Both the position numbers and the translations under genes were made by a program. DNA of 64,000 bases, taken from the NCBI GenBank assembly GCA_902585605.1, contig CACIED010000002.1:3415-67414 (forward strand), written 5' to 3'. Within the stretch, counting starts at the first letter, position 1; the number at the start of each line of letters is the position of its first letter. This DNA is from an uncultured Alphaproteobacteria bacterium (lineage in GTDB: Bacteria; Pseudomonadota; Alphaproteobacteria; HIMB59; GCA-002718135). Positions 1 to 64,000 of this stretch are shown here, piece by piece. The notes beneath the pieces are model-generated. The model had not been told where the DNA came from and searched no databases. It was given only the letters and a program-made list of their open reading frames with translations.

Positions 1-2
1 TT

Positions 3-446
3 ACTGGGCTTATAATTATTTTAACTACAAATGAAATACTATTTCAATTTATACAAATTATTGGAATTCTATTTTTATTATTTATTGGATTTCAATTTCT
101 TTTCAAAAAAAATCAAGAAATTGAACATATACACAATCAAAAAAATTTTAATTCATTCTTACAAGGTTTTTCTATAGCAATTTTAAATCCTAAAATTCTA
201 ATATGGTTTTCAGCAGTATTTTCACAATTTGTAAAAATTGATGCTTCCTTTTTTTCTCACTCAATTCTTGTCATTACTGCATCTGTAATAGATGGAATTT
301 GGTATATTATAGTTACAGTTGTAGTAACAAGTTATGGAATGGGTGATTTTTTCCAAAGAAGAAAACATATTATTCAAAAAATATCAGGATTAATTTTAGT
401 TTTAATTGGTATACTTCTAATTATAGATTTCTTCCAAAACTCTTAA
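3..446 (+). CDS. LysE/RhtB-family amino acid exporter (5'-truncated by window edge)
   Basis: Not in the ORF track. Frame 3 is open from base 3 to TAA at 444-446 and reads ...FLQGFSIAILNPKILIWFSAVFSQF..., a hydrophobic protein with the LysE G-x6-NPK motif. Its 3' end overlaps the convergent dipeptidase gene by 30 bp. Confidence 0.85.
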   Translation, partial: TGLIIILTTNEILFQFIQIIGILFLLFIGFQFLFKKNQEIEHIHNQKNFNSFLQGFSIAILNPKILIWFSAVFSQFVKIDASFFSHSILVITASVIDGIWYIIVTVVVTSYGMGDFFQRRKHIIQKISGLILVLIGILLIIDFFQNS

Positions 447-1499
447 GATATTTTTACCCATTATTTTTTCAATTTCAGAATTTTTATATCCTCTTTCTTC
501 TAAACTTTCTTGAATTATCATGTGATCTAAACAATCATTCCATTTATTTGGCAAACAATCAAGGCCGTCATAATCACTACCTACTCCAACATAATCAATA
601 CCTATTTTATTTATTACATACTCAATATGATCAACAAATACTTCTATACTTGGACATATATCTGATAATTTTTTTTGAAGAAAATGTTGTTTTGCTATCC
701 ACTGAGAAGTTTTGTTAGAATATTTTCTTTCAATAGAATTTAATTCATCAAGATATTTTTTTCTTTCTTTAGTTTCTCTTTCTTTAAAAGATTTATCAAT
801 AAAAAAAGGATATGGATTAAGACCAATCAAACCTTTTACTTTTTTGATTGCTTCAATTTGATCATCTTTTAAATTACGAAAATGAGGACATAAATTATAC
901 ACGCTAGAATGTGAGGCTATAAAAGGTTTGGTACTTATTGATGCAATATCCCAAAAACTTTTCTCTCCAATGTGCGAAACATCAATTAGCACATTATTAT
1001 CTAGGCAAATAGAAATAACTTCTTTTCCAAATTCGTTTAAACCATGACTTTTAAGTTTTGAAGAATTGTATGTCTCATCATAATTTGATGAAACCCATTC
1101 CAAAGAATGATTCCAAGTTGGGCCGAAATAGAAAAGACCTCTTTCAATAAAATGATATAAATTATTAATATCATTTTCTAAACCTTCTCCACCTTCCATT
1201 GAAATGGGAAGCATTAACTTATTGTTATTAATCGCCTCATTTATGTCTGAGAGTTTTTTTGGAATGACAATTTCTTCGTGTGATGAAAATCTTTCAATCT
1301 CATCATACATTTTATCAGCTCTTTTAAAAAAATTTGGTTCTTTAGAATTACTTGAAACCCAAATAATTAAAATTTCTAAATCAATTTCAGATTTTAATAA
1401 TCTTGGTATGTCCGTATGCCCATGGGAAGTAAGTTTTGTAACATCTTCACCTTCGATAACTCTTTGCACAAGATCATTATGCAAGTCAGCTACAAACAT
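417..1499 (-). CDS. Membrane (renal-type) dipeptidase, peptidase family M19
   Basis: Motifs DLHND, SMEGGE, DVSH, ASHS, RNLKD, DHIEY and GSDYDG. Confidence 0.9.
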   Translation of the reverse strand: MFVADLHNDLVQRVIEGEDVTKLTSHGHTDIPRLLKSEIDLEILIIWVSSNSKEPNFFKRADKMYDEIERFSSHEEIVIPKKLSDINEAINNNKLMLPISMEGGEGLENDINNLYHFIERGLFYFGPTWNHSLEWVSSNYDETYNSSKLKSHGLNEFGKEVISICLDNNVLIDVSHIGEKSFWDIASISTKPFIASHSSVYNLCPHFRNLKDDQIEAIKKVKGLIGLNPYPFFIDKSFKERETKERKKYLDELNSIERKYSNKTSQWIAKQHFLQKKLSDICPSIEVFVDHIEYVINKIGIDYVGVGSDYDGLDCLPNKWNDCLDHMIIQESLEERGYKNSEIEKIMGKNILRVLEEIYN

Positions 1500-1503
1500 T
1501 TAA

Positions 1504-2070
1504 TTATTTAATAATCTCCATTTTAATTATTTTATCTGGATCTGCAGGTGGTTCACCTCTTGTGATATTATCTACATATTCCATACCTTCGGTAACTTGA
1601 GCCCAAACAGTATATTGACCATCTAGAAAAGAGCAGTCATTAAAACAAATAAAAAATTGACTGTTAGCACTATTTGGGTTTTGTGCTCTTGCCATTGACA
1701 CTGCCCCTCTTCCATGATTTTCTGAAGAGAATTCAGCCTCTATATCAGGAAGTTTTGATCCACCTGTACCAGCCCTTGATAAGTTAAAACTATCATTACT
1801 TGAATTCCCAAATTCTACATCTCCTGTCTGAGCCATAAACCCATCTATAACTCTATGAAAAACAACCCCATCATACTGTCCTTCTTCTATAAGTTGCTTG
1901 ATTTGTTTAACATGTTTTGGTGCTACATCTGGTTTTGTCTCTATTACAACAATACCATCTTTAAGTGTCATATGGATAATATCTTTTTTTTCATCAGCCA
2001 TTAAAATCTCTCCTTTTAAAAATATTGAGAAAATGAAGATGAAAATAAATAGTTTTTTAAATTTAATCAT
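1504..2070 (-). CDS. Cyclophilin-type peptidyl-prolyl cis-trans isomerase, exported
   Basis: FHRVIDGFMAQTGD, GAVSMARA and ANSQFFI motifs. ATG at 2070 (preceded by GAAGG, followed by a signal-like FKKLFIFIFIFSIF) is preferred over the GTG at 2091. Confidence 0.92.
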   Translation of the reverse strand: MIKFKKLFIFIFIFSIFLKGEILMADEKKDIIHMTLKDGIVVIETKPDVAPKHVKQIKQLIEEGQYDGVVFHRVIDGFMAQTGDVEFGNSSNDSFNLSRAGTGGSKLPDIEAEFSSENHGRGAVSMARAQNPNSANSQFFICFNDCSFLDGQYTVWAQVTEGMEYVDNITRGEPPADPDKIIKMEIIK

Positions 2071-2120
2071 ATTTGTTTTCTTTACCTTCACCCAAATTGT
2101 TTTATATATATGTAATGCAC

Positions 2121-2579
2121 ATGTTTGAAGAAAATATCAAGAAATTAGATTTAAATATTCCTGATATGCCAACACCACTTGCAAATTACGTTCCTTATAA
2201 AGTTTCAGATAGTACCGTTTATGTATCAGGTCAAGGACCTGTAATAGATGGTAAAATTTTGTATAGTGGAAAAGTTGGTGTAGATATTTCTGAAGAAGAA
2301 GGAATAAAAGCCGCTGAAATTTGCTGCATTAACATTATCGCAGCTCTAAAAACATCAATAAATGGAGATTGGGATAGATTAGACACCTTTTTGAAACTTG
2401 GGGGTTTTGTTAATTGCAATGATAACTTTACTGGTCAACCTAAAATCATAAATGGAGCATCAGATTTATTAGTTAGTATATTTGGCGATAAAGGAAGACA
2501 TGCACGGTTCGCAGTTGGATCAAATGCTCTTCCACTCAATATTTCTGTTGAAATAGACGCAATAATAAAAATTAAATAG
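2121..2579 (+). CDS. RidA/YjgF family protein (Rid1/YjgF-like subfamily)
   Basis: PLANYVPY, VSGQGP, INGASDLL, GRHARFAVG and LPLNISVEID. Start moved to ATG 2121 (MFEENIKK) because the track start overlaps the divergent PPIase promoter region. Confidence 0.9.
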   Translation: MFEENIKKLDLNIPDMPTPLANYVPYKVSDSTVYVSGQGPVIDGKILYSGKVGVDISEEEGIKAAEICCINIIAALKTSINGDWDRLDTFLKLGGFVNCNDNFTGQPKIINGASDLLVSIFGDKGRHARFAVGSNALPLNISVEIDAIIKIK

Positions 2580-2589
2580 CATACTCAAA

Positions 2590-3723
2590 ATGAGTGAACA
2601 TTTTTTTTGCTCTTCGCTCAGTAACATCAAAAGTGCTGAATGGAATGAATGTGTTGGAAATGATCATCCATTCTTACAATATGAATTTCTTCACGCTTTA
2701 GAAAAAAGTAATAGTGCAAATTCCAAAACAGGTTGGCAGCCATATCATTATATTGAACAAGAAAATGATAAAATTATCTCATTATGTCCTCTTTATATAA
2801 AGAACCATTCTTTTGGAGAATATATTTTTGATCATTCTTGGGCTGATGCTTATCATCGATATGGAATAAACTATTATCCAAAACTTCAATCTGCAATACC
2901 ATTTACGCCAGTTACTGGTGATAGAATAGTTTTAAACAAATCAGTAAAAGATAAAAAGGGAAAGCAAGTTCAGGTAATTAATAATATTATAAAAGAGGCA
3001 AAAAAAATAAATGTTTCTTCTCTTCATTTTAATTTTATCAATGATGCATCAAATTGGAATGATATTGATAATATTATGGTTAGATCAGGAATACAATTTC
3101 ATTGGAACAATAATGAATACAAAAATTTTAATGAATTCTTAAATGACTTATCCTCAAGAAAAAGAAAAATTATTAGGCGAGAAAGACAATGTATTGAAAA
3201 TAATAATTTAACTGTAAAATTACTTAATGGAGATGATATTAAAGAGGAGCATATAAATTTTTTTTACGATTGTTATTTAGATACAACAGGAAGAAAATGG
3301 GGTTCTACTTATTTGACCAAAGAATTTTTCTTTGAAATATTACAGAATTTTAGAAATAAAATATTACTTATAATGGCTAATCAAGAAGATAAAATGGTTG
3401 CTTCTGCAATTAATTTTCTAAGTAAAACTCATTTGTATGGACGATTATGGGGATCAAAATATGAAGTGCCATTTTTACATTTTGAACTCTGTTATTATCA
3501 AGCAATTGAATACGCAATTCAAAATAAGATTCAAATTGTAGAAGCAGGTGCTCAAGGTGAGCATAAATTACAAAGAGGTTATGCGCCTACAAAAACGTGG
3601 AGTGCTCACTGGATTAAAGATCAAGAATTTAGCAAAGCTATTCAAAAATTTCTTGATAATGAAAGTCAGCTTATTGATAACCAAAAAGAAAAATTAGAAG
3701 ATTATCTTCCTTTCAAAAATTAG
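2590..3723 (+). CDS. GNAT-fold FemAB-like protein (DUF482 type)
   Basis: HSFGEYIFDHSWADAY, PFTPVTG, LYGRLWG, LHFELCYYQAIE and EAGAQGEHKLQRGY. Its position between RidA and clpA is the usual alphaproteobacterial context. Confidence 0.88.
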   Translation: MSEHFFCSSLSNIKSAEWNECVGNDHPFLQYEFLHALEKSNSANSKTGWQPYHYIEQENDKIISLCPLYIKNHSFGEYIFDHSWADAYHRYGINYYPKLQSAIPFTPVTGDRIVLNKSVKDKKGKQVQVINNIIKEAKKINVSSLHFNFINDASNWNDIDNIMVRSGIQFHWNNNEYKNFNEFLNDLSSRKRKIIRRERQCIENNNLTVKLLNGDDIKEEHINFFYDCYLDTTGRKWGSTYLTKEFFFEILQNFRNKILLIMANQEDKMVASAINFLSKTHLYGRLWGSKYEVPFLHFELCYYQAIEYAIQNKIQIVEAGAQGEHKLQRGYAPTKTWSAHWIKDQEFSKAIQKFLDNESQLIDNQKEKLEDYLPFKN

Positions 3724-5993
3724 GCTAATTCTTTTTTTACTTCTTGTTTATTAGAAAATTCAAAATTAATTTTTTTATCTTTACATGTAATTTCAACATG
3801 TCCACCTTTTGCTAGTTTACCAAAGATAAGTTCTTCAGCCATCGGTTTTTTAACTTTTTCTTGTATTACTCTACCTAATTCTCTAGCACCGTAAACTTCA
3901 TCATAACCCTCTTCAGCTAAAAATTCTTTTGCTTCTTTATTAATTGATAATGAAACTCCTTTGTCTTCGAGTTGTGCTTCAATTTCTATAATAAATTTAT
4001 CTACTATCGAAAGTACAATATTTTTAGATAAATGATTAAAATGAATAATTGAGTCGATACGATTTCTAAATTCTGGTGAAAAAATTCTATTTATTGCATC
4101 ACTACTATCATCGTTAGATCTTTTTGCATTAAAACCAATTTTGTTTTTAGATACATCAATTGCACCGGCATTAGTTGTCATAATTAATATAACGTTTCTG
4201 AAATCTATCGTCTTACCATTATGATCTGTTAGTTTTCCATAATCCATTACTTGTAAAAGAATGTTGAATAAATCATAGTGGGCTTTTTCAATTTCATCCA
4301 ATAGCAATACACAATGAGGATTTTGATCGACTCCATCAGTTAATAATCCACCTTGGTCGAAACCTACGTAACCAGGAGGGGCTCCAATAAGTCTGCTCAC
4401 TGTATGACGCTCCATATATTCTGACATATCAAATCTAAGAAGTTTAATACCAAGTGTTTTACTTAATTGTTTAGCTACCTCAGTCTTCCCTACTCCTGTA
4501 GGGCCAGAAAATAGATATGAGCCAATTGGCTTTCCATCTTCTCTTAGTCCTGCTCTTGCCAACTTAATGGAAGATGATAATTCTTCGATGGCCTTGTCTT
4601 GACCAAAGACGAAATTTTTCAAATCTCTCTCTAAATTTTTTAAACTGTTCTTATCACTTTGATTAACAGACTTTGTTGGAATTCTAGCCATTAAAGCAAC
4701 TACTGCTTCAATATCTTTAGAAAGAATAATTTTTTTTCTCTTTTCTTCTGGTAATAAATATTGAGAGGCTCCTGCTTCATCGATAACATCAATAGCTTTA
4801 TCTGGTAGCTTTCTATCACCTATATATTTATTCGATAACTCAACTGCACTAATAATTGCTTCTGGTGAATATTTAATATTATGGTGTTCTTCATAGTATG
4901 TTTTTAAACCCTCAAGAATTTTTACAGTCTCATCTTTTGATGGTTCCTTAACATCAATTTTTTGGAACCTTCTTACTAAAGCTCTGTCTTTTTCAAAATA
5001 ATTTTTAAATTCCTTATACGTTGTTGATCCAATACATTTAAGAGTGCCATTTCCTAGTGATGGTTTTAATAAATTACTTGCATCCATTGAACCTCCACTC
5101 GTTGCTCCTGCCCCGATAACTGTGTGTATTTCATCAATAAATAGAACGGCTTTATCTTTCTTTTGTAATTCTTTAAGAACAGCTTTTAATCTTTCTTCAA
5201 AATCACCTCTGTATCTTGTGCCTGCTAGTAATGCGCCCATATCTAAAGAATAAATTACGGCGTCCTCCATAATTTTAGGTACTTTTTTTTCTGTAATTCT
5301 TTTTGCTAAACCTTCAGCAATCGCTGTTTTTCCAACGCCTGGATCTCCAACGAATAAAGGATTATTTTTTTGTCTTCTACATAAAATTTGAATTGTTCTA
5401 TCTAATTCTTTGCTTCTACCAATGAGCTTATCAATTTTACCATCTTTTGATTTTTCATTAAGATTTATACAAAATTGACCTAAAGCACTTTTCGGTTTTT
5501 GTTGTGTGTTATTATCATTTGTTTGACTATCTACAAATTCTTCATTTTCAAAACTTTCGTTAGCTTTTGAAATGCCATGTGAAATATATTGAACCGCATC
5601 TAATCTACTCATATTTTGTTGATGAAGAAAATATACAGCATGACTTTCTTTCTCAGAAAATAAAGCTACAATCATGTTAGCTCCTGTAACACTCTCTCTT
5701 CCACTCGATTGCACGTGTATAGCAGCTCTTTGTAAAACTCTTTGAAAACCATTTGTTAATTTTGGCTCACCTGTAAAATTTTCTTTAAGATTTTCTAAAT
5801 CATTAATAATAAATTTTTCGACATTTTCTCTTAAATTTGAAATATCAACAGCACATGCTTTAAGTACACTAATAGCATCTTGATCTTCCAAAAGAGAATA
5901 TAAAAGATGCTCTAGAGTGACATACTCATGCTTATAGTTAGTTGCTAATTGATATGCTTCTCTTAATGTTTTTTCTAAATTTTGTGACAGCAT
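3720..5993 (-). CDS. clpA: ATP-dependent Clp protease ATP-binding subunit ClpA
   Basis: Two AAA+ modules (GDPGVGKT, GPTGVGKT), RFDMSEYME and APPGYVG. Start ATG 5993 overlaps the clpS stop as TAATG. Confidence 0.97.
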   Translation of the reverse strand: MLSQNLEKTLREAYQLATNYKHEYVTLEHLLYSLLEDQDAISVLKACAVDISNLRENVEKFIINDLENLKENFTGEPKLTNGFQRVLQRAAIHVQSSGRESVTGANMIVALFSEKESHAVYFLHQQNMSRLDAVQYISHGISKANESFENEEFVDSQTNDNNTQQKPKSALGQFCINLNEKSKDGKIDKLIGRSKELDRTIQILCRRQKNNPLFVGDPGVGKTAIAEGLAKRITEKKVPKIMEDAVIYSLDMGALLAGTRYRGDFEERLKAVLKELQKKDKAVLFIDEIHTVIGAGATSGGSMDASNLLKPSLGNGTLKCIGSTTYKEFKNYFEKDRALVRRFQKIDVKEPSKDETVKILEGLKTYYEEHHNIKYSPEAIISAVELSNKYIGDRKLPDKAIDVIDEAGASQYLLPEEKRKKIILSKDIEAVVALMARIPTKSVNQSDKNSLKNLERDLKNFVFGQDKAIEELSSSIKLARAGLREDGKPIGSYLFSGPTGVGKTEVAKQLSKTLGIKLLRFDMSEYMERHTVSRLIGAPPGYVGFDQGGLLTDGVDQNPHCVLLLDEIEKAHYDLFNILLQVMDYGKLTDHNGKTIDFRNVILIMTTNAGAIDVSKNKIGFNAKRSNDDSSDAINRIFSPEFRNRIDSIIHFNHLSKNIVLSIVDKFIIEIEAQLEDKGVSLSINKEAKEFLAEEGYDEVYGARELGRVIQEKVKKPMAEELIFGKLAKGGHVEITCKDKKINFEFSNKQEVKKELA

Positions 5994-6325
5994 TAACTTT
6001 TTTCCATTGTACATTGTAAAGGATGTTCATTTTTTTTTGCCATATCCATTACCGATTTGCATTTAGACTCCGCCACCTCATAAGTAAATGTTCCACACAC
6101 TCCAATACCATTTTTATGAACATGTAGCATAATTTGCGTTGCCTCTTCTTGTTTTTTATTAAATATTTTTTCTAAAACCATTACAACAAATTCCATTGGA
6201 GTATAATCATCATTTAATAATAATACATTATACATAGAGGGTTTTTTTGTTTTTGGTTTAGTATCTAATAATAGACCTCTTTGAAAATCTTCGTTATTAT
6301 TGTTATTTTGATCTTCATTTGCCAT
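5993..6325 (-). CDS. clpS: ATP-dependent Clp protease adaptor ClpS
   Basis: [19 protein letters not shown] and HPLQCTME; directly upstream of clpA. Confidence 0.97.
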
Positions 6326-6408
6326 ATTTATTAAATAATATGTTTTGAAATATTTTAAAGTATTTTTATGTTTGAAAGCATCGAAAATCTTATGTTAATC
6401 AAAGAAAA

Positions 6409-7506
6409 ATGAAAAAAAATTTATTATTAATCATTATTTTAAATAGTTTTTTCATATTAAGTTTTTCATCAAATATATTTGCCAAAAAAGCAGCTATAGT
6501 AATCGATTTTGATACTGAAGAAGTTTTATTTGAGGTCAATGCTGATACTAGAAATTATCCAGCATCCCTTACAAAAATAATGACTTTATACATTGTATTT
6601 GATTACATCAAAAAAGGAAATCTAAGCTACGATAGTCAATTGAGTGTATCAAGCGTTGCAGCATCAAGATCACCAAGCAAGCTATATTTAGAAGAAGGTT
6701 CAAGTATTAAAGTAAGAGATGCAGTTAATGCGCTTATAATTAAATCAGCAAATGATGTGGCTACAGTAGTAGCAGAAAATATTTCTGGTAGTGAGAAAGA
6801 ATTTGCAAAACTTATGACAAGCTATGCAAAAAATCTAGGTATGAAAAACACAACATTTAAAAACGCATCTGGTCTTCCAAATAGAGCTCAATTAACAACT
6901 GCAAGAGATATTTCAAAACTATGTCATAAGCTTATTACAAATTTTCCAAATGAATATAAATTGTTCAGTAATACAAAGTTTGCTTACAATGGTAAAACTT
7001 ACAATACTCATAATAAATTAATGTTAAGTTATGAAGGTGCGGATGGAATTAAAACGGGGTATATAAAGGCATCTGGTTTTCAATTAGCTTTTTCAGCTGT
7101 AAGAGACAATAAAAGACTCATTGGTATAATCTTTGGAGGCGACACTGGGAGCCAAAGAAATAAATCTCTTAAAATTATTATGGATAAAGAATTTGCTGAA
7201 TTAAATATCAAAACAAATGATAATAAAAAAGAAATTGTAAAAAAAGAAGTAAAAGAGGTTAAAAAAAATAATTATTCAATTGTTGTTGGAACATTTAAAT
7301 ATAGAAATAATGCTGAAAAACAAATTAAATTAATAAAAAGTAAATATCCAATTTCTACAAAAGATAAAATTTCAAATGTCGTTCTCATAAGAGTTAGCGG
7401 CAAACAACTTTATGAATCTAGATTTGAAAATTTTTCTAAAAAAGAAGCATATACAGCTTGTAAAAGACTAAAAAAATATAACCGAGATTGTTTTGTTAGA
7501 TTGTAA
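6409..7506 (+). CDS. D-alanyl-D-alanine carboxypeptidase (peptidase S11) with C-terminal SPOR-like domain
   Basis: Signal peptide, then SxxK (PASLTK), SAN and KTG motifs. The C-terminal YSIVVGTF...ACKRLK...CF segment is SPOR-like. Confidence 0.92.
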   Translation: MKKNLLLIIILNSFFILSFSSNIFAKKAAIVIDFDTEEVLFEVNADTRNYPASLTKIMTLYIVFDYIKKGNLSYDSQLSVSSVAASRSPSKLYLEEGSSIKVRDAVNALIIKSANDVATVVAENISGSEKEFAKLMTSYAKNLGMKNTTFKNASGLPNRAQLTTARDISKLCHKLITNFPNEYKLFSNTKFAYNGKTYNTHNKLMLSYEGADGIKTGYIKASGFQLAFSAVRDNKRLIGIIFGGDTGSQRNKSLKIIMDKEFAELNIKTNDNKKEIVKKEVKEVKKNNYSIVVGTFKYRNNAEKQIKLIKSKYPISTKDKISNVVLIRVSGKQLYESRFENFSKKEAYTACKRLKKYNRDCFVRL

Positions 7507-8902
7507 ATTTATAATTTACACCACTTAATGACAATTGATTTTCGATAATTTCAATTAGAGATTTGAGACCTTCTTCAGAAGTTGACTCTGCTCTACATGT
7601 TAATTGGTTTTGAGTGTTACTAGCTCTCATTAGAAACCATCCATTATCATTTTCAACTCTTATGCCATCTATGTCAATTAAATTACCCTCAGTATTTTTT
7701 ATCCTGTCTTTAATTTCTTCAATAATTAAAAATTTTTTTGTTTCATCAACATCGAATCTTGTTTCAGGTGTAGAAAATGTTTTAGGATAAACATTAATTA
7801 ATTCATTTAAATTTTTTTCTTGATTACATAATATTCTTAATAACCGTAATGCAACGTACATAGCATCATCATATCCATAAAAATCATCAGCATAACAAAC
7901 ATGACCACTCATCTCTCCAGATAATGGAGAATTCAATTTTTTCATTTTTTCTTTAATGGGTGAATGGCCAGTTTTAGACATTATAGGATCACAATTTAAT
8001 TTTTTTGCTTCATCAAAAAATACTTTACTACATTTAACATCCATAATTATTTTTGGATTATCATATAATTTTGCAATTTCTGTACATAGTAATAACATGT
8101 ATTGATCTGCCCAAACTAAATTACCTAAATTATCTACAACACCTAAACGATCTCCGTCTCCATCAAAGGCAAGACCTATGTCGCATTGGTTGTCTTTAAC
8201 TGATTTTTTTAATTGCTCCATATTCTCTGGAACCGTAGGGTCTGGGTGATGATTTGGAAAATTGCCATCAACTTTTTCATTAATCAAAATGTTTTCAGAA
8301 TTATTTAAATTATCTGTAATTTCTTTAATAACTGATCCCATTGCTCCGTTACCAATATCCCAAGCAATTTTTATTTTCTTATTGAGATTAATGTTTTGTA
8401 ATAATCTTTTAGCATAATCAAGTTTAATATCTTTATTAATAATCTCACCTTCAGTTAATTTAAAGATATCTTGATCAATTATTTTTTGAAGGCTTTGAAT
8501 GTCTTCTGCATAAAAAGAATGTTTAGCTAGAACCATTTTGAAACCATTATATTCTGAAGGGTTGTGTGATCCTGTCACCATTATAACAGCATCAGTTTTA
8601 AGATGATAATGAGCGAAATAAGTCATAGGAGTTGGCCCCATACCAATATTGATAACTTTTGCACCGGAGTCCTTTAATCCTTCACAAAGAGCTTGGTGTA
8701 GATCTGGTGATGTTAATCTTCCATCATAGCCTGTAGCTATTACATTAGATTTTAATCTATTACTTACAGTGTATCCAAAAGTTCTACCTATAGTATAGGC
8801 TGTATTTTGATTTATATTATCTCCAACTACTCCTCTGATGTCATACTCTCTTAAGACCTCTTTATCAAAATTTTCAATTTTCAATTTATTTTCCAGTGCC
8901 AT
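7496..8902 (-). CDS. Phosphomannomutase/phosphoglucomutase (AlgC type)
   Basis: REYDIRG, catalytic TGSHNP, FDGDGDR and GEMSGH. Confidence 0.93.
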   Translation of the reverse strand: MALENKLKIENFDKEVLREYDIRGVVGDNINQNTAYTIGRTFGYTVSNRLKSNVIATGYDGRLTSPDLHQALCEGLKDSGAKVINIGMGPTPMTYFAHYHLKTDAVIMVTGSHNPSEYNGFKMVLAKHSFYAEDIQSLQKIIDQDIFKLTEGEIINKDIKLDYAKRLLQNINLNKKIKIAWDIGNGAMGSVIKEITDNLNNSENILINEKVDGNFPNHHPDPTVPENMEQLKKSVKDNQCDIGLAFDGDGDRLGVVDNLGNLVWADQYMLLLCTEIAKLYDNPKIIMDVKCSKVFFDEAKKLNCDPIMSKTGHSPIKEKMKKLNSPLSGEMSGHVCYADDFYGYDDAMYVALRLLRILCNQEKNLNELINVYPKTFSTPETRFDVDETKKFLIIEEIKDRIKNTEGNLIDIDGIRVENDNGWFLMRASNTQNQLTCRAESTSEEGLKSLIEIIENQLSLSGVNYKFTI

Positions 8903-10181
8903 AGTATTTAAATCCCAATTCTTTTAAATCTTCTGGAAGATAAATATTTCTAAGATCAAAAATTATTTTTTCTTTCAAAATTTTAGATATTTTTTTAAAA
9001 TTTAATGCCCTAAATTCATTCCATTCTGTTCCAATAATAATTGCTGATGCTCTTTCACAAGCGTCATAAGCAGAATTGAAAAAAATAAGATTTGAATTTT
9101 CTTTTTTGGCATTATTCATTGCTTCAGGATCATAACATTGAACATTATATCCCTTTTCAAATAGGATAGATGCAATTTTCATGGAAGTAGAATCCCTAAC
9201 ATCATCAGTATTGGGTTTGAAGCTTAAACCAAGAAAACAAATAGTAGATTTATTCTCAATATTTGAAACTATTTTATCTGAAGTTTTTATTATACGATCT
9301 TGGTTAGATTTATTAACGGCATTAATGATTGATAAATCAATATTTTTGTTTTTAGCAGTTGAAGCAAATGCTTTAACATCTTTTGGAAAACATGAACCTC
9401 CAAATCCCGGTCCAGCATTCAAAAATTTAGATCCAATTCTTTTATCTATACCCATTGCATACGCTACTTGCTGAACATCAGCACCAACAACTTCGCATAA
9501 ATCAGCAACCTCATTAATAAAAGCTATTTTTGTTGCTAAAAAACTATTAGATGCATATTTAATTATCTCTGAAGTTTCAATAGATGTAGCTACAATTGGT
9601 GTTTCTTTAAGAAATAAAGGTCTGTAAAGTTCCTTCATGATATTTTCTGATTTTTTATTTTCTGTTCCAATAACCACTCTATCTGGTCTTATAAAATCAT
9701 TGATAGCAGATCCCTCTCGAAGAAATTCTGGGTTGGAAACTACATCAAAAAGTTTTTGATCAATTTTATTTGAAATAATTTTTTTTACTTCCCTTGTAGT
9801 TCCAACTGGAACAGTGGACTTAGTTACAACTAAACAATATTGATTAATATTATCAGCAATTTCTTCAGCAACTTGCCAGACAAAACTTAAGTCAGCTTCA
9901 TCCTCTAATCTTCTTGTTGGAGTTCCTACAGTAATAAAAATTATATTTGTATTTTCTAAATTATTTTTTATTGTTGATGCAAAAGATATTAATTTTGTTC
10001 TATTAATATGCTTGTCTAGCAGTTCATCCATACCTGGTTCAAAAAAAGGACACTTCCCTGATTTGAGCATTTCAAGACGTTTATCATCTTTGTCTACACA
10101 AGTTACTGAATAACCAAATTCAGCAAAGCACGCGCCAGTAACTAGACCAACATAACCTGTTCCAACTATTGTAAGATTCAT
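8886..10181 (-). CDS. ugd: UDP-glucose 6-dehydrogenase
   Basis: GTGYVG, NPEFLREG, GPGFGGSCFPKD and FKPNTDD. Confidence 0.93.
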   Translation of the reverse strand: MNLTIVGTGYVGLVTGACFAEFGYSVTCVDKDDKRLEMLKSGKCPFFEPGMDELLDKHINRTKLISFASTIKNNLENTNIIFITVGTPTRRLEDEADLSFVWQVAEEIADNINQYCLVVTKSTVPVGTTREVKKIISNKIDQKLFDVVSNPEFLREGSAINDFIRPDRVVIGTENKKSENIMKELYRPLFLKETPIVATSIETSEIIKYASNSFLATKIAFINEVADLCEVVGADVQQVAYAMGIDKRIGSKFLNAGPGFGGSCFPKDVKAFASTAKNKNIDLSIINAVNKSNQDRIIKTSDKIVSNIENKSTICFLGLSFKPNTDDVRDSTSMKIASILFEKGYNVQCYDPEAMNNAKKENSNLIFFNSAYDACERASAIIIGTEWNEFRALNFKKISKILKEKIIFDLRNIYLPEDLKELGFKYYGTGK

Positions 10182-10295
10182 TATTATAAAATTGTATCTA
10201 TTTTTTGCTAAATAAACTAAATATTACTAGATTGTTATAAATAATATTGAGAAAATTACTGGAAAAATATTAATTTTTTATTAATTAAATCTAAT

Positions 10296-11309
10296 ATGTT
10301 CAAAGAACGTAAGATTCAAACAGGCATTAATAACATTTCAAATGGGTGGTTTAGAGCAAATATAGATCGCAAAAAACTTAAAGACCTCTCGAAAAGAACT
10401 GATTACGAGGGTTGGAAACATATTATAATTTTTACTATTACATTAACTGGCCTAGGTATCTTATCAGCTTACTTCTGGCAAACTTGGTGGTTTTTACCAT
10501 TCTATCTTGCGTATTGTATGTTCTGGGGTGGGGCAGACGCTATTTGGCATGAGTGTGGTCATAGAACAGCTTTTAAAACAAGAAAGTTAAATGATTTCTT
10601 TTATCATATTGCAAGCTTTATGAATAACTTTGAACCTGTAAGGTGGAGATGGAGTCATTCCCTACATCATAGTTACACCGCTTCAGTAGATCCTCACGAT
10701 TATGAAGCTGATGGAAGTATTTTTTCTAAACACACACTTTTAAGTTTTTTAATAAATTTTATTCCTGGGATTGGATTTTTTACTATACACAAATCACTAT
10801 ATGTTGAAATTTTCAAACATGCTCTCGGAATTAAGACAGATGTAATGAAAGATTGCATACCTGAAGATAAAATTAAAGATTGTATAAATAGTTCAAGAAT
10901 TTTTGTTTTTCTTTGGATATCAATAATTGCTTCTTCAATTTACTTTAGCTCATTACTTCCAATATTATTATTTTTAATTCCAAAATTTTTTGCAACTTTT
11001 AATAATATCTGGGGCATTACTCAACATATGGGTCTGCAAGAAAATACAAAAGATCATCGTCTATCTACAAGATCTGTGAGGTTGAATCCTGTATTCAGCT
11101 TCATATATTGGAAAATGGAATATCATATTGAGCATCATATGTTTCCAATGGTTCCATCTTACAATCTTCCTCAATTGTATGAAATAATAAAAGAACAATT
11201 ACCAGAACCACAAAGTTTATACTCTGCATACAAAGATATAATTCCAGCTGTTATTATAAAATCGAGAAATCCAGATTATTATATACCGGTACAAGTTCCA
11301 AATAATTAA
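10296..11309 (+). CDS. Membrane di-iron fatty-acid-desaturase-superfamily enzyme, MocD (rhizopine oxygenase)-like
   Basis: His boxes HECGH, HSLHH and YHIEHH plus TQH. HECGHRTAF..RKLND resembles the MocD subfamily; hydrophobic segments are present. Confidence 0.8.
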   Translation: MFKERKIQTGINNISNGWFRANIDRKKLKDLSKRTDYEGWKHIIIFTITLTGLGILSAYFWQTWWFLPFYLAYCMFWGGADAIWHECGHRTAFKTRKLNDFFYHIASFMNNFEPVRWRWSHSLHHSYTASVDPHDYEADGSIFSKHTLLSFLINFIPGIGFFTIHKSLYVEIFKHALGIKTDVMKDCIPEDKIKDCINSSRIFVFLWISIIASSIYFSSLLPILLFLIPKFFATFNNIWGITQHMGLQENTKDHRLSTRSVRLNPVFSFIYWKMEYHIEHHMFPMVPSYNLPQLYEIIKEQLPEPQSLYSAYKDIIPAVIIKSRNPDYYIPVQVPNN

Positions 11310-11316
11310 ACTCTAC

Positions 11317-11346
11317 TTGACACGCCTTTACCTTTAGTTTTATTAA
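11317..11346 (+). promoter_or_regulatory. Putative sigma70 promoter for the ALDH gene
   Basis: Perfect TTGACA at 11317-11322, 18-bp spacer, TATTAA at 11341-11346, ATG 9 nt later. The -10 lacks the -7 T, which is common in alphaproteobacteria. Confidence 0.45.
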
Positions 11347-11355
11347 CTAATTAAT

Positions 11356-12792
11356 ATGGAATTAAGAAATTTTATTGATGGTAAATTCATTAATTCATTA
11401 TCTAAAAAAAATATTCCCGTTTTAAATCCAGCAAATCAAAAAATTGTAGGAAATATTGATGAAGCTTTAGACGAAGAAATAAATTTAGCTTTTAATGCCG
11501 CAAAGAGGGCATTCGATCAAAGAATTTTAGTTGGAATGAATGCAAAAGATAAATCGAATATGATGAGAGCAATTGCTCAAAAACTTAGAGAGAAAAAAAA
11601 TGAAGGTGGCAAAATTCTTAGTCAAGAAAATGGTAAAACAATTAAACAGTGCATTGATGAATTTAAAGGTGCAGCCGATACTTTTGATTTTTATGCTGGA
11701 TTAACAGATAAAATAGAAAACAAATTGATACCGTCTGATCATGATACTTTAAATTATGTTGTACTGGAGCCATTTGGAGTAGCTTTACAAATTGTTCCTT
11801 GGAATTATCCAGTTTCAATTTTTTCAGGAATGGTTGCACAAAACTGGATTGTTGGAAATACTATTGTTATTAAACCTCCTGAGTTGTGCCCAATATCCTC
11901 AAACTTTTATGGTCAAATTTTTGAAGAAGTTGGAGTTCCAAAAGGTATAATAAATATTGTTCATGGTTATGGTGAAACTACTGGACGTAAATTAGTCCAA
12001 CATCCAGGAAGTGATTATATTGTTTTCACAGGTTCACCAGAAGTTGCATCTGAAATTCTCAAAGAAACAGCTGATAGAATTGTACCTACACATTTTGAAC
12101 TAGGTGGAAAATCTGCAGCAATAATTTATCCTGATGCAGATATAGATAAAGCTGTTGATAGTACTGTCAAAGGAATATTTGAACCCAATGCTGGACAAAT
12201 ATGTGTAGCAATGTCGAGAGTAATAATTCATCCTAAAATAAAAGATGAGTACATGACTAAACTTGTTGCCAAAACTAAAAAATTAAAAATTGGAGCTGGT
12301 GATGAAGAAGGGACTCAGGTAACACCACTAATTTCAACTGATCAAATGCAAAGGGTATCAAATTATGTGAAGTCAGGTATACAATCTGGAGCTACTTTAA
12401 CAATAGGTGGAGATAAAGCTGATAGAGACGATGGAAATTTTTATCAACCAACTATCTTTGATAATGTTAAAGTTGATGCAACAATTGCTCAAGAAGAAAT
12501 ATTTGGTCCTGTTACATCGATTTTTGATTTTGAAGATGAAGAAGAAGCAATAAATATAGCAAATTCAACCAAATATGGTTTAGCTTCTGGAGTATTCACG
12601 GCAGATGATCAAAAAGCTAAATGGACAGCTGATAGAATTCAAGCAGGGATAATTTGGCAAAATGATTGGTTTGTAGATGGTAAAAATCTTCCAGGCGGTG
12701 GGTATAAAAGATCGGGCTATGGAAGAGATGGTGGGATTGATGGTGTTTATAGCCACGGACAAACTAAAAGAATAAGTAAAAGACTCTACTAG
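11356..12792 (+). CDS. NAD(P)-dependent aldehyde dehydrogenase
   Basis: VPWNYP, FTGS, ELGGKS, catalytic GQICVA and EEIFGPV. Confidence 0.93.
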   Translation: MELRNFIDGKFINSLSKKNIPVLNPANQKIVGNIDEALDEEINLAFNAAKRAFDQRILVGMNAKDKSNMMRAIAQKLREKKNEGGKILSQENGKTIKQCIDEFKGAADTFDFYAGLTDKIENKLIPSDHDTLNYVVLEPFGVALQIVPWNYPVSIFSGMVAQNWIVGNTIVIKPPELCPISSNFYGQIFEEVGVPKGIINIVHGYGETTGRKLVQHPGSDYIVFTGSPEVASEILKETADRIVPTHFELGGKSAAIIYPDADIDKAVDSTVKGIFEPNAGQICVAMSRVIIHPKIKDEYMTKLVAKTKKLKIGAGDEEGTQVTPLISTDQMQRVSNYVKSGIQSGATLTIGGDKADRDDGNFYQPTIFDNVKVDATIAQEEIFGPVTSIFDFEDEEEAINIANSTKYGLASGVFTADDQKAKWTADRIQAGIIWQNDWFVDGKNLPGGGYKRSGYGRDGGIDGVYSHGQTKRISKRLY

Positions 12793-12822
12793 TTGACATT
12801 AACAAGTAATTTTAGTTAAACT
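12793..12822 (+). promoter_or_regulatory. Putative sigma70 promoter for the CUT2 ABC operon
   Basis: TTGACA at 12793-12798, 18-bp spacer, TAAACT at 12817-12822. Confidence 0.5.
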
Positions 12823-12872
12823 TTATTAATATTAATTAATATTATTTTTTTATTTAATTCATGGGAGGAATT

Positions 12873-13868
12873 ATGAAAATTATAAAATTATTTGTTATCA
12901 CTCTTTTTCTTCTTCCAGTTTCAATGCACGCTTATGCTGCTCCAACTGGACAAGATCTAGGTGATAAATGGTGCTCAGACGTAAAAATGCATTTTTACGC
13001 TGGTGGTCCTGAAGCTGGTGGCTTTGCTGGAATAGTTGCAGCAGGAGCTATGAATGCTATTAGAGACACAGGTGCAGATGCTGAAATTATATATTCAGAA
13101 TGGGATTTTGAAAAAATGGTGCGTCAACTTAGAGAATCAGTTGGACTTGGAGTGGATGCTATTGCTATGATGGGACATCCAGGAGATGAAGCTCTTATGC
13201 CTTTAGCAAAACAAGCAGCTGAAAAAGGTATCCTAATGACTTATCAAAACGTTGATCCATCAGGTGTAAGAGCAAAATACGGAGGTGGATACGTTGGAGC
13301 AAATTTAGCAACTCAAGGAAAAGCATTAGCTAGAGAAGCAATTAGGCAATTTGGTTTCAAAGCTGGGGATCATGCTATAGTAATGGTTCCTATCGGAGAT
13401 TACGCTAGAGCTCAAAGAGAAGATGGTGCAAGAATCATATTTGAAGAACATGGAATGACAGTTACTGTTCTTGATGGACAACCAAATTATGCTTCAGATC
13501 CTAATATGACTATCCCAGTTTTCTCAGCTGCATTAAATGCAAACCCTGAAACAAAAGTAATTGTTCACTCTGGAAGTGATGTAATGAATGTTGCAGAGGG
13601 TATTGCAAAAGCTGCTGGTTATGGACCTGGTGAATTACTCCAAATTGGATTTGATACGAGCCCGCAAATTATGTCGGCATTGGAAAAAGGATATGTTCAT
13701 CTAACATCAGACCAACAACCTTTCCTTCAAGGGTATCTTCCAGTTTTATCACTTTGTCAAACAGCTGTACTTGGTACTGGTGCGATAAACCAAGATACTG
13801 GTGCAGGATTTGTTGATACAAATAATTATAAAGCTGTAAAAGCTCTTGCTGATGCAGGTTTAAGATAG
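12873..13868 (+). CDS. Sugar ABC transporter substrate-binding protein (periplasmic binding protein type 1, CUT2)
   Basis: Signal peptide and Peripla_BP-like sequence (GGGYVGAN, IGFD, DQQPFLQGY). SD GGAGGAA at 12864-12870 supports ATG 12873. Confidence 0.85.
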   Translation: MKIIKLFVITLFLLPVSMHAYAAPTGQDLGDKWCSDVKMHFYAGGPEAGGFAGIVAAGAMNAIRDTGADAEIIYSEWDFEKMVRQLRESVGLGVDAIAMMGHPGDEALMPLAKQAAEKGILMTYQNVDPSGVRAKYGGGYVGANLATQGKALAREAIRQFGFKAGDHAIVMVPIGDYARAQREDGARIIFEEHGMTVTVLDGQPNYASDPNMTIPVFSAALNANPETKVIVHSGSDVMNVAEGIAKAAGYGPGELLQIGFDTSPQIMSALEKGYVHLTSDQQPFLQGYLPVLSLCQTAVLGTGAINQDTGAGFVDTNNYKAVKALADAGLR

Positions 13869-13878
13869 AAATATATTT

Positions 13879-13904
13879 TGCTAACCCATTTTAATGGGTT
13901 AGCA
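13879..13904 (+). terminator. Stem-loop after the SBP gene (mRNA stabiliser or partial terminator)
   Basis: TGCTAACCCATT-TT-AATGGGTTAGCA perfect inverted repeat, with no clear U-tract. Confidence 0.6.
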
Positions 13905-13915
13905 TTGAAAAATTT

Positions 13916-14662
13916 ATGGAAAATATCATTGAGTTAAATAATGTTACAAAAAGATTTGGCGGCATTACAGCCCTGAACAAAGCTTCATTAAAAGTAACCA
14001 AGGGTGAGGTCGTTGGTTTAATTGGTGATAATGGTGCAGGAAAATCCACTTTAATAAAAACATTAGTTGGAGTTTATAGTCCTGATGAAGGTGATATTCT
14101 TATAAGGGGAGAAAAAGTAAGTAGTTGGAATGCTCTTAAAGCTAGAGAGTCTGGCATTGAAACCGTTTTTCAAGATAGAGCTTTAACACCACAACAATCA
14201 ATAGTTAAGAATATTTTTATGGGGAAGGAGCTTAGATATCCATTTGGCTTTATAAAAGAAAAAGAACAAATTTTTGAGGCAAACAGATTAATAAGAGAAA
14301 TAGGTTTTACATCAAAATTAATAAACGCTGAGTCTCCAGTTGGAAATTTATCTGGAGGTGAAAGACAAGGAGTGGCAATAGCGAGAGCAATTTATAATAA
14401 AGCAGAGTTAATTGTTCTTGATGAACCAACAAATAACTTATCTCTAAATGAAACACAGAAAGTATTTGACTTTGTCTTAAATGTAAAAAAAACAAATAGA
14501 TCAGTTCTATTTATTGGTCATAACATTTATCATGTTTACGATATATCAGATAGATTTGTAATTTTAGATAGAGGAGAAGTTGTTCATAAACTTAACAAGA
14601 ATGATATATCTACTCCAGAAGAACTTATGAAAATAATGAGAGATACTATAAGGACGCACTAA
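13916..14662 (+). CDS. Sugar ABC transporter ATP-binding protein (single-domain CUT2 type)
   Basis: GDNGAGKST, LSGGERQ, LDEPT and GHN. Confidence 0.92.
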   Translation: MENIIELNNVTKRFGGITALNKASLKVTKGEVVGLIGDNGAGKSTLIKTLVGVYSPDEGDILIRGEKVSSWNALKARESGIETVFQDRALTPQQSIVKNIFMGKELRYPFGFIKEKEQIFEANRLIREIGFTSKLINAESPVGNLSGGERQGVAIARAIYNKAELIVLDEPTNNLSLNETQKVFDFVLNVKKTNRSVLFIGHNIYHVYDISDRFVILDRGEVVHKLNKNDISTPEELMKIMRDTIRTH

Positions 14663-15636
14663 TGAGTAACAATAATTCATATTTAAGTAACTATTTTCAC
14701 AAAAATGGAAGAGCTTTGGGAAGCATAGGATACTTTGTATTATTAATGGTAATTTTTTTAATTGGTGCACCAGAAGCTTGGATTAGACCCAACCTACATC
14801 AATCGGTATTTGTGATGATGCCAACTTTGATATTTTTAACTATTCCATTAGTTTTTTTGGTTGCATCTGGTGAAATCGATCTTTCATTTGCCTCTACTTA
14901 TGCTGTAGCAGCTTACGTTTTTGCTTTACTCGTTAAAAATGGAGTTGATCCAGCTATTTGCTTTGTACTAGGAGTTTTTACTGGCGCAGCTATTGGTGCG
15001 CTTGTTGGAACATTAATTGTTGTATTCAGACTTTCATCTCTTGTTGCATCACTTGGAGTTCTATTTTTACTAAGAGGTGTAATTCTTTTACTGACAAATA
15101 GTAGATCCATTACAATTATGGAAATAGAGAACCACTGGATATACCCTCTTTTAGTTGGAAATTTTTACGGCTTTCCAATGCAAATTTTTTGGGCAGCAAT
15201 ATTTGTAATTTTTTGTTACTATTTTTTTAACAAACATGTTTTTGGAATTCATATTCAACATGTTGGGGACAACTCTGTGAGTGCTGAACAGATGGGTATA
15301 AATGTTAATGCAGTAAAGATTAAAGCTTTCATGTTTGTTGGGATCGGTGCTGCCATAGGTGGAATATTTACAACAATGATAACTTATACATTTTTTCCCA
15401 CTCAAGGCTTTGGTTACTTATTGTTAGCTCTTGCAGCAGTTTTTGTTGGTGGCACTCCATATTGGGGAGGTTTAGGTACTATTATTGGAGCAGTTTTTGG
15501 TGTTGGAATAATTGCTTATATGGAAATTGGTATTATTGCTATTGGTTGGAGTGGTGAGTGGAGGCAATTTTTTAATGGATTGATTATATTATTAGCATTA
15601 TTAGGACATCGTTTACATGGAGAAAGAGTAAGATAA
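14662..15636 (+). CDS. Sugar ABC transporter permease (RbsC/BPD_transp_2)
   Basis: GEIDLS, highly hydrophobic sequence, VFVGGT..GG.GTIIG. Confidence 0.9.
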   Translation: MSNNNSYLSNYFHKNGRALGSIGYFVLLMVIFLIGAPEAWIRPNLHQSVFVMMPTLIFLTIPLVFLVASGEIDLSFASTYAVAAYVFALLVKNGVDPAICFVLGVFTGAAIGALVGTLIVVFRLSSLVASLGVLFLLRGVILLLTNSRSITIMEIENHWIYPLLVGNFYGFPMQIFWAAIFVIFCYYFFNKHVFGIHIQHVGDNSVSAEQMGINVNAVKIKAFMFVGIGAAIGGIFTTMITYTFFPTQGFGYLLLALAAVFVGGTPYWGGLGTIIGAVFGVGIIAYMEIGIIAIGWSGEWRQFFNGLIILLALLGHRLHGERVR

Positions 15637-15642
15637 TACCAA

Positions 15643-16425
15643 ATGACTAATGTTATCATCTGGAATGAAAATATTCATGAAGTAGAAAATAAAGAGGTTG
15701 AAAAAATCTATCCTAATGGCATTCATAATTGTATTAAAGATTTTTTATCTAATGATTCTAATTTAAAGATTAAAACCGCCACATTAAAAGAAGATCAAAA
15801 CGGCTTGAATGAAGAATTACTTAAAAATTGTAGCGTGCTCATATGGTGGGGTCATAAAGCGCATGATGAGGTATTAGATTCAACAGTTGATTTAGTACAA
15901 AGACGAGTTCTTGAGGGTATGGGCTTAATTGTATTACATTCTGGTCATCACTCTAAAATATTTAAAAGACTAATGGGTACAAATTGTAATTTAACTTGGA
16001 GAGAATTTGGTGAAAAAGAGAGGTTATGGATATGCAATCCAGGACATCCAATTTGTGATGGTTTAGAGCCTTATTTTGAAATAGAGATGGAAGAAATGTA
16101 TGGAGAACCTTTTCAAGTACCATCGCCCGATGAGACACTTTTTACAAGCTGGTTTGAAGGTGGGGAAACTTTTAGATCAGGATTACTCTATAAAAGAGGA
16201 AATGGTCAAATATTCTATTTTCGACCAGGTCACGAAGCGTATCCAACTTATCATAATATAAATATTCAAAAAGTAATAAAAAATGCAATACATTTTGTAA
16301 AACAGAAAAATAAAGCTTTGTGGGAAGACATACACTCTCCCACTCCCAAAAGTAATAGATCAAAACCTATTGAAAAAATTAATAAGAAAGGTTTTAGTGT
16401 AGGACATCCTACAGAAGAAAAATGA
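15643..16425 (+). CDS. thuA: Trehalose utilization protein ThuA
   Basis: IWNENIHE, YPNGIH, WWGHKAH, LHSGHHSK, EEMYGEPF and FRPGHEAYPTY, all characteristic of ThuA. Confidence 0.9.
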   Translation: MTNVIIWNENIHEVENKEVEKIYPNGIHNCIKDFLSNDSNLKIKTATLKEDQNGLNEELLKNCSVLIWWGHKAHDEVLDSTVDLVQRRVLEGMGLIVLHSGHHSKIFKRLMGTNCNLTWREFGEKERLWICNPGHPICDGLEPYFEIEMEEMYGEPFQVPSPDETLFTSWFEGGETFRSGLLYKRGNGQIFYFRPGHEAYPTYHNINIQKVIKNAIHFVKQKNKALWEDIHSPTPKSNRSKPIEKINKKGFSVGHPTEEK

Positions 16426-16426
16426 A

Positions 16427-17482
16427 ATGAAAATTGGTATTGTCGGAACAGGAAATATTTCATCAAGGCATTTTGAAGAATTTAACAATATAACAAATGT
16501 CAACGTTGAAGCTGTTTGTGATACAAATAAAAAAAATTTAGAAAAATTTTTAACAAATTATAAAAATACAGATATCAGAGGGTATTTAAGCTTAGATGAA
16601 ATGCTTGAAAAAGAAAAAACATTTGATGGTATTAGTAATACAACACCTGATAAATTTCATAAAGAAACTACACTACAAATTTTAAAAAGTGGATATAATG
16701 TTTTTTGTGAAAAACCACTTGCTGAAAATTATAGTGATGCAAAAGATATGGTTTATGCGGCAGTACAATCCAAAAAAATTAATATGGTTAATTTTACTTA
16801 TAGGGAATCAAGCGCATATCAAAAATTAGTAGAAATATTAAAATCTGGAGAGATCGGAAATCCTAGACACGTAAGCGCTTGTTATTATCAGTCATGGCTT
16901 GCAAGTAACAAATGGGGTGATTGGAGAAAAGAGGATAAGTGGTTATGGAGACTTTCTACGAAACATGGAAGTAATGGTGCTTTAGGAGACACGGGTGTTC
17001 ATATTTTTGATTTTGCTGTGAATGCTGTAGGAGATATCAGAGAAATATGTGCTGATTTAAAAACATATTTCGATAAAGGAAATAAAATAAAAGAATATAC
17101 CCTAGATGCAAATGATGGATTTAATTCCTTAGTTAGATTTGAAAATGGAGCTATTGGAACAGTAACCAATACAAGATTTGCAACAGGACATGCAAACTCC
17201 TTAATTCTAGAAGTATTTTGCACTAAAGGCGCTGTAAAGGTTGAGTTAGATGAGGAAAGAACAAAATGGTCGACGCTTCATATTTGTATAAATGAAAATA
17301 TTAATAAAATGTCTTGGGATAAAATAGAGTGTCCAAAAACACCTAGCAATTATCAAAATTTTGTACAGTCAATAAAAACAAACTTGAATATGCAGCCAGA
17401 TTTTTATCAAGGTGCTAAAATTCAAAATATTATTGATAAATGTATAGAAAGTAATGAAATTAATAGCTGGGTTAAAGTTTAA
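16427..17482 (+). CDS. thuB: Gfo/Idh/MocA oxidoreductase, ThuB-like (putative glycoside 3-dehydrogenase)
   Basis: CEKPLA, WLWRLSTKHGSNGALGDTGVHIFD; directly after thuA. Confidence 0.75.
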   Translation: MKIGIVGTGNISSRHFEEFNNITNVNVEAVCDTNKKNLEKFLTNYKNTDIRGYLSLDEMLEKEKTFDGISNTTPDKFHKETTLQILKSGYNVFCEKPLAENYSDAKDMVYAAVQSKKINMVNFTYRESSAYQKLVEILKSGEIGNPRHVSACYYQSWLASNKWGDWRKEDKWLWRLSTKHGSNGALGDTGVHIFDFAVNAVGDIREICADLKTYFDKGNKIKEYTLDANDGFNSLVRFENGAIGTVTNTRFATGHANSLILEVFCTKGAVKVELDEERTKWSTLHICINENINKMSWDKIECPKTPSNYQNFVQSIKTNLNMQPDFYQGAKIQNIIDKCIESNEINSWVKV

Positions 17483-17526
17483 TAGAACAAAATAGTTAAT
17501 TTTTTACCAAAAAAAATTATTATAAA

Positions 17527-17554
17527 TTGACAATATGTAATCATGGGATATTTG
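17527..17554 (+). promoter_or_regulatory. Putative promoter upstream of aglE
   Basis: TTGACA at 17527-17532 with only a weak -10 candidate (TATTTG, 17549-17554); SD TAGGAGGA at 17566-17573. Confidence 0.35.
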
Positions 17555-17576
17555 TTTTTATAAATTAGGAGGATTA

Positions 17577-18887
17577 ATGAATTACACAATTAAAAGTTTA
17601 ATAATGTTTATCTCTTCATTATTTCTAAGTTTGTCTGCATTTGCAGGTGGTCATTCTTATTCTGGTCCAGATCTAAGTGGTCAAAAAATTACTGTTTTTG
17701 GTCCATGGTTAGCACCACAAGATGATGACTTTAGAGATGTTGTTTCAATTTTTGAAAAAGCTACTGGAGCAACTGTTGAGTACGGTGGTTCAGATAGTTT
17801 TGAACAACAAGTAATGATTGACTTGAAAGCTGGAAGTGCTGCAGATGCTGTTATTTTCCCACAACCTGGATTAGCCGCTAATGCAGCAGCAATGGGAGGA
17901 TTAGTTCCTCTTGGTGATGATATAAAGGAAATGGTTTTAGATGATTATGCTGCTGGACAATCATGGGTAGATCTAACAACTTATGCTGATGAAAATGGTG
18001 TTGATCAATTCATGGGAGTATTTTTTAGAGTAAATGTAAAAAGTTTAGTTTGGTATTCTCCAGATAACTTTGAAGATAATGGTTATGAAATTCCAGAAAC
18101 AATGGAAGAGCTGATTGCATTAACTGATCAAATGGCTTCAGATGGAAATACACCCTGGTGTATTGGTTTGGGTTCTGGTGCAGCTACTGGCTGGCCTGCA
18201 ACTGACTGGATGGAAGACATTATGCTAAGAACTCATTCACCAGAGGTCTATGACATGTGGGTTTCTAATGAAATGCCATTTAATGATCCACGAGTTATTG
18301 AAGCAATGGATACTTTTGGTTCATTTGCCTTAAATGATAGTTATGTAAATGGTGGAAGTAAAGCTGTTGCAACTACAGATTTTAGAGATGCTCCAAATGG
18401 ATTATTTACATCTCCAGCTGAGTGTATGATGCATAGACAAGCTAGCTTTATCCCAGCTTTCTTTCCTGAAGGATCTGAGGCAGGAGTTGATTATGACTTC
18501 TTCTATTTCCCAGCATTTGCGGGTAAAGATCTTGGAAAGCCAGTTTTAGGTGCAGGTACTCTTGTAGCTGCAACCAATGATAATGCTGCAACTATTGAGT
18601 TCATGAAATTTTTATTACACCCTGAACCAAATGAAAGATTTATGGAAAAAGGAGGTTTCTTAACTCCTCATAAAGGTGTTGATAAAAATAAATACTCAAG
18701 TGAAACATTTAAGGGTCTTCACGATATTCTTTTGGGCGCTACTACATTTAGATTTGATGGATCAGATCTAATGCCTGGTGCTATCGGCGCTGGAACTTTC
18801 TGGACTGGTATGGTTGATTATACCAATGGAAAATCAGCAAAAGATGTAGCAGATGCAATCCAAGACAGTTGGGATGCTATTAAGTAA
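17577..18887 (+). CDS. aglE: Alpha-glucoside ABC transporter substrate-binding protein AglE-like
   Basis: FPQPGL, NVKSLVWY, WCIGLGSGAATGWPATDWMED, HRQASFI and FRFDGSDLMPGAIGAG. Confidence 0.85.
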   Translation: MNYTIKSLIMFISSLFLSLSAFAGGHSYSGPDLSGQKITVFGPWLAPQDDDFRDVVSIFEKATGATVEYGGSDSFEQQVMIDLKAGSAADAVIFPQPGLAANAAAMGGLVPLGDDIKEMVLDDYAAGQSWVDLTTYADENGVDQFMGVFFRVNVKSLVWYSPDNFEDNGYEIPETMEELIALTDQMASDGNTPWCIGLGSGAATGWPATDWMEDIMLRTHSPEVYDMWVSNEMPFNDPRVIEAMDTFGSFALNDSYVNGGSKAVATTDFRDAPNGLFTSPAECMMHRQASFIPAFFPEGSEAGVDYDFFYFPAFAGKDLGKPVLGAGTLVAATNDNAATIEFMKFLLHPEPNERFMEKGGFLTPHKGVDKNKYSSETFKGLHDILLGATTFRFDGSDLMPGAIGAGTFWTGMVDYTNGKSAKDVADAIQDSWDAIK

Positions 18888-18901
18888 TTTAAAATAATTA
18901 C

Positions 18902-18936
18902 CAGGCGAACAAATGACTTGTTCGCCTGTTTTTTTT
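18902..18936 (+). terminator. Intrinsic terminator between aglE and aglF
   Basis: 11-bp perfect stem CAGGCGAACAA/TTGTTCGCCTG, 5-nt loop, then 8 T. Confidence 0.85.
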
Positions 18937-18952
18937 ATATATTGACTTTTCA

Positions 18953-19936
18953 ATGACCATCCTAAATTTATTTTTTGTTGTTTTTTTAGGAATATTATTT
19001 TTTGTAAGTTATTTTCATATTTCTAACTTAGTTCTAGATACTTATGGTGAGAAAAGTGTAAAAAGATATAATTTTGAAAATTCAATAAGAGTAATAATTT
19101 TTATTGCACCTGCTTTTATTGTTTTATTTATATTTATTTTATATCCAGTTTTTGAAACTGTTAGACTTAGTTTTTATGATAAATTTGGAAGAGAATTTGT
19201 TGGATTTTACAATTATAAATGGGCAATTAGTGATCCTGAGTTCAGAAGAAGCATATTAAACAATTTAATTTGGTTACTTGTTGTGCCAACATTAAGCACT
19301 TTTTTTGGATTGGTTATTGCAAAGCTAGCAGATAATATTTGGTGGGGATCAATTGCAAAATCAATAATATTTATGCCTATGGCAATATCATTTGTTGGTG
19401 CTGGTGTTATATGGAAATTTATTTATGAATACAGAGGGCCTGGAGATACCCAAATAGGGCTACTTAATGCAATTATAGTTTCATTTGGCTACGAACCTCA
19501 AGCCTGGATAACGATTCCATTTTGGAATAACTTTTTTTTAATGGCTATAATGATTTGGATTCAAACAGGATTGGCGCTGGTAATATTTAGTGCTGCTTTA
19601 AGAAGTATACCTAAAGAAATGCTGGAAGCTGCAAGAATTGATGGAGCTAGTGAATTAAAAATATTTTTTTCTATTATTATACCCTATTTAGAACAAACAA
19701 TTCTTGTCATTTGGACTTTGATAACAATTATTGTTCTAAGAATTTTTGATATTATTTTTGCTATGACAAATGGGGAATGGCAAACTGGAGTATTAGCTAA
19801 TTTAATGTATGATTGGATGTTTAGGGGTGGAGGAGACTCTGGAAGAGGTAGTGTTCTAGCTATAGTAATTATGATTGGGGTAATACCAATCCTAGCTTGG
19901 AATTTATATAAACATAGACAGGAACAAAAAATATAA
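18953..19936 (+). CDS. aglF: Alpha-glucoside ABC permease AglF-like
   Basis: PMAISFVGAGVIWKFIY, QIGLLNA and the EAA loop (EAARIDGASE). Confidence 0.85.
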   Translation: MTILNLFFVVFLGILFFVSYFHISNLVLDTYGEKSVKRYNFENSIRVIIFIAPAFIVLFIFILYPVFETVRLSFYDKFGREFVGFYNYKWAISDPEFRRSILNNLIWLLVVPTLSTFFGLVIAKLADNIWWGSIAKSIIFMPMAISFVGAGVIWKFIYEYRGPGDTQIGLLNAIIVSFGYEPQAWITIPFWNNFFLMAIMIWIQTGLALVIFSAALRSIPKEMLEAARIDGASELKIFFSIIIPYLEQTILVIWTLITIIVLRIFDIIFAMTNGEWQTGVLANLMYDWMFRGGGDSGRGSVLAIVIMIGVIPILAWNLYKHRQEQKI

Positions 19937-21075
19937 TGAAGAAAATTTCATTATCATCAATCTTATCACAATTATTATTATTATTTTTTGTAATTATATG
20001 GATCATTCCGACGTTTGGACTTTTTATAAGTTCTCTAAGAGATAAAGATTTACTAGCTATCAGTGGCTGGTGGACATCTTTGACTACAACTGAAATAAAT
20101 GAAATTTATAGAATGCCTGGAATGAATGCACAAATTGAAGAAGGGGGATATTTTAAAATTAAAGGAAATTTATTTGAAGAAAATTCTGGAAAAAAAATCC
20201 AAAGTTTTGGAATAACTTCAAAAAAAATTAATGAATTCAATGTTAGTGAGGTAGCAGTTTTTAAAGATGAGAGCGAAGTAACTGTAGATGAAGATGGAAA
20301 TTATGAATGGCTATCAAAGGAGGCATTTAAAAAGAAAAAAGGTAAAAGGTTATTTACAACATCTTTAAGTCCACCTTCATTTACTTTTGAAAATTATAGA
20401 GAAGTTTTATTTAAAGAAGGAATTGGAAGAGCATTTATTAATACAATGGCTGTTGCCCTACCATCTACTTTAATTCCATTAATAATATGTTCTTTTTTTG
20501 CATATTCATTAACATGGATGAAATTTTATGGAAGGGATACACTTTTAGCAATAATAATTGCATCTCTGGTTGTTCCACTTCAAATGTCTCTAATACCAAT
20601 ACTTACAATTTATAATGATTTTGGTGCATTATTTGGTGTTGCAGCTAAATCATATCCAGGAGTATGGATGGCTCATACTGGTTTTGGATTAGCATCAACT
20701 ACCTTTTTATTAAGAAATTTTTTAAAAAGTTTACCTAATGAAATGATGGAGGCAGCTAAAGTTGATGGTGCGTCTCATTATGATATTTTTTTACGCATAA
20801 TTATACCTTTATCAATACCAGCCTTTGCATCAATATTTATATTACAATTTTTATGGTGCTGGAATGATCTATTAGTTGGTCTTGTATTTTTGGATCAAGT
20901 TCCAAGTGAAATAATTTTAACTGCTAAGTTAAAAGAGTTACTTGGATCTAGAGGAGAAAATTGGGAAATCTTAACAACTGGGGCTTTTGTGTCAATGACA
21001 GTTCCTTTATTTATCTTTTTTGCCTTACAGAGATATTTTATAAGAGGTTTAGTAGCTGGATCAGTTAAGGGTTGA
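19936..21075 (+). CDS. aglG: Alpha-glucoside ABC permease AglG-like
   Basis: SGWW followed by a periplasmic insertion, VPLQM, EAAKVDGAS and WNDLLV. Confidence 0.85.
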   Translation: MKKISLSSILSQLLLLFFVIIWIIPTFGLFISSLRDKDLLAISGWWTSLTTTEINEIYRMPGMNAQIEEGGYFKIKGNLFEENSGKKIQSFGITSKKINEFNVSEVAVFKDESEVTVDEDGNYEWLSKEAFKKKKGKRLFTTSLSPPSFTFENYREVLFKEGIGRAFINTMAVALPSTLIPLIICSFFAYSLTWMKFYGRDTLLAIIIASLVVPLQMSLIPILTIYNDFGALFGVAAKSYPGVWMAHTGFGLASTTFLLRNFLKSLPNEMMEAAKVDGASHYDIFLRIIIPLSIPAFASIFILQFLWCWNDLLVGLVFLDQVPSEIILTAKLKELLGSRGENWEILTTGAFVSMTVPLFIFFALQRYFIRGLVAGSVKG

Positions 21076-21128
21076 ACGTTAAAACATATTGATTTTTGTT
21101 TGAATTTATCGTTAAATGAAATGATATT

Positions 21129-21150
21129 TGTATGATGATGTTTTCATACA
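21129..21150. promoter_or_regulatory. Inverted repeat TGTATGA-N8-TCATACA upstream of aglK (operator or RNA hairpin)
   Basis: Perfect 7-bp arms in the 103-bp aglG-aglK gap, downstream of a TTGATT-N17-TTAAAT promoter-like motif at 21089-21117. Confidence 0.4.
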
Positions 21151-21178
21151 CTTGAAAGATCGCTCAAAGGAGGATGAA

Positions 21179-22258
21179 GTGGCAGATATAAATATAAATA
21201 CTGTTAATAAATATTTTGGAGACGTTCACGTAATTAAAGACGTATCTCTAGATATCAAAAGTCAATCATTCACAGTTCTAGTTGGACCAAGTGGTTGTGG
21301 AAAATCGACTATGTTAAGAATGATTGCAGGACTAGAAGATATAAATTCAGGTACAATTTCAATTGATGGTCAAGTAGTTAATGATTTGCCACCAAAACAA
21401 AGAAATATTGCAATGGTGTTTCAGTCATATGCATTATACCCTCACATGACTGTATTTGATAACATGGCTTTTGGTTTGAAATTAGAAAAAAGATCAAAAG
21501 ATGAAATTAATGAAAGAGTTAATGAGGCAGCAAGAATTCTTCAAATAGAAGATTATCTTCAAAGAAAGCCAAAGCAACTTTCAGGTGGTCAAAGACAACG
21601 TGTTGCTATTGGAAGAGCAATTACAAGAAAGCCAAAAGTTTTCTTATTTGATGAACCACTTTCAAACCTTGATGCTGCATTAAGAGTTCAAATGAGAGTT
21701 GAATTAGCAAAGCTTCATAATGAACTAGAAGCAACAATGATTTACGTTACACACGATCAGACAGAAGCAATGACTTTAGCTGATGATATTGTTGTTCTTG
21801 ATACAGGTATCGTTTCACAAAAAGGATCTCCACTTGAACTTTATGACAGGCCCAATAATATGTTCGTAGGTGGATTTATTGGATCACCAAAAATGAACTT
21901 TATTTCTAGTAAGATATTAAGCAAAAGTTCTGATGCTACAGAAGTTGATATTATGGGAATGTCAAAAATATCAGTTTCAAAAATGTCAGCATCCTCCTCA
22001 GAGGGTGATTCAGTAACGCTAGGTATTAGACCTGAACACTTAGTAGTAAATGGTGACTCAGATGGATCTTGGGAAAGTAAAGTATTTGTTGTTGAAAAAC
22101 TTGGTGACGTTACTTACCTATACCTTGAAAAAGATGGAGAGCCATTAGTAGCTGAAACTGAAGGACATTCAGAAATTAAAGTTGGAGATACTGTAAAAGT
22201 TGGTTTTCCTGCTGGAAGATGCCAGTTATTTGACAGTTCAGGACAAGCATTTAAATAA
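21179..22258 (+). CDS. aglK: Carbohydrate ABC ATP-binding protein (MalK/AglK type) with TOBE domain
   Basis: GPSGCGKS, FQSYALYPH, LSGGQRQR and FDEPLSNLD. GTG 21179 follows SD AGGAGGA (21168-21174), so the track start at 21128 is too far upstream. Confidence 0.92.
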   Translation: MADININTVNKYFGDVHVIKDVSLDIKSQSFTVLVGPSGCGKSTMLRMIAGLEDINSGTISIDGQVVNDLPPKQRNIAMVFQSYALYPHMTVFDNMAFGLKLEKRSKDEINERVNEAARILQIEDYLQRKPKQLSGGQRQRVAIGRAITRKPKVFLFDEPLSNLDAALRVQMRVELAKLHNELEATMIYVTHDQTEAMTLADDIVVLDTGIVSQKGSPLELYDRPNNMFVGGFIGSPKMNFISSKILSKSSDATEVDIMGMSKISVSKMSASSSEGDSVTLGIRPEHLVVNGDSDGSWESKVFVVEKLGDVTYLYLEKDGEPLVAETEGHSEIKVGDTVKVGFPAGRCQLFDSSGQAFK

Positions 22259-22273
22259 TAGAATCGTATTGAT

Positions 22274-22299
22274 TATTGCCTCTAATATAAGGGGCAATA
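22274..22299 (+). terminator. Probable terminator hairpin after aglK
   Basis: 10-bp stem TATTGCCTCT/AGGGGCAATA (one G-U), 6-nt loop, T6 run starting 6 nt downstream. Confidence 0.6.
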
Positions 22300-22300
22300 C

Positions 22301-22448
22301 ATCCCTTTTTTAAAAATTTTCAATAAATAGCATAAATTTAAACTAAAATAATATCGGGCAGAGGGTTCATATTATTTCCTCCTATAAGAAGTATTCCTCT
22401 TATAAAACTTTTCTGCCCACCAAATTTGAAAAGTTATTTAAGAGGGAT
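22301..22448 (+). ncRNA. Candidate rod-like structured RNA (unassigned; 6S-like or anti-SD sRNA)
   Basis: 22301-22323 pairs with 22426-22448 (19 of 23 positions), 22356-22367 pairs with 22406-22418, and an apical hairpin spans 22383-22404. The G-U pairs form only on the + strand. Confidence 0.4.
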
Positions 22449-22453
22449 ACCAA

Positions 22454-23605
22454 TTATAGTTTTTGTTTTGCAGTCCAAGAATTTTTCTTATTTATTGGAA
22501 TATGTTTATTAAGAGTTAAAAGAACATTTTCAGCTAATTTTCTATACGTCGTTAGTTTTCCTCCATAGATGTTTAATAATGGTGCCTTTGAACCATCCTC
22601 ATTTAAGTCGAATATATAGTCTCTAGTAATCTTTGATGCTTCTTTGAAGTCTTCAATAAGTGGTCTAATTCCAGAATAAGAACTTACTACATCATCACTC
22701 GATATTTGTTTAATGAAATACTTATTTACTGAATTTAATAAATAATCAATTTCACTTTCATCAATTTTTGGATTTTCTGGTGAAAAAACTTCTGTTTCGG
22801 TGGTGCCAATAAGAGAATATTCATCTTTATAGGGTATAACAAAAATTATTCTGTTATCTTCATTTTGTAAAGTGAAAGCTTTTTTTTGACTGTAAAGACT
22901 TTTAGTTATTATGTGACTACCTTTTACAAGTCGAATTGATTTATTTGAATTTAATTTAATGACATTACTTAAAACTTCATTTATCCAAGGCCCAGCAGCA
23001 TTTATAAGGATTTTAGATTTAAGTATAGTATTATCATCTAAAGTTATATCCCAAATATTTTCATTTCGTTTTGCATCTATTACTTTTCTATTTTGAATAA
23101 TCGTAGCCCCTTTTTTCTTTGCATCTTCAACATTTAACTGAACAAGTTTTTTATCATCAACTTGTAAATCATAATATTGGAAACCAATTTTAAATTGATC
23201 CTTTAAAATATTAGGCATTTCCTTTTTAATGTTTATAGTTGAAGATTTTGGTATAGTCATTTTACCACCAATATTATCGTATAAAAATAATCCTAATTTA
23301 ATTAACCATTTAGGTCTTAAAGATTTTTGATAAGGTATAATAAAAGGTATTGGTGTTGTTATATTACTGGCAATTTTTTTAATTACCTCTCTTTCCTTGA
23401 GAGATTCACGTACAAGTCGAAATTCATAATTTTCAAGATACCTTAATCCGCCATGTATTAATTTTGTAGACCAAGATGAAGTGGCTGAGCCAACTGTGTT
23501 TTTTTCAACTAAACAAACTTTTAAATTTCTGCCTGATGCATCTCTAACAATTCCAGCACCATTAATACCTCCACCAATAACTAAAATATCAAAAGTTTCA
23601 TTCAT
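22454..23605 (-). CDS. glpD: FAD-dependent glycerol-3-phosphate dehydrogenase GlpD-like, C-terminally short (383 aa)
   Basis: GGGINGAG, STKLIHGGLRYLE, KGSHI, GIRPL and GGKLTTYR. It ends at ...SWTAKQKL, without the usual LPGG and the domain that follows. Confidence 0.8.
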   Translation of the reverse strand: MNETFDILVIGGGINGAGIVRDASGRNLKVCLVEKNTVGSATSSWSTKLIHGGLRYLENYEFRLVRESLKEREVIKKIASNITTPIPFIIPYQKSLRPKWLIKLGLFLYDNIGGKMTIPKSSTINIKKEMPNILKDQFKIGFQYYDLQVDDKKLVQLNVEDAKKKGATIIQNRKVIDAKRNENIWDITLDDNTILKSKILINAAGPWINEVLSNVIKLNSNKSIRLVKGSHIITKSLYSQKKAFTLQNEDNRIIFVIPYKDEYSLIGTTETEVFSPENPKIDESEIDYLLNSVNKYFIKQISSDDVVSSYSGIRPLIEDFKEASKITRDYIFDLNEDGSKAPLLNIYGGKLTTYRKLAENVLLTLNKHIPINKKNSWTAKQKL

Positions 23606-23612
23606 GCTTAAA

Positions 23613-24203
23613 TTAAATAAATCTATTAATTTCGTGAATTATTATTTCAGGGTCAGTTAAATGTATAGTTAAAAAACCAAGTTTCTTTGCAGCATCAATA
23701 TTCTCTTTTTTATCATCAATAAATACAGTTTCCTCTGGAATTAGATTAAAACGACTTGTAGCTAATTTATATATTTCAGCATTAGGTTTAACCAATTTTT
23801 CTTTTCCAGATATTATTAGTCCATCAAATTTATTTAAGAATGGATATTTTTTATCCATATCTTGAAATGTTTCCCAAGACCAATTTGACAAAACATAACA
23901 CTCATATTGTTTATTTTTTAAATGATCTAAAACATCTACTGAATACTGAAAGATTTTTCTGAACATTTTATGATGATTTTTATAATATAATTTAATTTTA
24001 TCTTCATAATCAGGATAAGTTTTGATTAGATCAGTTTCAGCATCTTTTATAAGTCTTCCAGCATCTTGTTGGATATTCCATTCATCATTGCAAATATTAT
24101 TGAGAAAACTGTCTCTTTCTTCTTTGTCTTTAATTACATCTTTATAAAAATAATGAGGATCCCAATCAAAAAAAACACCACCTAAATCAAAAAGAAATTT
24201 CAT
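23613..24203 (-). CDS. HAD-superfamily phosphatase (YihX-like subfamily IA)
   Basis: FDLGGV, LSNW, KLVKP and FIDD. Confidence 0.85.
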   Translation of the reverse strand: MKFLFDLGGVFFDWDPHYFYKDVIKDKEERDSFLNNICNDEWNIQQDAGRLIKDAETDLIKTYPDYEDKIKLYYKNHHKMFRKIFQYSVDVLDHLKNKQYECYVLSNWSWETFQDMDKKYPFLNKFDGLIISGKEKLVKPNAEIYKLATSRFNLIPEETVFIDDKKENIDAAKKLGFLTIHLTDPEIIIHEINRFI

Positions 24204-24235
24204 GTATAAGTATTTTGTTTATAAATAATTATTAA

Positions 24236-25096
24236 ATGAGTGCATTAATAGACTATATTCAAATAGAAATACACAAAACATATAATAAAAAATATTCTAA
24301 GAAGTATATAGAAGATAAATTAATTCCAATAATAAATTATATTTGCTCTAGTAAATCAAAAAAATTCCTATTTGGAGGGTCTCAGGGTATTGGAAAATCA
24401 TCATTTATTAATATTATCTCTAAAACTATTGAAAAATTTTATAATAAGAAAATACTTTTACTTAGTTTAGATAATTATTATTTATCAAGAAAACAACGAT
24501 CTCAATTATCAAAAAAAATACATCAATTGTTAATAACTCGAGGTGTTCCAGGAACACATGATATTGAAAAATTACTTAAAAATATAAAACAATTCAATAA
24601 AGGTAAATACCCTATCACAACTCCTATATTTGATAAGTTGATTGATGATACGACTAAATCAACAAAAATAACTAAAACTAAATGTGATATTCTTTTCTTA
24701 GAAGGTTGGTGTTGTGGAAGTTCAGAAATTCCAAAAAAAATTCTTCATAAAAATATAAATAATTTAGAAAAAATTAAAGATCCAAAATATCAATGGAGAA
24801 ATTTCTATAATAATAAATTAAAATTAGAATATAAAAAATTATTTAAATTATTTGATGAATTTATTTTTTTGAAAACATCCTCTTTTGATAATGTTTTCAA
24901 ATGGCGGTTAAAGCAGGAAAAAACTAATCAATCAAAAAACAAAAAATCAAAAAGAATGACTTCAAATGAAATTAAATATTTTGTTCAACATTATGAGAAA
25001 ATAACTAAATGGATGATGAAGGATCTAAATAAAAAAGCTCAGATAGTTATTAAATTTGAAAAGAATCATAAAATTTCTTCAATAAATTTTAACTAG
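24236..25096 (+). CDS. P-loop kinase, D-glycerate 3-kinase (GLYK)-like / uridine kinase-PRK superfamily
   Basis: GSQGIGKS, SLDNYYL, TRGVPGTHD, LEGWC and WRLKQE. Confidence 0.7.
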   Translation: MSALIDYIQIEIHKTYNKKYSKKYIEDKLIPIINYICSSKSKKFLFGGSQGIGKSSFINIISKTIEKFYNKKILLLSLDNYYLSRKQRSQLSKKIHQLLITRGVPGTHDIEKLLKNIKQFNKGKYPITTPIFDKLIDDTTKSTKITKTKCDILFLEGWCCGSSEIPKKILHKNINNLEKIKDPKYQWRNFYNNKLKLEYKKLFKLFDEFIFLKTSSFDNVFKWRLKQEKTNQSKNKKSKRMTSNEIKYFVQHYEKITKWMMKDLNKKAQIVIKFEKNHKISSINFN

Positions 25097-25551
25097 AAAA
25101 AAATCCATCTTTTAACCGAATTACAATATCTTTCGAATTCATCACCAAATTTATCTTTTAAATATTTTTCCTCTTCATAAATTACAAAATTATTTAACCA
25201 AAAAAATAATCCTATAGAACAAATAAAATACATAATGTTTTCAAAAGTAAGAAACATACCAAAATGAAATAAAACAAAACATAGATAAATTGGATTTCTA
25301 GAGTAAGCATAAATTCCAGTTTTTATAATTCTATTTGTTTCAGTTTGAGGAGGTAGTTTTTCTTCATGTGCATTAAATGCATTTCTTGAGGAAAAAAATA
25401 CAATTGGCATTAAAATTATAATTAATAATCCAAAAAGATTAAGAATATATAGCAGTGGATATTTAGGAAAAATAAATTCACCTAAAATGTAGGAGGCTAT
25501 CAAAAGATAGACTGAAATATAAAGTGGATTTCCTTTTACATCTGGTCCCAT
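25093..25551 (-). CDS. ICMT/PEMT-family membrane methyltransferase
   Basis: TGIYAYSRNPIY and EEKYLKDKFGDEFERY..V.RW. Confidence 0.85.
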   Translation of the reverse strand: MGPDVKGNPLYISVYLLIASYILGEFIFPKYPLLYILNLFGLLIIILMPIVFFSSRNAFNAHEEKLPPQTETNRIIKTGIYAYSRNPIYLCFVLFHFGMFLTFENIMYFICSIGLFFWLNNFVIYEEEKYLKDKFGDEFERYCNSVKRWIFF

Positions 25552-26211
25552 TTAAAGTTCCTCTATTGCCTTACCTAAACTTTCATAATCACTAAATACA
25601 TTCAAAGCACCATTGTCAAATAATTCATTTTTATCTCTATTTGAATGCCAATGTTTTCCTGCAGTAAGACCAAATACCTTTACTCCTGCTGCAGTTGCTG
25701 CTTTAACACCTACGCCACTATCTTCGATAATGACTGTTTCTTCAATATTAAGTGAATTATCATTTACAACTCTCAAGTATATATCAGGATCAGGTTTTGG
25801 TCTTTTTACCATATCAAATGAGTAAACCTGATCACTTAAAAAAAATTCATCTAATTCAACAAGCTTTAAACCATCCAGAATTCTATCCTTATTACTATTA
25901 GATCCAATAAAATGATTTCTTTCTGATTTACTGATATAGTGTTTTGCTCCTTTGACTAGTTTTAAATCCTTGGAATAAACTTCTGAAACAATATCAAATA
26001 TTTCGTTTGTAAATTTTTCTTTGTTTTCAACCTTATATTCATCAGATAATAAATCTATTACTTCGACTGTTTTTTTTCCGGCATATTTATAAAATTGCTC
26101 CTCTTTAATTGATTGATCAAATTTATTAAAATATTTGGAAAATGCCTTAGAAGCTAAGACCTCACTATCAACTATTACTCCATCAAAATCAAAAATTATA
26201 TTTTTAATCAT
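25552..26211 (-). CDS. HAD-superfamily hydrolase (beta-PGM/CbbY-like)
   Basis: FDFDGVIVDSE, SNS, KPDPDIY and IEDS..GV.AA. Confidence 0.88.
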   Translation of the reverse strand: MIKNIIFDFDGVIVDSEVLASKAFSKYFNKFDQSIKEEQFYKYAGKKTVEVIDLLSDEYKVENKEKFTNEIFDIVSEVYSKDLKLVKGAKHYISKSERNHFIGSNSNKDRILDGLKLVELDEFFLSDQVYSFDMVKRPKPDPDIYLRVVNDNSLNIEETVIIEDSGVGVKAATAAGVKVFGLTAGKHWHSNRDKNELFDNGALNVFSDYESLGKAIEEL

Positions 26212-26215
26212 TATT

Positions 26216-27316
26216 TTATATTTCTGTTATTTTATATTCTGATTTATCTAGCCAGTTAGGATTAATCTCAATACCCCAACCAGGGGTATCTTCAATTTTA
26301 ACCATTCCATTAGATATTTTAAAAGGATCACCTAAAAATAAATTTTGTTGCCATGGATAATAATCTTTACCTTCAATTGAAAATTCAAGATAGGGACCTG
26401 AATTATTTATTGCTTTTAAAAAATGCATTGTACAAATTGTTACTAAAGATAAATTAGCTGTATGTGGAGTACATATAAAACCACCCTTTTCAATAATTTT
26501 AGCAACCTTCAAAGCTTTTGTTAATCCTCCCATGTACATAACATCTGGCTGAAAAATATTTACAATTTTTCTGTTAACCATATCTCTCCAAATTCGCAGA
26601 TCACAATCTTGTTCTCCCCCAGTAACATCTATCTTCAAACTATCAGTAACTTTTTTGGTTTCTTCTGGTTTCCAGTAAGGACAAGGTTCTTCAAAATGAG
26701 TCACATCATTATCTTCTAAAAGTTTCCCAATTTCTATTGCTTGAACAGAGCTATAACAACTGTTTGCATCGACCATCTTAATTACACTTTTATCTAGAGT
26801 AGAATTTATTGTTTTTACTATACTAGGCGTTCTTCCTTCCCATTCATCGATCCCTCTTCCACATTCAGAACCAACTCTAAATTTAAATGCATCAACGCCC
26901 TTTTCATCAAAGAGTTTTTTAAATCTATTTGCTTCGTCATTTGGTGTAATATCTCTTTTCATTGATGAACCATAAATTCTTAAATTTCCTGGAGAACCTC
27001 CTATCAATGAGACTACAGGTTTACTTTCGATTTTACCTTTCAAATCCCACAAGGCTGTATCTAAACCAGCAATTGCTCGTAAAAGATAAGATCCTGGAAA
27101 TTTATGCTCTCTTTCAAAGATAAAATCTTCTAAATCATCAAAATCAAAATATTCTTTTCCTATAACCCAGGGTGCTACTTGTTTATGAAAAATTTGAGCT
27201 GTGATATCTGCATGATAAGTTGACATTTGTCCATAACCAATTGAACCATCCTCAACTGTTATTTTTACAAAACTTACATATGGTTTTGTGAATGTTTCAA
27301 GTTTAACTATTTTCAT
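26216..27316 (-). CDS. Mandelate racemase/muconate lactonizing enzyme (enolase superfamily) member
   Basis: AGLDTALWD, FKFRVG, metal ligands VDAN / FEEP / GGEQ, TPH and YLEF. Confidence 0.88.
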   Translation of the reverse strand: MKIVKLETFTKPYVSFVKITVEDGSIGYGQMSTYHADITAQIFHKQVAPWVIGKEYFDFDDLEDFIFEREHKFPGSYLLRAIAGLDTALWDLKGKIESKPVVSLIGGSPGNLRIYGSSMKRDITPNDEANRFKKLFDEKGVDAFKFRVGSECGRGIDEWEGRTPSIVKTINSTLDKSVIKMVDANSCYSSVQAIEIGKLLEDNDVTHFEEPCPYWKPEETKKVTDSLKIDVTGGEQDCDLRIWRDMVNRKIVNIFQPDVMYMGGLTKALKVAKIIEKGGFICTPHTANLSLVTICTMHFLKAINNSGPYLEFSIEGKDYYPWQQNLFLGDPFKISNGMVKIEDTPGWGIEINPNWLDKSEYKITEI

Positions 27317-27319
27317 TAA

Positions 27320-28933
27320 TTAAATCTTATTTAAATCCTCAATAATAAATTTACTTCCAAGATTAGCAAGCATCATTACAGGGGCATTTATATTGCCAGA
27401 AGTAATATTTGGAAAAACAGATGCATCAGCAATCCAAAGATTCTCCATTCCATGAACTTTTAATCTTTCAGAAACAACTCCCTTTTTAGGATTTTCATCC
27501 ATTTTACAAGTACCACAAGGGTGATATATAGAAACTGCATTAGATTTAAAGTGATCAATCATTTCTTCTTCAGTAGCATTTAAAAGATCATGCGTAACAC
27601 TTTCATTTCTTATTTTTTTTATACTATTTGTATTTGCCAAAACTTGAGAAAAATTAATTGCGCATTTAACATCATATATATCTTCTTCATGTGATAGAAA
27701 ATTTGGATTAATCAATGGAGCATCTTCAAAATTAGGAGAGTTCAATACAACTCTACCCAAACTTTTTGGTCGACAAGAATTATAACCAATAATAAAACCA
27801 TTAAATTTGTCAGTTTTTAGAAGAGGTCTTTTATTTTTATGAGTGATAGAATAAGTCAACGGATTGAAATATATCTGCAAGTTGGGATAATGATGTTTTG
27901 AATTCCAATTTACATATCCCCCAGACTGATTAATACTTAGTGATAATGGTCCTTTCCTATTATAAATATATTTTAATACAGAAGTAATTCTGCCTGGCCA
28001 AGTTCCTAACGATTTATTTAGTGAATGATGATGAGTTTTAAATAAATAATCTAACCCAAGATGATCCTGAAGATTTCTTCCAACATTAGAATTATCAATT
28101 ATTATTTCTTTATCAAATTTTTTTAAATGTTCTTTATCACCAATACCAGAATGCATTAACAAATGAGGTGTCATTATAGAACCAGAACATAAAATTGCTC
28201 CATGAGATAAGTGTATGATTTGTTCTATTGATTTATTTTGAATTTTAATACCTGTAATTTTTTTATCTTTAATTATTAAATTTTTAACTTGAGTATTGTC
28301 TAATATTGTTAGTCTTGGATTTTTTAATACAGGCTTTAAAAATACTTTTGATGATGAATGTCTAGTACCGTTGTAAGTATTAATATTATAATGACCTACT
28401 TGATTTTCGATTGATGTAGTTAAATTTGTATTTTTTTTAATACCAATTTCATTACTAGCATTAAAAAAATATTCTAAAATTGGATGATGATGCTTACTTA
28501 CATTATTTACTGGAATCTTTTCTTTTGTAAGAAATTCTTTATCATGATTTATTTGTTGCTCCATAGAACTGTATACTTTTTTTATATTTTCAAAACTCCA
28601 TTCCTTATTGCTACCCCAATTTTCATAATCTGTTTCTAATCCTCTTGCATAAACCATTGCATTTATTGAGCCAGAGCCACCTAAAACTTTACCTCTCGGA
28701 TAATATATTTGCCTATTGAATAAATTATCTTGTTTTTCTGAGTAGAAGTTCCAATTAATTTTTTTATTATAAAATGTCATTCCATAACCAAGAGGAACGT
28801 CAATAATAGGATTGTTATCTTTAGGCCCAGCCTCAATAAGGGCTATATTAAAATTAGTTTTAGTCAGAAGTTTATTTGCTATTATACTTCCTGCAGAACC
28901 TGCTCCAATAATTGCTATATCAATATTATTCAA
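27320..28933 (-). CDS. GMC-family FAD oxidoreductase (choline dehydrogenase-like)
   Basis: GAGSAG, PRGKVLGGSGSINAMVY, GRNLQDH, YHPCGTCKM and GNINAP. TTG start lies 1 bp after the upstream stop. Confidence 0.88.
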   Translation of the reverse strand: MNNIDIAIIGAGSAGSIIANKLLTKTNFNIALIEAGPKDNNPIIDVPLGYGMTFYNKKINWNFYSEKQDNLFNRQIYYPRGKVLGGSGSINAMVYARGLETDYENWGSNKEWSFENIKKVYSSMEQQINHDKEFLTKEKIPVNNVSKHHHPILEYFFNASNEIGIKKNTNLTTSIENQVGHYNINTYNGTRHSSSKVFLKPVLKNPRLTILDNTQVKNLIIKDKKITGIKIQNKSIEQIIHLSHGAILCSGSIMTPHLLMHSGIGDKEHLKKFDKEIIIDNSNVGRNLQDHLGLDYLFKTHHHSLNKSLGTWPGRITSVLKYIYNRKGPLSLSINQSGGYVNWNSKHHYPNLQIYFNPLTYSITHKNKRPLLKTDKFNGFIIGYNSCRPKSLGRVVLNSPNFEDAPLINPNFLSHEEDIYDVKCAINFSQVLANTNSIKKIRNESVTHDLLNATEEEMIDHFKSNAVSIYHPCGTCKMDENPKKGVVSERLKVHGMENLWIADASVFPNITSGNINAPVMMLANLGSKFIIEDLNKI

Positions 28934-28934
28934 A

Positions 28935-29957
28935 TTAGAATGTTTGTGTTACTTTAGTTAAATATCTAGGATTGTCTGGATCTAATCCCTTTTCAAAAGA
29001 GTAATTAACTATCCATGGATAAAATTTTGATAGAACTATAATTGGATCTAACTCTATCATATCATTAGGGCTATATCTAAGTTTAGTGTTAGAGTTTCTA
29101 TCATAGGTTATTTCATAGTGAAGATTAGTTAATGAAATAATTTGCCTAGCATCTTTTGTTACTATCTTCCCACTTTTGTCTCTAAGTGAGATTGTAAATA
29201 ACTTGAATGAGTTTTGTATCAAGCTTTTGGGCCCATGCATTACTTCAGCACTACTGAAAGGTTCTATCATTTCTTGACATAACTCTTTAAACTTTAAAGA
29301 TATTTCATTAGAAATTGCGTATCCAACACCCCTACTAATTATATATCCATTACTTATAGTTTTATCTAATATATTTGGATTCCATTGATTTTGATTATCT
29401 AAAATTAAATAATCACTAAGCTTTTCAATATGCTTATTAATATCTTTTTTATTAAGAGAATTAAAAACAAGCTTTAAAATTATCAATAAAGACAAAACAA
29501 AAGTTTTTGTTGCTGCAACACTTTTTTCTTCTCCAGCATTTATATCAAAAAAATAATTGGATGTTTTTATAATAGGGCTATTTAAATTATTACTTATTAA
29601 TATGGTCTTTGCTCCCATTTTTTGTACCATTTTATGACATTCAACTAAATCTTCACTTTTTCCAGATTGAGAGATAATAAAAACTAATGCTCTTGAAAAA
29701 TCAAATTTTGATTCTTCTAAAGTTATTATAGATGGAGGCATGCTGTATGTTGGTAAACCAAGATATTTTGCAAACATATAAGACAAATACAGAGCAGCAC
29801 AATCTGAAGTACCTCTTGCAACAGTAACAACATAATCAATTTTTTTTTCTGATATTAAATTTGATATTTCTTGGTAATTATTTTTATCATTCAAGCTAAA
29901 ATGATTAATTTTATTTGGAATTGAGAGTGCTTCGGATAAAACTTGAGAACTAGACAT
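28935..29957 (-). CDS. Double-SIS-domain protein, NagB-II/GlmS-like hexosamine-6-phosphate deaminase
   Basis: ARGTSD.A, SQSG.S, AGEEKSVAATKT and SSAEVMHGP; coupled to nagA. Confidence 0.85.
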   Translation of the reverse strand: MSSSQVLSEALSIPNKINHFSLNDKNNYQEISNLISEKKIDYVVTVARGTSDCAALYLSYMFAKYLGLPTYSMPPSIITLEESKFDFSRALVFIISQSGKSEDLVECHKMVQKMGAKTILISNNLNSPIIKTSNYFFDINAGEEKSVAATKTFVLSLLIILKLVFNSLNKKDINKHIEKLSDYLILDNQNQWNPNILDKTISNGYIISRGVGYAISNEISLKFKELCQEMIEPFSSAEVMHGPKSLIQNSFKLFTISLRDKSGKIVTKDARQIISLTNLHYEITYDRNSNTKLRYSPNDMIELDPIIVLSKFYPWIVNYSFEKGLDPDNPRYLTKVTQTF

Positions 29958-31044
29958 TAATTTTTTTTCCTCTTAAATAAACTTCTTTTAGGTTAAATTC
30001 TTTATCTAAAATAAGAAAATTACTTAAAAAATTTTTTTGAATTATACCAACATTATCTAGATTCAAATATTTAGAAGCATTATAACTAGTTAAAGCAACT
30101 GCTTCTTCTGATGAAAAATCCATTGATATTAAATTTTTAAAAGTTTGATCCATAGTAACAATACTTCCTGCTAAAGTACCATCGGACTTGATTTTTACTG
30201 AATTATTTTCTTTTTTTATTTTATTTTTTGCAAAAATATATTCTCCATCATTCAGTCCGCTTGCGTTTATAGAATCTGTTACTGTATACAAACCGGGAAT
30301 ACATTTATTTGCAATTTTTATTGCTTCTTTACTAACATGAATATTATCGCAAATTATTTCAGCATATTTTCCTTTTGAAAGAGCAGCTGATAAAACTCCT
30401 GGGGATCTATGATCATTACCAGACATAGCATTATACAGATGTGTAAAACCAATTTCATGATCTTTCATAATTTTTTCACAGCAATCAAAGTCTGCCAAAG
30501 TGTGACCAAATTGAATCTTAATATTTAACTCCACTAAATCATTTATAAATTCTTGCATTCCATCAATTTCTGGAGCTAAAGTAATGATTTGTACATCAGA
30601 AATTTCAAGAATTTTTTTTATAAAATCTAAAGATGGTTTCTCAGTTAAATTTGGTTGAGCACCAAGTTTATTAGGATTTATAAAAGGTCCCTCTAAATGA
30701 ACTCCAAGGATATTATTACCATTATCTCTCTTAATTTCCTTAAATCCTTTTAACGCTGAAATAGTATTTTCTAAGGTATTAGTCCAAGTAGTTGGCATTA
30801 TTGAAGTTGTCCCATGCCGTAAATGATATTTTGACATTTCAATAATTGATTGTGAGCCCTCCATTACATCAAAACCATTACCACCATGACAATGGAGATC
30901 AACAAATCCAGGAATTATAATATTATCATAATCTACATAGTCTTTTATTTTCAAGTCGATAATTTTTTCGTTGAAATATACATCTCCAACATAGGAAGAG
31001 TTATGATTTATAATTTTCCCACTAATTTTATTTTGATCAGTCAT
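29950..31044 (-). CDS. nagA: N-acetylhexosamine-6-phosphate deacetylase
   Basis: PGFVDLHCHG, GVHLEGPF, THLYNAM, ICDNIH, VTD and TLAGS. Confidence 0.92.
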   Translation of the reverse strand: MTDQNKISGKIINHNSSYVGDVYFNEKIIDLKIKDYVDYDNIIIPGFVDLHCHGGNGFDVMEGSQSIIEMSKYHLRHGTTSIMPTTWTNTLENTISALKGFKEIKRDNGNNILGVHLEGPFINPNKLGAQPNLTEKPSLDFIKKILEISDVQIITLAPEIDGMQEFINDLVELNIKIQFGHTLADFDCCEKIMKDHEIGFTHLYNAMSGNDHRSPGVLSAALSKGKYAEIICDNIHVSKEAIKIANKCIPGLYTVTDSINASGLNDGEYIFAKNKIKKENNSVKIKSDGTLAGSIVTMDQTFKNLISMDFSSEEAVALTSYNASKYLNLDNVGIIQKNFLSNFLILDKEFNLKEVYLRGKKINV

Positions 31045-31099
31045 CTAACTTTAATATCTTATATAGCAATTTCTTGATTTTTAAAAAAATTTAAAAAAC

Positions 31100-31828
31100 T
31101 TATAAATGAGGATTAATCTTACTAAATTTTTTCTCTAAAATATCATTATTTTTTTTAGCATTTGGCATATTTACACTGATGTAAAATGGGAATAATTTTT
31201 CATTTTTTAAGATATTTGCAACTTCAATTAAAATAGAATTTAAAATAAAGGATCCGGTAATTGTTGAAGCTGGCCCAACCATATTATCTTTTACATTTAT
31301 AATCGCATCACCAGCTGGAATCTTATTATCAATAAATATATCTGTTATTTCAAATAATCTTTTATTTAATTTAGATAGAGGCGCTTGTTTAGAAAATTTA
31401 ACAGATGTTAGTGAAATAGTTTTTATTTTTTTTTTCTTTGCAATTAAAGCTGCTTCAACTGGCGCATGATTAACTCCAGAATTAGACACAATCATTAATA
31501 CATCTTTGCTGGTAATTTTATATTTAGCGAGAGCTTTTTTTGCAATATTTGGAGTTCTTTCTAAAGCAGTAGCTTTTCTTGCTCCTTTTTTAAAACTGAG
31601 ATCATCATCTCTTATTGGACAAGCTGCAGCAAAACCTCCTGCTCTGTGAAATGATTCTTCTCCTAGCAATCTAGAATGTCCAGTTCCAAAAATATATAAC
31701 TGCCCACCTTTTTTATATGATTTGCTAATTAATTTAGCACACTGTAAGAATTTTTTTTCTTCTTCTTTTAATATCTTTTTTAATATTGAATTAATTTTTG
31801 AGGAATAAGACCTTGTTAATTTACTCAT
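31100..31828 (-). CDS. SIS-domain sugar isomerase (UPF0309-like)
   Basis: FGTGHS, EESFHRAGG, SNSGVN and P.YISVN. Confidence 0.85.
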   Translation of the reverse strand: MSKLTRSYSSKINSILKKILKEEEKKFLQCAKLISKSYKKGGQLYIFGTGHSRLLGEESFHRAGGFAAACPIRDDDLSFKKGARKATALERTPNIAKKALAKYKITSKDVLMIVSNSGVNHAPVEAALIAKKKKIKTISLTSVKFSKQAPLSKLNKRLFEITDIFIDNKIPAGDAIINVKDNMVGPASTITGSFILNSILIEVANILKNEKLFPFYISVNMPNAKKNNDILEKKFSKINPHL

Positions 31829-31845
31829 TTGAATTTTACATTAGA

Positions 31846-31870
31846 TGCTAGGGCAAGTTTTGCCCTAGCA
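31846..31870 (-). terminator. Stem-loop downstream of the amino-sugar SBP gene
   Basis: 11-bp perfect stem TGCTAGGGCAA/TTGCCCTAGCA, 3-nt loop. Confidence 0.65.
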
Positions 31871-31884
31871 ATATATTAAAATGA

Positions 31885-33096
31885 TTATTTATATTCTTCT
31901 AACTCTTCAGCAGCTTCAGCTACTAAATCAGCTGGATCACCTTCACCAAGAATTGCTCCCTGGATCATATTATTCATAACTGATTGAAAAGCTTTATAAT
32001 CAACAAATAGAGGTTCTGGTCCACCATCTCCAATTGCATCAATAAACATCATCCAATAGTCATCATTGTAAGGTGCTTCACTACCTATTGAATCGTATTG
32101 CATAATTGGAGTTAATCCCCACTCAGTATCTAATTTATATTGCCATTTTGGAGAAGTAACCATTGCTGCAAATTTATTAGCAAGCTCTTCATTTCCGGTA
32201 TTATTAAAAACAGCAATACTGTCAGTAATTAATAATGTTCCTTGCTCACCTTGTGGTCCAGCAGGAATTCTAACAGTTTTCATATTTAGATCTTCATTGT
32301 GAGTACCTCGTCCCCATGGGCCGTCTATGTACATTGCAATTTTTTTATCATTAAGAAGATCTCTTAATTGAGATCTTTCATATGCTAAAGGACCCTCTTG
32401 AGCTACGTTTGCTAATTTTCCATAAAAAGCAAGAGCTTCAACTGCATTTGAACTATTTAAAGTAATTGTATTGGTATCAGGATCAATAACTTGACCTCCA
32501 TTACTGTATAAATAATTCAGGAACTGATGCATGGTATTATCAAAATCCTTACCAGTTAATCCAATTCCTGCAACACCAGGTACATTATTTGTAACAGCTT
32601 CAGCCATTGTATATAATTCATCCCATGTTTTAGGACCTTCACATGCAACACCCGCTTGCTCTAGTAAATCACAATTCATAAATAAAGCTTTTGTAGAAAA
32701 AGCTCTTGGATATCCCCAAACCTTACCCATGTGAGATACAGTATTTAAAATACCAGGTTGATACATGCCAATTTGTGACTGAGGTATGTCAACATTAATG
32801 ATATGACCATTTTCAGCAAGTCCTTTTAATGTTCTAGAACCAACATATGCTAAATCTACAGGATCTCCCGCAATAGCCAAGTTTATTACTTTGTCCTGAC
32901 ATGTACCCCAGGGAACAGCTTCCCATTTAATAGTAACTCCAGGATTGGCACTTTCGAATTCTGCTGCAACATCCATATCCGCTTGTCTAATTTCACCGCC
33001 ACATAGAATTCCATGTAATTCCTGTGAATTTGCATTGAAACCAAAAAACAAAAAAAATATGAAAGAAGCGATTGAAGTAGTTTTTAAAAATTTCAT
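31885..33096 (-). CDS. Carbohydrate ABC transporter substrate-binding protein (CUT1)
   Basis: Signal peptide, YVGSRTL, PRAFSTKALF and FLNYLYSNGG. SD GGAGGAAA at 33098-33105. Confidence 0.88.
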   Translation of the reverse strand: MKFLKTTSIASFIFFLFFGFNANSQELHGILCGGEIRQADMDVAAEFESANPGVTIKWEAVPWGTCQDKVINLAIAGDPVDLAYVGSRTLKGLAENGHIINVDIPQSQIGMYQPGILNTVSHMGKVWGYPRAFSTKALFMNCDLLEQAGVACEGPKTWDELYTMAEAVTNNVPGVAGIGLTGKDFDNTMHQFLNYLYSNGGQVIDPDTNTITLNSSNAVEALAFYGKLANVAQEGPLAYERSQLRDLLNDKKIAMYIDGPWGRGTHNEDLNMKTVRIPAGPQGEQGTLLITDSIAVFNNTGNEELANKFAAMVTSPKWQYKLDTEWGLTPIMQYDSIGSEAPYNDDYWMMFIDAIGDGGPEPLFVDYKAFQSVMNNMIQGAILGEGDPADLVAEAAEELEEYK

Positions 33097-33165
33097 GTTT
33101 CCTCCAAATTATTTACTACCGTACCACTTTAATATGAATACAATCAAGCAAATTTATTTAATATA

Positions 33166-34005
33166 TTAGTTTTTTACAGCCCCAGCTGTTAAACCTTCTA
33201 CAATATATTTTTGTAAAAATATAAAGACTATTAAAACTGGGAATACTCCAACAATAGAAGCTGCCATCATTTCATTCCATTTCACAGATTGGTAACCAAT
33301 GAATTCAGTTAAACCAGATACTATTGGCATATATTCTCTAATTGAATTAAATGTTATAGCAAAGAGGAATTGTTGAGCGTAAGCTTGAATAAAAGCATAT
33401 ATAGCAGTTACAGCAATGCCTGGAGTGCTCAATGGTGCAATAATTCTGAAAAGAATATCCATTCTCGAAGCTCCATCACAATATGCTGCCTCCTCTAGCT
33501 CAACCGGAATTTTTTCAAAATATGCTTTCAATAGCCATATTGAAGTTGGAATACAAAATGCTATTCCTGGTACAATCATTGCAAAATATGTATTTAAAAG
33601 GTCAAAATATCTTAATAGTTTAAATAGAGGTATTAATAATACCGCTCCAGAAAACATATTTACTGCCAAAAGAACCCATAAACTACCTTGTTTGAATGGG
33701 AAATTAAATCTTGCGTATGAGTATGCAGCAGGAATTACAAATAAAAGTGTAAAAAAAGTTACTGTAATAGCCATAAAAAAACTATTAAAAATATATCTTC
33801 CTAAAAGAGGAACTGTGTTCCACATTTCTCTATATGCCCAAAAAGATAGGTCATCAGAATAAAATTGATAAGGAGATCTAAATATGTGCTTTAAAGGTCG
33901 TAAAGACGCGTAAAACATTTCAACAAAGGGTAATAAGATAAATATAAAAAAAACAGTTATGCTTAGATATAAAAATATTTTTAAAGGTAAGCTATATTTA
34001 TCCAT
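33166..34005 (-). CDS. Carbohydrate ABC permease (CUT1, MalG-like)
   Basis: NMFSGAVLLIPLF and EEAAYCDGASR. Confidence 0.9.
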   Translation of the reverse strand: MDKYSLPLKIFLYLSITVFFIFILLPFVEMFYASLRPLKHIFRSPYQFYSDDLSFWAYREMWNTVPLLGRYIFNSFFMAITVTFFTLLFVIPAAYSYARFNFPFKQGSLWVLLAVNMFSGAVLLIPLFKLLRYFDLLNTYFAMIVPGIAFCIPTSIWLLKAYFEKIPVELEEAAYCDGASRMDILFRIIAPLSTPGIAVTAIYAFIQAYAQQFLFAITFNSIREYMPIVSGLTEFIGYQSVKWNEMMAASIVGVFPVLIVFIFLQKYIVEGLTAGAVKN

Positions 34006-34900
34006 GAGATACCTTTTTGTTTATTCTTGAAAGTAAATAAAAATATGCAATCGCGAACGTTGATATCATAATTACTATCATTACTGCTCTAGCAGATCCC
34101 TTACCAAACTTATAATTACCCAATGCCATTTTGTAAGTATCTATAATCAGAGTTGTTGTTGCTCCTCTTGGTCCGCCTTCTGTTAAAATATAAATTATAT
34201 CAAAAGAGACAAAAGTAGATACAGCGGAAATTAGAGACATAGTTATAATTACCGGTGTTAATTGAGGTAGTGTTATGTGATACCATCTACTAAATCTACC
34301 AGCTCCATCACAATAAGCAGCTTCATATAAATCTCTTGGAATTGCTTGCATACCAGCCAAGAAAAAAAGTGTAACAAATGGTACGCCAACCCAGATATCG
34401 GTTACCATTGTTGCAATAAAAGCACTATTTTTATAAGCCAAAAAACTAAATGGTCCATCTAGAATTCCTAATCGAATTCCAATACCGGATAGTATTCCAA
34501 AATGACCATTGTAAACCCACATCCAGCCAAGTGCACCAATTGCAATCGGCACAACCCAAGGAGGTAAAACTAAAATTCTAAAGAATGATCTACCTCTCAA
34601 ACTTGCATTGAGCAAAACAGCCCCTATCATTCCTATTATTAACTTTAGTAAAACTGAGAAAAAGGTCCATACAAATGTTCGTATAGCTATTTTACTAAAT
34701 TTAGAACTAGATAGAAGTTTTTCATAATTTTCAAAACCAACGTAGTCTTCACCGGCTATACTAGAATTAGTAAATGATAATCTAAATGTTTCTATCAAAG
34801 GCCATCCCACTATACACAAAAGGTATATAACTGCTGGAGCTATTAGAATGTATGCTAAAAAATATTGTGAGTTATATGAATTTAATTTATTTTTTTTCAT
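33998..34900 (-). CDS. Carbohydrate ABC permease (CUT1, MalF-like)
   Basis: YVGFENY, PPWVVP, YEAAYCDGAGRF and TEGGP. Confidence 0.9.
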   Translation of the reverse strand: MKKNKLNSYNSQYFLAYILIAPAVIYLLCIVGWPLIETFRLSFTNSSIAGEDYVGFENYEKLLSSSKFSKIAIRTFVWTFFSVLLKLIIGMIGAVLLNASLRGRSFFRILVLPPWVVPIAIGALGWMWVYNGHFGILSGIGIRLGILDGPFSFLAYKNSAFIATMVTDIWVGVPFVTLFFLAGMQAIPRDLYEAAYCDGAGRFSRWYHITLPQLTPVIITMSLISAVSTFVSFDIIYILTEGGPRGATTTLIIDTYKMALGNYKFGKGSARAVMIVIMISTFAIAYFYLLSRINKKVSHG

Positions 34901-36046
34901 TTAATTAATTATACTATCTAACCTTTCCCAAGTTTCACTAAGATCAATAACTTTTTTATAAATTCTTGCTTCGTCAATTTTCATTGCAATAATGCCAGCT
35001 TCCATACATTCAACTATTCCTACAGGTAACTTGTTATTATTATCAAGTAAATAATTATTTATTTCTTTTACCATCAAACTATCTGCGCCATAATGACCTT
35101 TAACCTCTTTCCCAAATGCAGCTCCATAATTCTCATCGATTAAAATATTATTATTCTCATCATGAGCTTTCATATAGCCTCTAACAAAATCTCCCTCAAT
35201 CATTCCTGATGATCCAATAACTGCAAATCTTCTATATTCATCTGGGACCTTCATATTAGTATGAAAGGATAGCACTGCGTTATTTTCATATTCAATTATT
35301 GCTACTTGATGATCAACAATATCAGCATCACTATCAAAAACATTTGATTTTGACTCCCAACCTCTTAGTCTATCTTTTGTATATTGTTCATGAGAACCTT
35401 CTGGAAGATTATTTGGTATAAAAGATCTTCTTGATCCAAAACTAGCAACTTTCGTAGGCCTGCTTGCCGTTATCATCGAATAGAAATCAATATCATGACA
35501 ACATTTTTCAAGCATAAAGCCTCCTGAATATTTTTGTTTTCTTCTCCAATTTCTCATGAAAAAAGCACCATGGGATGGCTCAATGTGTTCTGAAGCTTCA
35601 ATCGATATTATATTTCCAATAGCATTTTGATCTAATAATTTTCTTACAGATCTAGCTTGCTGCGAATATCTTAAAACTAAACCAACTATGATTCTATCCT
35701 TACCATATTCTTTAATTAGTTTTGCTAATTCGAAAGTTTGCTGTTCATTTATTACAATAGGTTTTTCAGCAAATATTTTTACTCCAGCTCTTAATCCACA
35801 CTTAATATGATCTAAATGTAAATGGTTAGGAGACCCAATCATTAACATATCTAGTTTTTCTTGATCTAACATTTTATTTAAATTTGAATAAGTTTTTTTT
35901 GGCAAAAAATTATGTTTCTCAGCAAATTCTTTACCTATTGGTTGAGGATCTACATAAGCAACCATTTCAAAATTAGGATTAATTTTTGAAAATTCATTAT
36001 AAACACTTACCGTTCTATTCCCAAAACCAACTGCACCTATTTTCAT
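34901..36046 (-). CDS. Gfo/Idh/MocA family oxidoreductase
   Basis: GFGNR, GSPNHLH, EKPIV, GLVLRY and LEKCCHDID. Confidence 0.88.
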   Translation of the reverse strand: MKIGAVGFGNRTVSVYNEFSKINPNFEMVAYVDPQPIGKEFAEKHNFLPKKTYSNLNKMLDQEKLDMLMIGSPNHLHLDHIKCGLRAGVKIFAEKPIVINEQQTFELAKLIKEYGKDRIIVGLVLRYSQQARSVRKLLDQNAIGNIISIEASEHIEPSHGAFFMRNWRRKQKYSGGFMLEKCCHDIDFYSMITASRPTKVASFGSRRSFIPNNLPEGSHEQYTKDRLRGWESKSNVFDSDADIVDHQVAIIEYENNAVLSFHTNMKVPDEYRRFAVIGSSGMIEGDFVRGYMKAHDENNNILIDENYGAAFGKEVKGHYGADSLMVKEINNYLLDNNNKLPVGIVECMEAGIIAMKIDEARIYKKVIDLSETWERLDSIIN

Positions 36047-36065
36047 ATTTATTTTTAGTTTAACA

Positions 36066-37928
36066 TTAAAAATTATGATATCGCCAGCCTAATTTTTTTA
36101 AGAAATTCATAGAATTTAATAAAGCTGAACGAAATTCAGTCCAAGTTCTAGAAATTTTTCCTTTCCATGCAATTTCTGATAAAGTTGCTAATCGTGGATT
36201 AATCATTTGATCAAAAAATTTTTTATCTGTAATTGTCTCTGACCACAATTGGCCTTGTAACCCTTTTATCAATTCTGACTTATTTATATCTTTTATTGGG
36301 TTCCATTCAAAAATATCTTTTACTTCTATAGTTGCGGCCCAACATATTCCTCTTTCTTCAGTTGAATTATTATAAGCCATATCAAAATATGTTTTTTGAC
36401 CAGGGCAAAGTATTGTTTCAAATCCCTTATTTGTAGTTTCTTTTGCAACATCTGAATGCTCCCATGAAAAGATCAAACATGATTTATCAATTTTTCCAGC
36501 ACTTCCACCCACACCATGATTGATATGAGGAGACACTGCCGCCTCATTCCATGCAGCTGTTCTTTTATTTTTTGATTTAAGAAAATCTATTAAAAAATTC
36601 ATATAGTAGTCTTGATATTCTTCTGGTGATTTAATATTATTTTTTTTCATAAACTCAATAATTGCAGGAGAGCCTTCCCACGCATTACTTGGTCTTTCAT
36701 CCACACCGACATGAATTACATCATATGAGAAAATAGCACTTACTTCACTCAACATATCTTTTAAAAAAGTTACTGTTTTTTCTAAAGAAGGATTTATTGT
36801 ATTATTCTTATACGAACCAACATCTTCACTAACTATATTTGAAGACTGTTCTCTAAGCTCAGGCATAATTTCTAGTAATGCCCAAGAATGTGCTGGTAAA
36901 TCAATTTCTGGCATAATCTCAATATTTAATTTTTTTGCATATAAAATTAAATCTTTGATATCTTCCTGTGAATAATATCCGCCATATTTATCATAACCAC
37001 TTCCATACAATGGGGGTATTTTAAAATTATATCCTCTGTATCCTCCATTTAATGCAAGATCGGGATATTTTTTAATTTCAATTCTCCACGCTTCGTTGTC
37101 TGTTAAGTGCCAATGAAATCTATTAAGCTTAAATAATACCATGTAATCAAATAAACGTTTGATTTCATCAATAGTATAGAATTGTCTTGCACAATCAAGA
37201 TGCATTCCTCTCCATTGATATTTTGGATTATCGTGTATTGTGCAGATTGGAAGCTTTGTTTGATAGAAATCAATCAAATGAACTAAAGATATAAGGCTAT
37301 AAAGCTTTCCACCATAAGTATTATATTTAATCTCAATATTATCTTTTGTTATCTGAATAAAATATTGGTCGTTTAATAATTGAGAGTCTTTTTGAAATAA
37401 AATTGGAAATCCTTTTTGAGAAGTTAAATTAATATCCACTTTTGAAATAATATTTTGCAAACTAGAAATAATTTCAGTTTCCACATTGAGCTTAAATGTT
37501 TTATTTTCAATTATTATAAATTTATTTTGTAAATGAATTTTTTTTGGCTCAGGAATAATAGGTATAAAATTTTTTATTTTTAAATCTTCATAAGTTTTCT
37601 TTTTAATTGGTTTTTCAAATATCAAATCTGAAACATTTACATTTAATTTACTATTGTTTAATGTATCGATAATGAAAATACCTTCCGGACCACACGAAAG
37701 GTTGAAGTTACCAATTCTAGGAATTTGTAGATCTAATAAGATTAGATTTTTTTCTATAGATAACTCATAATAGCGTCCAATTTGCTTAGTTATACGAGCT
37801 CCGGTTATAGATTTTATTGAATAAACTAATGAGAAACACAATTTGAAATTTGAATCTACTAATTTATCATCAAGAATAATTTTTAATTTATTTTCTTTTG
37901 TAAAAGATATATTAATTTGATGAGTCAT
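36066..37928 (-). CDS. Beta-N-acetylhexosaminidase, glycoside hydrolase family 20
   Basis: WRGMHLDCARQF, HWHLTDNE.WR, PEIDLPAH, catalytic HVGVDE and QGQLWSE. Confidence 0.9.
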   Translation of the reverse strand: MTHQINISFTKENKLKIILDDKLVDSNFKLCFSLVYSIKSITGARITKQIGRYYELSIEKNLILLDLQIPRIGNFNLSCGPEGIFIIDTLNNSKLNVNVSDLIFEKPIKKKTYEDLKIKNFIPIIPEPKKIHLQNKFIIIENKTFKLNVETEIISSLQNIISKVDINLTSQKGFPILFQKDSQLLNDQYFIQITKDNIEIKYNTYGGKLYSLISLVHLIDFYQTKLPICTIHDNPKYQWRGMHLDCARQFYTIDEIKRLFDYMVLFKLNRFHWHLTDNEAWRIEIKKYPDLALNGGYRGYNFKIPPLYGSGYDKYGGYYSQEDIKDLILYAKKLNIEIMPEIDLPAHSWALLEIMPELREQSSNIVSEDVGSYKNNTINPSLEKTVTFLKDMLSEVSAIFSYDVIHVGVDERPSNAWEGSPAIIEFMKKNNIKSPEEYQDYYMNFLIDFLKSKNKRTAAWNEAAVSPHINHGVGGSAGKIDKSCLIFSWEHSDVAKETTNKGFETILCPGQKTYFDMAYNNSTEERGICWAATIEVKDIFEWNPIKDINKSELIKGLQGQLWSETITDKKFFDQMINPRLATLSEIAWKGKISRTWTEFRSALLNSMNFLKKLGWRYHNF

Positions 37929-37936
37929 AACGAACC

Positions 37937-37942
37937 ATTATA
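37937..37942 (-). promoter_or_regulatory. TATAAT -10 box for a probably leaderless GH20 transcript, overlapping the galK start codon
   Basis: The minus strand reads TATAAT-GGTTCGTT-ATG. Confidence 0.45.
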
Positions 37943-39009
37943 TGAGTTTTAAAGATATATTTAATATAGACGGAGAAGTAAAGGAAAGTGCTCATGCAAG
38001 AGTAAATTTAATTGGTGAACATACCGATTATACTGGTGGATATGTAATGCCTACACTTTTGTCTTTTAAAAATACAATTGAGATAACTGAAAACAACACT
38101 AATGAATTCATAGTTTATTCTCAATATTTTAAAGAAAAAAAAGCATTCAATGATTTCAAAAAATCAACTAACAATGAGTGGGTTGATTATATAAAAGGTT
38201 GTTTACATATTTTTTTTGAAGAAAATAAGATTTCATCGCGATATTTAAACATTTATATTTCATCTGATATACCTTTGGAAAGAGGTATTTCATCATCTTC
38301 AGCATTGTGTGTTGCTACACTAAAAGCACTTAATACTTTTTTTGAAACAAAGATCAAAGATCCAGAAATTGCAAAATTAGCAAAGAAAGTAGAATTTAAT
38401 TATATAGGTGTTTCTGGTGGAATAATGGATCAAATGGTTTCTTCTATTGGTATTCATGGCAAAGCATTTTTTATGAATTGTAAGAATTTAGAATACGAGC
38501 TTATTAGTTTTCCAAAAAATTGGAAATTTTGTTTAATAGACTCTGAAGTGCAACGAAATTTAAGAAATAGCTCTTATAATGAAAGATTTGCTGAACTCCA
38601 AGAAGCTGAAAGAAGCCTTGGTGTAGAATATTTGGGTGGAGTTAAAAAACAAAATTTTCAACCAGATAAATTTGACAATAATACTATTGCAAAAAGAGCA
38701 AAGCATGTAGTTTTTGAAAATGATAGAGTGATTAATGCAAAAAAAAATTTAATAGAAAATAATATTTACGAGTTTGGAAATTTAATGAATGAAAGTCACG
38801 AATCATATTCTAAAGATTTTGAAGCATCTACTTTGGATGTTGATTTAATTGTTAAAAGATCTGTTGAATGTGGTGCTTTAGGTGCTAGATTGACTGGTGG
38901 TGGATTTGGTGGTTTTACAGTTTCGTTAATTGAAAGAAATAATTTTAGTCATTGGTATAGTAAAATATTAAATTTTTACCCAGCTGAAAAGATTTTCGAA
39001 GTCAATTAG
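37942..39009 (+). CDS. galK: Galactokinase (GHMP kinase family)
   Basis: RVNLIGEHTDY, P.ERGISSSSA, GIMDQM and GARLTGGGFGG. Confidence 0.88.
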   Translation: MSFKDIFNIDGEVKESAHARVNLIGEHTDYTGGYVMPTLLSFKNTIEITENNTNEFIVYSQYFKEKKAFNDFKKSTNNEWVDYIKGCLHIFFEENKISSRYLNIYISSDIPLERGISSSSALCVATLKALNTFFETKIKDPEIAKLAKKVEFNYIGVSGGIMDQMVSSIGIHGKAFFMNCKNLEYELISFPKNWKFCLIDSEVQRNLRNSSYNERFAELQEAERSLGVEYLGGVKKQNFQPDKFDNNTIAKRAKHVVFENDRVINAKKNLIENNIYEFGNLMNESHESYSKDFEASTLDVDLIVKRSVECGALGARLTGGGFGGFTVSLIERNNFSHWYSKILNFYPAEKIFEVN

Positions 39010-40081
39010 GATGTAATAACCTTCTAAGTTTACCTTCAGTTACATCATGGTCAATATAACACCCTTGTAAATGTCTAAAACCAGTATTTGGGTTAAATTT
39101 TGTTCTTCCGTGTAACAATCTTAAGTTATCAAACATCGCAATCATTCCCTTAGATAATCTATATTTAATTTTGAATTCATCTGAATTACAAAGTTTAAAC
39201 ATATATTTTCTAGCATTGTAAAAAAGATCAAGTTTATTTTCATTTAGTAATTGAACATAATCAAGCCTACCACTAAAACGAATTTGTCTAAAGTCATTGT
39301 TATGATCAAGTTCAATTAATTTTGCTTCATCAATGAGAATAGTATCAATATCTGTAAATCTGAAAGTAACATTAGTATTAGTTAGTATTTTATAGAATTC
39401 AGGTTGGTTATGTTTTAAAAAATTTGAAACACTAAAACCATCAACCAAACTTGAATCACCTCCTGAAGATTCATTAGCAATACAATGAAGTAATTGGATA
39501 CCAGGAACAGGTTTTCTATATGGGTTATCTGAATGTGATGTTAATTCTAAAGCAGTGTAAGCAAGATCATTTGGATTAGGTTTAGAAACAACATTAAATA
39601 ATTTTCCAAAATTTGTTGATCTTACAGGACCTAATTTTTCTGCAAAATTTATAACTTCATTTTCCTCTTCTTTCGTATTTTTGATGATTACATAACCATA
39701 TTGATAAAATACTTTAAGCATTTTAATTAGCTCATTATTATTCTCAAAAATTTTATTATTATCAAAAATTTGTAGATTATGATTATTTACGTCCCATATC
39801 TTTCTTTCTGGTATGACATCAATATTATTGATTTCATTATATAAATCATCAATATTGTAAGATCCTTTTGTTCCATCACTGAACTCAACATTTAATACAT
39901 TTTCATTTACACTATGAGTATCTATTAATAAATTATCATCTAAAAGGCTTGGTTCATATAAACGTTGTAGATTATTTTGATCTACAAATTTGCTCCCATT
40001 TAATCTTTCGCGAAGCCAAATACTATGCAGTTTGAAATCTGATAATTTTCCTTCATTAATACAAATTATTTTTTTTCCCAT
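39002..40081 (-). CDS. 2-oxoglutarate/Fe(II) dioxygenase, gamma-butyrobetaine/trimethyllysine dioxygenase-like
   Basis: N-terminal IWLRE...QRLYE domain, DLAYT..ELTSHSDNPYR (HxD) and FDNLRLLHGR. Confidence 0.85.
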   Translation of the reverse strand: MGKKIICINEGKLSDFKLHSIWLRERLNGSKFVDQNNLQRLYEPSLLDDNLLIDTHSVNENVLNVEFSDGTKGSYNIDDLYNEINNIDVIPERKIWDVNNHNLQIFDNNKIFENNNELIKMLKVFYQYGYVIIKNTKEEENEVINFAEKLGPVRSTNFGKLFNVVSKPNPNDLAYTALELTSHSDNPYRKPVPGIQLLHCIANESSGGDSSLVDGFSVSNFLKHNQPEFYKILTNTNVTFRFTDIDTILIDEAKLIELDHNNDFRQIRFSGRLDYVQLLNENKLDLFYNARKYMFKLCNSDEFKIKYRLSKGMIAMFDNLRLLHGRTKFNPNTGFRHLQGCYIDHDVTEGKLRRLLHPN

Positions 40082-40167
40082 TTTTGGTTTTTTAATTAAT
40101 ATTTAAATTTGTGTAAATTATAAAATATAGTTAAAAATAAAAAAATGGTTGAGAAATAAATTATTAA

Positions 40168-40998
40168 TTATTCTCCCAATAAAGAGTCATCCAAAACTCT
40201 AGTTTCATATGCTGAATATGAATGCCAACCATGTACTGTTTGATCAAAATCAATTACGCTACCTGTCATTAATCCGGACTCTTCTGAGCACATAAAAGCT
40301 AATCCTTTTGCTACATCAATAGGCTTAATCAATCTATTAAAAGGAACTTTTTTTTCTTCATCTTGTAACCAATTTGGGTTTTTTTTGTGAACTCTTGTCT
40401 GAATATCATGTTCAGCAGGAGTATCGGTCCATCCAATATTTAAGGCATTTACTCTTATTTGATGACTGGCGACAGAATTTGCAATATTTTTTGTCATTGT
40501 AGCTAATGCAGCTTTTGAACCACTATAAGCAACAATAAATGGCATGCCGCTATACATTGCCATAGATAATACATTTGCTATTGTTCCTTTATTCTTATCT
40601 CTAATCATTATTTTAATTGTCTCTTGCATTAATATGAAAGGTGCGCGGGTATTAATATTATAATTATTTTCATAATTTTCTAGAGTAGCACTTAGAATTG
40701 TTCCTCTTTCTGTATATCCGGCAACATTAATTAGAGAATTTATCGTTCCAAATTTTTTATCAGTTTCCGAAACAATTTTTTTGCAATCATCAACATTTTT
40801 AAGGTCTGCTTTTATATACAAACACTCAGTACCTAATTTTTCAATTTGATTTTTAATTTCAAGACCTTTATTTTCTTGTCTACCGCAAATTGTAATTCCT
40901 TTAGCACCTCTACTAGCTAATAATCTTGCTGTTTCAGCGCCACTACCTTGTGTACTTCCTGTAACTATAATGACCTTATCTTTAAATTGTTCATTCAT
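40168..40998 (-). CDS. Short-chain dehydrogenase/reductase
   Basis: TGSTQGSG, NVAG, YSGSK and LNIGWT.TP.E. Confidence 0.88.
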   Translation of the reverse strand: MNEQFKDKVIIVTGSTQGSGAETARLLASRGAKGITICGRQENKGLEIKNQIEKLGTECLYIKADLKNVDDCKKIVSETDKKFGTINSLINVAGYTERGTILSATLENYENNYNINTRAPFILMQETIKIMIRDKNKGTIANVLSMAMYSGMPFIVAYSGSKAALATMTKNIANSVASHQIRVNALNIGWTDTPAEHDIQTRVHKKNPNWLQDEEKKVPFNRLIKPIDVAKGLAFMCSEESGLMTGSVIDFDQTVHGWHSYSAYETRVLDDSLLGE

Positions 40999-41013
40999 AA
41001 AATTTATCTATAA

Positions 41014-42015
41014 CTAAAATTTTGGTTTTACAACTTTATTTGAATTTACTGATTTAGTAGCTGAATTAGCAAGAATTAAAGCATTTTTTCCATCCTCGAA
41101 AGTGACTGATGTATTTTTTTTATTTTTTATTGATTTAATAAATTGATCTAATTGTATTTGATAAGCATCTTTGTATCTTTCGGTAAAAAAATTTTTAATT
41201 GATTTTTTTGCAAAGGATAAATTTTGATTATAATAATTGATATCATTATTAGGAACATTATCAGAAATTAACATACCATTACTTCCAAATACTTCGAGTC
41301 TTTGATCATAACCATACACAGCTCTTCTTGAATTATTTATATGAACTAAAACCCCTTTTTTTGATTTCATAATACACATAGTTGTATCATAATCATTCGT
41401 AACCTTAAAATCATTTGAGACATTTACAGAACCTTGTGCAAAAACTTCTACAATTGGATCGTTACTAAGAATAAATCTTGCTAAATCAAAATCATGAATT
41501 GAACAATCTCTAAAAATTCCTCCTGATTGTTTTAAATAATCAATACCAGGTGGAGAGGGATCTCTACTTGTGATTACAATCATTTCAATTTTCCCAATCT
41601 TCCCTGATAGAACCTCACTTTGAACTTTATTATGATTAGGATCAAATCTACGATTAAAACCGATTTGGATAGTTGGTTTATATTTTTTAATTTTTTGCCA
41701 ACATTTATTTACTTTATTTATATCTAAATCAATTGGCTTTTCACATAATATAGCTTTATTGCATTCTGCTCCTAGAGCAATATAATCTGTATGAGTTGGA
41801 GTGGCAGATGCAATTAAAATAGCATTAATTTGATCTGATGAAATTGCTTCCTTTGCAGTCTTTGCGACTTCACAATTATATTTTTTTGCAATTTTTTTAG
41901 CAGAAGTTGTGTCAATATCATAAACGTATTTAAGGCTCGCTTCTGGATGAGCATTTATGATTGATGCATGTAATTTTCCAATTCTTCCTGTTCCCAATAA
42001 GGCAAAATTAATCAT
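41014..42015 (-). CDS. iolG: Inositol 2-dehydrogenase-like Gfo/Idh/MocA oxidoreductase
   Basis: GTGRIG, CEKPIDL, IGFNRRFDP, ITSRDP, SGGIFRD..IHDFD, NSRRAVYGYDQRLEVFG. Confidence 0.82.
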   Translation of the reverse strand: MINFALLGTGRIGKLHASIINAHPEASLKYVYDIDTTSAKKIAKKYNCEVAKTAKEAISSDQINAILIASATPTHTDYIALGAECNKAILCEKPIDLDINKVNKCWQKIKKYKPTIQIGFNRRFDPNHNKVQSEVLSGKIGKIEMIVITSRDPSPPGIDYLKQSGGIFRDCSIHDFDLARFILSNDPIVEVFAQGSVNVSNDFKVTNDYDTTMCIMKSKKGVLVHINNSRRAVYGYDQRLEVFGSNGMLISDNVPNNDINYYNQNLSFAKKSIKNFFTERYKDAYQIQLDQFIKSIKNKKNTSVTFEDGKNALILANSATKSVNSNKVVKPKF

Positions 42016-42016
42016 T

Positions 42017-43204
42017 TTAGATTTTTATCCACTTTGAATTTAAATTAGAAGATTTTTTTGCTGCATATATAAATTTAATACCAGCTACGCCATCATCAAT
42101 ACTTGGAAATGAAGATTTTTTATTTTTATTATGAATATGATCAGCGAATTCTGAATAAATATTTGCAAAAGCTTCAAAAAAACCTTCCGGGTGACCAGCA
42201 GCAATTCTTGAAGATGATAGTGAAAATTTAGATACTAATTTACTTGCTCTTGTTATAACTTTCATTGGTTTATCGAGTTCTGTAAACTTTAGATTATTTG
42301 GATCGTCCTGTAACCACTCTATTGAACCTTTTGTTCCATACACCCTAATTTTTAAACCATTTTCTCCACCGGTAGCAGCAGACGATACCCAGATTATACC
42401 TCTTGCCTTATTACGCATTCTTAATAAAACAAAAGCATTATCATCGACTGAAATTTCTGAAGATAATGAATTTACTTCTGCAGATATTTCATTTGCTTCT
42501 AATCCAGTTACATATCTCAACAAATGATACGCGTGGGTTCCAATTTCAGATAATATCATTGATGGCCCAGATTGTTTTTTATCTAATCTCCATTTTAATG
42601 TTGCTTTTTCGTCTTTCTTTTTTAAGCCGACTGTATAACCTTGGGGGTACTCAACATTTATCAAATTGATTTTTCCTAATTTTTGATTTGAAATAATATT
42701 TTTTGCTTCTCTTAGCATAGGATAGCTTGAGTAATTGTGTGTTAATGCAAACACAATTTTATTTTTTAAAATGAGTTTTTTTAATTTAACAGCATCTTCA
42801 ACTGTTGCAGTTAAAGGTTTGTCACAAATAATATGTATACCTTTTTCAATAAAAGCCTTTGCTATCTTGTAATGATCTCCAGATGGAGTCATTATTCCAA
42901 GAGCTTGAATACCGTCATTTCTTTTTGATTCTGCTGATGCCATAGCCTTATAATCACTGTAACAACGATCATCAGCCAATCCCAATGACAAACCAAAAGA
43001 TTTAGATTTTTTTTTATCTTTTGAAAATATTCCTGCAACAAATTCAAATTTATTATCAAATCTAGCTGATAACCTGTGTGTGTATCCAATAAATGAATTA
43101 GGACCTCCACCAATAAAGCCAATTCGAATTTTACTTTTATTATTTAAAGTATCATTTCTGAGTAAATCTAGTCTACCGAAAGCAATTTTGGATTTTTTTT
43201 TCAT
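42017..43204 (-). CDS. Gfo/Idh/MocA oxidoreductase of the type found in alphaproteobacterial iol clusters
   Basis: GGG.NSFIG..HR.SAR.D, CDKPL, THNYSSYPM, IGTHAY and GHPEGFFEAFANIY. The start overlaps the upstream stop as TAATG. Confidence 0.85.
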   Translation of the reverse strand: MKKKSKIAFGRLDLLRNDTLNNKSKIRIGFIGGGPNSFIGYTHRLSARFDNKFEFVAGIFSKDKKKSKSFGLSLGLADDRCYSDYKAMASAESKRNDGIQALGIMTPSGDHYKIAKAFIEKGIHIICDKPLTATVEDAVKLKKLILKNKIVFALTHNYSSYPMLREAKNIISNQKLGKINLINVEYPQGYTVGLKKKDEKATLKWRLDKKQSGPSMILSEIGTHAYHLLRYVTGLEANEISAEVNSLSSEISVDDNAFVLLRMRNKARGIIWVSSAATGGENGLKIRVYGTKGSIEWLQDDPNNLKFTELDKPMKVITRASKLVSKFSLSSSRIAAGHPEGFFEAFANIYSEFADHIHNKNKKSSFPSIDDGVAGIKFIYAAKKSSNLNSKWIKI

Positions 43205-43974
43205 TAATTAACTATACCACCATCAATTACATAATTTTGTGCAGTACAACCAGAACTTTGGTCAGATGCAAAAAACAAAACTGGCTTTGATATATCTTCA
43301 GGCATAAGCATTCTCTTAATACATTGTCTCTCAAGTTGAGTTTTTTTAATTTCTGGAGTAAGCCATAATTTTTTTTGCCTTTCCGTAATGATCCAGCCAG
43401 GAACAATACAATTTACTCTGATATTATAAACACCTAAATCCCTTGCTAAAGTTCTTGTTAAACCCATAATAGCAGATTTTGCAGTTGTATATCCAGGCAT
43501 GCCGCCTTGAGAAATCATCCATGAAAAACTTCCAATGTTTACTACAGAACCTTTGCCTAAATCTTTCATGTCTTTATAGACAGCTTGGGTTGCAAAAAAA
43601 TAATGTCTCAAATTAATATTCATTCTATCATCCCAATATTCAGGGGTGACACTATCTAAATCATGTCTCTCATCATTTGCTGCATTATTTACTAGAATTG
43701 AAATTGGCCCAATTTCTTTTTTTACTTTTTCTAATGAACTTTTAAGTTGTTCTATATTTTTTAAATCACATTTTACAAATAGACTATCAATATCATATTT
43801 GTTTTTAATTTTTTTTGATAATTCATTACCTAACTCATCATTTATATCTAAAAATGCAACTTTTGATTTTTGAGAAGCAAATTGTTCGACAATACTTTCT
43901 CCAATTCCTGAAGCGCCACCTGTAATAAGCACTACTCTATCTTTTAGTGATGGGTAAGTTGCGATTTCGTCCAT
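43204..43974 (-). CDS. SDR aldose dehydrogenase resembling Caulobacter XylB-type D-xylose / rhizobial galactose dehydrogenases
   Basis: YPSLK.RVVLITGG.SGIG, NNAANDERH, NLRHYFF, YTTAK and PGWIITERQ..LW. Confidence 0.75.
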   Translation of the reverse strand: MDEIATYPSLKDRVVLITGGASGIGESIVEQFASQKSKVAFLDINDELGNELSKKIKNKYDIDSLFVKCDLKNIEQLKSSLEKVKKEIGPISILVNNAANDERHDLDSVTPEYWDDRMNINLRHYFFATQAVYKDMKDLGKGSVVNIGSFSWMISQGGMPGYTTAKSAIMGLTRTLARDLGVYNIRVNCIVPGWIITERQKKLWLTPEIKKTQLERQCIKRMLMPEDISKPVLFFASDQSSGCTAQNYVIDGGIVN

Positions 43975-44002
43975 GATTATTTATGATATATTAATCTAAA
44001 CT

Positions 44003-45505
44003 ATGTTTAACATAATCAAATTAAATGAAAAAGATAATATTGGAATTGCTCCAATGGATATTCCTCAGAATATTAATATAAATTATGGAATTAAATCTAT
44101 AAATAATATTCCTTACGGCCATAAAATTTCTTTAAAAAAAATTAAAAGTGGCGATTTTATTTTTAAGTATGGTCAGATAATTGGAATCTCTAATAAAAAT
44201 ATAGAACCTGGTGAACATGTACATTCCCATAATATGGGATATAGTGAATTCAAAAGAGAATATATCCGTAAAGATATTAGAAATGATATTATTAAAAGTG
44301 AAAAAACAGAATACTTTAAAGGTTTTAAAAGGAATAATGGATCATCAGGTACTAGGAATTATATAGGTTTAATTAGTACAGTTAATTGTTCAGCAACAGT
44401 AGTTAAAAAAATATCTGATAAAATAAATAATTATTTAAAAAATAATAATTTTGATAACATTGATGGAGCAGTTTGTTTAAAACATTCATCAGGTTGTGGG
44501 ATGAATACTTCTGGATACGCCATGAATGTATTCAACAGAACTATTGAAGGTTTCAAAATTCATCCTAATTTTGGAAAAGTTTTTGTTATCGGACTTGGAT
44601 GCGAATGTGCTCAAATAAGTTTGTACAAAAATGATCAGGAAAAAAGAAATATTAAATATTTGAATATTCAAGATGAAGGTGGAACAAATGAAATAATAAA
44701 GAAAGTAACTTCAAAAATTATTAATCAACTAAATGAAATTAATAGTATTTCTAGAACAAATATACCTATTTCAGAACTAACAGTTGCTTTGCAATGTGGT
44801 GGTTCAGATTCGTATTCCGGGATAACTGCAAATCCTGCACTAGGCTTTGCTTCAGATATGATTATTGATCATGGTGGAACAACATTACTATCAGAGACTC
44901 CAGAAATATATGGAGCAGAACATTTATTATTTGAAAAATCATTAAACGAAAAAAATATAGAAAAACTAATCAAACAAATTGAATGGTGGAAAAAATATGT
45001 TGCTAGCAACGGTAGCACATTAGATAATAATCCTAGTCCTGGTAATAAAAAAGGAGGTTTAACTACAATTCTGGAAAAATCATTAGGTGCAGTATCCAAA
45101 GCTGGTAATAGAAATATGGTTGATGTTCTTGATTATGCTGAACAGGTAAAAACCAAAGGTTTTAACTTTATGAATTCTCCAGGTTACGATCCTGTATCTG
45201 TAACTGGTCAAGTTGCTTCTGGCGCTAATGTTATTTGTTTTACTACTGGTCGAGGTTCATGCTTTGGATTCAAACCCACTCCAAGTATTAAAATAGCGAC
45301 AAATACAAATATGTACAATAAACTTACTGAAGATATGGACATCAATGCTGGTACTATTATGGATAATGTTGCAAGTGTTAATGAGGTTGGCAAAGAAATA
45401 TTTGATAAAATAATTTCAGTTGCATCAGGTGAAAAATCAAAGAGTGAAATAAATGATTATGGTGATGATGAATTTAATCCTTGGATAATTGGAGCAACAT
45501 TATAA
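44003..45505 (+). CDS. UxaA/GarD-family sugar-acid dehydratase (SAF + catalytic domains fused)
   Basis: PYGHKI, KYGQIIG, HVHSHN, GTRNY, H.SGCG, GLGCE, QCGGSD, NPSPGNKKGGLTT.EKS and FTTGRGS. Confidence 0.88.
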   Translation: MFNIIKLNEKDNIGIAPMDIPQNININYGIKSINNIPYGHKISLKKIKSGDFIFKYGQIIGISNKNIEPGEHVHSHNMGYSEFKREYIRKDIRNDIIKSEKTEYFKGFKRNNGSSGTRNYIGLISTVNCSATVVKKISDKINNYLKNNNFDNIDGAVCLKHSSGCGMNTSGYAMNVFNRTIEGFKIHPNFGKVFVIGLGCECAQISLYKNDQEKRNIKYLNIQDEGGTNEIIKKVTSKIINQLNEINSISRTNIPISELTVALQCGGSDSYSGITANPALGFASDMIIDHGGTTLLSETPEIYGAEHLLFEKSLNEKNIEKLIKQIEWWKKYVASNGSTLDNNPSPGNKKGGLTTILEKSLGAVSKAGNRNMVDVLDYAEQVKTKGFNFMNSPGYDPVSVTGQVASGANVICFTTGRGSCFGFKPTPSIKIATNTNMYNKLTEDMDINAGTIMDNVASVNEVGKEIFDKIISVASGEKSKSEINDYGDDEFNPWIIGATL

Positions 45506-45507
45506 AT

Positions 45508-46656
45508 TTATAAATCACCTTTAAAGGCATTAACATACATTTTTAAAAAATCTTCTGCATTAACTGGTATAGGATTTGTACTTGTGGAAGGATCATTAAA
45601 AGCCATAAAGCTCATTTTTTCTAAATTTTTGTCATCATCAATTATTTCACTTAAAGTATGAGGAATATTTAAATTAGATCTAAGCTCTAAAATCCAATCC
45701 ATAAAATTATTAAATGTTGCTAATTTTAAATTTATATATCTTGAAATATCAATAATTTTTTCTTCAATACCTTTTTTATTATATTGTAAAACATATGGCA
45801 TGAATACTGCATTGGTTAATCCATGATGTGTATTATAAATTGCACCAACAGGATGACTTAAAGAATGAATAGCACCTAAACCTTTTTGAAAAGCTATTGA
45901 ACCCATAGATGAAGATGCTAGCATATGCGATCTAGCTTCTAGGTTTGATCCATTATTAAAAGCAAGAACAAGATTATTTTTTACTAATCTAATGCCCTCT
46001 AATGCAATACCTTGCGAATAAGGATGGAAAATATTCGACAAATATGCTTCTAAGCAATGAGCTAGTGCATCCATTCCTGTAAAGGCTGTTAGATTTGCAG
46101 GAAGTGGAATGGTCAAATTTGGATCAAGAATAACAATTGATGGAAGCATTTTTGGATGGAAAATTATTTTTTTTTCTTGTGTTTGTTCGTTAGTAAAGAC
46201 TGATGCTCTCCCAGTTTCAGAACCTGTTCCAGCTGTAGTAGGTAAAGCAATTATAGGAAAAATTGAATCTGCATTAGCTCTAGTCCACCAGTCACCAATA
46301 TCTTCAAAATCCCAGATTGGTCTTTCTTGCTTGGCCATAAATGCAATTGCCTTTCCTGTATCCATACCCGAGCCTCCCCCAACAGCTATTACTCCATCAT
46401 GTTTATTTTCATTAAATGCCTTAACACCATCTTCAACATTCTTACCTGTAGGATTTGATTTAACATCACTAAAAACAATTACCTGTTTATCTAAACAATC
46501 ATTTAACTTATTAATAATGTTTGTTTTTAAAATTCCATTATCAGTAACAATTAATGGTTTTTGAATATTTAATTCTTCACAGGCTTTTTGTATTTCTTTT
46601 ATTCTATCAACACCAAACCAGATTGTAGTAGGATAATTCCAATTTATATTTTCCAT
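45508..46656 (-). CDS. Iron-containing alcohol dehydrogenase
   Basis: GGGSGMD, PTTAGTGSE, DALAH..E, KGLG.IH.LSH and HHG..N. Confidence 0.92.
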   Translation of the reverse strand: MENINWNYPTTIWFGVDRIKEIQKACEELNIQKPLIVTDNGILKTNIINKLNDCLDKQVIVFSDVKSNPTGKNVEDGVKAFNENKHDGVIAVGGGSGMDTGKAIAFMAKQERPIWDFEDIGDWWTRANADSIFPIIALPTTAGTGSETGRASVFTNEQTQEKKIIFHPKMLPSIVILDPNLTIPLPANLTAFTGMDALAHCLEAYLSNIFHPYSQGIALEGIRLVKNNLVLAFNNGSNLEARSHMLASSSMGSIAFQKGLGAIHSLSHPVGAIYNTHHGLTNAVFMPYVLQYNKKGIEEKIIDISRYINLKLATFNNFMDWILELRSNLNIPHTLSEIIDDDKNLEKMSFMAFNDPSTSTNPIPVNAEDFLKMYVNAFKGDL

Positions 46657-46660
46657 AATC

Positions 46661-48037
46661 TTAAATATTTCTTATATGATAGCTTTTTGCTCTTGTTAAA
46701 TGATCAAATCCTAGAACAGATAAAGTAACGCCAATTCCAGTATCTTTTACACCGGTCCATGCTAAGCCGGGATCTAAATAATCACATCTATTCATAAAAA
46801 AAGTTCCTGTTTCAACATTTTTTCCAAAATTTTCTGCAAAAGACTTATCATTTGTCCAAATACTTGCTGTTAACCCATAAGAACTATCATTCATTAGAGA
46901 TAAAGCTTCATTTTCATTTTCTACTTTCATTATTCCAACCGAAGGACCAAATATTTCTTCCATCATATATTTCATCGAATGATCGACATTGATGAGTGCA
47001 CTTGGGCTTACATAACAATTATTACCATCGTCTAAATTAAATTTTTTGTTATCTATAATGTTCTTGCCACCTTGACTAATTGCGTTGTTAACTTCAGTTC
47101 TAATATTATTCGCTGCAGATTGCTTCACTACTGGTCCTAAATTTGTCTCCATCTCTAGTGGATTTCCTAAAATGTATTTCTCAGTTACATCTTTAAATTT
47201 TTCTACAAATGTATTGTATATTTTTTTATCAACATAAATTCTTTCAATACCACAACAAGATTGACCAGAATTGAAGTATGATCCATCAACTAAATTTTCA
47301 ACAGCATGATCTAAGTCACAATCAGCTCTAACATAAGCAGGATCTTTTCCACCTAATTCTAAACCAGCACCAATAAATCTTGTACCTATAGATTTTTTAA
47401 TTTGTTTTCCTCCGCTTACAGAACCTGTAAATAAAACATGATTAATTCTTGAGTCTGAAATTATTCTTGATGTTTGATTATGATCTAAATGTAAATACTG
47501 AAAAATATTTTTTGGTAATGAAGATTGATTAGCTGCCTCATATAATTCTTCCGCACAAAGTGGAGTTTGAGAAGAATGTTTTAATATAACTGCATTACCT
47601 GCAAGTAAACTTGGTACAATTGAATTAACAGAAGTGTTGAAAGGGTAATTCCAGGGTGCAATTACAAATATAGTTCCTAGTGGTTCTTTTTTTATATAAT
47701 TATCAAATTCATCATTTTTAATTGAAACAACTCTTGATAATGCTCTATCAGCATTTTCAATCATATAACGAGCTCTTTCTTCAAAACCTCGCATCTCTCC
47801 TGGGCACTGTGCTATAGGTCTGCCTATTTGCTTACATAAATTACTAGAAACATCCTTATTTTTTAAAAATATTTCTACAAAATTTAAAACTGACTTTTTT
47901 CTTTCTTCTAGAGATATATTTTTCCAATGCTCTCTTTCGGAATAGGAATTGCTGAGACTTGTTTCAATATCTTCTTCTGTTGCATATTCTCTTTTAACTA
48001 AGACGGAGTTGTCTATTGGAGTAATAGTTTCAAACAT
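46661..48037 (-). CDS. Aldehyde dehydrogenase
   Basis: APWNYP, FTGSV, ELGGKDP, SGQSCCG, EEIFGP and NRCDYLDP.LAWTG.K. Confidence 0.92.
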   Translation of the reverse strand: MFETITPIDNSVLVKREYATEEDIETSLSNSYSEREHWKNISLEERKKSVLNFVEIFLKNKDVSSNLCKQIGRPIAQCPGEMRGFEERARYMIENADRALSRVVSIKNDEFDNYIKKEPLGTIFVIAPWNYPFNTSVNSIVPSLLAGNAVILKHSSQTPLCAEELYEAANQSSLPKNIFQYLHLDHNQTSRIISDSRINHVLFTGSVSGGKQIKKSIGTRFIGAGLELGGKDPAYVRADCDLDHAVENLVDGSYFNSGQSCCGIERIYVDKKIYNTFVEKFKDVTEKYILGNPLEMETNLGPVVKQSAANNIRTEVNNAISQGGKNIIDNKKFNLDDGNNCYVSPSALINVDHSMKYMMEEIFGPSVGIMKVENENEALSLMNDSSYGLTASIWTNDKSFAENFGKNVETGTFFMNRCDYLDPGLAWTGVKDTGIGVTLSVLGFDHLTRAKSYHIRNI

Positions 48038-48046
48038 TTAGTAAAA

Positions 48047-49405
48047 TTAGCCTCGTTCGAAATATCTTCGTAATTGCCAATCATTAACTGAACCATCATA
48101 ATCTTTTTGCTCCCATTCAGCAGCATGGATATAATGATCTAGTACATCTTGTGGAAATATCTCTTTTAAAAATTTTGATTTTTTAGCAAGTTGGATTGCT
48201 TCGTTAAGTGTTTTAGGAACTTCATTTACTTTTTTCTCATAAATATTCCCTGAATAAGGTTTATCTAATTTAAGTTTATTTTTAATACCGTGTAAACCAG
48301 CACCAACTAAAGCTGCAAAAGAAAGATAAGGATTAACATCCGCTCCTGGGACTCGACATTCAATTCTTATGGATGATCCATGGCCAGCTAATCTAAACCC
48401 AGCAGTACGATTATCAATGCCCCAAACAGATTTTGTAGGAGCAAAAGATCCATCTTGAAATCTTTTATAAGAATTAATATTTGGTGCTAAAAAAATTGAT
48501 ATATCGGGCAATAATTTAATTTGTCCAGCGAGATAACTTTTAAAAATATCAGACATTCCATATTTATCTTTAGGGTTATAAAAAATATTTTTCTTTGTTT
48601 TCTTATCGAATAAAGAGTTATGAATATGACATGAACTTCCACAAACTTCTTTGTTATATTTAGCCATAAATGTTACAGCTTTGTTATGTTTATAAGCAAT
48701 TTCTTTTGTCGCATTTTTAATTAAAATATGATTGTCAGCCATGTTTAATGCATCGGAAAAAACAACATTGATTTCTTCTTGTCCTGGAGCAGCTTCACCC
48801 TTTGAACATTCTACATAAATTCCACTATCTAAAAGAGAATTTCTTAATTCCTGCATCACATCCTCTTCTTTTGTAGTTTGGAAAATCATATAATCTTCAA
48901 TGTACCAAGAAGACTCTTTGAGTTTTGTATAATTATTATTATGAATTTCCTCGTAAGTTTGATTAAAAAGAAAAAATTCTAATTCTGAACCAACCATTGA
49001 TTGAAATCCCATTTTGTTTGCTTTAGCTAAGACATCTTTAAGTATTTGTCTTGTTGAATGAATTAGTGGTTTTTTCCCTGAGTGATCTAAACAATCGCAC
49101 ATTACTAATGCAGTTTTATTTAACCATTTAGCAATTTTTATTGTTTTGAGATCTGGAATTACAGTCATATCTCCATAGCCAGTTTCCCATGAGGAAGATT
49201 TATAACCTGGCACAGTAAACATATCCATATCTACAGTATAAAGATAATCGCACATATGAGTTTCTTTATAAACATAATCAATGAATGCTTTACCGGTAAC
49301 TCTTTTGCCATTCAAACGTCCTTGCATATCAGATACACAGACTAAAACTGTATCAATTTCGTTATTTTTAATTAACGTTTTTAATTTACTAAAACTTATG
49401 CTCAT
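48047..49405 (-). CDS. Glutamine synthetase-like gamma-glutamyl-amine ligase
   Basis: DMQGRLNGKR, GSELEFF, KGEAAPGQEEIN, GSSCHIH, SYKRF, DNRT and RIECR.PGAD.NPY. Confidence 0.85.
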   Translation of the reverse strand: MSISFSKLKTLIKNNEIDTVLVCVSDMQGRLNGKRVTGKAFIDYVYKETHMCDYLYTVDMDMFTVPGYKSSSWETGYGDMTVIPDLKTIKIAKWLNKTALVMCDCLDHSGKKPLIHSTRQILKDVLAKANKMGFQSMVGSELEFFLFNQTYEEIHNNNYTKLKESSWYIEDYMIFQTTKEEDVMQELRNSLLDSGIYVECSKGEAAPGQEEINVVFSDALNMADNHILIKNATKEIAYKHNKAVTFMAKYNKEVCGSSCHIHNSLFDKKTKKNIFYNPKDKYGMSDIFKSYLAGQIKLLPDISIFLAPNINSYKRFQDGSFAPTKSVWGIDNRTAGFRLAGHGSSIRIECRVPGADVNPYLSFAALVGAGLHGIKNKLKLDKPYSGNIYEKKVNEVPKTLNEAIQLAKKSKFLKEIFPQDVLDHYIHAAEWEQKDYDGSVNDWQLRRYFERG

Positions 49406-49505
49406 CTTTAATTAATCTTTAAATATCCATACCAAATAAACTTAATTAATCAGCAATTATATCGATAATCTATAAATAAGAATGAGTAATAAACAATAAA
49501 AATTG

Positions 49506-50639
49506 TTATTTATAAATTTCTTTTTTCCATCTTTTATTAATATTTAAGAAATTTTGTTCCCAATATTTATGATTTATAAATAATTGATACTTAAAATTAT
49601 TTTTTTTTATAGGAAAAAATTCGTAAACTTTACTTTCATCTGTATTTGAAGATTTAAAGTACTCATCATAGTAAATAATATTTGTTTTCTTCCAAGAACT
49701 ATAAGGGATTTCTTTTAAAAAACTTAATTCAATTTTGGGAGAGGAAATAAATTTTAAAAATTCTAAAGCTTCATCAATTTTTTGTGAATTATTATTTATA
49801 GCATAAAATTCATAATCTATTATTTGATTATTCCAAACTTGTTGTAAATTATAATTATTATTAATTTGATTTTCATAAAATCTGTTACTCCAACCTGTCG
49901 ACATTACAACTTTACCTGTTTTTAAAAGTTCTGAGGGCTCACTTCCACTTTTCCAGAATACACACCCTCCTTTAGGATGATTACATAAATTTTTAATTTT
50001 TTTGAATGCTCTGTTAATAGCGCCAGTTTGATTTTGTAAAACTTGATAAACACCTTTTTCACTAATTCCATCAGCCATTAAAGCAAATTCAATGTTTGTT
50101 TTTGGTAAATAATAAAGTCCTCTTTTTCCTGGAAATTTTTCAACATCAAAAAAATCTTCAGCAGAGCTAGGTTTAGAATTTATAAAACTTGGTGAATTAA
50201 ACGCAAAGTTCCATGAAAATAATATGTTTCCAGCTAAACAATCACTTAAAACTGGAGCGAGATAATCTTTATTTAAAGGTACAGAGTTAGATTTTGATTT
50301 TAAATCTTTGTTTAAATCAAATTTATATAAGGCTCCATTTTCACAATTAGTTTCTATTTCATTAAGAGAAAATCTGCTTCCTATTAATAAATCTAGAATA
50401 TCTACAGATAAATTTTTAGTATCTTTTTTTATTATATCTTGAATTTTTAATGTTGGATTATCTGACCAGCTTATCCAATTAATTTGAGTCCCACCTTGTT
50501 GTGTATATGAATCTCCTAGCGCAGATTTTTGAACACTTTGATATTTTCCACCCCAAGACATAACTGTGACTTCACTTCTCAAATTAAATGAAAAAAAAAT
50601 TATGAATAATGAGGAAATAAATATTACAATTTTATACAT
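49506..50639 (-). CDS. Diverged PotD/PotF-family substrate-binding protein, paralog of 55473-56582
   Basis: SWGG, GNILFSWN, DFFD.EKFPGKR, ALMADG, LCN.P.GGC.FW and VMSTGW, all collinear with the downstream SBP. Confidence 0.85.
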   Translation of the reverse strand: MYKIVIFISSLFIIFFSFNLRSEVTVMSWGGKYQSVQKSALGDSYTQQGGTQINWISWSDNPTLKIQDIIKKDTKNLSVDILDLLIGSRFSLNEIETNCENGALYKFDLNKDLKSKSNSVPLNKDYLAPVLSDCLAGNILFSWNFAFNSPSFINSKPSSAEDFFDVEKFPGKRGLYYLPKTNIEFALMADGISEKGVYQVLQNQTGAINRAFKKIKNLCNHPKGGCVFWKSGSEPSELLKTGKVVMSTGWSNRFYENQINNNYNLQQVWNNQIIDYEFYAINNNSQKIDEALEFLKFISSPKIELSFLKEIPYSSWKKTNIIYYDEYFKSSNTDESKVYEFFPIKKNNFKYQLFINHKYWEQNFLNINKRWKKEIYK

Positions 50640-50681
50640 AGTTTAGTAAATTATTTTATACATCTAATTAATTTAAATTAT

Positions 50682-51440
50682 ATGAAATTTAATAAAATTT
50701 TACTATTCATTATTATTATTATTTCCAATTATTCTATTGCTGATAATATTTTTGAACCAAATCAATTACCTAATATTGAAATAATTGAAAATAAAAATAT
50801 TGAAATTGACCAGAAATATAAAAATAAATTATCCATACTTCATAAAAATAGATTTTTTGTAATGTATAGTAATCAAAATTTATTACAAAATAATATTAAA
50901 TGTCAAAGTATTGAAATAAATGAGTACATTGAAAATTTTAAAATATTATTAAATGAATTAGATAGATATAAATTAGAATTTTTTAAACAAATTGATTTTA
51001 ACTATTTAGTGCTATGTAGTAATCTACAGTTGGAAAATTATTATACTGCCGGAATTCCAAATAATAAAGTCTCAACATTAATTTTTGATATTGCTCTAGA
51101 TAAGAACATGATTGCTCGTTCTATTCATCATGAAATATTTCATATGATTAAACAAAATAAAAAAAATAAAAAAATTGATAATTTATATGCAAATATAAAT
51201 GATAAAGGATTCAATTATGAAGATTGTTCTGTTTGTTCAAATAATTTAGATATTACATTTACGAATCAACTAAATGGATTTGTTAGTTCCTATGCCAGTA
51301 ATACTTTAGAAGAAGATCAAGCTGAATTATATGCTGCAATTATGACAATAGATAATTTTGATGATTTTTATATTAACGACGACAGAATAATTAAAAAGAA
51401 AAAATTAGTTGAAAATTATTATCTTAAATTTTTAAAATGA
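50682..51440 (+). CDS. Exported putative zinc metallopeptidase (HExxH)
   Basis: Signal peptide, IHHEIFH, GFVSSYA and EEDQAE. Confidence 0.6.
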   Translation: MKFNKILLFIIIIISNYSIADNIFEPNQLPNIEIIENKNIEIDQKYKNKLSILHKNRFFVMYSNQNLLQNNIKCQSIEINEYIENFKILLNELDRYKLEFFKQIDFNYLVLCSNLQLENYYTAGIPNNKVSTLIFDIALDKNMIARSIHHEIFHMIKQNKKNKKIDNLYANINDKGFNYEDCSVCSNNLDITFTNQLNGFVSSYASNTLEEDQAELYAAIMTIDNFDDFYINDDRIIKKKKLVENYYLKFLK

Positions 51441-52075
51441 ATAAAAAAAAATACTTACCTAATTTATCTGAAGTTATTTTGTATATTTTTTTTTTATTAT
51501 TTCTTGGATTATGCCTATTATTTTATTTCAATGTTAGTAATAAATGCAGAAATACAAAAGACTTTGATTTTGGTTCAATAAATAAAAATAAAACGTACGC
51601 TGTATTAATGATAGATTGTGGTGAAATTGTAATTGAAATAAATAATAATGTTTCTCCAAATAATTCTAAACGTTTTTTAAAATTAATTGCAAGTAAAGAA
51701 TACGTGGATAGCTATTTTTATAAAGTTAAAGAAAATAAATTAGTTGAAGCAGGTGATTTAAAATATGGGAAAATTGAAAATTTAGATTATTTAAAAATTG
51801 GAACAGGAGGATCTGAGTATAATAATCTAAATTCAGAATTAAGTGAAAACTTTGATTTCACAAAAGGATCTGTGGGTATGGTAAGAAGAGGTAAATTTGA
51901 TACTGAGAATTCACAATTTTTTATTTTAATAGAAAATCAAAAATCATTTAATTTGCAATATACTCCTATTGGAAAAGTAATAAGTGATTTAGAAATTTTA
52001 AAAACTATCAAAAGTGGTGATACAACATTTGTTCTAAGACCAGATAAAATATTGGATAGCTATCGAATTAATTAA
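51437..52075 (+). CDS. Membrane-anchored cyclophilin-like protein with degenerate active site
   Basis: N-terminal TM segment, GDLKYG, GTGGS, GSVGM.R and NSQFFI. FYKVK replaces FHRVI. Confidence 0.75.
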   Translation: MNKKKYLPNLSEVILYIFFLLFLGLCLLFYFNVSNKCRNTKDFDFGSINKNKTYAVLMIDCGEIVIEINNNVSPNNSKRFLKLIASKEYVDSYFYKVKENKLVEAGDLKYGKIENLDYLKIGTGGSEYNNLNSELSENFDFTKGSVGMVRRGKFDTENSQFFILIENQKSFNLQYTPIGKVISDLEILKTIKSGDTTFVLRPDKILDSYRIN

Positions 52076-53315
52076 AACGATTAGGGCTTAAAAATTCAAA
52101 ATCTTTATTTTTTTTATCTTCAATTATGTTCAAAACAATTTCACCAGAAATAGTTGCTAAGGTTAATCCTAAATGTTGATGACCAAAATTGTAGATAATA
52201 TTTTCATTATTTTTTGATTTACCAACAACAGGTAATGAATCTGGTAAAGTTGGTCTATAACCTAACCAAACACTATTTGGGTCATTATTTATATTGAAAT
52301 TTGAAATGGTATTTTTATGCATCCAATTTATTCTTTTTTTATTTATACTATTATCATTGATACCAATTTCTACTGTTCCAGCAGCTCTTAACCCTTCTTC
52401 CATAGGAATATAATACATACCTTGGTTGACCACACTAATAGGTCTTGAAATAATATTTTTGCAATTGTTATACATAAGATGATATCCCCTTTCTGAAATC
52501 ATAGGAAAAGTTTCACCTAACATATTAGTTAATTTGTTTGAAAATGCACCAGTACAAATAATTAATTTATCAAATTTATAGCTATCATTTAAATTATCTT
52601 GAATTATAATTTCATTTTTTTCATTTTTTATTTTGATAATTTTCTTATTAAAAAATTTACCATTATTTTTTAAAAACTCTTCATATATTTTATTTACAAA
52701 TTTTAGAGGATCAGTAGTAAATTTAGAACCTTTAAATAATATTCCGCGATAAAAATTTTTATTTAGATTAGGTTCTATATCTTTAATTTGTCTTGAAGAG
52801 ATATCAATTAAATCAATATTTTTAGATTTTCTTAAATCATTATTTTTTTTATCTTTCAAAAAATCTTTTTCAGTTTCATATAAATATAATGTTTCATGAT
52901 TATTAATCAAACTTCCAAAGTTAATTTCATTGAAAAGTTTATTGTTTGCAGTAGAAGCCATTTTCAAAATAATAGATAATTGAGTAATAATATGATTAAT
53001 TTGTTCTTTGGAACAATTTTGTAAAAATTTAATTAACCAAGGATAAATTGAAAATAAATTTTTCCATTGTATTGATAAAGGTGAACTATTTGAAAAAAGT
53101 AAGAATGGTAATTTCTTAAAAATATCTTCACTATTTATGGGTATGCAAGCATAATGTGCGAATGTTCCCGCATTTCCCATTGAAGTTTGGGTACCAGGAA
53201 GATTTTCATCAAACAAGCTTACGGAATAATTTTTTTTTTTTAAAGTATAGGCAGTTAATGTTCCTATTACACCTGATCCAATCACTCCTATTGTTAGGGG
53301 TGTATTTTTATTCAT
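52068..53315 (-). CDS. FAD-dependent oxidoreductase, DadA/DAO family
   Basis: GSGVIG, TSMGNAG, RGYH, AGTVE, W.G.RPTLPDSLPV.G and FGHQHLGLT. Confidence 0.88.
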   Translation of the reverse strand: MNKNTPLTIGVIGSGVIGTLTAYTLKKKNYSVSLFDENLPGTQTSMGNAGTFAHYACIPINSEDIFKKLPFLLFSNSSPLSIQWKNLFSIYPWLIKFLQNCSKEQINHIITQLSIILKMASTANNKLFNEINFGSLINNHETLYLYETEKDFLKDKKNNDLRKSKNIDLIDISSRQIKDIEPNLNKNFYRGILFKGSKFTTDPLKFVNKIYEEFLKNNGKFFNKKIIKIKNEKNEIIIQDNLNDSYKFDKLIICTGAFSNKLTNMLGETFPMISERGYHLMYNNCKNIISRPISVVNQGMYYIPMEEGLRAAGTVEIGINDNSINKKRINWMHKNTISNFNINNDPNSVWLGYRPTLPDSLPVVGKSKNNENIIYNFGHQHLGLTLATISGEIVLNIIEDKKNKDFEFLSPNRFN

Positions 53316-54172
53316 TATCTAGGCTGTATACCTCTTAATCTTTCAGATCTTCTTCTAAGAATTTCCATCAAAACCAAAATTATAATTGAACCAGCAATTA
53401 GACAAGTCGCTACTGAGAGTATAGTTGGGCTCAATTGTTCTCGTAAACCAGTCCACATCTGTATTGGAACAGTTGTTTGATCGGGCCCTGCTAAAAATAA
53501 CACTACGACAACCTCATCAAATGAAGTTACAAATGCAAATAAAGCTCCAGATATTACTCCTGGTGTAATTAATGGTAAAATGACTTTAAAAAAAGTGTAC
53601 ATTGGTGAACTACCTAAACTTGATGCAGCTCTTGTTAAGCTATGATCAAAACTACTTAGAGTTGCAGTAACGGTTATAACTACAAATGGTGTTCCTAAAA
53701 TAATATGAGAAATTATAATTCCTAGCATTGATGAAGACAGACCTATTTTTGCTAAAAAGAAGAAAAGTGCTGATCCAGAAATAATTAAAGGCACTACCAT
53801 TGGAGAAATTAGTATACTCATAATCAGTGCCTTATATGGCATGTACTTAGAGCTTAGACCGAGTGCTGCAAGAGTTCCAAGGGTAGTTGCTCCAATTGTA
53901 GCAAATATACCTATCACAAGACTATTTTTAAATGCTAATCCCCATGGATTTTTAGTACCATAAACCATATCTTCATACCAACGAAGAGAAAAAGCTTCAG
54001 GTTTTAATGCTAACATATCATCTGAAAAATGAATATATTGCTCAGCGTTAAAAGATAATGGAACAATAACAAACAATGGTGCAATTAAAAAAAAGAACAC
54101 TAATCCACAAATAGTAAGGTATGTGTAATGCCAAATTTTATATCTTAATTCAGTATGTTTATTTATTGCCAT
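53315..54172 (-). CDS. potC: Polyamine/opine/osmolyte-type ABC permease (PotC-like)
   Basis: FSLRWY, SPMVVP, HIILGTPFV and SFDEVVV. Confidence 0.85.
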   Translation of the reverse strand: MAINKHTELRYKIWHYTYLTICGLVFFFLIAPLFVIVPLSFNAEQYIHFSDDMLALKPEAFSLRWYEDMVYGTKNPWGLAFKNSLVIGIFATIGATTLGTLAALGLSSKYMPYKALIMSILISPMVVPLIISGSALFFFLAKIGLSSSMLGIIISHIILGTPFVVITVTATLSSFDHSLTRAASSLGSSPMYTFFKVILPLITPGVISGALFAFVTSFDEVVVVLFLAGPDQTTVPIQMWTGLREQLSPTILSVATCLIAGSIIILVLMEILRRRSERLRGIQPR

Positions 54173-54175
54173 TTA

Positions 54176-55417
54176 TTATCCAAGTTTAATATTATCAATT
54201 CCTAATATTTTGTTATACAACCAATAAAGAACTAAAACTGATACTAAAAGCATTGTACCCATTGCTGAAGCCATAGACCAATCTAAAGTTTCTTTCATAT
54301 GATATGCAATACGATTACTTATTAAAGTACCACTTGCACCTCCAACAAGTGCTGGGGTAATATAATATCCAATAGCTAATATAAAAACTAAAAGAGAACC
54401 CGCACCAATACCTGGATAAGTTAAAGGAAAATATATTTTTCTAAATGAATGAAATGGTGTTCCACCCAAAGAACTGCCAGCTCTCATCAATGACGGAGGA
54501 ATAGTTTTCATCACACTGTAAAGTGGTAAAACCATAAAAGGTAATAAAATTTGTGTCATTGCAACAAATGTACCTGTCATATTGTACATTAACTCGAGAC
54601 GAGATTTATCTCCCACTATTTTAAAATAAACCAGTATATCATTTAGCACTCCCTGCTGTTGTAATAAAATCATCCAACTTGAAGTTCTGACAAGTAATGA
54701 TGTCCAAAACGGTAAAAGTACGCAAATCAAAAGTAAATTTGAGTACCTAAGAGGTAAAGTAGATAATAAATGAGCAATTGGATAGGCCAATAACAAACAA
54801 CAAATTGTTACACCTAATGCTACATAAAATGTTCTATACCATAGAGTTCGATGTATTCTCCTTTTTTCAGGTTTCTGAATTATTTCTCCACTGTAATTTT
54901 TCTCAAGATCGACAGATCCTAAATATTTATCAATTGTGTATTTTGGCATAGCTACTTTCATAGCTTGCCAATATTCGATATCTCCCCATTTTTTATTTAA
55001 ATCAATAAATTGATCCTTATAATTTTCATCTTCAAAGTTTTTTAATTTTCTTCTAGTTTTGTTTATCAAACTTTTAAAACCATTTTTTGCATAATTTAGT
55101 CTTGTTGATACTTTACCTGAAAGTTTTTGTTTATGTGCCTCATTCAAATCAAGATAAAATGTTTTGTAAATATCTTCAGAAGGCATTTCGTTACCTTCCC
55201 AATTTGAAAGAGCTATTGCAGTTTGAGGTAATAGATCTGAAATTAATCTGTTATCAACACTTCTAGTTAATAAATTTAGTATTGGCCAAACATAAGCAAC
55301 AATCAAAAATAAAAGTAAGGGTAATACTAATAAAAAAGCTCTGAATTTATTTTTTTGTTCAACTTTTTTCAGGCTTTTTTCAAGAGGTAAGCCTTCTGTT
55401 GTTAAAATTATTGACAT
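54176..55417 (-). CDS. potB: Polyamine/opine/osmolyte-type ABC permease (PotB-like) with large periplasmic insertion
   Basis: PFWTS.LVR, LPFMVLPLY and GYYITPALVGG. Confidence 0.85.
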   Translation of the reverse strand: MSIILTTEGLPLEKSLKKVEQKNKFRAFLLVLPLLLFLIVAYVWPILNLLTRSVDNRLISDLLPQTAIALSNWEGNEMPSEDIYKTFYLDLNEAHKQKLSGKVSTRLNYAKNGFKSLINKTRRKLKNFEDENYKDQFIDLNKKWGDIEYWQAMKVAMPKYTIDKYLGSVDLEKNYSGEIIQKPEKRRIHRTLWYRTFYVALGVTICCLLLAYPIAHLLSTLPLRYSNLLLICVLLPFWTSLLVRTSSWMILLQQQGVLNDILVYFKIVGDKSRLELMYNMTGTFVAMTQILLPFMVLPLYSVMKTIPPSLMRAGSSLGGTPFHSFRKIYFPLTYPGIGAGSLLVFILAIGYYITPALVGGASGTLISNRIAYHMKETLDWSMASAMGTMLLVSVLVLYWLYNKILGIDNIKLG

Positions 55418-55429
55418 TTAATTTTAAAA

Positions 55430-55459
55430 TTAAGGGCAAGTCTAACAACTTGCCCTTAA
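55430..55459 (-). terminator. Stem-loop downstream of the PotD-like SBP gene
   Basis: 12-bp perfect stem TTAAGGGCAAGT/ACTTGCCCTTAA, 6-nt loop, short T-run on the minus strand. Confidence 0.7.
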
Positions 55460-55472
55460 AAAATATATTATA

Positions 55473-56582
55473 TTATAGTGAAGCTTTGAAAGCTTCCCAA
55501 GCTTCTCCAACCTCTACTTCATTATCAGCCCAATACTCAGGATTCATTAAAATATAGTTCTTAGTATTGTCTGGAGCTGTAGGCATTTGCGGTAACATTG
55601 CTGTTTTACCATCCTTATACCAAGGCTCGTTAGCTTCAATGATATCTAATGACGAAATTCTGAATGGTGCGTAAGCAATATACTTTGCACTTCCAGCTAG
55701 ACCTTCAGTACCAGTAAAGTACTTCAATGCTTCCATTGCTTCTTCAGGGTTAGGACCGTTAGCAACTAGACCGAAATATTCATAATCTAATACCTGACCA
55801 TCCCAAACTTGTTCAATTGTAGTACCTTCGCCTACAATTGCGTTGAAGAAACGTCCATTCCAACCAGTAGACATTACAACTTCACCTGAAGCTAAAAATT
55901 CTGGTGGCTGAGCACCAGCACTCCAGAAAATACATCCACCACTTGGATCATTACATAGAGTTTCGAATTTTCCAATTGCTCTGTCTAAAGCACCAGTTTG
56001 GTTTTCCAAAACATCATAAACACCTCCAGCACTGACACCATCAGCAACTAAAGCTATTTCTAAGTTTGACATAGCTCCAGTGTAAATTGATCTTTTGCCA
56101 GGGAATTTTTCAGTGTCAAAGAAATCACCAATTGTGCTTGGCATTGAATCAGCACCTGGAAATGCATTTGGATTGTAAGCATAGTTCCAAGAATAAAGAA
56201 TATTACCTACTGCACAATCACTTGGCATAGGAGCAAAGAAATCTTCACTTGCTGGTGTTCCATCAGGAGCTGCAGGGAAATCTTTGTCAAAATCGAATTC
56301 AACAAGTAATCCTTCGTCACATCCTGTAATAGTATCTTTCGCAAATAAATCTACGATATCATAAGTGATATTTCCAGCTTCAGCTTGAGCTCTAACTTCA
56401 CTTAAACCTCCAGAATAATCAATCCAATTTAGTTTGATGCCTGTTTTAGCTGTAAAAGGATCACCGTAACCTAATTTTTGACTTTCAGTATAAGCTCCAC
56501 CCCAAGATACAACATTTACTTCCGCAGTTGCAAAAGGAGCAAAGAATACAGAAACTAATGCCGTAATTAGCATTTTTTTCAT
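55473..56582 (-). CDS. potD: PotD/PotF-family ABC substrate-binding protein (substrate uncertain)
   Basis: Signal peptide, VSWGGAY, DFFD.EKFPGKR and GWNGR. ATG 56582 follows SD GGAGGA (56586-56591), so the track start at 56648 is too far upstream. Confidence 0.88.
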   Translation of the reverse strand: MKKMLITALVSVFFAPFATAEVNVVSWGGAYTESQKLGYGDPFTAKTGIKLNWIDYSGGLSEVRAQAEAGNITYDIVDLFAKDTITGCDEGLLVEFDFDKDFPAAPDGTPASEDFFAPMPSDCAVGNILYSWNYAYNPNAFPGADSMPSTIGDFFDTEKFPGKRSIYTGAMSNLEIALVADGVSAGGVYDVLENQTGALDRAIGKFETLCNDPSGGCIFWSAGAQPPEFLASGEVVMSTGWNGRFFNAIVGEGTTIEQVWDGQVLDYEYFGLVANGPNPEEAMEALKYFTGTEGLAGSAKYIAYAPFRISSLDIIEANEPWYKDGKTAMLPQMPTAPDNTKNYILMNPEYWADNEVEVGEAWEAFKASL

Positions 56583-56614
56583 AAGTCCTCCATTTTGTTT
56601 ATTAATTAATAAAT

Positions 56615-56640
56615 GACTCCCAAATAACATGATGGGAGTT
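56615..56640 (-). other. Hairpin in the potA-potD intergenic region
   Basis: 7-bp arms ACTCCCA/TGGGAGT with a 10-nt loop. Confidence 0.4.
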
Positions 56641-56696
56641 GTATGCAAATTAAAAAAAAGAAAAATATGTTAAAAAAGCCTGATTTTCAGTAATTT

Positions 56697-57794
56697 TTAG
56701 TTACCTATAAAATCTAGAGCTCTGCAGTCCTGTGAATCCCAGCCTAGAAGCACTTCTGATCCATTTTCAAAAGAGAATGTGTTTGAAGCATTAGGTACTT
56801 TTAATATGAAATCACTTTGATCTAATAAGCTGACCCTAAGTCTTGTGTGATCTCCATGATAGATAACCTCTTCAATTTTTGCTTTAAATTTGTTTGGAAT
56901 TTCATCTGAAGGATTTATTAAAACCCTCTCAGGTCTAAGAGACATACTAGTGGCGTCACCAATATTATTGGAAATAACTGGATTTGCATGAATTGTTTCG
57001 CCATTATTAGTTTTTACTTTACATTGCCTTGAATCACTTTCAATAATTGTTCCGTTAATAATATTATTTTCTCCAATAAATCTTGCTACGAAAGAATTGG
57101 TAGGTCTTTCATAAAGTTCATTAGGACTTGATAATTGTTGTATATGTCCATCGTTAAATACAGCAATTCTATTTGACATTGTTAGAGCCTCACCTTGATC
57201 ATGAGTAACATAAACAATTGTTACACCTAGGGTTTCATGAATGTGTTTTAATTCATATTGCATACTTTCTCTTAAATTTTTATCAAGAGCACCCAAAGGC
57301 TCATCCATCAAAACTAATTTTGGTTCAAAAACAAGTGCTCTAGCAACAGCAACTCTTTGTTGTTGACCTCCAGAGAGCTGGTTTGGCATTCTATTTTCAA
57401 AGTTTGTAAGAGATACCATATCAAGTGCTTTATTAATCTTATTTTCTATTTCATCATTCTGAATTTTTCTTACTCTCAAGGGAAAGGCTAGATTTTCATA
57501 AACTGTCATATGAGGAAATAAAGCATAGTTTTGAAAAACCATACCAATTCCTCTTTTATGAGGTGTAATGCTACTGATTGGTTTTTTATCTAAGTATATT
57601 TCACCACTTGTTGGATTTTCAAAACCAGCTAACATCATTAAGGTTGTTGTTTTCCCAGATCCAGATGGTCCTAGTAAAGTTAAGAATTCACCTTCGGCAA
57701 TATCTAAATTAAGATTTTTAACAACAAGCTCTTTACCATCGTAGCTTTTATCAATTTTTTCAAAGCGAACAAAAGTATTAGAAGATTGAGGCAT
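56697..57794 (-). CDS. potA: ABC ATP-binding protein PotA-like
   Basis: GPSGSGKTT, FQNYALFPH, LSGGQQQR, MDEPLGALD and TOBE tail. Confidence 0.92.
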   Translation of the reverse strand: MPQSSNTFVRFEKIDKSYDGKELVVKNLNLDIAEGEFLTLLGPSGSGKTTTLMMLAGFENPTSGEIYLDKKPISSITPHKRGIGMVFQNYALFPHMTVYENLAFPLRVRKIQNDEIENKINKALDMVSLTNFENRMPNQLSGGQQQRVAVARALVFEPKLVLMDEPLGALDKNLRESMQYELKHIHETLGVTIVYVTHDQGEALTMSNRIAVFNDGHIQQLSSPNELYERPTNSFVARFIGENNIINGTIIESDSRQCKVKTNNGETIHANPVISNNIGDATSMSLRPERVLINPSDEIPNKFKAKIEEVIYHGDHTRLRVSLLDQSDFILKVPNASNTFSFENGSEVLLGWDSQDCRALDFIGN

Positions 57795-57948
57795 GTTAGT
57801 TTTATTTAAAAAATGAAATAAAGGTGGTAAGAGGAATAGTCAAAACCTTATTTTGTTAAATGTATTTTTTTAAGTATTACTTGAATATAAGATACAAATA
57901 TATTTCAATTGTAGAAAATTTCTCAATAATAAAGGTAAAAAGTAACTT

Positions 57949-59103
57949 TTATTTTAACTGTTGTTCTACCAATTCAGTCCAATAAGATGAACCAATAACC
58001 AAAAGCTCGTCGTTAAAATCATAATTGTCAGCGTGTAAAGGTCTTGAATACTGCTCTGAAGTACCATTCCCCATTAAAATAAAACATCCAGGTTTTTCAC
58101 TAGTCATCATAGAAAAATCTTCAGAAAAAAGGCAAGGTTTAATATCTCCATTACATTTATCATTCCCAAGTATTGAAATCGCAGCTTTAGTTGCTGCATC
58201 AGCTTGAATTTTTGAATTGAAGGTTACTGGACAGGCTGTTTCATATTTGACACTACCATTAACACCATGTGCATTGCAAATGCCTTCGACAATTTGTAAC
58301 ATTTTTGAAGCAATTTTCTCATTTGTTTCTTTTGATAAAGCTCTTGCATCTCCTTTCATTGTAACATTGCCTGGTAGAACATTTTTTTTACCATCAGATA
58401 TAAATTCAGTAATAGAAAGTATACCATTATCCGCTGGATTTAATTTTCTAGAAACTATTGATTGAAGAGCTACAGCTATTTGAGAACCAACAGTTATTGC
58501 ATCAACACCCATATGGGGTAAAGCAGCATGTCCTCCCTTAGCTTTAATTTCAATTTCAAATAAATTTTCACTTGCTGTAATAGCACCTTTTCTAGTTCCA
58601 AAAGTTCCTATTTCCATATTAGGAATATTATGCATGGCATAAACTTCGTCTATATTAAATTTATTAAATAAACCCTCGTCAATCATGGTTCTGGCGCCAA
58701 AAGTATTCTCTTCATCAGGTTGAAAAATAAAATATACCGTACCGTTAAAGTTACCTTTTTCTGATAAATATTTTGCTGCACCTAATAAAATTGTTGTGTG
58801 ACCGTCATGTCCACATGCATGCATTCTGTTATCAAACTTGGACTTATAACTAAAATTATTAGTTTCTTGTATAGGAAGAGCATCCATGTCAGCTCTTATA
58901 CCTATTGATTTTGAACTATTTCCTTTTTTTAAAATTCCAACTACTCCAGTTCTGGCAATACCAGAATGAACTTCTATTCCGAACTCTTTTAAAAGTGTTG
59001 ACACTTTTGCTGCAGCATACTCTTCTTCAAAACTTAATTGTGGGTGCATGTGAAGATCATGTCGCCATTCTACTAATTGGTTATGTAATGACTGTGTTTT
59101 CAT
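57949..59103 (-). CDS. M20D amidohydrolase (aminoacylase/hippurate hydrolase-like)
   Basis: HMHPQLSFEE, RADMDALP, MHACGHDGH, FQPDEE, GGHAA.PH, SEDF and LH...YDFND. Confidence 0.92.
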   Translation of the reverse strand: MKTQSLHNQLVEWRHDLHMHPQLSFEEEYAAAKVSTLLKEFGIEVHSGIARTGVVGILKKGNSSKSIGIRADMDALPIQETNNFSYKSKFDNRMHACGHDGHTTILLGAAKYLSEKGNFNGTVYFIFQPDEENTFGARTMIDEGLFNKFNIDEVYAMHNIPNMEIGTFGTRKGAITASENLFEIEIKAKGGHAALPHMGVDAITVGSQIAVALQSIVSRKLNPADNGILSITEFISDGKKNVLPGNVTMKGDARALSKETNEKIASKMLQIVEGICNAHGVNGSVKYETACPVTFNSKIQADAATKAAISILGNDKCNGDIKPCLFSEDFSMMTSEKPGCFILMGNGTSEQYSRPLHADNYDFNDELLVIGSSYWTELVEQQLK

Positions 59104-59106
59104 AAC

Positions 59107-60549
59107 CTACATATTATTAAATTCATTAATCTTATTATCTAGAGAAAGCATATAATCATAATGTGAATTCCAAAATTTTTGATCTTTTCTTTTTTCAAAT
59201 TCTTCAAGACTTACACCTTGCTGCTCTACCCAAGTAAAGTACCCTAAATTAAATATTCTTTTCTTATCCATGTAAGAAAGTTCTAGCATATTATCAGTAG
59301 ATATTCCTGATAAGTGTTGTCCAAACATTTCAGCACAAACTATTTCATCATAATTATTTTTAAAATCAGCAATAGTCTTGTTTAACTCTGACATATATAA
59401 ATCTGCACCATCTGTAGCAACTGTTATAATTGCGTCATCACTATTTAAATCCATATATTTAGCTAGTTTTATTGATGCCAATATATTTGCTATTGCTGAA
59501 AAGCCAAATTCTGGAAGTCGAGAAACAAAATCAGGATCAAAATTTTTTTTCTCAATTAAAAACTTTTTTCCTATTTCAGTATTAAAAATCATATTTAAAT
59601 TATTAGTAGCTTGATCAGATACATCGACAACAAAATCTGTATTCATTACATTATGAATAAGGGGAACATGTTTGTCACCAATTCCTTGTATGTTATGTTC
59701 ACCATACCCTCCATGAAGCAATGTTGGACACTCCAAAGCTTCAACAACTGCAATCTTCGTCTGTAATTTATCTTTAAGATAATCTCCTGCTGCTAGAGTA
59801 CCACTTGATCCTGAAGCACTCACATAAAATCTGGGAACTAAATTACTGTTACCTTTAACTTTAAGAAATGATTTTTCAAACGATGGACCAGTTACAGAAC
59901 GATGAATACCGTAATTATAATATTCATCAAATTGATTTATTATATCATTTTGATTATCTTTTTTTAATTCATTACAAGCATCGTAGATTTCTTTAACATT
60001 ACTTTCTGTACCTTTTGTTTTTATGATATTTTTTTTATCTTCAACCCAATTATTTAACCATTCAAATCTCTCATTACTCATTCCTTCAGGAAGTATTGCA
60101 ATACTATTTAGTCCCATTATACGAGATATTGCCACTCCACCCCTACAATAATTTCCTGTTGAAGGCCAAACTGCTTTATGTTTTTCATAATCAAAAGTGC
60201 CATTCAATATTCTTGGAAGCAAACAACCATAAGCTGCCAAAACTTTATGAGCTGTTATTAAAGGAAAATATCGTCCCATATTTACAATTATCTTTGCCTT
60301 AACACCTGTAAATTCTGTTGGAAGTACAATATATTCAGGCTCATTTCCAAAACCTGATTGATCTCTTTTATTAAACCAATGAACTCTAAAGAGGTTAAGA
60401 GGATTGATATCATTATTATTTATTTTTTTTAGAGAATTTTTAATATCATGATTAATAATTTGAGGATCTTGTAGTTCACTTATATTTGGCAAGACAACTC
60501 CTTTTGATTTGAAATAATCAGACGTTTTTTTTATTATTGCTTGACTCAT
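59107..60549 (-). CDS. PLP-dependent fold-type II (TrpB/CysK-like) enzyme of unknown function
   Basis: AHKVLAAY (candidate PLP lysine), WPSTGNY, SASGSSGT, HNIQGIGDKH; 480 aa. Confidence 0.75.
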   Translation of the reverse strand: MSQAIIKKTSDYFKSKGVVLPNISELQDPQIINHDIKNSLKKINNNDINPLNLFRVHWFNKRDQSGFGNEPEYIVLPTEFTGVKAKIIVNMGRYFPLITAHKVLAAYGCLLPRILNGTFDYEKHKAVWPSTGNYCRGGVAISRIMGLNSIAILPEGMSNERFEWLNNWVEDKKNIIKTKGTESNVKEIYDACNELKKDNQNDIINQFDEYYNYGIHRSVTGPSFEKSFLKVKGNSNLVPRFYVSASGSSGTLAAGDYLKDKLQTKIAVVEALECPTLLHGGYGEHNIQGIGDKHVPLIHNVMNTDFVVDVSDQATNNLNMIFNTEIGKKFLIEKKNFDPDFVSRLPEFGFSAIANILASIKLAKYMDLNSDDAIITVATDGADLYMSELNKTIADFKNNYDEIVCAEMFGQHLSGISTDNMLELSYMDKKRIFNLGYFTWVEQQGVSLEEFEKRKDQKFWNSHYDYMLSLDNKINEFNNM

Positions 60550-60552
60550 AAA

Positions 60553-61527
60553 TTAAATATTAATGCCCAAATTATTATTTTTACAAAGATTATAAGCAAA
60601 TCTTGCTATTGCAGTATCTTGTACGCCAGTTCCTGTCAAATCACATATCGTAATATCTTCTTTATTTTTTCTTCCTAAACTTGGATCGTTAATAATATCA
60701 CCAAGTTCGTTAAATTTTTCTTTAGAAGAAATTATATTTTGTTTTAAAGCATGATGTAATTCACCCAAAACACTTGTTTGTAATTGATTGTCAGGCACAT
60801 ATTGATCACAATGTTTTAACATATGAGGATCTAATTCGTTTTTTTGTTCTGAATCTGATCCCATTGCCGTTATGTGGGTTCCTTTTTTTATCCAATCAAA
60901 TTCTAATAGAGGTATTTTGCTAGGAGTTGTTGTTACAATTATTTCTGATGATCTTGCCAATTCTGTACAAGAAGATGCTACATGTAAATCTAAATCTAAA
61001 TCTTTAAAACTTTCAATAAATTGATTTGCTTTTATCTGATCTCTTGACCAGACTATTATTTTATTAATTTTTCTAACTAACATTATTGCTTGAAGTTGTA
61101 ATCTGGCTTGAATTCCAGCTCCAATAATACCAACAGAATTAGCATTTTGATTTGATAAATATTTTGTAGCTATTGCTCCTGCTATAGCTGTTCTTGTATC
61201 AGTCAGATAACCTTCATCTAATAAAACAGATTTTACAACTCCAGTCTTTGAATCTAATAAAACCATGAGTCCATTACTAGATGGCAAACCAAGTTTGGGA
61301 TTATCAAAAAAACCTGAAGCGATTTTTATTGCAAAACTATCAAGACCCTCAACGTATGCAGCTTTAACATCTGATTCACCATGATATTTTTCAATATCAA
61401 TTCTCATTATAGGTGGCATCATTACCAATCCCTTTGATAAACTTATGAAAGCCTCCTCTATTATTGGTATGAGATTTTTATTCAAATTTACATGTTGAAT
61501 AATATCATTTTTATTAAGGATGAGCAT
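60553..61527 (-). CDS. eutC: Cyclodeaminase, ectoine utilization EutC-like
   Basis: MPPIMRIDI..YHGE.DVK.AY, SGFFDNPKLGLPS.NGLM, GYLTD.RTA, MGSD...K.E and DLTGTGVQDTAIA. Confidence 0.88.
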   Translation of the reverse strand: MLILNKNDIIQHVNLNKNLIPIIEEAFISLSKGLVMMPPIMRIDIEKYHGESDVKAAYVEGLDSFAIKIASGFFDNPKLGLPSSNGLMVLLDSKTGVVKSVLLDEGYLTDTRTAIAGAIATKYLSNQNANSVGIIGAGIQARLQLQAIMLVRKINKIIVWSRDQIKANQFIESFKDLDLDLHVASSCTELARSSEIIVTTTPSKIPLLEFDWIKKGTHITAMGSDSEQKNELDPHMLKHCDQYVPDNQLQTSVLGELHHALKQNIISSKEKFNELGDIINDPSLGRKNKEDITICDLTGTGVQDTAIARFAYNLCKNNNLGINI

Positions 61528-62476
61528 AGCTTAAAACTTTGTTAAATAGTTCCGAGTCAATATTTCCACCACAAATTAAACAAATTATATTTTTTCCTAA
61601 GTGCGATGTTAGTTTTTCTTTAACAACCATTACACTTGTTGCTGCAGCACCTTCAGATACAATTTTATGTTCTAAAAAATTTATTCTAATCCCTTCAGCT
61701 ATTTTTTCTTCACTTACTAAAACAAAGTCATCAACATATTTTTGTACAATATTAAATGTAAATTTGTTATCTAAACCAATACTACCCCCTAAACAATCAG
61801 CTAAAGTTTCAGTTTCCTCTACATCAACAGGTCTGCCTTCTTTTAGACTTTCATACATTGAAGGGCCTCTTTCCATAGATACGGCAATAATTTTTGTGTC
61901 AGGTTTTTGAAGTTTAATAGCCTGAGCAATTCCAGATATAAGACCACCTCCAGATGTTGGTATTATTACAGTATCAACTTCAGGAAACTCATTAAGCATT
62001 TCAAGGCCAACTGTACCTTGACCAATAATAATATCTTCATCATCAAAAGGATGAATTAATGGGATATTTTTTTCTTTCGCAATTTGTTTAGCATACAAAT
62101 CTGCTTCATCACTATTCTTTCCAATAATTTCTACTTTTGCTCCTAATTTTTCAATAGCTTCTTTTCTATATTCTGGAACCATTGAAGACATATATATTGT
62201 TGATTGAATGCCCAATACCTTTGAAGCATAAGCAACGCCTTTGCCGTGATTGCCTGTAGAAACTGCAATGACTCCTTTGCTTTTGTCATCTTCATTTAAA
62301 GAAAGAAGCTTATTAACCGCACCTCTTAACTTAAATGAACCAGTGATTTGAAAATTTTCTAATTTTAGTTTTACTTTATTACTTTTTGATAAGAAATGAG
62401 AATTAATTAATGGTGTATAATTTACATAAGGTAAAATTTTCTTATGTGCATCTTGTATTTGTTGAAGTGTGATCAA
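61514..62476 (-). CDS. eutB: PLP dehydratase, hydroxyectoine utilization EutB-like (threonine dehydratase family)
   Basis: TGSFKLRGA, STGNHG, IHPFDD, SGGGL, LAD.LGG.IGL.N..TF and GGNID. Confidence 0.85.
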   Translation of the reverse strand: MITLQQIQDAHKKILPYVNYTPLINSHFLSKSNKVKLKLENFQITGSFKLRGAVNKLLSLNEDDKSKGVIAVSTGNHGKGVAYASKVLGIQSTIYMSSMVPEYRKEAIEKLGAKVEIIGKNSDEADLYAKQIAKEKNIPLIHPFDDEDIIIGQGTVGLEMLNEFPEVDTVIIPTSGGGLISGIAQAIKLQKPDTKIIAVSMERGPSMYESLKEGRPVDVEETETLADCLGGSIGLDNKFTFNIVQKYVDDFVLVSEEKIAEGIRINFLEHKIVSEGAAATSVMVVKEKLTSHLGKNIICLICGGNIDSELFNKVLSYAHP

Positions 62477-62488
62477 TTTAAACCCTAT

Positions 62489-63244
62489 TTAATGTAATTT
62501 AAATAGGTTACCAAAACCATCAATTTTTTGATTAATATTAGATAATCTCAATGAATCCCAAATAATAGCTTGATTACTTGAAATGATATCTGTGCTTAAT
62601 TTTGATTCTAAAGTTTCAATAATATCAATTACTTTTAATGCAGTACAAGAAACAAAAATACTATCAACATCTGTTAAATCAATTGAGGAAATTGTTTGCA
62701 TTAAACTATCATGAGTAACTTTGGCAATTTCCGTATCATAATTTAAATTAAATGAACTAAATGATTTAATTTCAAATCCACTATCAATTAAATATTCGTA
62801 AACTTTAACATTAACATCTTTTGGATAAGGGGTAAGAACAGCAATTTTATTATGGTTAAGCAATTTAAGTGCTTTGACAGCTGCCGTAATAGGTGTCGTA
62901 ATTAGAGCATCAGGTTTAGCTTTGTAAATTTCAGATCTTATTCTTTTTTCACCAATTTCAATAGTACCCGAAGTACATCCATACGCTACAACTTGTATTT
63001 TTTCTTTGGGTAATATTTGGTTTGTTGTTTCTGTAAGATGATCTGCCATCCTCATATAATTTTCATGAGTTAAAGGATTTAAAAAAGGTATTCTATTAAA
63101 AAATAGATCAACTGGTAAATTATGGCAAATTTTTCTAAAATCCTGCTCAATAGTAAAATCAGTTGATAAAGTAATTATACCAATTCTAGAAAAGTTTGTA
63201 TCACGTAAATTGGCTTTAAAATTATTTTGATTAAAACTATCCAT
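62489..63244 (-). CDS. eutA: Asp/Glu racemase / maleate isomerase family, EutA-like
   Basis: RIG.I.LSTD.T.E.DF, RIPF.NP.T.EN, YGCTSG, LTPY, FVSCTAL and SSNQA..W. Confidence 0.8.
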   Translation of the reverse strand: MDSFNQNNFKANLRDTNFSRIGIITLSTDFTIEQDFRKICHNLPVDLFFNRIPFLNPLTHENYMRMADHLTETTNQILPKEKIQVVAYGCTSGTIEIGEKRIRSEIYKAKPDALITTPITAAVKALKLLNHNKIAVLTPYPKDVNVKVYEYLIDSGFEIKSFSSFNLNYDTEIAKVTHDSLMQTISSIDLTDVDSIFVSCTALKVIDIIETLESKLSTDIISSNQAIIWDSLRLSNINQKIDGFGNLFKLH

Positions 63245-64000
63245 TATTGATTTGGAAAATAATCCTCACACTCACCTTCTCTATAAACATCAGTAGTGGC
63301 ACAATGTAGACTGCCCCCAAACGCATAAACATCTCTAAAAGGAACAGGAATAACATCTAATCCAAAACTTTCCATTTGTTTAATCATTTTTTCTTCAGTC
63401 GCTTCGACACAAATAGTTTTAGGATCAATTATCAAAACGTTCATTGATAACCAGATTGATGAATAACACATAGGTGGTGGACTATTATGAATAGAAGGAG
63501 CTGCTTCATGAATTTCCCATTTATTATCATCAAAAATTTTTCTTTGCTCTGATGATATTTTTCTATTCGGATTAATAATTATAATTCCTGGTTTAATAGG
63601 AGTAAAACATGCATCAATGTGAGTTGGAATTAAATCACCTGGTAAATTAATTTGATGAACACGATGATTTGAATAATGTCTTCTGAGCCAATCTAAGCCG
63701 CTTAAATTTGATGTAAAATTGTTATGATAGAAAAGATCTTTACCGAAGCGTAAAATTTCGGCAGCATCAAAAAGTGGTTCTTTTTCTGTCAATATCATGT
63801 CTCTATTTTCGATTTTTTTATATCGTTCTTCTTCCGTTATGCCTTCAGGAAGATAATTAGACTTATAAGATTGATTTGTTAATCTTGGTTTAGGTGCCGA
63901 CTCCCATCTCATATTTTTATCTTCTGAATAATATTTTTCAAGTAATGGTCTATAAGCAAGGTACTCAAACCATCTACATCTGTAAGACATGGGTGCCTCT
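63244..64000 (-). CDS. Amidinotransferase (pentein superfamily, L-arginine:glycine amidinotransferase-like); 5' part outside window
   Basis: The frame stays open past the track start (63991-63999 encode EAP before MSYRCRWFEY). APKP, FDAA, HIDA, NP.R, SS.WLSMN and GGSLHC.T.DV.R match AGAT. Confidence 0.9.
   Translation of the reverse strand, partial: EAPMSYRCRWFEYLAYRPLLEKYYSEDKNMRWESAPKPRLTNQSYKSNYLPEGITEEERYKKIENRDMILTEKEPLFDAAEILRFGKDLFYHNNFTSNLSGLDWLRRHYSNHRVHQINLPGDLIPTHIDACFTPIKPGIIIINPNRKISSEQRKIFDDNKWEIHEAAPSIHNSPPPMCYSSIWLSMNVLIIDPKTICVEATEEKMIKQMESFGLDVIPVPFRDVYAFGGSLHCATTDVYREGECEDYFPNQ

Follow-up and report, generated by a model that had tools for sequence, protein, structure and literature searches.

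A conserved marine gene cassette linking a MocD-family oxygenase to a sugar importer, with a probable role in the O-demethylation of methylated sugars

The 64-kb window, by which we mean the whole stretch of DNA analysed (64,000 nucleotides), resembles SAR11 and carries a run of closely spaced genes starting with DES (10296–11309, + strand; 337 aa; PF00487 FA_desaturase, E 5e-36). This gene is followed by those for an aldehyde dehydrogenase (ALDH; 11356–12792, +; 478 aa; Aldedh, E 5e-147), a binding protein (SBP2; 12861–13868, +; 335 aa; Peripla_BP_4), an ABC ATPase (13916–14662, +; 248 aa; ABC_tran), and a CUT2-type permease (14662–15636, +; 324 aa; BPD_transp_2). An inverted repeat with an 11-bp stem (13879–13904, no strand assigned) lies immediately 3′ of the SBP2 stop codon. 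The five co-oriented genes of the original prediction were found exactly where it had placed them, all on the + strand, but the unit continues past 15636. The gene for a ThuA-like protein (15643–16425, +; PF06283, E 2e-30) follows the permease gene after a gap of 6 bp and is separated by 1 bp from that for a Gfo/Idh/MocA-family NAD(P) sugar dehydrogenase (Gfo; 16427–17482, +), the ThuB-like partner of ThuA. Next to these lies a CUT1 sugar importer (17577–22258, +; SBP1, two permeases, and a MalK-type ATPase), which is a neighbour of the cassette and not necessarily a member of it. In other SAR11 subclades the cassette sits inside the CUT1 operon, flanked by its second permease and MalK, and loci L089–L091 carry it at an unrelated site without that operon.

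All three His boxes of DES (HECGH, HSLHH, and HIEHH) were intact, and hydropathy indicated hydrophobic hairpins at approximately residues 42–80 and 197–238. Pfam returned FA_desaturase only, and relatives are publicly annotated as ‘fatty acid desaturase’ or ‘stearoyl-CoA 9-desaturase’, as would be expected if DES merely happened to lie beside a sugar transporter and were an ordinary desaturase or hydroxylase of acyl lipids. This explanation, which the original prediction already disfavoured, retained hardly any credibility. DES aligned over its full length with MocD of Phyllobacterium zundukense and Rhizobium leguminosarum (38% identity, E 1e-82 to 1e-85), the former from a genuine mocB/mocA/mocR/mocDEF cluster, whereas it reached only 27–44 bits against the NCBIfam DesA/DesB models (cut-off 500) and matched Ralstonia and Priestia desaturases over partial length (23–36% identity). 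In a neighbour-joining tree of the gene, a check that had been proposed along with the prediction, the marine clade grouped with MocD (79% bootstrap), and the two together were split from the lipid desaturases with 100% bootstrap, with only two such outgroups included. DES was distant from plasmid lipid desaturases, and its conserved partners across bacterial classes were a Rieske ferredoxin, a PanB-like protein, the importer, and glycoside enzymes, with no acyl-lipid genes among them. Its sequence places DES among the membrane di-iron oxygenases of the MocD family; a MocD homologue of the same type was present on 278 rhizobial plasmids.

The proposed link between DES and the ABC genes also held when neighbourhoods were compared. 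The order DES-(ALDH)-SBP-ATPase-permease was preserved in essentially all of the 80 related loci of sufficient length, across SAR11 subclades, MarineAlpha5, Rhodobacteraceae, and a gammaproteobacterium, so that the arrangement cannot be attributed to chance. The eight-gene cassette occurred in at least three chromosomal contexts. Fuller versions additionally contained a divergent MocE-type Rieske ferredoxin gene, a PanB-like gene, and a GH4 glycosidase gene. The Rieske gene (102 aa) was located approximately 100 bp upstream of DES in 12 marine loci, and its product was 49–53% identical to MocE, with the MocE family as its top NCBIfam match (116 bits). The marine PanB-like gene was 42–44% identical to the gene right after mocDEF in Phyllobacterium and R. 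leguminosarum, which in Phyllobacterium is followed by purU. More distant DES relatives were natural fusions, namely DES-Rieske, DES-Rieske-FNR-type reductase, and DES-rubredoxin-rubredoxin reductase, and these architectures establish that DES belongs to an electron-fed type of oxygenase.

Within the window, as originally remarked, no mocE or mocF is visible: tblastn gave no match to MocE or MocF in the 64 kb, and motif searches of all of it for Rieske, plant-type ferredoxin, 4Fe-4S, and rubredoxin signatures were negative. The Rieske, PanB-like, and GH4 genes are missing from the cassette of the window, as they are from 46 similar loci, and no MocF-type reductase was found near any marine locus. 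The marine electron chain is consequently incomplete and, with the Rieske gene absent from the locus in the window's clade, electrons must be supplied by a donor whose gene lies elsewhere or by another kind of carrier. These absences, including that of any iron-sulfur carrier encoded in the 64 kb, might alternatively signify that DES of this clade was severed from its Rieske partner and is a decaying remnant or serves another role, with the importer, ThuA, and Gfo handling an ordinary unmethylated sugar. We consider this very doubtful, given the intact His boxes and a dN/dS of 0.05–0.09 in the Rieske-less clade, which signifies strong purifying selection close to that on adjacent housekeeping genes. 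Furthermore, DES was kept in every locus of the clade, many relatives within it have a second DES paralogue, and contigs from four marine metatranscriptomes covered DES and ALDH, with a depth for DES similar to that of ALDH and higher than that of the permease.

SBP2, the ATPase, and the CUT2-type permease together constitute a binding-protein-dependent importer. The ATPase of this predicted CUT2 transporter was not of the fused CUT2 size: it consists of a single nucleotide-binding domain, is only half as large as the canonical ATPases of this type, and aligned only with the first half of the approximately 500-aa fused RbsA, AraG, and XylG. SBP2 carries a signal peptide, is a periplasmic cluster-B binding protein of the sugar type, and was 85–99% identical between bacterial classes. 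Its AlphaFold2 model (pLDDT 87) gave glucose/ribose/inositol-type binding proteins as top Foldseek matches at approximately 20% identity; sequence and fold searches for the ligand yielded generic sugar-binding relatives only, at that level of identity. The transcript-contig depth of SBP2 was the highest in the cassette, and depth was approximately 10-fold lower downstream of the inverted repeat, for which we infer a possible function as an attenuator or RNA-stability hairpin.

The position after the permease was occupied by GH4 in 13 of 62 informative loci and by ThuA+Gfo in 49, and the two were mutually exclusive in all 62. ThuA is cytoplasmic, without a signal peptide, and matched the ThuA-like PDB entry 1T0B (316 bits). 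The best NCBIfam match of Gfo was levoglucosan dehydrogenase, far under the cut-off, followed by inositol 2-dehydrogenase and glycoside 3-dehydrogenase models, and its best PDB matches were scyllo-inositol/L-glucose dehydrogenase 5YA8 and levoglucosan dehydrogenase 6A3F. According to PMC8121099, ThuAB convert disaccharides into their 3-keto forms. In all cases, the cassette closes with cytoplasmic enzymes that attack sugars via C3 oxidation, ThuA+Gfo here and GH4 elsewhere. As in the thuEFGKAB system for trehalose and sucrose isomers of rhizobia and Agrobacterium, a ThuA and Gfo-family pair adjoins an ABC sugar importer; the difference is that the pair of the window comes after a MocD-like oxygenase with its CUT2-type importer, is swappable with GH4, and is ThuB-like by family, without data on orthology. 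As a counterpoint, ThuA+Gfo could be part of the adjacent thuEFGK-like CUT1 operon instead of the cassette. The transcript-contig depth of the pair was very low.

Among the closest known systems is MocDEF of the rhizopine (3-O-methyl-scyllo-inosamine) cluster of Sinorhizobium, Rhizobium, and Phyllobacterium, with which the marine loci share the full-length MocD homologue, linkage to a Peripla_BP_4 importer and a Gfo/Idh/MocA dehydrogenase and, in sister cassettes, the MocE-type Rieske and PanB-like genes. The substrate might be an O-methylated compound of the pinitol or rhizopine kind, a cyclitol or aminocyclitol, that is demethylated by DES in a marine analogue of moc/iol, with Gfo as a MocA/IolG-type inositol dehydrogenase. 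The rhizopine-binding protein tops the NCBIfam matches of SBP2, among solved structures Gfo is closest to scyllo-inositol and inositol dehydrogenases, and on a marine Aestuarium plasmid the DES-Rieske-PanB trio lies beside genes for a ‘rhizopine-binding protein’, inositol 2-dehydrogenase, and iolC. We nevertheless regard a cyclitol as unlikely, if still conceivable: the SBP2 match amounts to 69 bits against a cut-off of 420, SBP2 and Gfo are only 23 and 24% identical to MocB and MocA, respectively, and are not their orthologues, and no iol, mocC, or mocR genes were found in the window or the examined marine loci. The marine cassette further differs in having no MocF, in the absence of a Rieske gene from the window, and in its host, a free-living oligotroph. 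Its additional enzymes, ALDH (an upstream Mo-hydroxylase trio in Rhodobacteraceae) and GH4 or ThuA+Gfo, suggest a sugar or glycoside rather than an aminocyclitol. Because GH4 and ThuA+Gfo, both indicative of glycosides, share one slot and iol genes are lacking, a methylated sugar or glycoside appears the likelier substrate.

ALDH was syntenic in all SAR11-type loci and its catalytic motifs were intact (Glu of ELGG, Cys of GQIC). It fell under every NCBIfam equivalog cut-off, with BADH on top (435 bits vs. 669), and its best PDB matches were BADHs at approximately 340 bits. It is predicted to be an NAD(P)-dependent enzyme of the betaine-aldehyde/aminoaldehyde dehydrogenase-like class, generically BADH-like, and was not recognised as a formaldehyde dehydrogenase in the NCBIfam and PDB comparisons. 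Rhodobacteraceae loci have no ALDH; there, a Mo-hydroxylase trio that scored with glyceraldehyde-dehydrogenase and aldehyde-oxidoreductase models lies upstream of DES, co-oriented with the Rieske gene. An aldehyde-oxidising enzyme thus stands beside DES in both main sampled lineages; neither type was seen on the gammaproteobacterial contig L074, which includes only approximately 340 bases upstream of DES. Enzymes of the ALDH type are active on C2–C5 aldehydes, and the window's clade retained ALDH while losing the PanB-like gene. Together with the Mo-hydroxylase matches, this would fit hydroxylation by DES of a non-methyl carbon, for example through O-dealkylation at a C2–C3 ether, such as a glyceryl or lactyl one, or at an aglycone of an imported glycoside, with ALDH oxidising a C2–C3 aldehyde instead of formaldehyde. 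Such a reaction appears rather improbable to us, since the PanB-like partner, from a methylene-THF-using family, and purU in the moc context favour a C1 unit, and O-demethylation is the sole reaction genetically assigned in the clade.

With moderate confidence, and inferring both substrate and chemistry, we interpret the window as carrying a shortened form of a portable catabolic cassette of marine bacteria, whose substrate is an O-methylated sugar or else a small glycoside that is likewise methylated. The oxidative O-demethylation originally proposed is supported by the grouping with MocD, the conserved importer link, the Rieske and PanB-like genes of sister cassettes, and the fusions, while the unit is larger and a cyclitol substrate less likely than anticipated. 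The imported compound would reach DES at the cytoplasmic membrane face, where its O-methyl group would be hydroxylated at the expense of O2 and two electrons, delivered in sister cassettes by the MocE-type Rieske ferredoxin. The resulting hemiacetal would break down to a free sugar hydroxyl and formaldehyde, and the aldehyde would be oxidised by ALDH; in fuller cassettes, the C1 unit would pass to tetrahydrofolate, probably via the PanB-like enzyme. These steps could feed the C1-oxidation energy metabolism of SAR11, and, once demethylation is complete, ThuA+Gfo may oxidise C3 of the sugar or glycoside, which could then be cleaved or enter central metabolism. Removal of methyl groups from imported methylated sugars, which is probably what the cassette accomplishes, would be a route so far undescribed in these abundant ocean bacteria. 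Against this, biochemical activity has been shown for no marine member of the DES group. To our knowledge, the demethylase role of MocD itself rests on genetic evidence, without a purified enzyme. PMC10107442 states no more than that rhizopine catabolism involves mocDEF. In favour of the interpretation, PMC5789663 reported that root exudate rich in pinitol induces mocDEF homologues.

In marine Bacteroidota (Zobellia, Formosa), a cytochrome P450 with ferredoxin and ferredoxin reductase demethylates 6-O-methyl-D-galactose (PMC6292453, PMC9400963, PMC10033563). The proposed logic is shared, with an algal methyl sugar giving free sugar and formaldehyde and with linked aldehyde or formaldehyde handling. 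The oxygenases are unrelated (a soluble haem P450 vs. the membrane di-iron His-box DES), transport is by SusCD/PUL rather than the ABC importer of the cassette, and host and habitat also differ. The AlkB/rubredoxin alkane hydroxylase and XylM-type monooxygenases have the membrane di-iron His-box fold in common with DES, although AlkB was not directly compared by sequence. Their electrons come from an NAD(P)H reductase by way of a small iron-sulfur carrier, and some DES relatives are fused to rubredoxin and rubredoxin reductase. Their substrates are hydrophobic, whereas the conserved neighbours of DES all serve soluble carbohydrates. Other DES paralogues, too, have sugar importers as neighbours, together with a PanB-like gene and a GH127.

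The five open reading frames of the original prediction were all found on the plus strand, with exactly the predicted coordinates: a FA_desaturase-superfamily protein (DES; 10296-11309, 337 aa), an aldehyde dehydrogenase (ALDH; 11356-12792, 478 aa), a Peripla_BP_4 binding protein (SBP2; 12861-13868), an ABC ATPase with a single nucleotide-binding domain (13916-14662, 248 aa) and a BPD_transp_2 permease (14662-15636). The proposed limits of this five-gene unit did not hold, as it extended past the permease into a ThuA-like gene (15643-16425, 6 bp after the permease) and a Gfo/Idh/MocA oxidoreductase gene (Gfo; 16427-17482, 1 bp after the ThuA-like gene), followed by a CUT1 importer (17577-22258). 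The ALDH was BADH-like and generic, and its ELGG and GQIC motifs predict a catalytically intact enzyme. ThuA and Gfo had no signal peptides and are cytoplasmic. The G+C content of the window was approximately 30%, and it was considered SAR11-like because its nearest relatives were single-cell genomes that carry the label uncultured Alphaproteobacteria or Pelagibacteraceae. Neither an Rfam nor a tRNA scan found anything in the window, and a promoter scan performed no better than on shuffled sequence.

DES scored 125 bits against PF00487 (cut-off 29.7) and showed the hydrophobic hairpins typical of the FA_desaturase family, together with three His boxes (HECGH at residue 85, HSLHH at 121 and HIEHH at 277; pattern HX3-4H, HX2-3HH, HX2-3HH) that were kept in all relatives. 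The expectation that it would be MocD-like rather than a lipid desaturase was borne out by phylogeny. DES shared 38% identity with the MocD of a bona fide moc cluster (E 1e-82 to 1e-85), and in a neighbour-joining tree bootstrap support was 98% for the marine DES clade, 96.5% for DES plus a second paralogue (DES2), 79% for that group plus MocD and 100% for the split from two lipid desaturases. The tree comprised 39 sequences under a custom distance, with few outgroups and only these two lipid desaturases. A tblastn search against plasmids returned 278 rhizobial records with a full-length DES homologue (33–40% identity, E to 1e-61), below which there was a gap, with only partial matches (23–36%) to Ralstonia and Priestia desaturases. 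The NCBIfam equivalogs for the lipid desaturases DesA/DesB gave DES only 27–44 bits (cut-off 500). Neither a curated desaturase equivalog score nor a lipid-metabolism gene context was found for DES; the Ralstonia outgroup desaturase, by contrast, sits between ACP and KAS genes. DES is a MocD-clade His-box oxygenase, whereas O-demethylase activity releasing formaldehyde is an inference. Compared by sequence with solved structures, DES had no match even at E 1. DES2 (49–51% identity, His boxes intact) was present in most of the close relatives, located between Gfo and the CUT1 binding protein at L001:~17222-18200 and in more than 30 other SAR11 loci; it was missing from the window, where only 95 bp (17482-17577) separate these two genes, and from a few relatives such as L003.

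The closest known system to the marine cassette is MocDEF, the rhizobial rhizopine system of oxygenase (MocD), Rieske ferredoxin (MocE) and reductase (MocF). The biochemistry of MocD itself rests on genetics. In Phyllobacterium zundukense the DES homologue sits in a genuine moc cluster. One strand of this cluster encodes a sugar SBP and a Gfo/Idh/MocA protein; the opposite strand has genes for a regulator of the MocR type, the desaturase-family protein, a 'MocE family 2Fe-2S ferredoxin', an FAD oxidoreductase and a PanB-like protein (annotated '3-methyl-2-oxobutanoate hydroxymethyltransferase'), together with purU. The same run, DES-MocE-MocF-PanB-like, occurs in R. leguminosarum, and a marine Aestuarium plasmid carries DES-Rieske-PanB-like beside a 'rhizopine-binding protein', inositol 2-dehydrogenase and iolC. 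The marine Rieske protein was 49–53% identical to MocE, and its best NCBIfam model was the MocE family (116 bits, cut-off 136); marine and moc-linked PanB-like proteins were 42–44% identical. Among the window genes covered, none qualified as an orthologue of MocB, MocA, MocC or MocR: SBP2 had 23% identity to MocB and Gfo 24% to MocA, and no GntR/MocR-type regulator or IolE-like gene was detected in Pfam scans of the ORFs in 3720-24203 and of 20 of the approximately 40 larger ORFs that lie from 24 to 64 kb. Rhizopine catabolism is stated to involve mocDEF, with nothing beyond that (PMC10107442), and pinitol-rich exudate is reported to induce mocDEF homologues (PMC5789663). The closest marine functional analogue is P450-based demethylation of 6-O-methyl-galactose in Bacteroidota (PMC6292453, PMC9400963, PMC10033563).

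An exhaustive HMMER search with DES among 1.84 billion representatives gave only 91 clusters at E ≤ 1e-30, indicating a small family. Longer relatives with 34–40% identity (P0365, P0368, P0370, P0371, P0383, P0390, P0495 and P0500) were fusions, according to Pfam, with a Rieske domain, with Rieske plus an FNR-type NAD-binding domain, or with rubredoxin plus rubredoxin reductase. Twelve sister loci, and other contigs besides, also had a Rieske gene next to DES, and every Rieske homologue whose contig was inspected adjoined DES. Together, the fusions and the neighbouring Rieske genes show that oxygenases of the DES family are fed with electrons, directly by a small iron-sulfur protein. The window had been read as lacking mocE and mocF, and this held: tblastn with MocE, the marine Rieske protein and MocF found no match in the 64 kb, nor did scans for Rieske, ferredoxin and rubredoxin motifs. 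A MocE-family Rieske gene beside DES was absent from the window and from 46 window-type loci, and no MocF-type FAD reductase was matched by tblastn at E 1e-5 in the window or any marine locus. The window carries a stripped-down form of the cassette, with its electron donor unresolved.

The linkage of DES to the importer, for which conservation had been proposed as a check, was kept in SAR11, in Rhodobacteraceae and in a gammaproteobacterium. A scan of one genome per species yielded 147 DES relatives, from which 80 loci were kept. By tblastn synteny, the order DES-ALDH-SBP2-ATPase-permease was present in all SAR11-type loci of sufficient length, and DES-SBP2-ATPase-permease in Rhodobacteraceae (L062, L065, L067 and L069) and a gammaproteobacterial MAG (L074). 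Nineteen sister loci had a PanB-like gene (PF02548) between DES/ALDH and SBP2; it is absent from the window, where SBP2 directly follows ALDH. Fuller cassettes also had a divergently transcribed 102-aa Rieske ferredoxin gene approximately 100 bp upstream of DES and, after the permease, a GH4 glycosidase nearest to MelA-type alpha-galactosidase models and LplD alpha-galacturonidase, which the window lacks. Contigs found via the Rieske protein revealed the complete unit as Rieske | DES-ALDH-PanB-like-SBP2-ATPase-permease-GH4. In L092 this unit sat within the CUT1 operon, with the second permease on one side and MalK on the other; in L089-L091 it occupied an unrelated place in the chromosome, with GATase and DUF179/DsbD genes as its neighbours. 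Given these differing sites, it behaves as a portable eight-gene cassette.

As in ThuAB systems, the ThuA-domain protein has a Gfo/Idh/MocA partner next to it and an ABC sugar importer nearby (ThuB orthology and a 3-keto product being inferred). ThuA and Gfo might formally be part of the neighbouring thuEFGK-like CUT1 operon. In the 62 loci reaching far enough past the permease, the following slot was occupied by GH4 in 13 and by ThuA plus Gfo in 49, never by both and never by neither. GH4 enzymes act through oxidation of the sugar at C3. The same applies to ThuAB (PMC8121099). The alternation argues that ThuA and Gfo belong functionally to the cassette and that its cargo is a sugar or glycoside, and it offers a clean natural experiment on the functional equivalence of two C3-oxidation routes.

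Rhodobacteraceae loci had no ALDH. At L065:5908-9913, and likewise in L062, L063, L067, L069, L071 and L080, a Mo-hydroxylase of three subunits (FAD, 2Fe-2S and Mo), scoring below all named NCBIfam equivalog cut-offs, lay directly behind a co-oriented MocE-like Rieske gene. It might be the aldehyde oxidiser, the electron source for the Rieske protein, or both. Elsewhere, DES adjoined XdhC/MobA Mo-cofactor maturation genes (L073), and a SAR11-like locus (L072:2478-17521) carried two adjacent DES genes, a divergent PanB-like gene, two CUT1 importers, GH127 and MalK. The latter appears to be a different cassette with the same logic of oxygenase, PanB, importer and glycosidase; such associations of DES paralogues reinforce the carbohydrate, C1 and aldehyde themes.

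With its Peripla_BP_4 binding protein and BPD_transp_2 permease, the SBP2-ATPase-permease trio fulfilled the criteria for CUT2 and is a binding-protein-dependent importer. The fused double-NBD ATPase of approximately 500 aa expected for CUT2 was not present; the 248-aa ATPase matched only positions ~1-240 of the ~500-position RbsA, AraG and XylG models. The closest named models for the importer parts were ribose, arabinose, allose and AI-2 components, and SBP2 reached 69 bits against the rhizopine SBP model NF052284 (cut-off 420). Many cluster-B sugar binders matched an AF2 model of SBP2 (pLDDT 87) at approximately 20% identity. Searches of PDB by sequence and by AF2/Foldseek yielded nothing beyond generic binders of glucose, ribose, inositol and arabinose (16–25% identity), and the ligand could not be inferred. 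SBP2 was more conserved across classes than DES (85–99% vs. 62–69% identity). Within the window's clade, comparison of L026, L029, L031, L035, L038-L040, L042 and L044-L049 with L001-L025 revealed two importer alleles (SBP2 95–99% vs. ~73% identity; permease 96–99% vs. 58–65%) and likewise two of ThuA/Gfo (~90% vs. 65%/50%). These two sets occur in independent combinations, suggesting that specificity has diversified in a modular way. SBP2 homologues with 53–54% identity (L087:8144-12940 and L088:8779-13916) kept the trio of SBP, single-NBD ATPase and permease, paired with a GMC oxidoreductase and creatininase, or with LacI and an AP_endonuc_2 (xylose-isomerase-like TIM) enzyme; GMC oxidoreductase, creatininase and AP_endonuc_2 are again enzyme types used in 3-keto-sugar routes. 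For SBP1, the binding protein of the CUT1 importer, identification as the glucose binder SAR11_0769 (Clifton et al., PMC11485210) was rejected, its best PDB match being only E 8e-11 (AcbH).

In the Rieske-less clade, DES had a dN/dS of 0.05–0.09 when compared with six relatives, within the values seen for UDP-glucose dehydrogenase, ThuA and Gfo. DES and ALDH were covered by contigs of four marine metatranscriptomes at depths comparable to or above that of the permease; depths were far higher for SBP2 and SBP1 and very low for ThuA/Gfo. Contig depth gives no more than a rough indication, and carry-over of DNA is not excluded. Strong hairpins directly followed both binding-protein genes (13879-13904 and 18902-18928), and at both the depth fell approximately 10-fold or more toward the ATPase/permease genes.

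Extrapolating from gene content, DES would hydroxylate the methyl group of an imported O-methylated sugar or small glycoside, and the resulting hemiacetal would free formaldehyde for oxidation by ALDH, a role that the Mo-hydroxylase may take in Rhodobacteraceae. The PanB-like enzyme belongs to a family that uses methylene-THF. In the fuller cassettes it could capture the C1 unit for THF-linked oxidation, which the purU gene beside it in Phyllobacterium would fit. The sugar would then be handled by GH4, or by ThuA and Gfo, via a 3-keto intermediate. Tentatively, and with rather more doubt than confidence, we propose that one portable cassette is common to SAR11, marine Rhodobacteraceae and at least one uncultured gammaproteobacterium, and that in it a membrane di-iron MocD-type oxygenase, not a P450, O-demethylates dissolved methylated sugars or glycosides, for whose uptake the cassette has its own high-affinity ABC importer. 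To yield energy, the methyl carbon would go into C1 oxidation linked to THF or to the ALDH; the sugar would enter 3-keto chemistry. The Rhodobacteraceae Mo-hydroxylase, co-oriented with the Rieske gene, may return electrons from aldehyde oxidation to the oxygenase and so replace the missing MocF.

What we rate as new is the recruitment of a MocD/MocE-type oxygenase into a portable marine sugar-uptake cassette; the MocDEF kind of system is itself known. Incidental mentions aside, full-text searches found no paper that ties SAR11 to rhizopine or MocD-type genes, and literature searches found no description of the cassette or of the role of its PanB-like partner. The usual picture of SAR11 is of a group with little carbohydrate catabolism that oxidises methyl groups taken from small nitrogen and sulfur compounds; if sugar import is joined to a MocD-type demethylase in a conserved, transcribed cassette, this methyl oxidation would extend to carbohydrates. 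Marine DOM and algal glycans are known to contain O-methyl sugars. The cassette would supply candidate genes for the turnover of these sugars and, if the proposal is true, would act as a sink, not recognised before, for the methyl-sugar part of marine DOM. It would also place the MocD family, which is poorly characterised, in a second, globally abundant context, and the conserved partners (Rieske ferredoxin, PanB-like enzyme and aldehyde oxidiser) make the proposed chemistry directly testable.

The window also contained a second carbohydrate-type island (26216-50639), unusual for SAR11. It included CUT1 SBP and permease genes (31885-34900), a GH20 hexosaminidase (36066-37928), a NagA-like amidohydrolase, a SIS protein, a GMC oxidoreductase, an MR_MLE enolase-superfamily enzyme and a galactokinase-like GHMP kinase. 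Further genes encoded a TauD dioxygenase, three more Gfo/Idh/MocA proteins, an altronate/galactarate dehydratase, an Fe-ADH, a second ALDH and a GS-like enzyme.

Follow-up and report, generated by a model that had tools for sequence, protein, structure and literature searches.

A carbohydrate-rich locus of a marine HIMB59-group bacterium: an Agl-type importer with ThuAB, a short glpD with a phosphatase gene, and a GLYK-type kinase

We conclude here that positions 15643-25096 of the stretch of DNA that was analysed (the window, 64,000 nucleotides) are three transcription units and not one module. The host is a small marine bacterium of the AEGEAN-169/HIMB59 group, and the region is carbohydrate-rich and partly variable within one genus of the HIMB59 order. 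The best explanation of the whole, which we consider probable, is that the three units are independent of one another: an Agl importer encoded together with ThuAB, a HAD phosphatase (HAD1) together with GlpD, and a stand-alone kinase of the GLYK family. An earlier note on this DNA had instead proposed a single module for the salvage of heteroside osmolytes. That idea is partly supported, namely for the kinase substrate and for the tie of the order to glucosylglycerate, but a heteroside-salvage module in the window genome is not supported, and the locus as a whole is mostly ordinary. What we observe is which genes are present or absent, their orthology, their strands and their synteny; the substrates and fluxes discussed below are those that we infer. 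Because the window genome (G000) is 91.7% complete its absences are not absolute, yet they hold across all 25 genomes of the genus.

Gene order and its conservation

The genes were found where the earlier note had placed them, with open reading frames and families in agreement. The first unit runs on the plus strand through thuA (15643-16425; ThuA-domain protein, 260 aa; only 6 bp after an upstream CUT2 permease gene), thuB (16427-17482; Gfo/Idh/MocA oxidoreductase, 351 aa), aglE (17577-18887; a CUT1 SBP of 436 aa, predicted to be a periplasmic alpha-glucoside-binding protein), the BPD_transp_1 permease genes aglF (18953-19936) and aglG (19936-21075), and aglK (21128-22258; MalK/UgpC-type ATPase, 376 aa, TTG start). 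A GC-rich hairpin with a T-run follows aglE on the same strand (18902-18928; stem of 11-12 bp with 6 GC pairs, then TTTTTTTT) and is terminator- or attenuator-like. The second unit, on the minus strand, consists of the gene for HAD1, a HAD-IA phosphatase (23613-24203; HAD_2, 196 aa), and, 7 bp downstream in the same direction, a short glpD (22454-23605; FAD glycerol-3-phosphate dehydrogenase family, 383 aa). This pair is convergent with aglK across a 195-bp gap that contains a terminator-like hairpin (22274-22299, plus strand), and divergent from the kinase gene across a gap of 32 bp. The third unit is the monocistronic kinase gene itself (24236-25096, plus strand; GLYK-family P-loop kinase, 286 aa). 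Its stop overlaps by 4 bp a gene for an ICMT/PEMT-like membrane methyltransferase (25093-25551, minus strand; PF04191), a context gene outside the claimed module and the last gene of a neighbouring minus-strand amino-sugar operon. An Rfam scan of 15000-25600 at E-values up to 1 found no family. Thus, the statement that glpD, the phosphatase gene and the kinase gene come directly after aglK is right for position but not for co-transcription.

The adjacency is not unique to the window genome. It is kept across the genus, with the aglK/glpD-HAD1/kinase order retained in 14 of 18 family loci, and aglK stays at its spot even where the cassette upstream of it differs. However, the thuAB-agl cassette is variable: at L015, L017, L040, L042 and L043 the glpD-HAD-kinase block is kept while other cassettes replace aglEFG/thuAB, and in six genomes of the genus glpD is present with no aglE detected. 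In the sister family, aglE, glpD, the HAD gene and the kinase gene form four unlinked loci. In the heteroside model, AglEFGK would import glucosylglycerate or glucosylglycerol of cyanobacterial or algal origin, cleavage would here have to follow an oxidative route begun by ThuAB, and glycerate would then pass through GLYK to 3-phosphoglycerate and glycerol through GlpK and GlpD to DHAP. The units occupy both strands and a terminator-like site separates them, the importer cassette is dispensable for the glpD-HAD-kinase block, and the loci are unlinked in the sister family; all of this speaks against one aglycone-salvage module and, together with the gene absences described below, leads us to regard the model as unlikely. 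In its favor, and against our reading of separate units, conserved order in compact genomes can reflect function, and the adjacency is indeed kept across the genus. Also against separate units, at L042, from a second lineage, a GpsA-like glycerol-3-phosphate dehydrogenase gene lies between aglK and the kinase gene in place of HAD1-glpD, which hints at a real tie of the kinase to glycerol-phosphate-type chemistry.

An Agl-type importer with ThuAB in place of AglA

By sequence, the importer is truly orthologous to rhizobial AglEFGK, at 53-60% identity, and lacks aglA. Over 94% of its length, AglE shares 56% identity with AglE of the S. meliloti aglR-aglEFGAK locus; it is 61% identical to its Ruegeria TM1040 ortholog and 78-80% to its orthologs in the sister family. 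AglF, AglG and AglK are 60%, 53% and 55% identical to their S. meliloti counterparts, and AglK is 53% identical to ThuK. The domains of AglK are ABC_tran, OB_MalK and TOBE_2, and it scores above the cut-off for the NCBIfam UgpC subfamily (465 versus 432 bits). AglE is the closest characterised relative that we found for the window SBP; ThuE of S. meliloti gave no match to it, and among solved structures there was no close or informative relative (best AcbH, E-value 7.6e-11). Homology of AglEFG to the cyanobacterial glucosylglycerol importer GgtBCD, which the earlier note had raised, would be a generic CUT1 relation only. AglEFGAK and ThuEFGK are transporters of trehalose, maltose and sucrose, and ThuAB are the major trehalose route (PMC3518184). 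Like rhizobial Agl (trehalose, sucrose, maltose), AglEFGK of the window would import alpha-glucoside disaccharides.

The window shares the E-F-G-...-K order with S. meliloti aglEFGAK but differs in its enzymes. In rhizobial and Ruegeria agl loci the GH13 gene aglA sits between aglG and aglK, whereas in the window these two genes are 52 bp apart with no aglA inside, and S. meliloti AglA as a tblastn query found no homolog in the whole genome. There is also no adjacent LacI-type aglR, and thuAB lie upstream instead. ThuA (PF06283, 107 bits; ThuA-like structure PDB 1T0B, 2.7e-93) is 54.4% identical to ThuA of the thuR-thuEFGK-thuAB locus on S. meliloti pSymB. ThuB has the N- and C-terminal GFO_IDH_MocA domains of Pfam and shares 41.5% identity with S. 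meliloti ThuB along its whole length, but only 22% with E. coli YcjS; neither YcjN nor YcjS of the E. coli ycj cluster is close to the AglE and ThuB of the window. As in the rhizobial thuEFGKAB system for uptake of trehalose, maltitol and sucrose isomers, thuA and thuB lie side by side, with a CUT1 disaccharide importer encoded in linkage with them. Unlike in that system, the importer is Agl-type rather than ThuEFG, and thuAB precede the transporter genes and abut a CUT2 cassette.

In one genome (G004, locus L029) the order is aglEFG-thuA-thuB-aglK, which places thuAB exactly in the aglA slot and therefore suggests a functional coupling of thuAB and agl. The sister family has a GH4 gene in this slot between aglG and aglK. 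By analogy with the rhizobial pair, which converts the disaccharide oxidatively into a 3-keto sugar, ThuA and ThuB would replace AglA as the cytoplasmic partner of the importer. For rhizobia, the steps past the 3-keto intermediate are not known (PMC8121099).

The GLYK-type kinase and its neighbours

The kinase had been described as a divergent GLYK-like P-loop enzyme, and its PDB relatives and retained motifs place it in the GLYK family. Pfam returned no match (PRK was not above threshold). The best PDB relatives are yeast YGR205W (1ODF, 5e-17, residues 28-264) and the D-glycerate 3-kinases 6CKG (9.5e-15) and 7XPC (3.5e-8). The protein keeps 50 of 58 family-conserved columns, defined as those with at least 85% conservation among 80 homologs, including GSQGIGKS, D79, RGVPGTHD, EGWC and WRxxQE (WRLKQE); in the subclade of the window, D80N occurs at a column that is invariant elsewhere. 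It shares xxQGxGK(S/T), S-x-D-D/N-x-Y-L, RG-x-PGTHD, EGW and WR-x-x-QE with plant, cyanobacterial and fungal GLYK (7XPC, 6CKG, 1ODF), the Walker A motif of plant GLYK being APQGCGKT (PMC11772331), although its overall identity to them is low. The kinase is probably a D-glycerate 3-kinase. Class I and class II glycerate kinases (PF02595 and PF05161) were not found in any of the 41 genomes, leaving the GLYK type as the only glycerate-kinase type in them and the only recognisable one in the order. In the tree, the clade of the window kinase is sister to the kinases of glucosylglycerate operons in the sister family, to which it is related by vertical orthology at 37-44% identity. Because the sister-family ortholog sits in an operon of the order GLYK-GpgP-GpgS-GGaP, glycerate is supported as the substrate, and a stand-alone kinase would turn it into 3-phosphoglycerate. 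Probes for a glyoxylate-to-glycerate route gave distant, paralog-level matches to E. coli Gcl (30%) and GlxR (33%) and no match to Hyi.

The earlier note was right that the window holds no glpK, but its key unknown, the kinase substrate, is largely resolved, as a canonical GlpK of 493 aa is encoded on another contig (C5:26106-27587). A tblastn search with the GlpK of a relative matched contigs C5 and C1 only, with no match on the window contig. Since glpK lies elsewhere in the genome, GlpD has no need of the window kinase. GlpD scores 521.5 bits against the equivalog model NF008899 (cut-off 360), covering profile positions 4-392 of 508 only. It is without the C-terminal ~95-110 aa, and its orthologs in the genus are all frames of 383-394 aa, compared with 478-485 aa in the sister family; the length in the window resembles that of the short Mycoplasma-type GlpO. 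In genome G025, a full-length glpD is followed by glpK. The window thus resembles E. coli-type GlpD/GlpK catabolism in having both proteins, but differs in the missing C-terminal domain, in glpK being on another contig and in the predicted co-transcription of glpD with a HAD phosphatase gene. The naturally shortened GlpD would oxidise sn-glycerol-3-phosphate, supplied by the canonical GlpK, to DHAP. HAD1 has weak NCBIfam matches below cut-off (e.g. YihX-type glucose-1-phosphatase, 52 bits), and its ortholog in G025 (51% identity) comes after xylA.

Two other assignments of the kinase have to be weighed against an independent unit. One is that it serves the convergent amino-sugar/sugar-acid operon (GMC oxidoreductase, enolase-superfamily dehydratase, SIS, NagA, HAD2 and ICMT-like genes), either by phosphorylating the glycerate released when a 2-keto-3-deoxy sugar acid is cleaved or as its missing sugar kinase. 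No other neighbour of the kinase is as constant in the family as ICMT-HAD2, L042 and L045 included, and the overlap with the ICMT-like gene fits this as well. However, the orientation is convergent, no aldolase was identified beside the kinase, the conserved GLYK motifs are retained, and in both the sister family and Pelagibacteraceae the orthologs lie among quite different genes, so that we hold this assignment to be very unlikely. The other is a genus-specific C3-phosphate module of HAD1, short GlpD and kinase with altered specificities, e.g. for a C3/C4 polyol or acid in the style of EryA/EryB and erythritol, in which the truncated GlpD would oxidise the phosphate ester made by the kinase. 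It would account for the divergent HAD1/kinase pair with its 32-bp gap in almost all family loci, for the uniform GlpD truncation in the genus, for the GpsA-like stand-in at L042 and for D80N. Nevertheless, a GlpD well above its equivalog cut-off, a canonical GlpK in the genome, the 50 conserved columns of a kinase that falls together with the glycerate kinases from glucosylglycerate operons, and the unlinked genes of the sister family make it a long shot.

Glucosylglycerate genes in relatives and the fate of alpha-glucosides

Glucosylglycerate is among the major Prochlorococcus solutes, and both it and glucosylglycerol are alpha-glucosides, the substrate class of Agl. The phosphorylase of glucosylglycerate, a GH13_18 enzyme exemplified by E. 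coli YcjM, was reportedly described by Franceus et al. in 2017. In the sister family the copies of this enzyme, GGaP, carry the motif ITETN and are 36-37% identical to YcjM. That GGaP is encoded in linkage to a glycerate kinase, GpgS and GpgP has been described, as has its (T/S)ETN motif (PMC7178133). GpgS and GpgP occur in 10 of 16 sister-family genomes, and in 18 of 80 loci of bacteria from other phyla the kinase gene lies within GLYK-GpgP-GpgS(-GGaP). The sister-family ortholog would recycle glycerate within such an operon. The window kinase is an ortholog of these operon kinases, but its genus keeps the kinase alone: none of GpgS, GpgP and GGaP was found in the window genome, also searched by tblastn, or in the 24 other genomes of the genus.

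The sister-family operon also has an SBP and two permease genes upstream, which we rejected as a dedicated glucosylglycerate importer because orthologs 87% identical to them occur in eight genomes of the genus in the same SnoaL/LacI context, followed by HAD and SDR genes, without glucosylglycerate genes.

The link to Agl itself comes from G025, whose AglE is 78% identical to that of the window and in which an ITETN GGaP is the last gene of an aglEFG-GH4-aglK-GH1 string. Judged from this arrangement, Agl could carry glucosylglycerate, which counts for the heteroside model and against separate units. In nine of the ten sister-family genomes that have GGaP, however, it lies with GLYK-GpgP-GpgS, away from agl. 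Release of an aglycone from heterosides in the window genus, as the earlier note had supposed, finds no enzyme: the 25 genomes have no GH13 of any kind, and hence no GH13_18 phosphorylase with (T/S)ETN, and no GH63-like, GH65 or GH37 enzyme. Sister-family GH4, GH1 and GH42 queries had no tblastn matches in the whole of G000, and GH31 is absent from it and present in just six other genomes of the genus.

A bolder reading takes as its starting point that no recognisable alpha-glucosidase or phosphorylase is left in the genus. Here, AglEFGK and ThuAB would form a hydrolase-free, oxidative breakdown of alpha-glucosides, including picocyanobacterial glucosylglycerate, in which the 3-keto intermediate sheds its aglycone, the retained kinase of glucosylglycerate-operon type, GlpK and the short GlpD capture glycerate or glycerol, and the neighbourhood is a real, if multi-promoter, island for heteroside salvage. 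We give this little credence and keep to three independent units. Either way, the locus raises the question of the fate of alpha-glucosides in a cell with ThuAB as the sole partner enzyme, the same puzzle as in rhizobia. Import and burning of picocyanobacterial glucosylglycerate or glucosylglycerol by an abundant streamlined heterotroph would, if true, give the carbon flow of oligotrophic oceans a concrete link. Our analysis narrows where such a link could lie: the full make-and-recycle operon belongs to the sister (HIMB59-like) family, one genome of which also carries a glucosylglycerate phosphorylase gene within agl, whereas in the genus of the window nothing but the kinase and an Agl importer with ThuAB is present.

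Transcription units and their conservation

In the window, whose GC content is about 29%, thuA (15643-16425) and thuB, a Gfo/Idh/MocA-family gene (16427-17482), are followed on the same plus strand by the gene of a CUT1 binding protein (aglE, 17577-18887), two permease genes (18953-19936 and 19936-21075) and a MalK/UgpC-type ATPase gene (aglK, 21128-22258). Beyond a 195-bp gap, a GlpD-family gene (22454-23605) and the gene of a HAD-IA phosphatase, HAD1 (23613-24203), lie on the minus strand, and a P-loop kinase of 286 aa is encoded on the plus strand (24236-25096). These positions and identities confirm the earlier note. The glpD-HAD1 pair is convergent with aglK and divergent from the kinase, at a distance of 32 bp, and the kinase stop overlaps the final gene of an extended amino-sugar operon on the minus strand. 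Terminator-like hairpins follow aglE (18902-18928) and aglK (22274-22299), and no Rfam family was matched in the stretch. From the gene orientations, the hairpins and the overlap with the minus-strand operon, we infer at least three transcription units, together with their boundaries.

Across 25 genomes of the window's genus and 16 of its sister family (41 in total), the linkage that the earlier note had drawn between importer and salvage genes holds in part. Of 18 distinct loci of the window's family, 14 preserve the arrangement aglK, glpD-HAD1, kinase, but the genes upstream of aglK vary: aglEFG in about ten loci, other CUT1 permeases in three (L015, L040, L043) and a CUT2 cassette in two (L017, L042). 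These CUT2 cassettes occur with or without GH4. Throughout these five exchanges aglK stays in position at 86-100% identity, and it looks like a fixed ATPase bordering a variable sugar-uptake island. Six genomes of the genus (59-89% complete) have glpD with no aglE detected, and within the family the kinase is accompanied most constantly not by the importer but by the ICMT-like and HAD2 genes of the amino-sugar operon, which are convergent with it, and by the divergent HAD1. In the sister family, aglE, glpD, HAD1 and the kinase each have their ortholog at a separate, unlinked locus, in the genome G025 at about 510, 232, 642 and 109 kb, respectively. By orientation and synteny, the window shows a set of neighboring independent units rather than the single module proposed before.

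An Agl importer combined with ThuAB

The window AglE, AglF, AglG and AglK are 56, 60, 53 and 55% identical to their S. meliloti counterparts. The S. meliloti locus reads aglR-aglE-aglF-aglG-(GH13 aglA)-aglK, an order shared by Ruegeria TM1040, whereas the window lacks aglA. Since S. meliloti ThuE gave no match to the window binding protein, the importer is of the Agl type. Compared with the pSymB proteins of the thuR-thuEFGK-thuAB locus, identity is 54% for ThuA and 41.5% for ThuB. Rhizobial AglEFGAK and ThuEFGK are trehalose/maltose/sucrose transporters, with ThuAB providing the major trehalose route (PMC3518184); the products of ThuAB are 3-keto-disaccharides, and the downstream genes are not known (PMC8121099). 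Given these orthologies, the window carries a hybrid of Agl transport and ThuAB without aglA.

Two arrangements argue that thuAB really function with agl. In one compared genome (G004, L029:3518-10435) the order is aglE-aglF-aglG-thuA-thuB-aglK, with thuAB in the slot that GH13 aglA takes in rhizobia and roseobacters, and in the sister family a GH4 glycosidase fills the same aglG-aglK slot (aglEFG-GH4-aglK-GH1). However, thuAB may instead be co-transcribed with an upstream MocD-like/ALDH/CUT2 cassette, and this is equally possible because only 6 bp (15636-15643) separate the upstream CUT2 permease gene from thuA, as against 94 bp between thuB and aglE (17482-17577). A paralog of the MocD-like desaturase lies between thuB and aglE in several relatives.

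The full string in G025 (L033:4964-14004; C1:501963-511003) reads aglE-aglF-aglG-GH4-aglK-GH1-GGaP and has a LacI regulator in divergent orientation, GGaP being glucosylglycerate phosphorylase (GH13_18); that of a second sister-family genome, G027 (L034), ends in GH42 rather than GGaP. Different glycosidases thus partner the order's Agl importer in different genomes.

A glycerate-type kinase and the glucosylglycerate operon of relatives

The earlier label 'GLYK-like' for the kinase is right, because among solved structures the best matches are to yeast YGR205W (1ODF, 5e-17) and to the D-glycerate 3-kinases 6CKG and 7XPC; Pfam gave no match. The kinase was found in 36 of the 41 genomes, and class I (PF02595) and class II (PF05161) glycerate kinases in none, which leaves it as the only recognizable glycerate kinase of the order. 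In an alignment with 80 homologs from other lineages, 58 columns reach 85% conservation or more; the kinase matches 50 of them, including Walker A, the putative catalytic Asp79, and the RGVPGTHD, EGWC and WRxxQE motifs. The only striking change in the alignment is D80N in the S-x-D-D-x-Y-L motif, which is confined to the window's subclade (nine sequences); the residue is an invariant Asp in the 80 homologs outside the family. The window kinase would most naturally be a D-glycerate kinase. As probes for a source of glycerate from glyoxylate, E. coli Gcl and GlxR matched distant paralogs (30% and 33%, respectively), and Hyi had no match.

In the sister family the kinase ortholog (37-44% identity) sits in an operon with GpgP, an MPGP-family HAD-IIB phosphatase, a GpgS-like synthase (a full-length match to NF040724 at 358-364 bits, below the equivalog cut-off of 700) and usually a 575-aa GH13_18 enzyme with an ITETN motif. 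The last is 36-37% identical to E. coli YcjM, a characterized glucosylglycerate phosphorylase; the literature recognizes these phosphorylases by a (T/S)ETN motif and by genes for glycerate kinase, GpgS and GpgP that often lie nearby (PMC7178133). The operon, with or without GGaP, occurs in 10 of the 16 sister-family genomes (e.g. L023:5798-13746 in G027 and L021:9537-12447 in G025), and GpgS and GpgP are likewise missing from the four that have no kinase. Among 80 loci collected from other bacteria, 18 contain the kinase-GpgP-GpgS cassette; these span Gammaproteobacteria, Desulfuromonas and Pontiellaceae, and 16 of them also carry GH13_18. In a maximum-likelihood tree the kinases of the window's family are sister to the glucosylglycerate-linked kinases of the sister family (SH-aLRT 100), and the clade uniting the two has as its own sister the Pelagibacteraceae kinases, which stand alone and adjoin tolC-like and recA genes. 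The glucosylglycerate link stands for the kinase and the order, but not for the window genome, from which the genes for heteroside use are absent; the tie is genuine and evolutionary.

A CUT1 SBP and two permeases upstream of the sister-family operon were considered as a dedicated glucosylglycerate importer and rejected, because orthologs (87% identical, in the same SnoaL/LacI context) occur without glucosylglycerate genes in eight genomes of the window's genus, not including the window genome. There they are followed by HAD and SDR genes (e.g. L121:5774-10446 in G018, and L122 in G016). This shared context indicates that the cassette was inserted or lost beside a pre-existing transporter. The sister-family cassette itself is best read as a putative endogenous synthesis-and-recycling loop.

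The proposed heteroside salvage and the meaning of the locus

The earlier note had the importer deliver heterosides whose aglycones the adjacent genes would salvage. The enzymes needed for heteroside use are absent from the genus: GpgS, GpgP and GGaP, GH13 of any kind, GH63-like glucosylglycerate hydrolase, GH65 and GH37 were each found in 0 of 25 genomes. A tblastn search of the whole window genome also gave none of the first three, and GH4, GH1, GH42, AglA and GH31 are missing from it. Hence no known enzyme in this genome would free glycerate or glycerol from a heteroside.

Nor does GlpD need the kinase as its partner. A glpK elsewhere in the window genome (contig C5:26106-27587, 493 aa, 55% identical to G025 GlpK) gives GlpD an ordinary supplier, so nothing requires the kinase to phosphorylate glycerol. 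This glpK stands alone and adjoins a topoisomerase subunit gene; neighbors in this region, which includes C5:24364-25257, are an IolE-like TIM-barrel gene, recognized by eye, and a GATase-like gene. In G025, glpK directly follows a full-length glpD (478 aa). GlpD is 383-394 aa in every genome of the window's genus, lacking the C-terminal 95-110 residues or so, whereas in the sister family it has 478-485 aa and its gene precedes glpK; the short form appears to be a stable enzyme, not a pseudogene. Family matches of HAD1 are weak and below cut-off, and its G025 ortholog comes after xylA.

Several observations nevertheless keep heteroside salvage under consideration. GGaP closes the G025 Agl string after a 91-bp gap, and the AglE of that string is 78% identical to the window's. 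At L042:6882-7907 (SAG AG-404-D18) a GpsA-like NAD-dependent G3P dehydrogenase paralog replaces HAD1-glpD between aglK and the kinase, so that two unrelated types of dehydrogenase occupy this position in different lineages; the GpsA-like protein has a 35%-identical relative near glpD-glpK in G025 and no homolog in the window genome. In compact genomes, moreover, conserved gene order may carry meaning. Against this stand the missing enzymes, the independent glpK, the variable cassette upstream of aglK with four unlinked loci in the sister family, and the transporter beside the glucosylglycerate operon, which, judging by its orthologs in the window's genus, predates or outlives the cassette. We therefore consider the model unlikely, and a hydrolase-free version based on ThuAB even less probable.

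All components of the locus belong to known families. Of modest interest are an Agl importer that lacks aglA and is joined to ThuAB in a genome devoid of alpha-glucosidases, an orphaned glucosylglycerate-type kinase, and a short GlpD.

Follow-up and report, generated by a model that had tools for sequence, protein, structure and literature searches.

Twelve co-directional amino-sugar and oxidation genes in an AEGEAN-169 genome: a probable concatenation of separately inherited modules

AEGEAN-169, formerly named SAR11 subclade V, is an abundant streamlined ocean bacterium. The genome analysed here belongs to this AEGEAN-169/HIMB59 clade (order HIMB59) and not to canonical SAR11. An initial annotation of the window, the whole stretch of 64,000 nucleotides that was analysed, had described twelve minus-strand open reading frames at 25093-37928. 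All twelve were found there and the families named for them were confirmed (Table 1). From the GH20 gene to the PEMT gene, the junctions derived from the coordinates measured 19, 0, -8, 69, 56, 55, -8, 1, 3, 4 and 0 nt. The spacing of 0-4 bp that had been described from nagA to the last gene applied to every junction of that part except nagA/nagB-II, where the genes overlap by 8 nt. Within the string, neither terminator nor promoter signals exceeded the shuffled expectation in a consensus scan. No ABC ATPase gene was found in the operon. The galK gene, not counted among the twelve, is divergent from the GH20 gene with 13 bp between the two start codons.

Table 1. Features of the string and its surroundings (positions in the window).
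Feature	Position	Strand	Evidence
MalK/AglK-type ABC ATPase	21128..22258	+	ABC_tran and TOBE_2
Small membrane PEMT/ICMT-like methyltransferase	25093..25551	-	PEMT 1.2e-12
HAD-IA (beta-PGM family) phosphatase-like protein	25552..26211	-	HAD_2 5.5e-28; DFDGV motif
Enolase-superfamily enzyme, MR subgroup, acid-sugar-dehydratase-like, orphan family	26216..27316	-	MR_MLE_N and MR_MLE_C
GMC flavoprotein oxidoreductase, choline/alcohol-oxidase type	27320..28933	-	GMC_oxred_N and GMC_oxred_C
nagB-II-like double-SIS GlcN-6-P deaminase/isomerase	28935..29957	-	NF046059 (NagB_SO3506) 227 bits
nagA, GlcNAc-6-phosphate deacetylase	29950..31044	-	TIGR00221 241.9 bits, cut-off 225.65
UPF0309/SIS_2 phosphosugar enzyme	31100..31828	-	NF002805 228 bits, cut-off 135
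SBP_bac_1 periplasmic sugar-binding protein	31885..33096	-	Pfam hit; N-terminal signal peptide
CUT1-type ABC permease 2	33166..34005	-	BPD_transp_1
CUT1-type ABC permease 1	33998..34900	-	BPD_transp_1
Gfo/Idh/MocA NAD(P) oxidoreductase	34901..36046	-	Pfam hits
GH20 beta-N-acetylhexosaminidase, cytoplasmic	36066..37928	-	Pfam Glyco_hydro_20, 2e-96
galK, GHMP galactokinase	37942..39009	+	TIGR00131 262 bits, cut-off 226.65

The string was retained across dozens of related single-cell genomes, and all twelve genes occurred together in 36 of the related loci. nagA-nagB-II was directly upstream of the GMC and enolase-type genes in 51 of the 54 related loci with both of these genes, and two of the three exceptions are cut by a contig end. 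The arrangement is not due to chance. Comparative genomics resolved it into the galK/GH20 pair, Gfo with the two permeases and the substrate-binding protein (SBP), the UPF0309 SIS gene, nagA-nagB-II, GMC-enolase and HAD-PEMT. SIS_2 is found in different orientations and with different identity from one lineage to another.

The GH20 protein has no signal peptide and carries the catalytic HxGxDE-type motif as HVGVDE. It is chitobiase-like, with the Vibrio GlcNAcase Nag2 (6EZR, 2e-89) as its best PDB match. The SBP gave weak PDB matches headed by cellodextrin- and maltose-type binders. The ABC block exists in two allelic forms where the background is otherwise 95-100% identical; permease 1 has two population alleles (~100% and ~71% identity) and permease 2 a second tandem copy in most related genomes. 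In the genome G110, an orthologous module of Gfo (48%), two permeases (56% and 60%), SBP (51%) and MalK (54%) lies behind a GHL6/GH42M glycosidase, which takes the place of GH20. The MalK that ends this module is the one 54% identical to the MalK/AglK of the window, which is a candidate shared energiser of the ATPase-less importer.

nagA was present in 88 of 114 family genomes. The nagB-II-like protein had NF046059 as its top match, yet under the cut-off of 430, and matched the C-terminal half of GlmS with 116 bits; in some relatives glmS replaces nagB-II. The Shewanella-type Nag regulon (NagK, NagA, NagB-II and a GH20 hexosaminidase) resembles the present genes in several respects: NagA exceeds its curated cut-off, the top family of the deaminase is NagB_SO3506, the GH20 is of the chitobiase type and, in relatives, nagA directly follows a NagK_SO3507-like BadF kinase. 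It differs in that here the kinase is missing, uptake is assigned to an ATPase-less CUT1 ABC system, the GH20 is cytoplasmic, NagB-II stays below the equivalog cut-off, and Gfo, UPF0309, GMC, enolase-type, HAD and PEMT genes are added on the same strand. The Gfo, GMC and enolase-type enzymes indeed have no place in the standard Nag pathway, as had been pointed out.

The initial annotation was also right that the operon lacks a HexNAc kinase or PTS, since no ROK, BadF or PTS gene lies within the string. It had named a canonical nagK elsewhere, together with GMC, enolase-type and HAD genes unlinked to nag genes in other genomes, as evidence against its reading, and a search of the genome found two kinases outside the operon. 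One, a Mak/NagK-type core ROK kinase, lies ~1.8 kb past the end of the window and ~36 kb from nagA. It scored 367 bits with the fructokinase model and 252 bits with NagK, under both cut-offs, and its activity on GlcNAc is assumed here. This gene was present in 95 of 114 family genomes, in 11 of the 11 high-quality ones and also in genera without nagA. The further kinase is the nanK of a nanA-nanE-nanK cluster on contig C1, and this cluster also feeds NagA. The in-cluster kinases of relatives are of the ROK or BadF type: locus L175, which shares its contig with L012, has a ROK gene between SIS_2 and nagA, whereas L169 has a BadF-type gene after GH20, and L056, L181 and L182 have one before nagA.

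The GMC protein contains the GAGSAGS FAD motif and the C-terminal His of HPCGTC. Its best PDB matches were chloramphenicol oxidase (8B7S) and alcohol oxidase (8RPF), with glucose oxidase and pyranose dehydrogenase far weaker. In a tree it clustered on a long branch (UFboot 90) with enolase-adjacent GMC proteins of other Alphaproteobacteria, and the two other GMC paralogues of the genome fell outside this group. This gives moderate support to a predicted orthology with the other enolase-adjacent GMC proteins. The enolase-type enzyme is 55-60% identical to 3T8Q, 3U4F, 3T9P and 3TCS in the PDB, and its top NCBIfam matches are aldonate/aldarate dehydratases, all far under cut-off. K145, R147, D183, N185, E209, E235, D258, H285 and E311 are invariant among 17 orthologues.

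Orthologues of the enolase-type enzyme (52-61% identity) were found in 24 of 400 other Alphaproteobacteria. A GMC gene was near in about 12 of the 20 loci examined, and nagA or nagB in none of the 20. The neighbours of these cassettes were LysR or MocR regulators, DAO oxidases, aldehyde dehydrogenase and SBPs; the SBPs had MotA (8e-81) and AgaA as best PDB matches and belong to polyamine- or opine-type ABC importers. On Phaeobacter plasmids a LysR gene lies beside a GMC-enolase-ALDH operon, and in R. pomeroyi the GMC-enolase pair flanks the ABC system SPOA0381-0384. The latter is listed as a spermidine uptake system in a second-hand entry of transcriptomic origin (PMC9038784), for which the primary source is Mou et al. 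2010. The roseobacter cassettes of the Phaeobacter plasmids and the R. pomeroyi megaplasmid share with the present string an orthologous enolase-type enzyme (53-60% identity) next to a GMC protein of the same clade. They differ in having their own LysR/MocR regulator, aldehyde dehydrogenase, FAD oxidases and polyamine-/opine-type ABC importers; the present string has none of these genes, and the pair follows nagB-II instead. No nag genes were observed beside GMC-enolase on the roseobacter plasmids.

In g308, a sister genus within the family, nagA-nagB-II is without GMC-enolase, which instead lies on a different contig next to an SBP and an ATPase of its own. An orthologue of the SBP that accompanies the g308 cassette was not found in the present genome. 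The enolase orthologue was not found in the genera g310 and g314, which both have the nag cluster. In the genera AG-337-I02 and g312, GMC always comes right after nagB-II, either overlapping it or leaving a gap of 1 nt. This holds down to 57% GMC identity and behind differing upstream modules. Such a tight and constant junction argues for co-expression and possibly for a recruitment of GMC-enolase. A linkage of this pair to nag genes, which had been proposed as a check in other genomes, was absent from the 20 alphaproteobacterial loci, the roseobacter plasmids and g308.

The PEMT gene always follows HAD, even in genera without GMC-enolase at the site. In most lineages, at 10 or more divergent loci, an opposite-strand block of 3-4 kb with alpha/beta-hydrolase, ThDP-enzyme and luciferase-like genes lies between the enolase gene and HAD-PEMT.

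A second, oxidative amino-sugar branch had been proposed for the string. It would be a kinase-independent route alongside NagA/NagB-II: the amino-sugar acid would be formed from free GlcN, GlcNAc or chitobiose through oxidation by GMC (or Gfo), and the enolase-type enzyme would eliminate its 3-OH to yield a 2-keto-3-deoxy acid and ammonia or acetamide. The classical route from glucosamine via glucosaminate to KDG is a precedent. The tight nagB-II-GMC-enolase junctions conserved in two genera are consistent with it, as is the enolase-type enzyme, which is nearest to aldonate/aldarate dehydratases and retains the metal ligands, the His-Asp dyad and a Lys. Moreover, the usual transporter of the cassette is missing from this genome, which leaves the importer of the operon as the closest supplier of a substrate. 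However, the cassette was never beside nag genes outside the clade and is unlinked in g308, g310 and g314 have the nag cluster without it, and the GMC protein is like primary-alcohol/choline oxidases and unlike glucose/pyranose oxidoreductases. The aldehyde dehydrogenase paired with GMC elsewhere would be superfluous for the C1 oxidation of an aldose, and a search of this genome, which is 92% complete, gave no KDPG aldolase (PF01081). Among the oxidative amino-sugar routes described so far, the nearest, and a further precedent, is the marine Ong pathway of Pseudoalteromonas for C1-oxidised chitooligosaccharides (PMC9537276). It begins with the GH20 enzyme OngA on GlcNAc-GlcNAc1A, which frees GlcNAc and the amino-sugar acid; the acid is then deacetylated and deaminated to KDG. 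OngA is periplasmic, whereas the present GH20 is cytoplasmic, and the Ong pathway uses D-aminoacylase, PLP deaminase, RidA and KdgK, none of which is encoded in the string; OngB- and OngC-type genes are absent from the operon. Conversely, it has no GMC or enolase-superfamily enzyme. With kinases elsewhere, GMC-enolase unlinked to nag genes outside the clade and in g308, and HAD-PEMT separable, the oxidative branch is unsupported and we consider it unlikely.

The string may also handle a modified HexNAc, such as peptidoglycan MurNAc or another 3-O-substituted HexNAc. The UPF0309 protein would then act on the 6-phosphate like MurQ, as an etherase or eliminase, and Gfo would open an anhydro or otherwise modified sugar. 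The initial annotation had seen in the UPF0309 protein an extra isomerisation; an added phosphosugar step fits, but isomerisation is not specifically indicated. The protein matched 3CVJ (7.5e-39) and, distantly, NagS (SCO4393; 9EOL, 8e-20), a GlcNAc-6-P dehydratase of Streptomycetaceae in the same UPF0309/SIS_2 fold family, described as a MurQ relative (PMC12680351). It retains all residues found there to be essential for NagS, with the catalytic H, R, E and D, and the serines that bind the phosphate: H53, S54, R64, E94, S119, S121 and D179 are unchanged, and S91 is replaced by Thr. Both proteins are tied functionally to NagA, and the SIS_2 gene is directly upstream of nagA. The UPF0309 protein is a NagS/MurQ-type sugar-phosphate enzyme, though a distant one. 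However, NagS orthologues share at least 58.7% mutual identity, are restricted to Streptomycetaceae and dmdR1-linked, and distant homologues with 26-36% identity had no activity on GlcNAc-6P (PMC12680351), so the reaction cannot be read from the conserved residues. For Gfo, the PDB matches were inositol dehydrogenases, 8QC2/8QC3 and the 2,7-anhydro-Neu5Ac oxidoreductases RgNanOx (6Z3C) and YjhC (6O15). The matches to RgNanOx, YjhC and levoglucosan dehydrogenase would suit an anhydro sugar, but all Gfo matches are weak and span the Rossmann half only (1e-11 to 1e-17). A kinase would be required all the same, and the string showed no gene specific for MurNAc. We regard a modified substrate as quite improbable, although this explanation is compatible with the modular one for the other genes. 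Still less credit is due to GalK as the missing kinase, which would phosphorylate GlcNAc or GalNAc at C1, followed by transfer to C6 for NagA by a mutase (a PGM/PMM-family gene of the window or the HAD beta-PGM-like protein). The divergent galK/GH20 pair was retained in all lineages with GH20 and in every family locus extending that far, animal GALK2 is a GHMP GalNAc kinase (2A2C, among the matches) and PGM/PMM-family genes are found at 7496-8902 and on contig C11. Against this, GalK passes the curated galactokinase cut-off with its VNLIGEHTDY signature for galactose binding and its GHMP motifs intact. Its best PDB matches are the galactokinases 2CZ9, 1PIE and 1S4E (190 bits for GalK compared to 103 bits for GALK2), with 2A2C much weaker. 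In addition, galT is present elsewhere in the genome, galKMT is reported as the normal Leloir route in the clade (PMC10308909) and L169 keeps galK alongside its BadF kinase.

Taken together, our results make it probable that separately inherited modules were strung together in this lineage and that the twelve genes are not one dedicated twelve-step pathway. The SBP-dependent CUT1 importer, probably borrowing the nearby AglK/MalK, would take in a short oligosaccharide with a beta-linked HexNAc cap, which the signal-less GH20, as its family suggests, may cut in the cytoplasm. The galactose partner, if any, would be processed by the galactokinase of the divergent pair and galT. A kinase acting in trans, most likely the core ROK kinase, presumably phosphorylates the free HexNAc. 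From their family membership, NagA would remove the acetate and the NagB-II-type SIS enzyme convert GlcN-6-P to fructose-6-P and ammonia, and both would be the exit of the nanA-nanE-nanK route too. Gfo, as part of the transporter module, may act on the imported glycoside or aglycone, and the UPF0309 protein may catalyse a MurQ/NagS-like elimination or hydration on a HexNAc-phosphate. GMC-enolase would be an autonomous cassette, co-transcribed with nagAB here after relocation. Its GMC is predicted to oxidise a primary alcohol to the acid, assisted elsewhere by the adjacent aldehyde dehydrogenase, and the MR-subgroup enzyme would then dehydrate or epimerise this acid. Elsewhere the cassette may serve amine-bearing substrates delivered by polyamine- or opine-type importers. 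HAD-PEMT would be a neighbouring unit that became attached through a deletion. An ordinary HexNAc import and breakdown unit joined to an unrelated oxidation cassette would thus represent a fusion of modules rather than a new oxidative amino-sugar pathway.

The ORF listing and the profile searches confirmed that the twelve genes of the string are co-directional and belong to the families named in the initial annotation: GH20, Gfo, two permeases, SBP, UPF0309/SIS_2, nagA, nagB-II, GMC, enolase, HAD and PEMT. The junctions measure 19, 0, -8, 69, 56, 55, -8, 1, 3, 4 and 0 nt in this order, and genes for a kinase, a PTS or an ABC ATPase are absent from the string. A simple scan for terminators and promoters inside it gave counts at or below the shuffled expectation and was uninformative. 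At one end, a 286-aa ORF with a P-loop-like GGSQGIGKSS motif and no Pfam match converges on the PEMT gene with a 4-nt overlap, and its position is conserved across the family. The positions of all features are listed in the table.

Positions and strands of the features discussed
Feature	Sequence	Positions	Strand
286-aa ORF	window	24236-25096	+
Twelve-gene string	window	25093-37928	-
ABC importer block (also in the loci L005, L007, L015 and others)	window	33166-34900	
TauD-family dioxygenase gene	window	39002-40081	-
PotD-type importer and DAO module	window	52068-57794	
Importer module with the M20, PALP, cyclodeaminase and racemase genes	window	52068-63244	-
nan cluster and aminotransferase gene (L002)	contig C1 of the same genome	38879-42727	
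R. pomeroyi megaplasmid region	L191	414932-434029	
DoeB-like deacetylase gene	L056	1222-2262	-

The core enzymes were compared with curated profiles. NagA scored 241.9 bits over residues 2-360, above the equivalog cut-off of 225.65 (TIGR00221). The double-SIS protein was best matched by the NagB-II profile NF046059 (SO3506, Shewanella type) with 227.5 bits, below its cut-off of 430, compared with 116 bits for the C-terminal half of GlmS; FrlB was not among its profile matches. The GH20 protein (Pfam, 323.8 bits) is a beta-N-acetylhexosaminidase by its family and by its HVGVDE motif, which we take to be the site of the Asp-Glu catalytic pair. The SBP carries a signal peptide; GH20 does not. The divergent plus-strand neighbour, galK, codes for a galactokinase (262.2 bits, TIGR00131 cut-off 226.65) with the full galactose-binding signature VNLIGEHTDY, and the protein matches GalKs far better than human GalNAc kinase. 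The partner galT lies on contig C1, away from galK. Since the divergent pairing of galK and GH20 is kept in all lineages compared, one suggestion would be an imported glycoside that holds galactose besides HexNAc. The 3' end of galK is overlapped by 8 nt by the 3' end of a gene for a TauD-family dioxygenase that is most like the 2-trimethylaminoethylphosphonate dioxygenase TmpA (312 bits, cut-off 400) and gamma-butyrobetaine dioxygenase. Contig C1 also holds a nanA-nanE-nanK cluster with a class-III aminotransferase gene behind it, which implies catabolism of sialic acid or ManNAc with NagA and NagB-II of the window as its exit.

The UPF0309 protein is only a distant relative (8e-20 to the structure 9EOL) of NagS, a recently described GlcNAc-6-P dehydratase whose orthologues share at least about 59% identity, occur in Streptomycetaceae and are linked to dmdR1 (PMC12680351). 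Here the host is an alphaproteobacterium and no dmdR1 is nearby. The catalytic residues H53, R64, E94 and D179 of NagS all align to identical residues, and every residue essential in NagS is conserved in the alignment. Catalytic residues are insufficient for activity: NagS homologues at 26-36% identity were inactive on GlcNAc-6-P (PMC12680351). From its sequence, the protein can be read only as a putative MurQ/NagS-like enzyme for some HexNAc-phosphate. The best 120 matches listed by a word-index search for the SIS_2 protein all shared 73% identity or more and came from marine metagenomes, giving no context outside the clade.

Comparison with related genomes showed that the string is a mosaic of modules. 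nagA was detected in 88 of the 114 species genomes of the family, and the general layout galK, GH20-Gfo-ABC-SIS-nagA-nagB-II-GMC-enolase and HAD-PEMT holds down to about 55% NagA identity. All twelve genes occur together in 36 loci. Among the 54 close loci holding the GMC and enolase genes, nagA-nagB-II lies directly upstream in 51; two others end at a contig edge and one (L041) is a variant without nagB-II. In this variant locus (L041/L176, genome G412) glmS stands between Gfo and nagA, the ABC, SIS_2 and nagB-II genes are absent and GMC-enolase-HAD-PEMT is kept. In some genomes nagB-II is replaced or accompanied by glmS, and the UPF0309 gene differs between lineages in orientation and allele.

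The ABC importer block exists in the population as two alleles, with protein identities of about 100% and about 71-79%; in the commoner one the second permease gene has an extra tandem copy. The identity of the flanking genes stays at 95-100%. The pattern looks like replacement by recombination at a flexible site. Gfo-permease-permease-SBP is a separate module that recurs at 48-60% identity in another alphaproteobacterium (G110), where it is followed by a MalK ATPase gene and preceded by genes for a LacI regulator and a GHL6/GH42M-type glycosidase in the place of GH20. Homologues of Gfo at 32-41% identity in three other genomes lie among housekeeping genes and were uninformative. HAD-PEMT is likewise a separate unit, because in at least 10 divergent loci an opposite-strand block coding for an alpha/beta-hydrolase, a ThDP enzyme and a luciferase-like monooxygenase splits the enolase gene from HAD; HAD-PEMT abuts the enolase gene only in the lineage of the window. 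Three genera of the AEGEAN-169 family (g308, g310 and g314) have the nag cluster and HAD-PEMT at the site without GMC-enolase.

The GMC-enolase pair was then followed outside the clade, where enolase orthologues were found in 24 of 400 sampled Alphaproteobacteria. A GMC gene is nearby in about 12 of 20 such loci. No linkage of the pair to nag genes was seen there: nagA or nagB was present in 0 of these 20 loci. The neighbours code for LysR or MocR regulators, DAO-type oxidases, aldehyde dehydrogenase and PotD-type or Dpp-type ABC importers, whose binding proteins have the mannopine binder MotA (8e-81) and the agropinic-acid binder AgaA as best matches. On Phaeobacter plasmids, a GMC-enolase-ALDH operon lies next to a LysR gene. 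On the R. pomeroyi megaplasmid, the ABC system SPOA0381-0384 is flanked by the enolase orthologue (SPOA0378 by position, the tag being deduced) and a GMC annotated as choline dehydrogenase; the transporter of a further locus, L094, is 67-79% identical to this system. SPOA0381-0384 is listed for the uptake of spermidine in PMC9038784, with reference to Mou et al. 2010, and co-culture studies, which give the same listing, report a 22-53-fold induction at noon with a diatom. In genus g308, where nagA-nagB-II is directly followed by the opposite-strand block, the pair is on a different contig beside an ABC ATPase and a PotD-like SBP with a TAT signal, both related to those adjoining the enolase gene in other Alphaproteobacteria. 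We conclude that GMC and enolase form an autonomous cassette, which came to lie behind nagB-II in the ancestor shared by two genera.

More distant representatives of the enolase family (38-42% identity) have mixed contexts in which SBP_bac_5 importers recur. One homologue of 41% identity on a metagenome contig with 60% G+C (L186) lies 2-5 kb from HAD and PEMT genes on the same strand. This neighbourhood was dismissed as probably a coincidence, since the PEMT is 33% identical over only 84 residues and the HAD has no similarity. The window itself codes for a PotD-type ABC importer together with a DAO oxidase; behind these come genes for an M20 peptidase, two PALP enzymes, an ornithine cyclodeaminase and an arylmalonate-decarboxylase-like racemase, a set that resembles ectoine/hydroxyectoine (Eut/Doe) or opine-type catabolism. 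The importer and DAO module was not accepted as the lost transporter of the cassette: its parts are the best matches of this genome to the roseobacter SPOA0381-0384 system, yet they share just 32-47% identity with it, and for the DAO the match is not the best one.

The enolase-type enzyme belongs to the MR subgroup, whose signature consists of three carboxylates that bind the metal, a His-Asp dyad (strands 7/6) and a Lys (strand 2). D183, E209, E235, H285, D258 and K145 do not vary among 17 orthologues; their assignment to strands is presumed by analogy with galactonate dehydratase. The protein falls far below every curated equivalog cut-off (GalD, ManD, RhamD, TalrD/GalrD, AraD, c3LHyp dehydratase, MLE and OSBS; best 131 bits against 750) and is 55-60% identical to four structural-genomics entries without assigned function (3T8Q, 3U4F, 3T9P and 3TCS). 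A literature search for these entries, and for the enolase superfamily together with GMC, glucosaminate or mannopine, returned nothing relevant. The GMC protein scores below the curated cut-offs for the choline dehydrogenase BetA (392 bits against 605 for TIGR01810, 330 against 732 for NF002550). It resembles choline and alcohol oxidases and the chloramphenicol C3-alcohol oxidase, not glucose or pyranose oxidoreductases, and groups, with moderate support and on a long branch, with the enolase-adjacent GMCs of other Alphaproteobacteria and not with the two other paralogues of this genome. Because of the GMC type and the ALDH that adjoins the cassette elsewhere, the GMC would oxidise a primary alcohol to an acid, and MR-type dehydration or epimerisation of the acid by the enolase-type enzyme would follow. 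The substrate of the cassette is probably an amine-bearing hydroxy compound.

The initial annotation had also stressed the lack of a HexNAc kinase. This holds for the operon itself, and the genome search found no BadF-type kinase gene in this genome. Two ROK genes were found, one in the nanA-nanE-nanK cluster on contig C1 and the other at 69256-70143 of contig C2, the contig of the window, 1.8 kb past the window end. The protein of the latter is most like Mak fructokinase (367 bits, cut-off 443) and NagK (252 bits, cut-off 380). This second ROK gene is a core gene: it is present in 95 of the 114 family genomes, in all 11 high-quality ones (11/11) and even in genera in which no nagA was detected. 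Some relatives hold a kinase gene inside the cluster: in L175 (same contig as L012), where the GMC is 98% identical to that of the window, a ROK gene lies between the SIS gene and nagA, in L169 a BadF-type gene immediately follows GH20, and in L056, L181 and L182 a NagK_SO3507-like gene directly precedes nagA and adjoins nanE-nanK. The missing kinase is therefore a presence/absence polymorphism at the locus. In most genomes, including this one, the kinase step would have to come in trans, and the core ROK enzyme would be its candidate source; together with the polymorphism this would account for the gap. In L056, and likewise in L181 and L182, the lineage with the BadF-type kinase, a gene for a DoeB-like (AstE/AspA-family) deacetylase adjoins the UPF0309 gene. 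It may add another deacetylation, acting on an N-acetylated substrate.

The explanation offered initially for the extra redox and lyase enzymes was a second, oxidative branch of hexosamine use. The junction between nagB-II and the GMC gene, always tight in the genus of the window, speaks for such a branch, as does the finding that an orthologue of the usual binding protein of the cassette was not found in this genome. It is nevertheless an unlikely explanation, since the KDPG aldolase PF01081 was not found in this 92%-complete genome and the enzymes of the oxidative chitin (Ong) pathway, OngB D-aminoacylase, OngC PLP deaminase and KdgK, are absent from the string (PMC9537276). An exit through KDG/KDPG was rejected on the missing aldolase and on the six PfkB kinases of the genome, none of which is encoded nearby. 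Quite improbable, in our estimate, is that the relocated pair was recruited in AEGEAN-169, with the flavoenzyme oxidising a free hexosamine, HexNAc or a co-released sugar and the enolase-type enzyme dehydrating or deaminating the resulting amino-sugar acid. If true, amino sugars would be converted to a 2-keto-3-deoxy acid without a kinase and without PLP, and the family of the four orphan structures would gain its first function. The mosaic origin of the string assigns the enzymes that had seemed unexplained to separately inherited modules, and of the initial interpretation the operon without a kinase stands.

The genome has 1.46 Mb and 29% G+C and is closely related to GORG single-cell genomes that carry the label 'uncultured Alphaproteobacteria'. 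One of these, 'Pelagibacteraceae bacterium AG-337-I02', is fully syntenic and has a GMC of 95% identity. GTDB uses AG-337-I02 as the genus name of the AEGEAN-169 group, which belongs to the order HIMB59 and used to be called SAR11 subclade V (PMC8692485, PMC10308909), so the organism belongs to AEGEAN-169, and an identity as canonical SAR11 was ruled out. These cells are abundant in oligotrophic surface oceans and are known to use a wider range of sugars than SAR11; the galKMT route is already known for the clade as well (PMC10308909). Amino sugars were not mentioned in the openly accessible literature searched on the clade, and the amino-sugar trait would be new to it. The AEGEAN-169 group in general probably takes up HexNAc that derives from chitin or glycans and uses it as a source of carbon and nitrogen.

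The locus behaves like a flexible island, with exchange of transporter alleles and kinases at a single site. The GMC-enolase(-ALDH) cassette occurs widely among marine Alphaproteobacteria, and model roseobacters for which mutant libraries exist have it too; with its four solved structures this orphan cassette is a tractable target for experimental discovery of function. Taken together, the locus shows that streamlined genomes build long co-transcribed strings out of unrelated modules, and warns that operon membership should not be equated with pathway membership.
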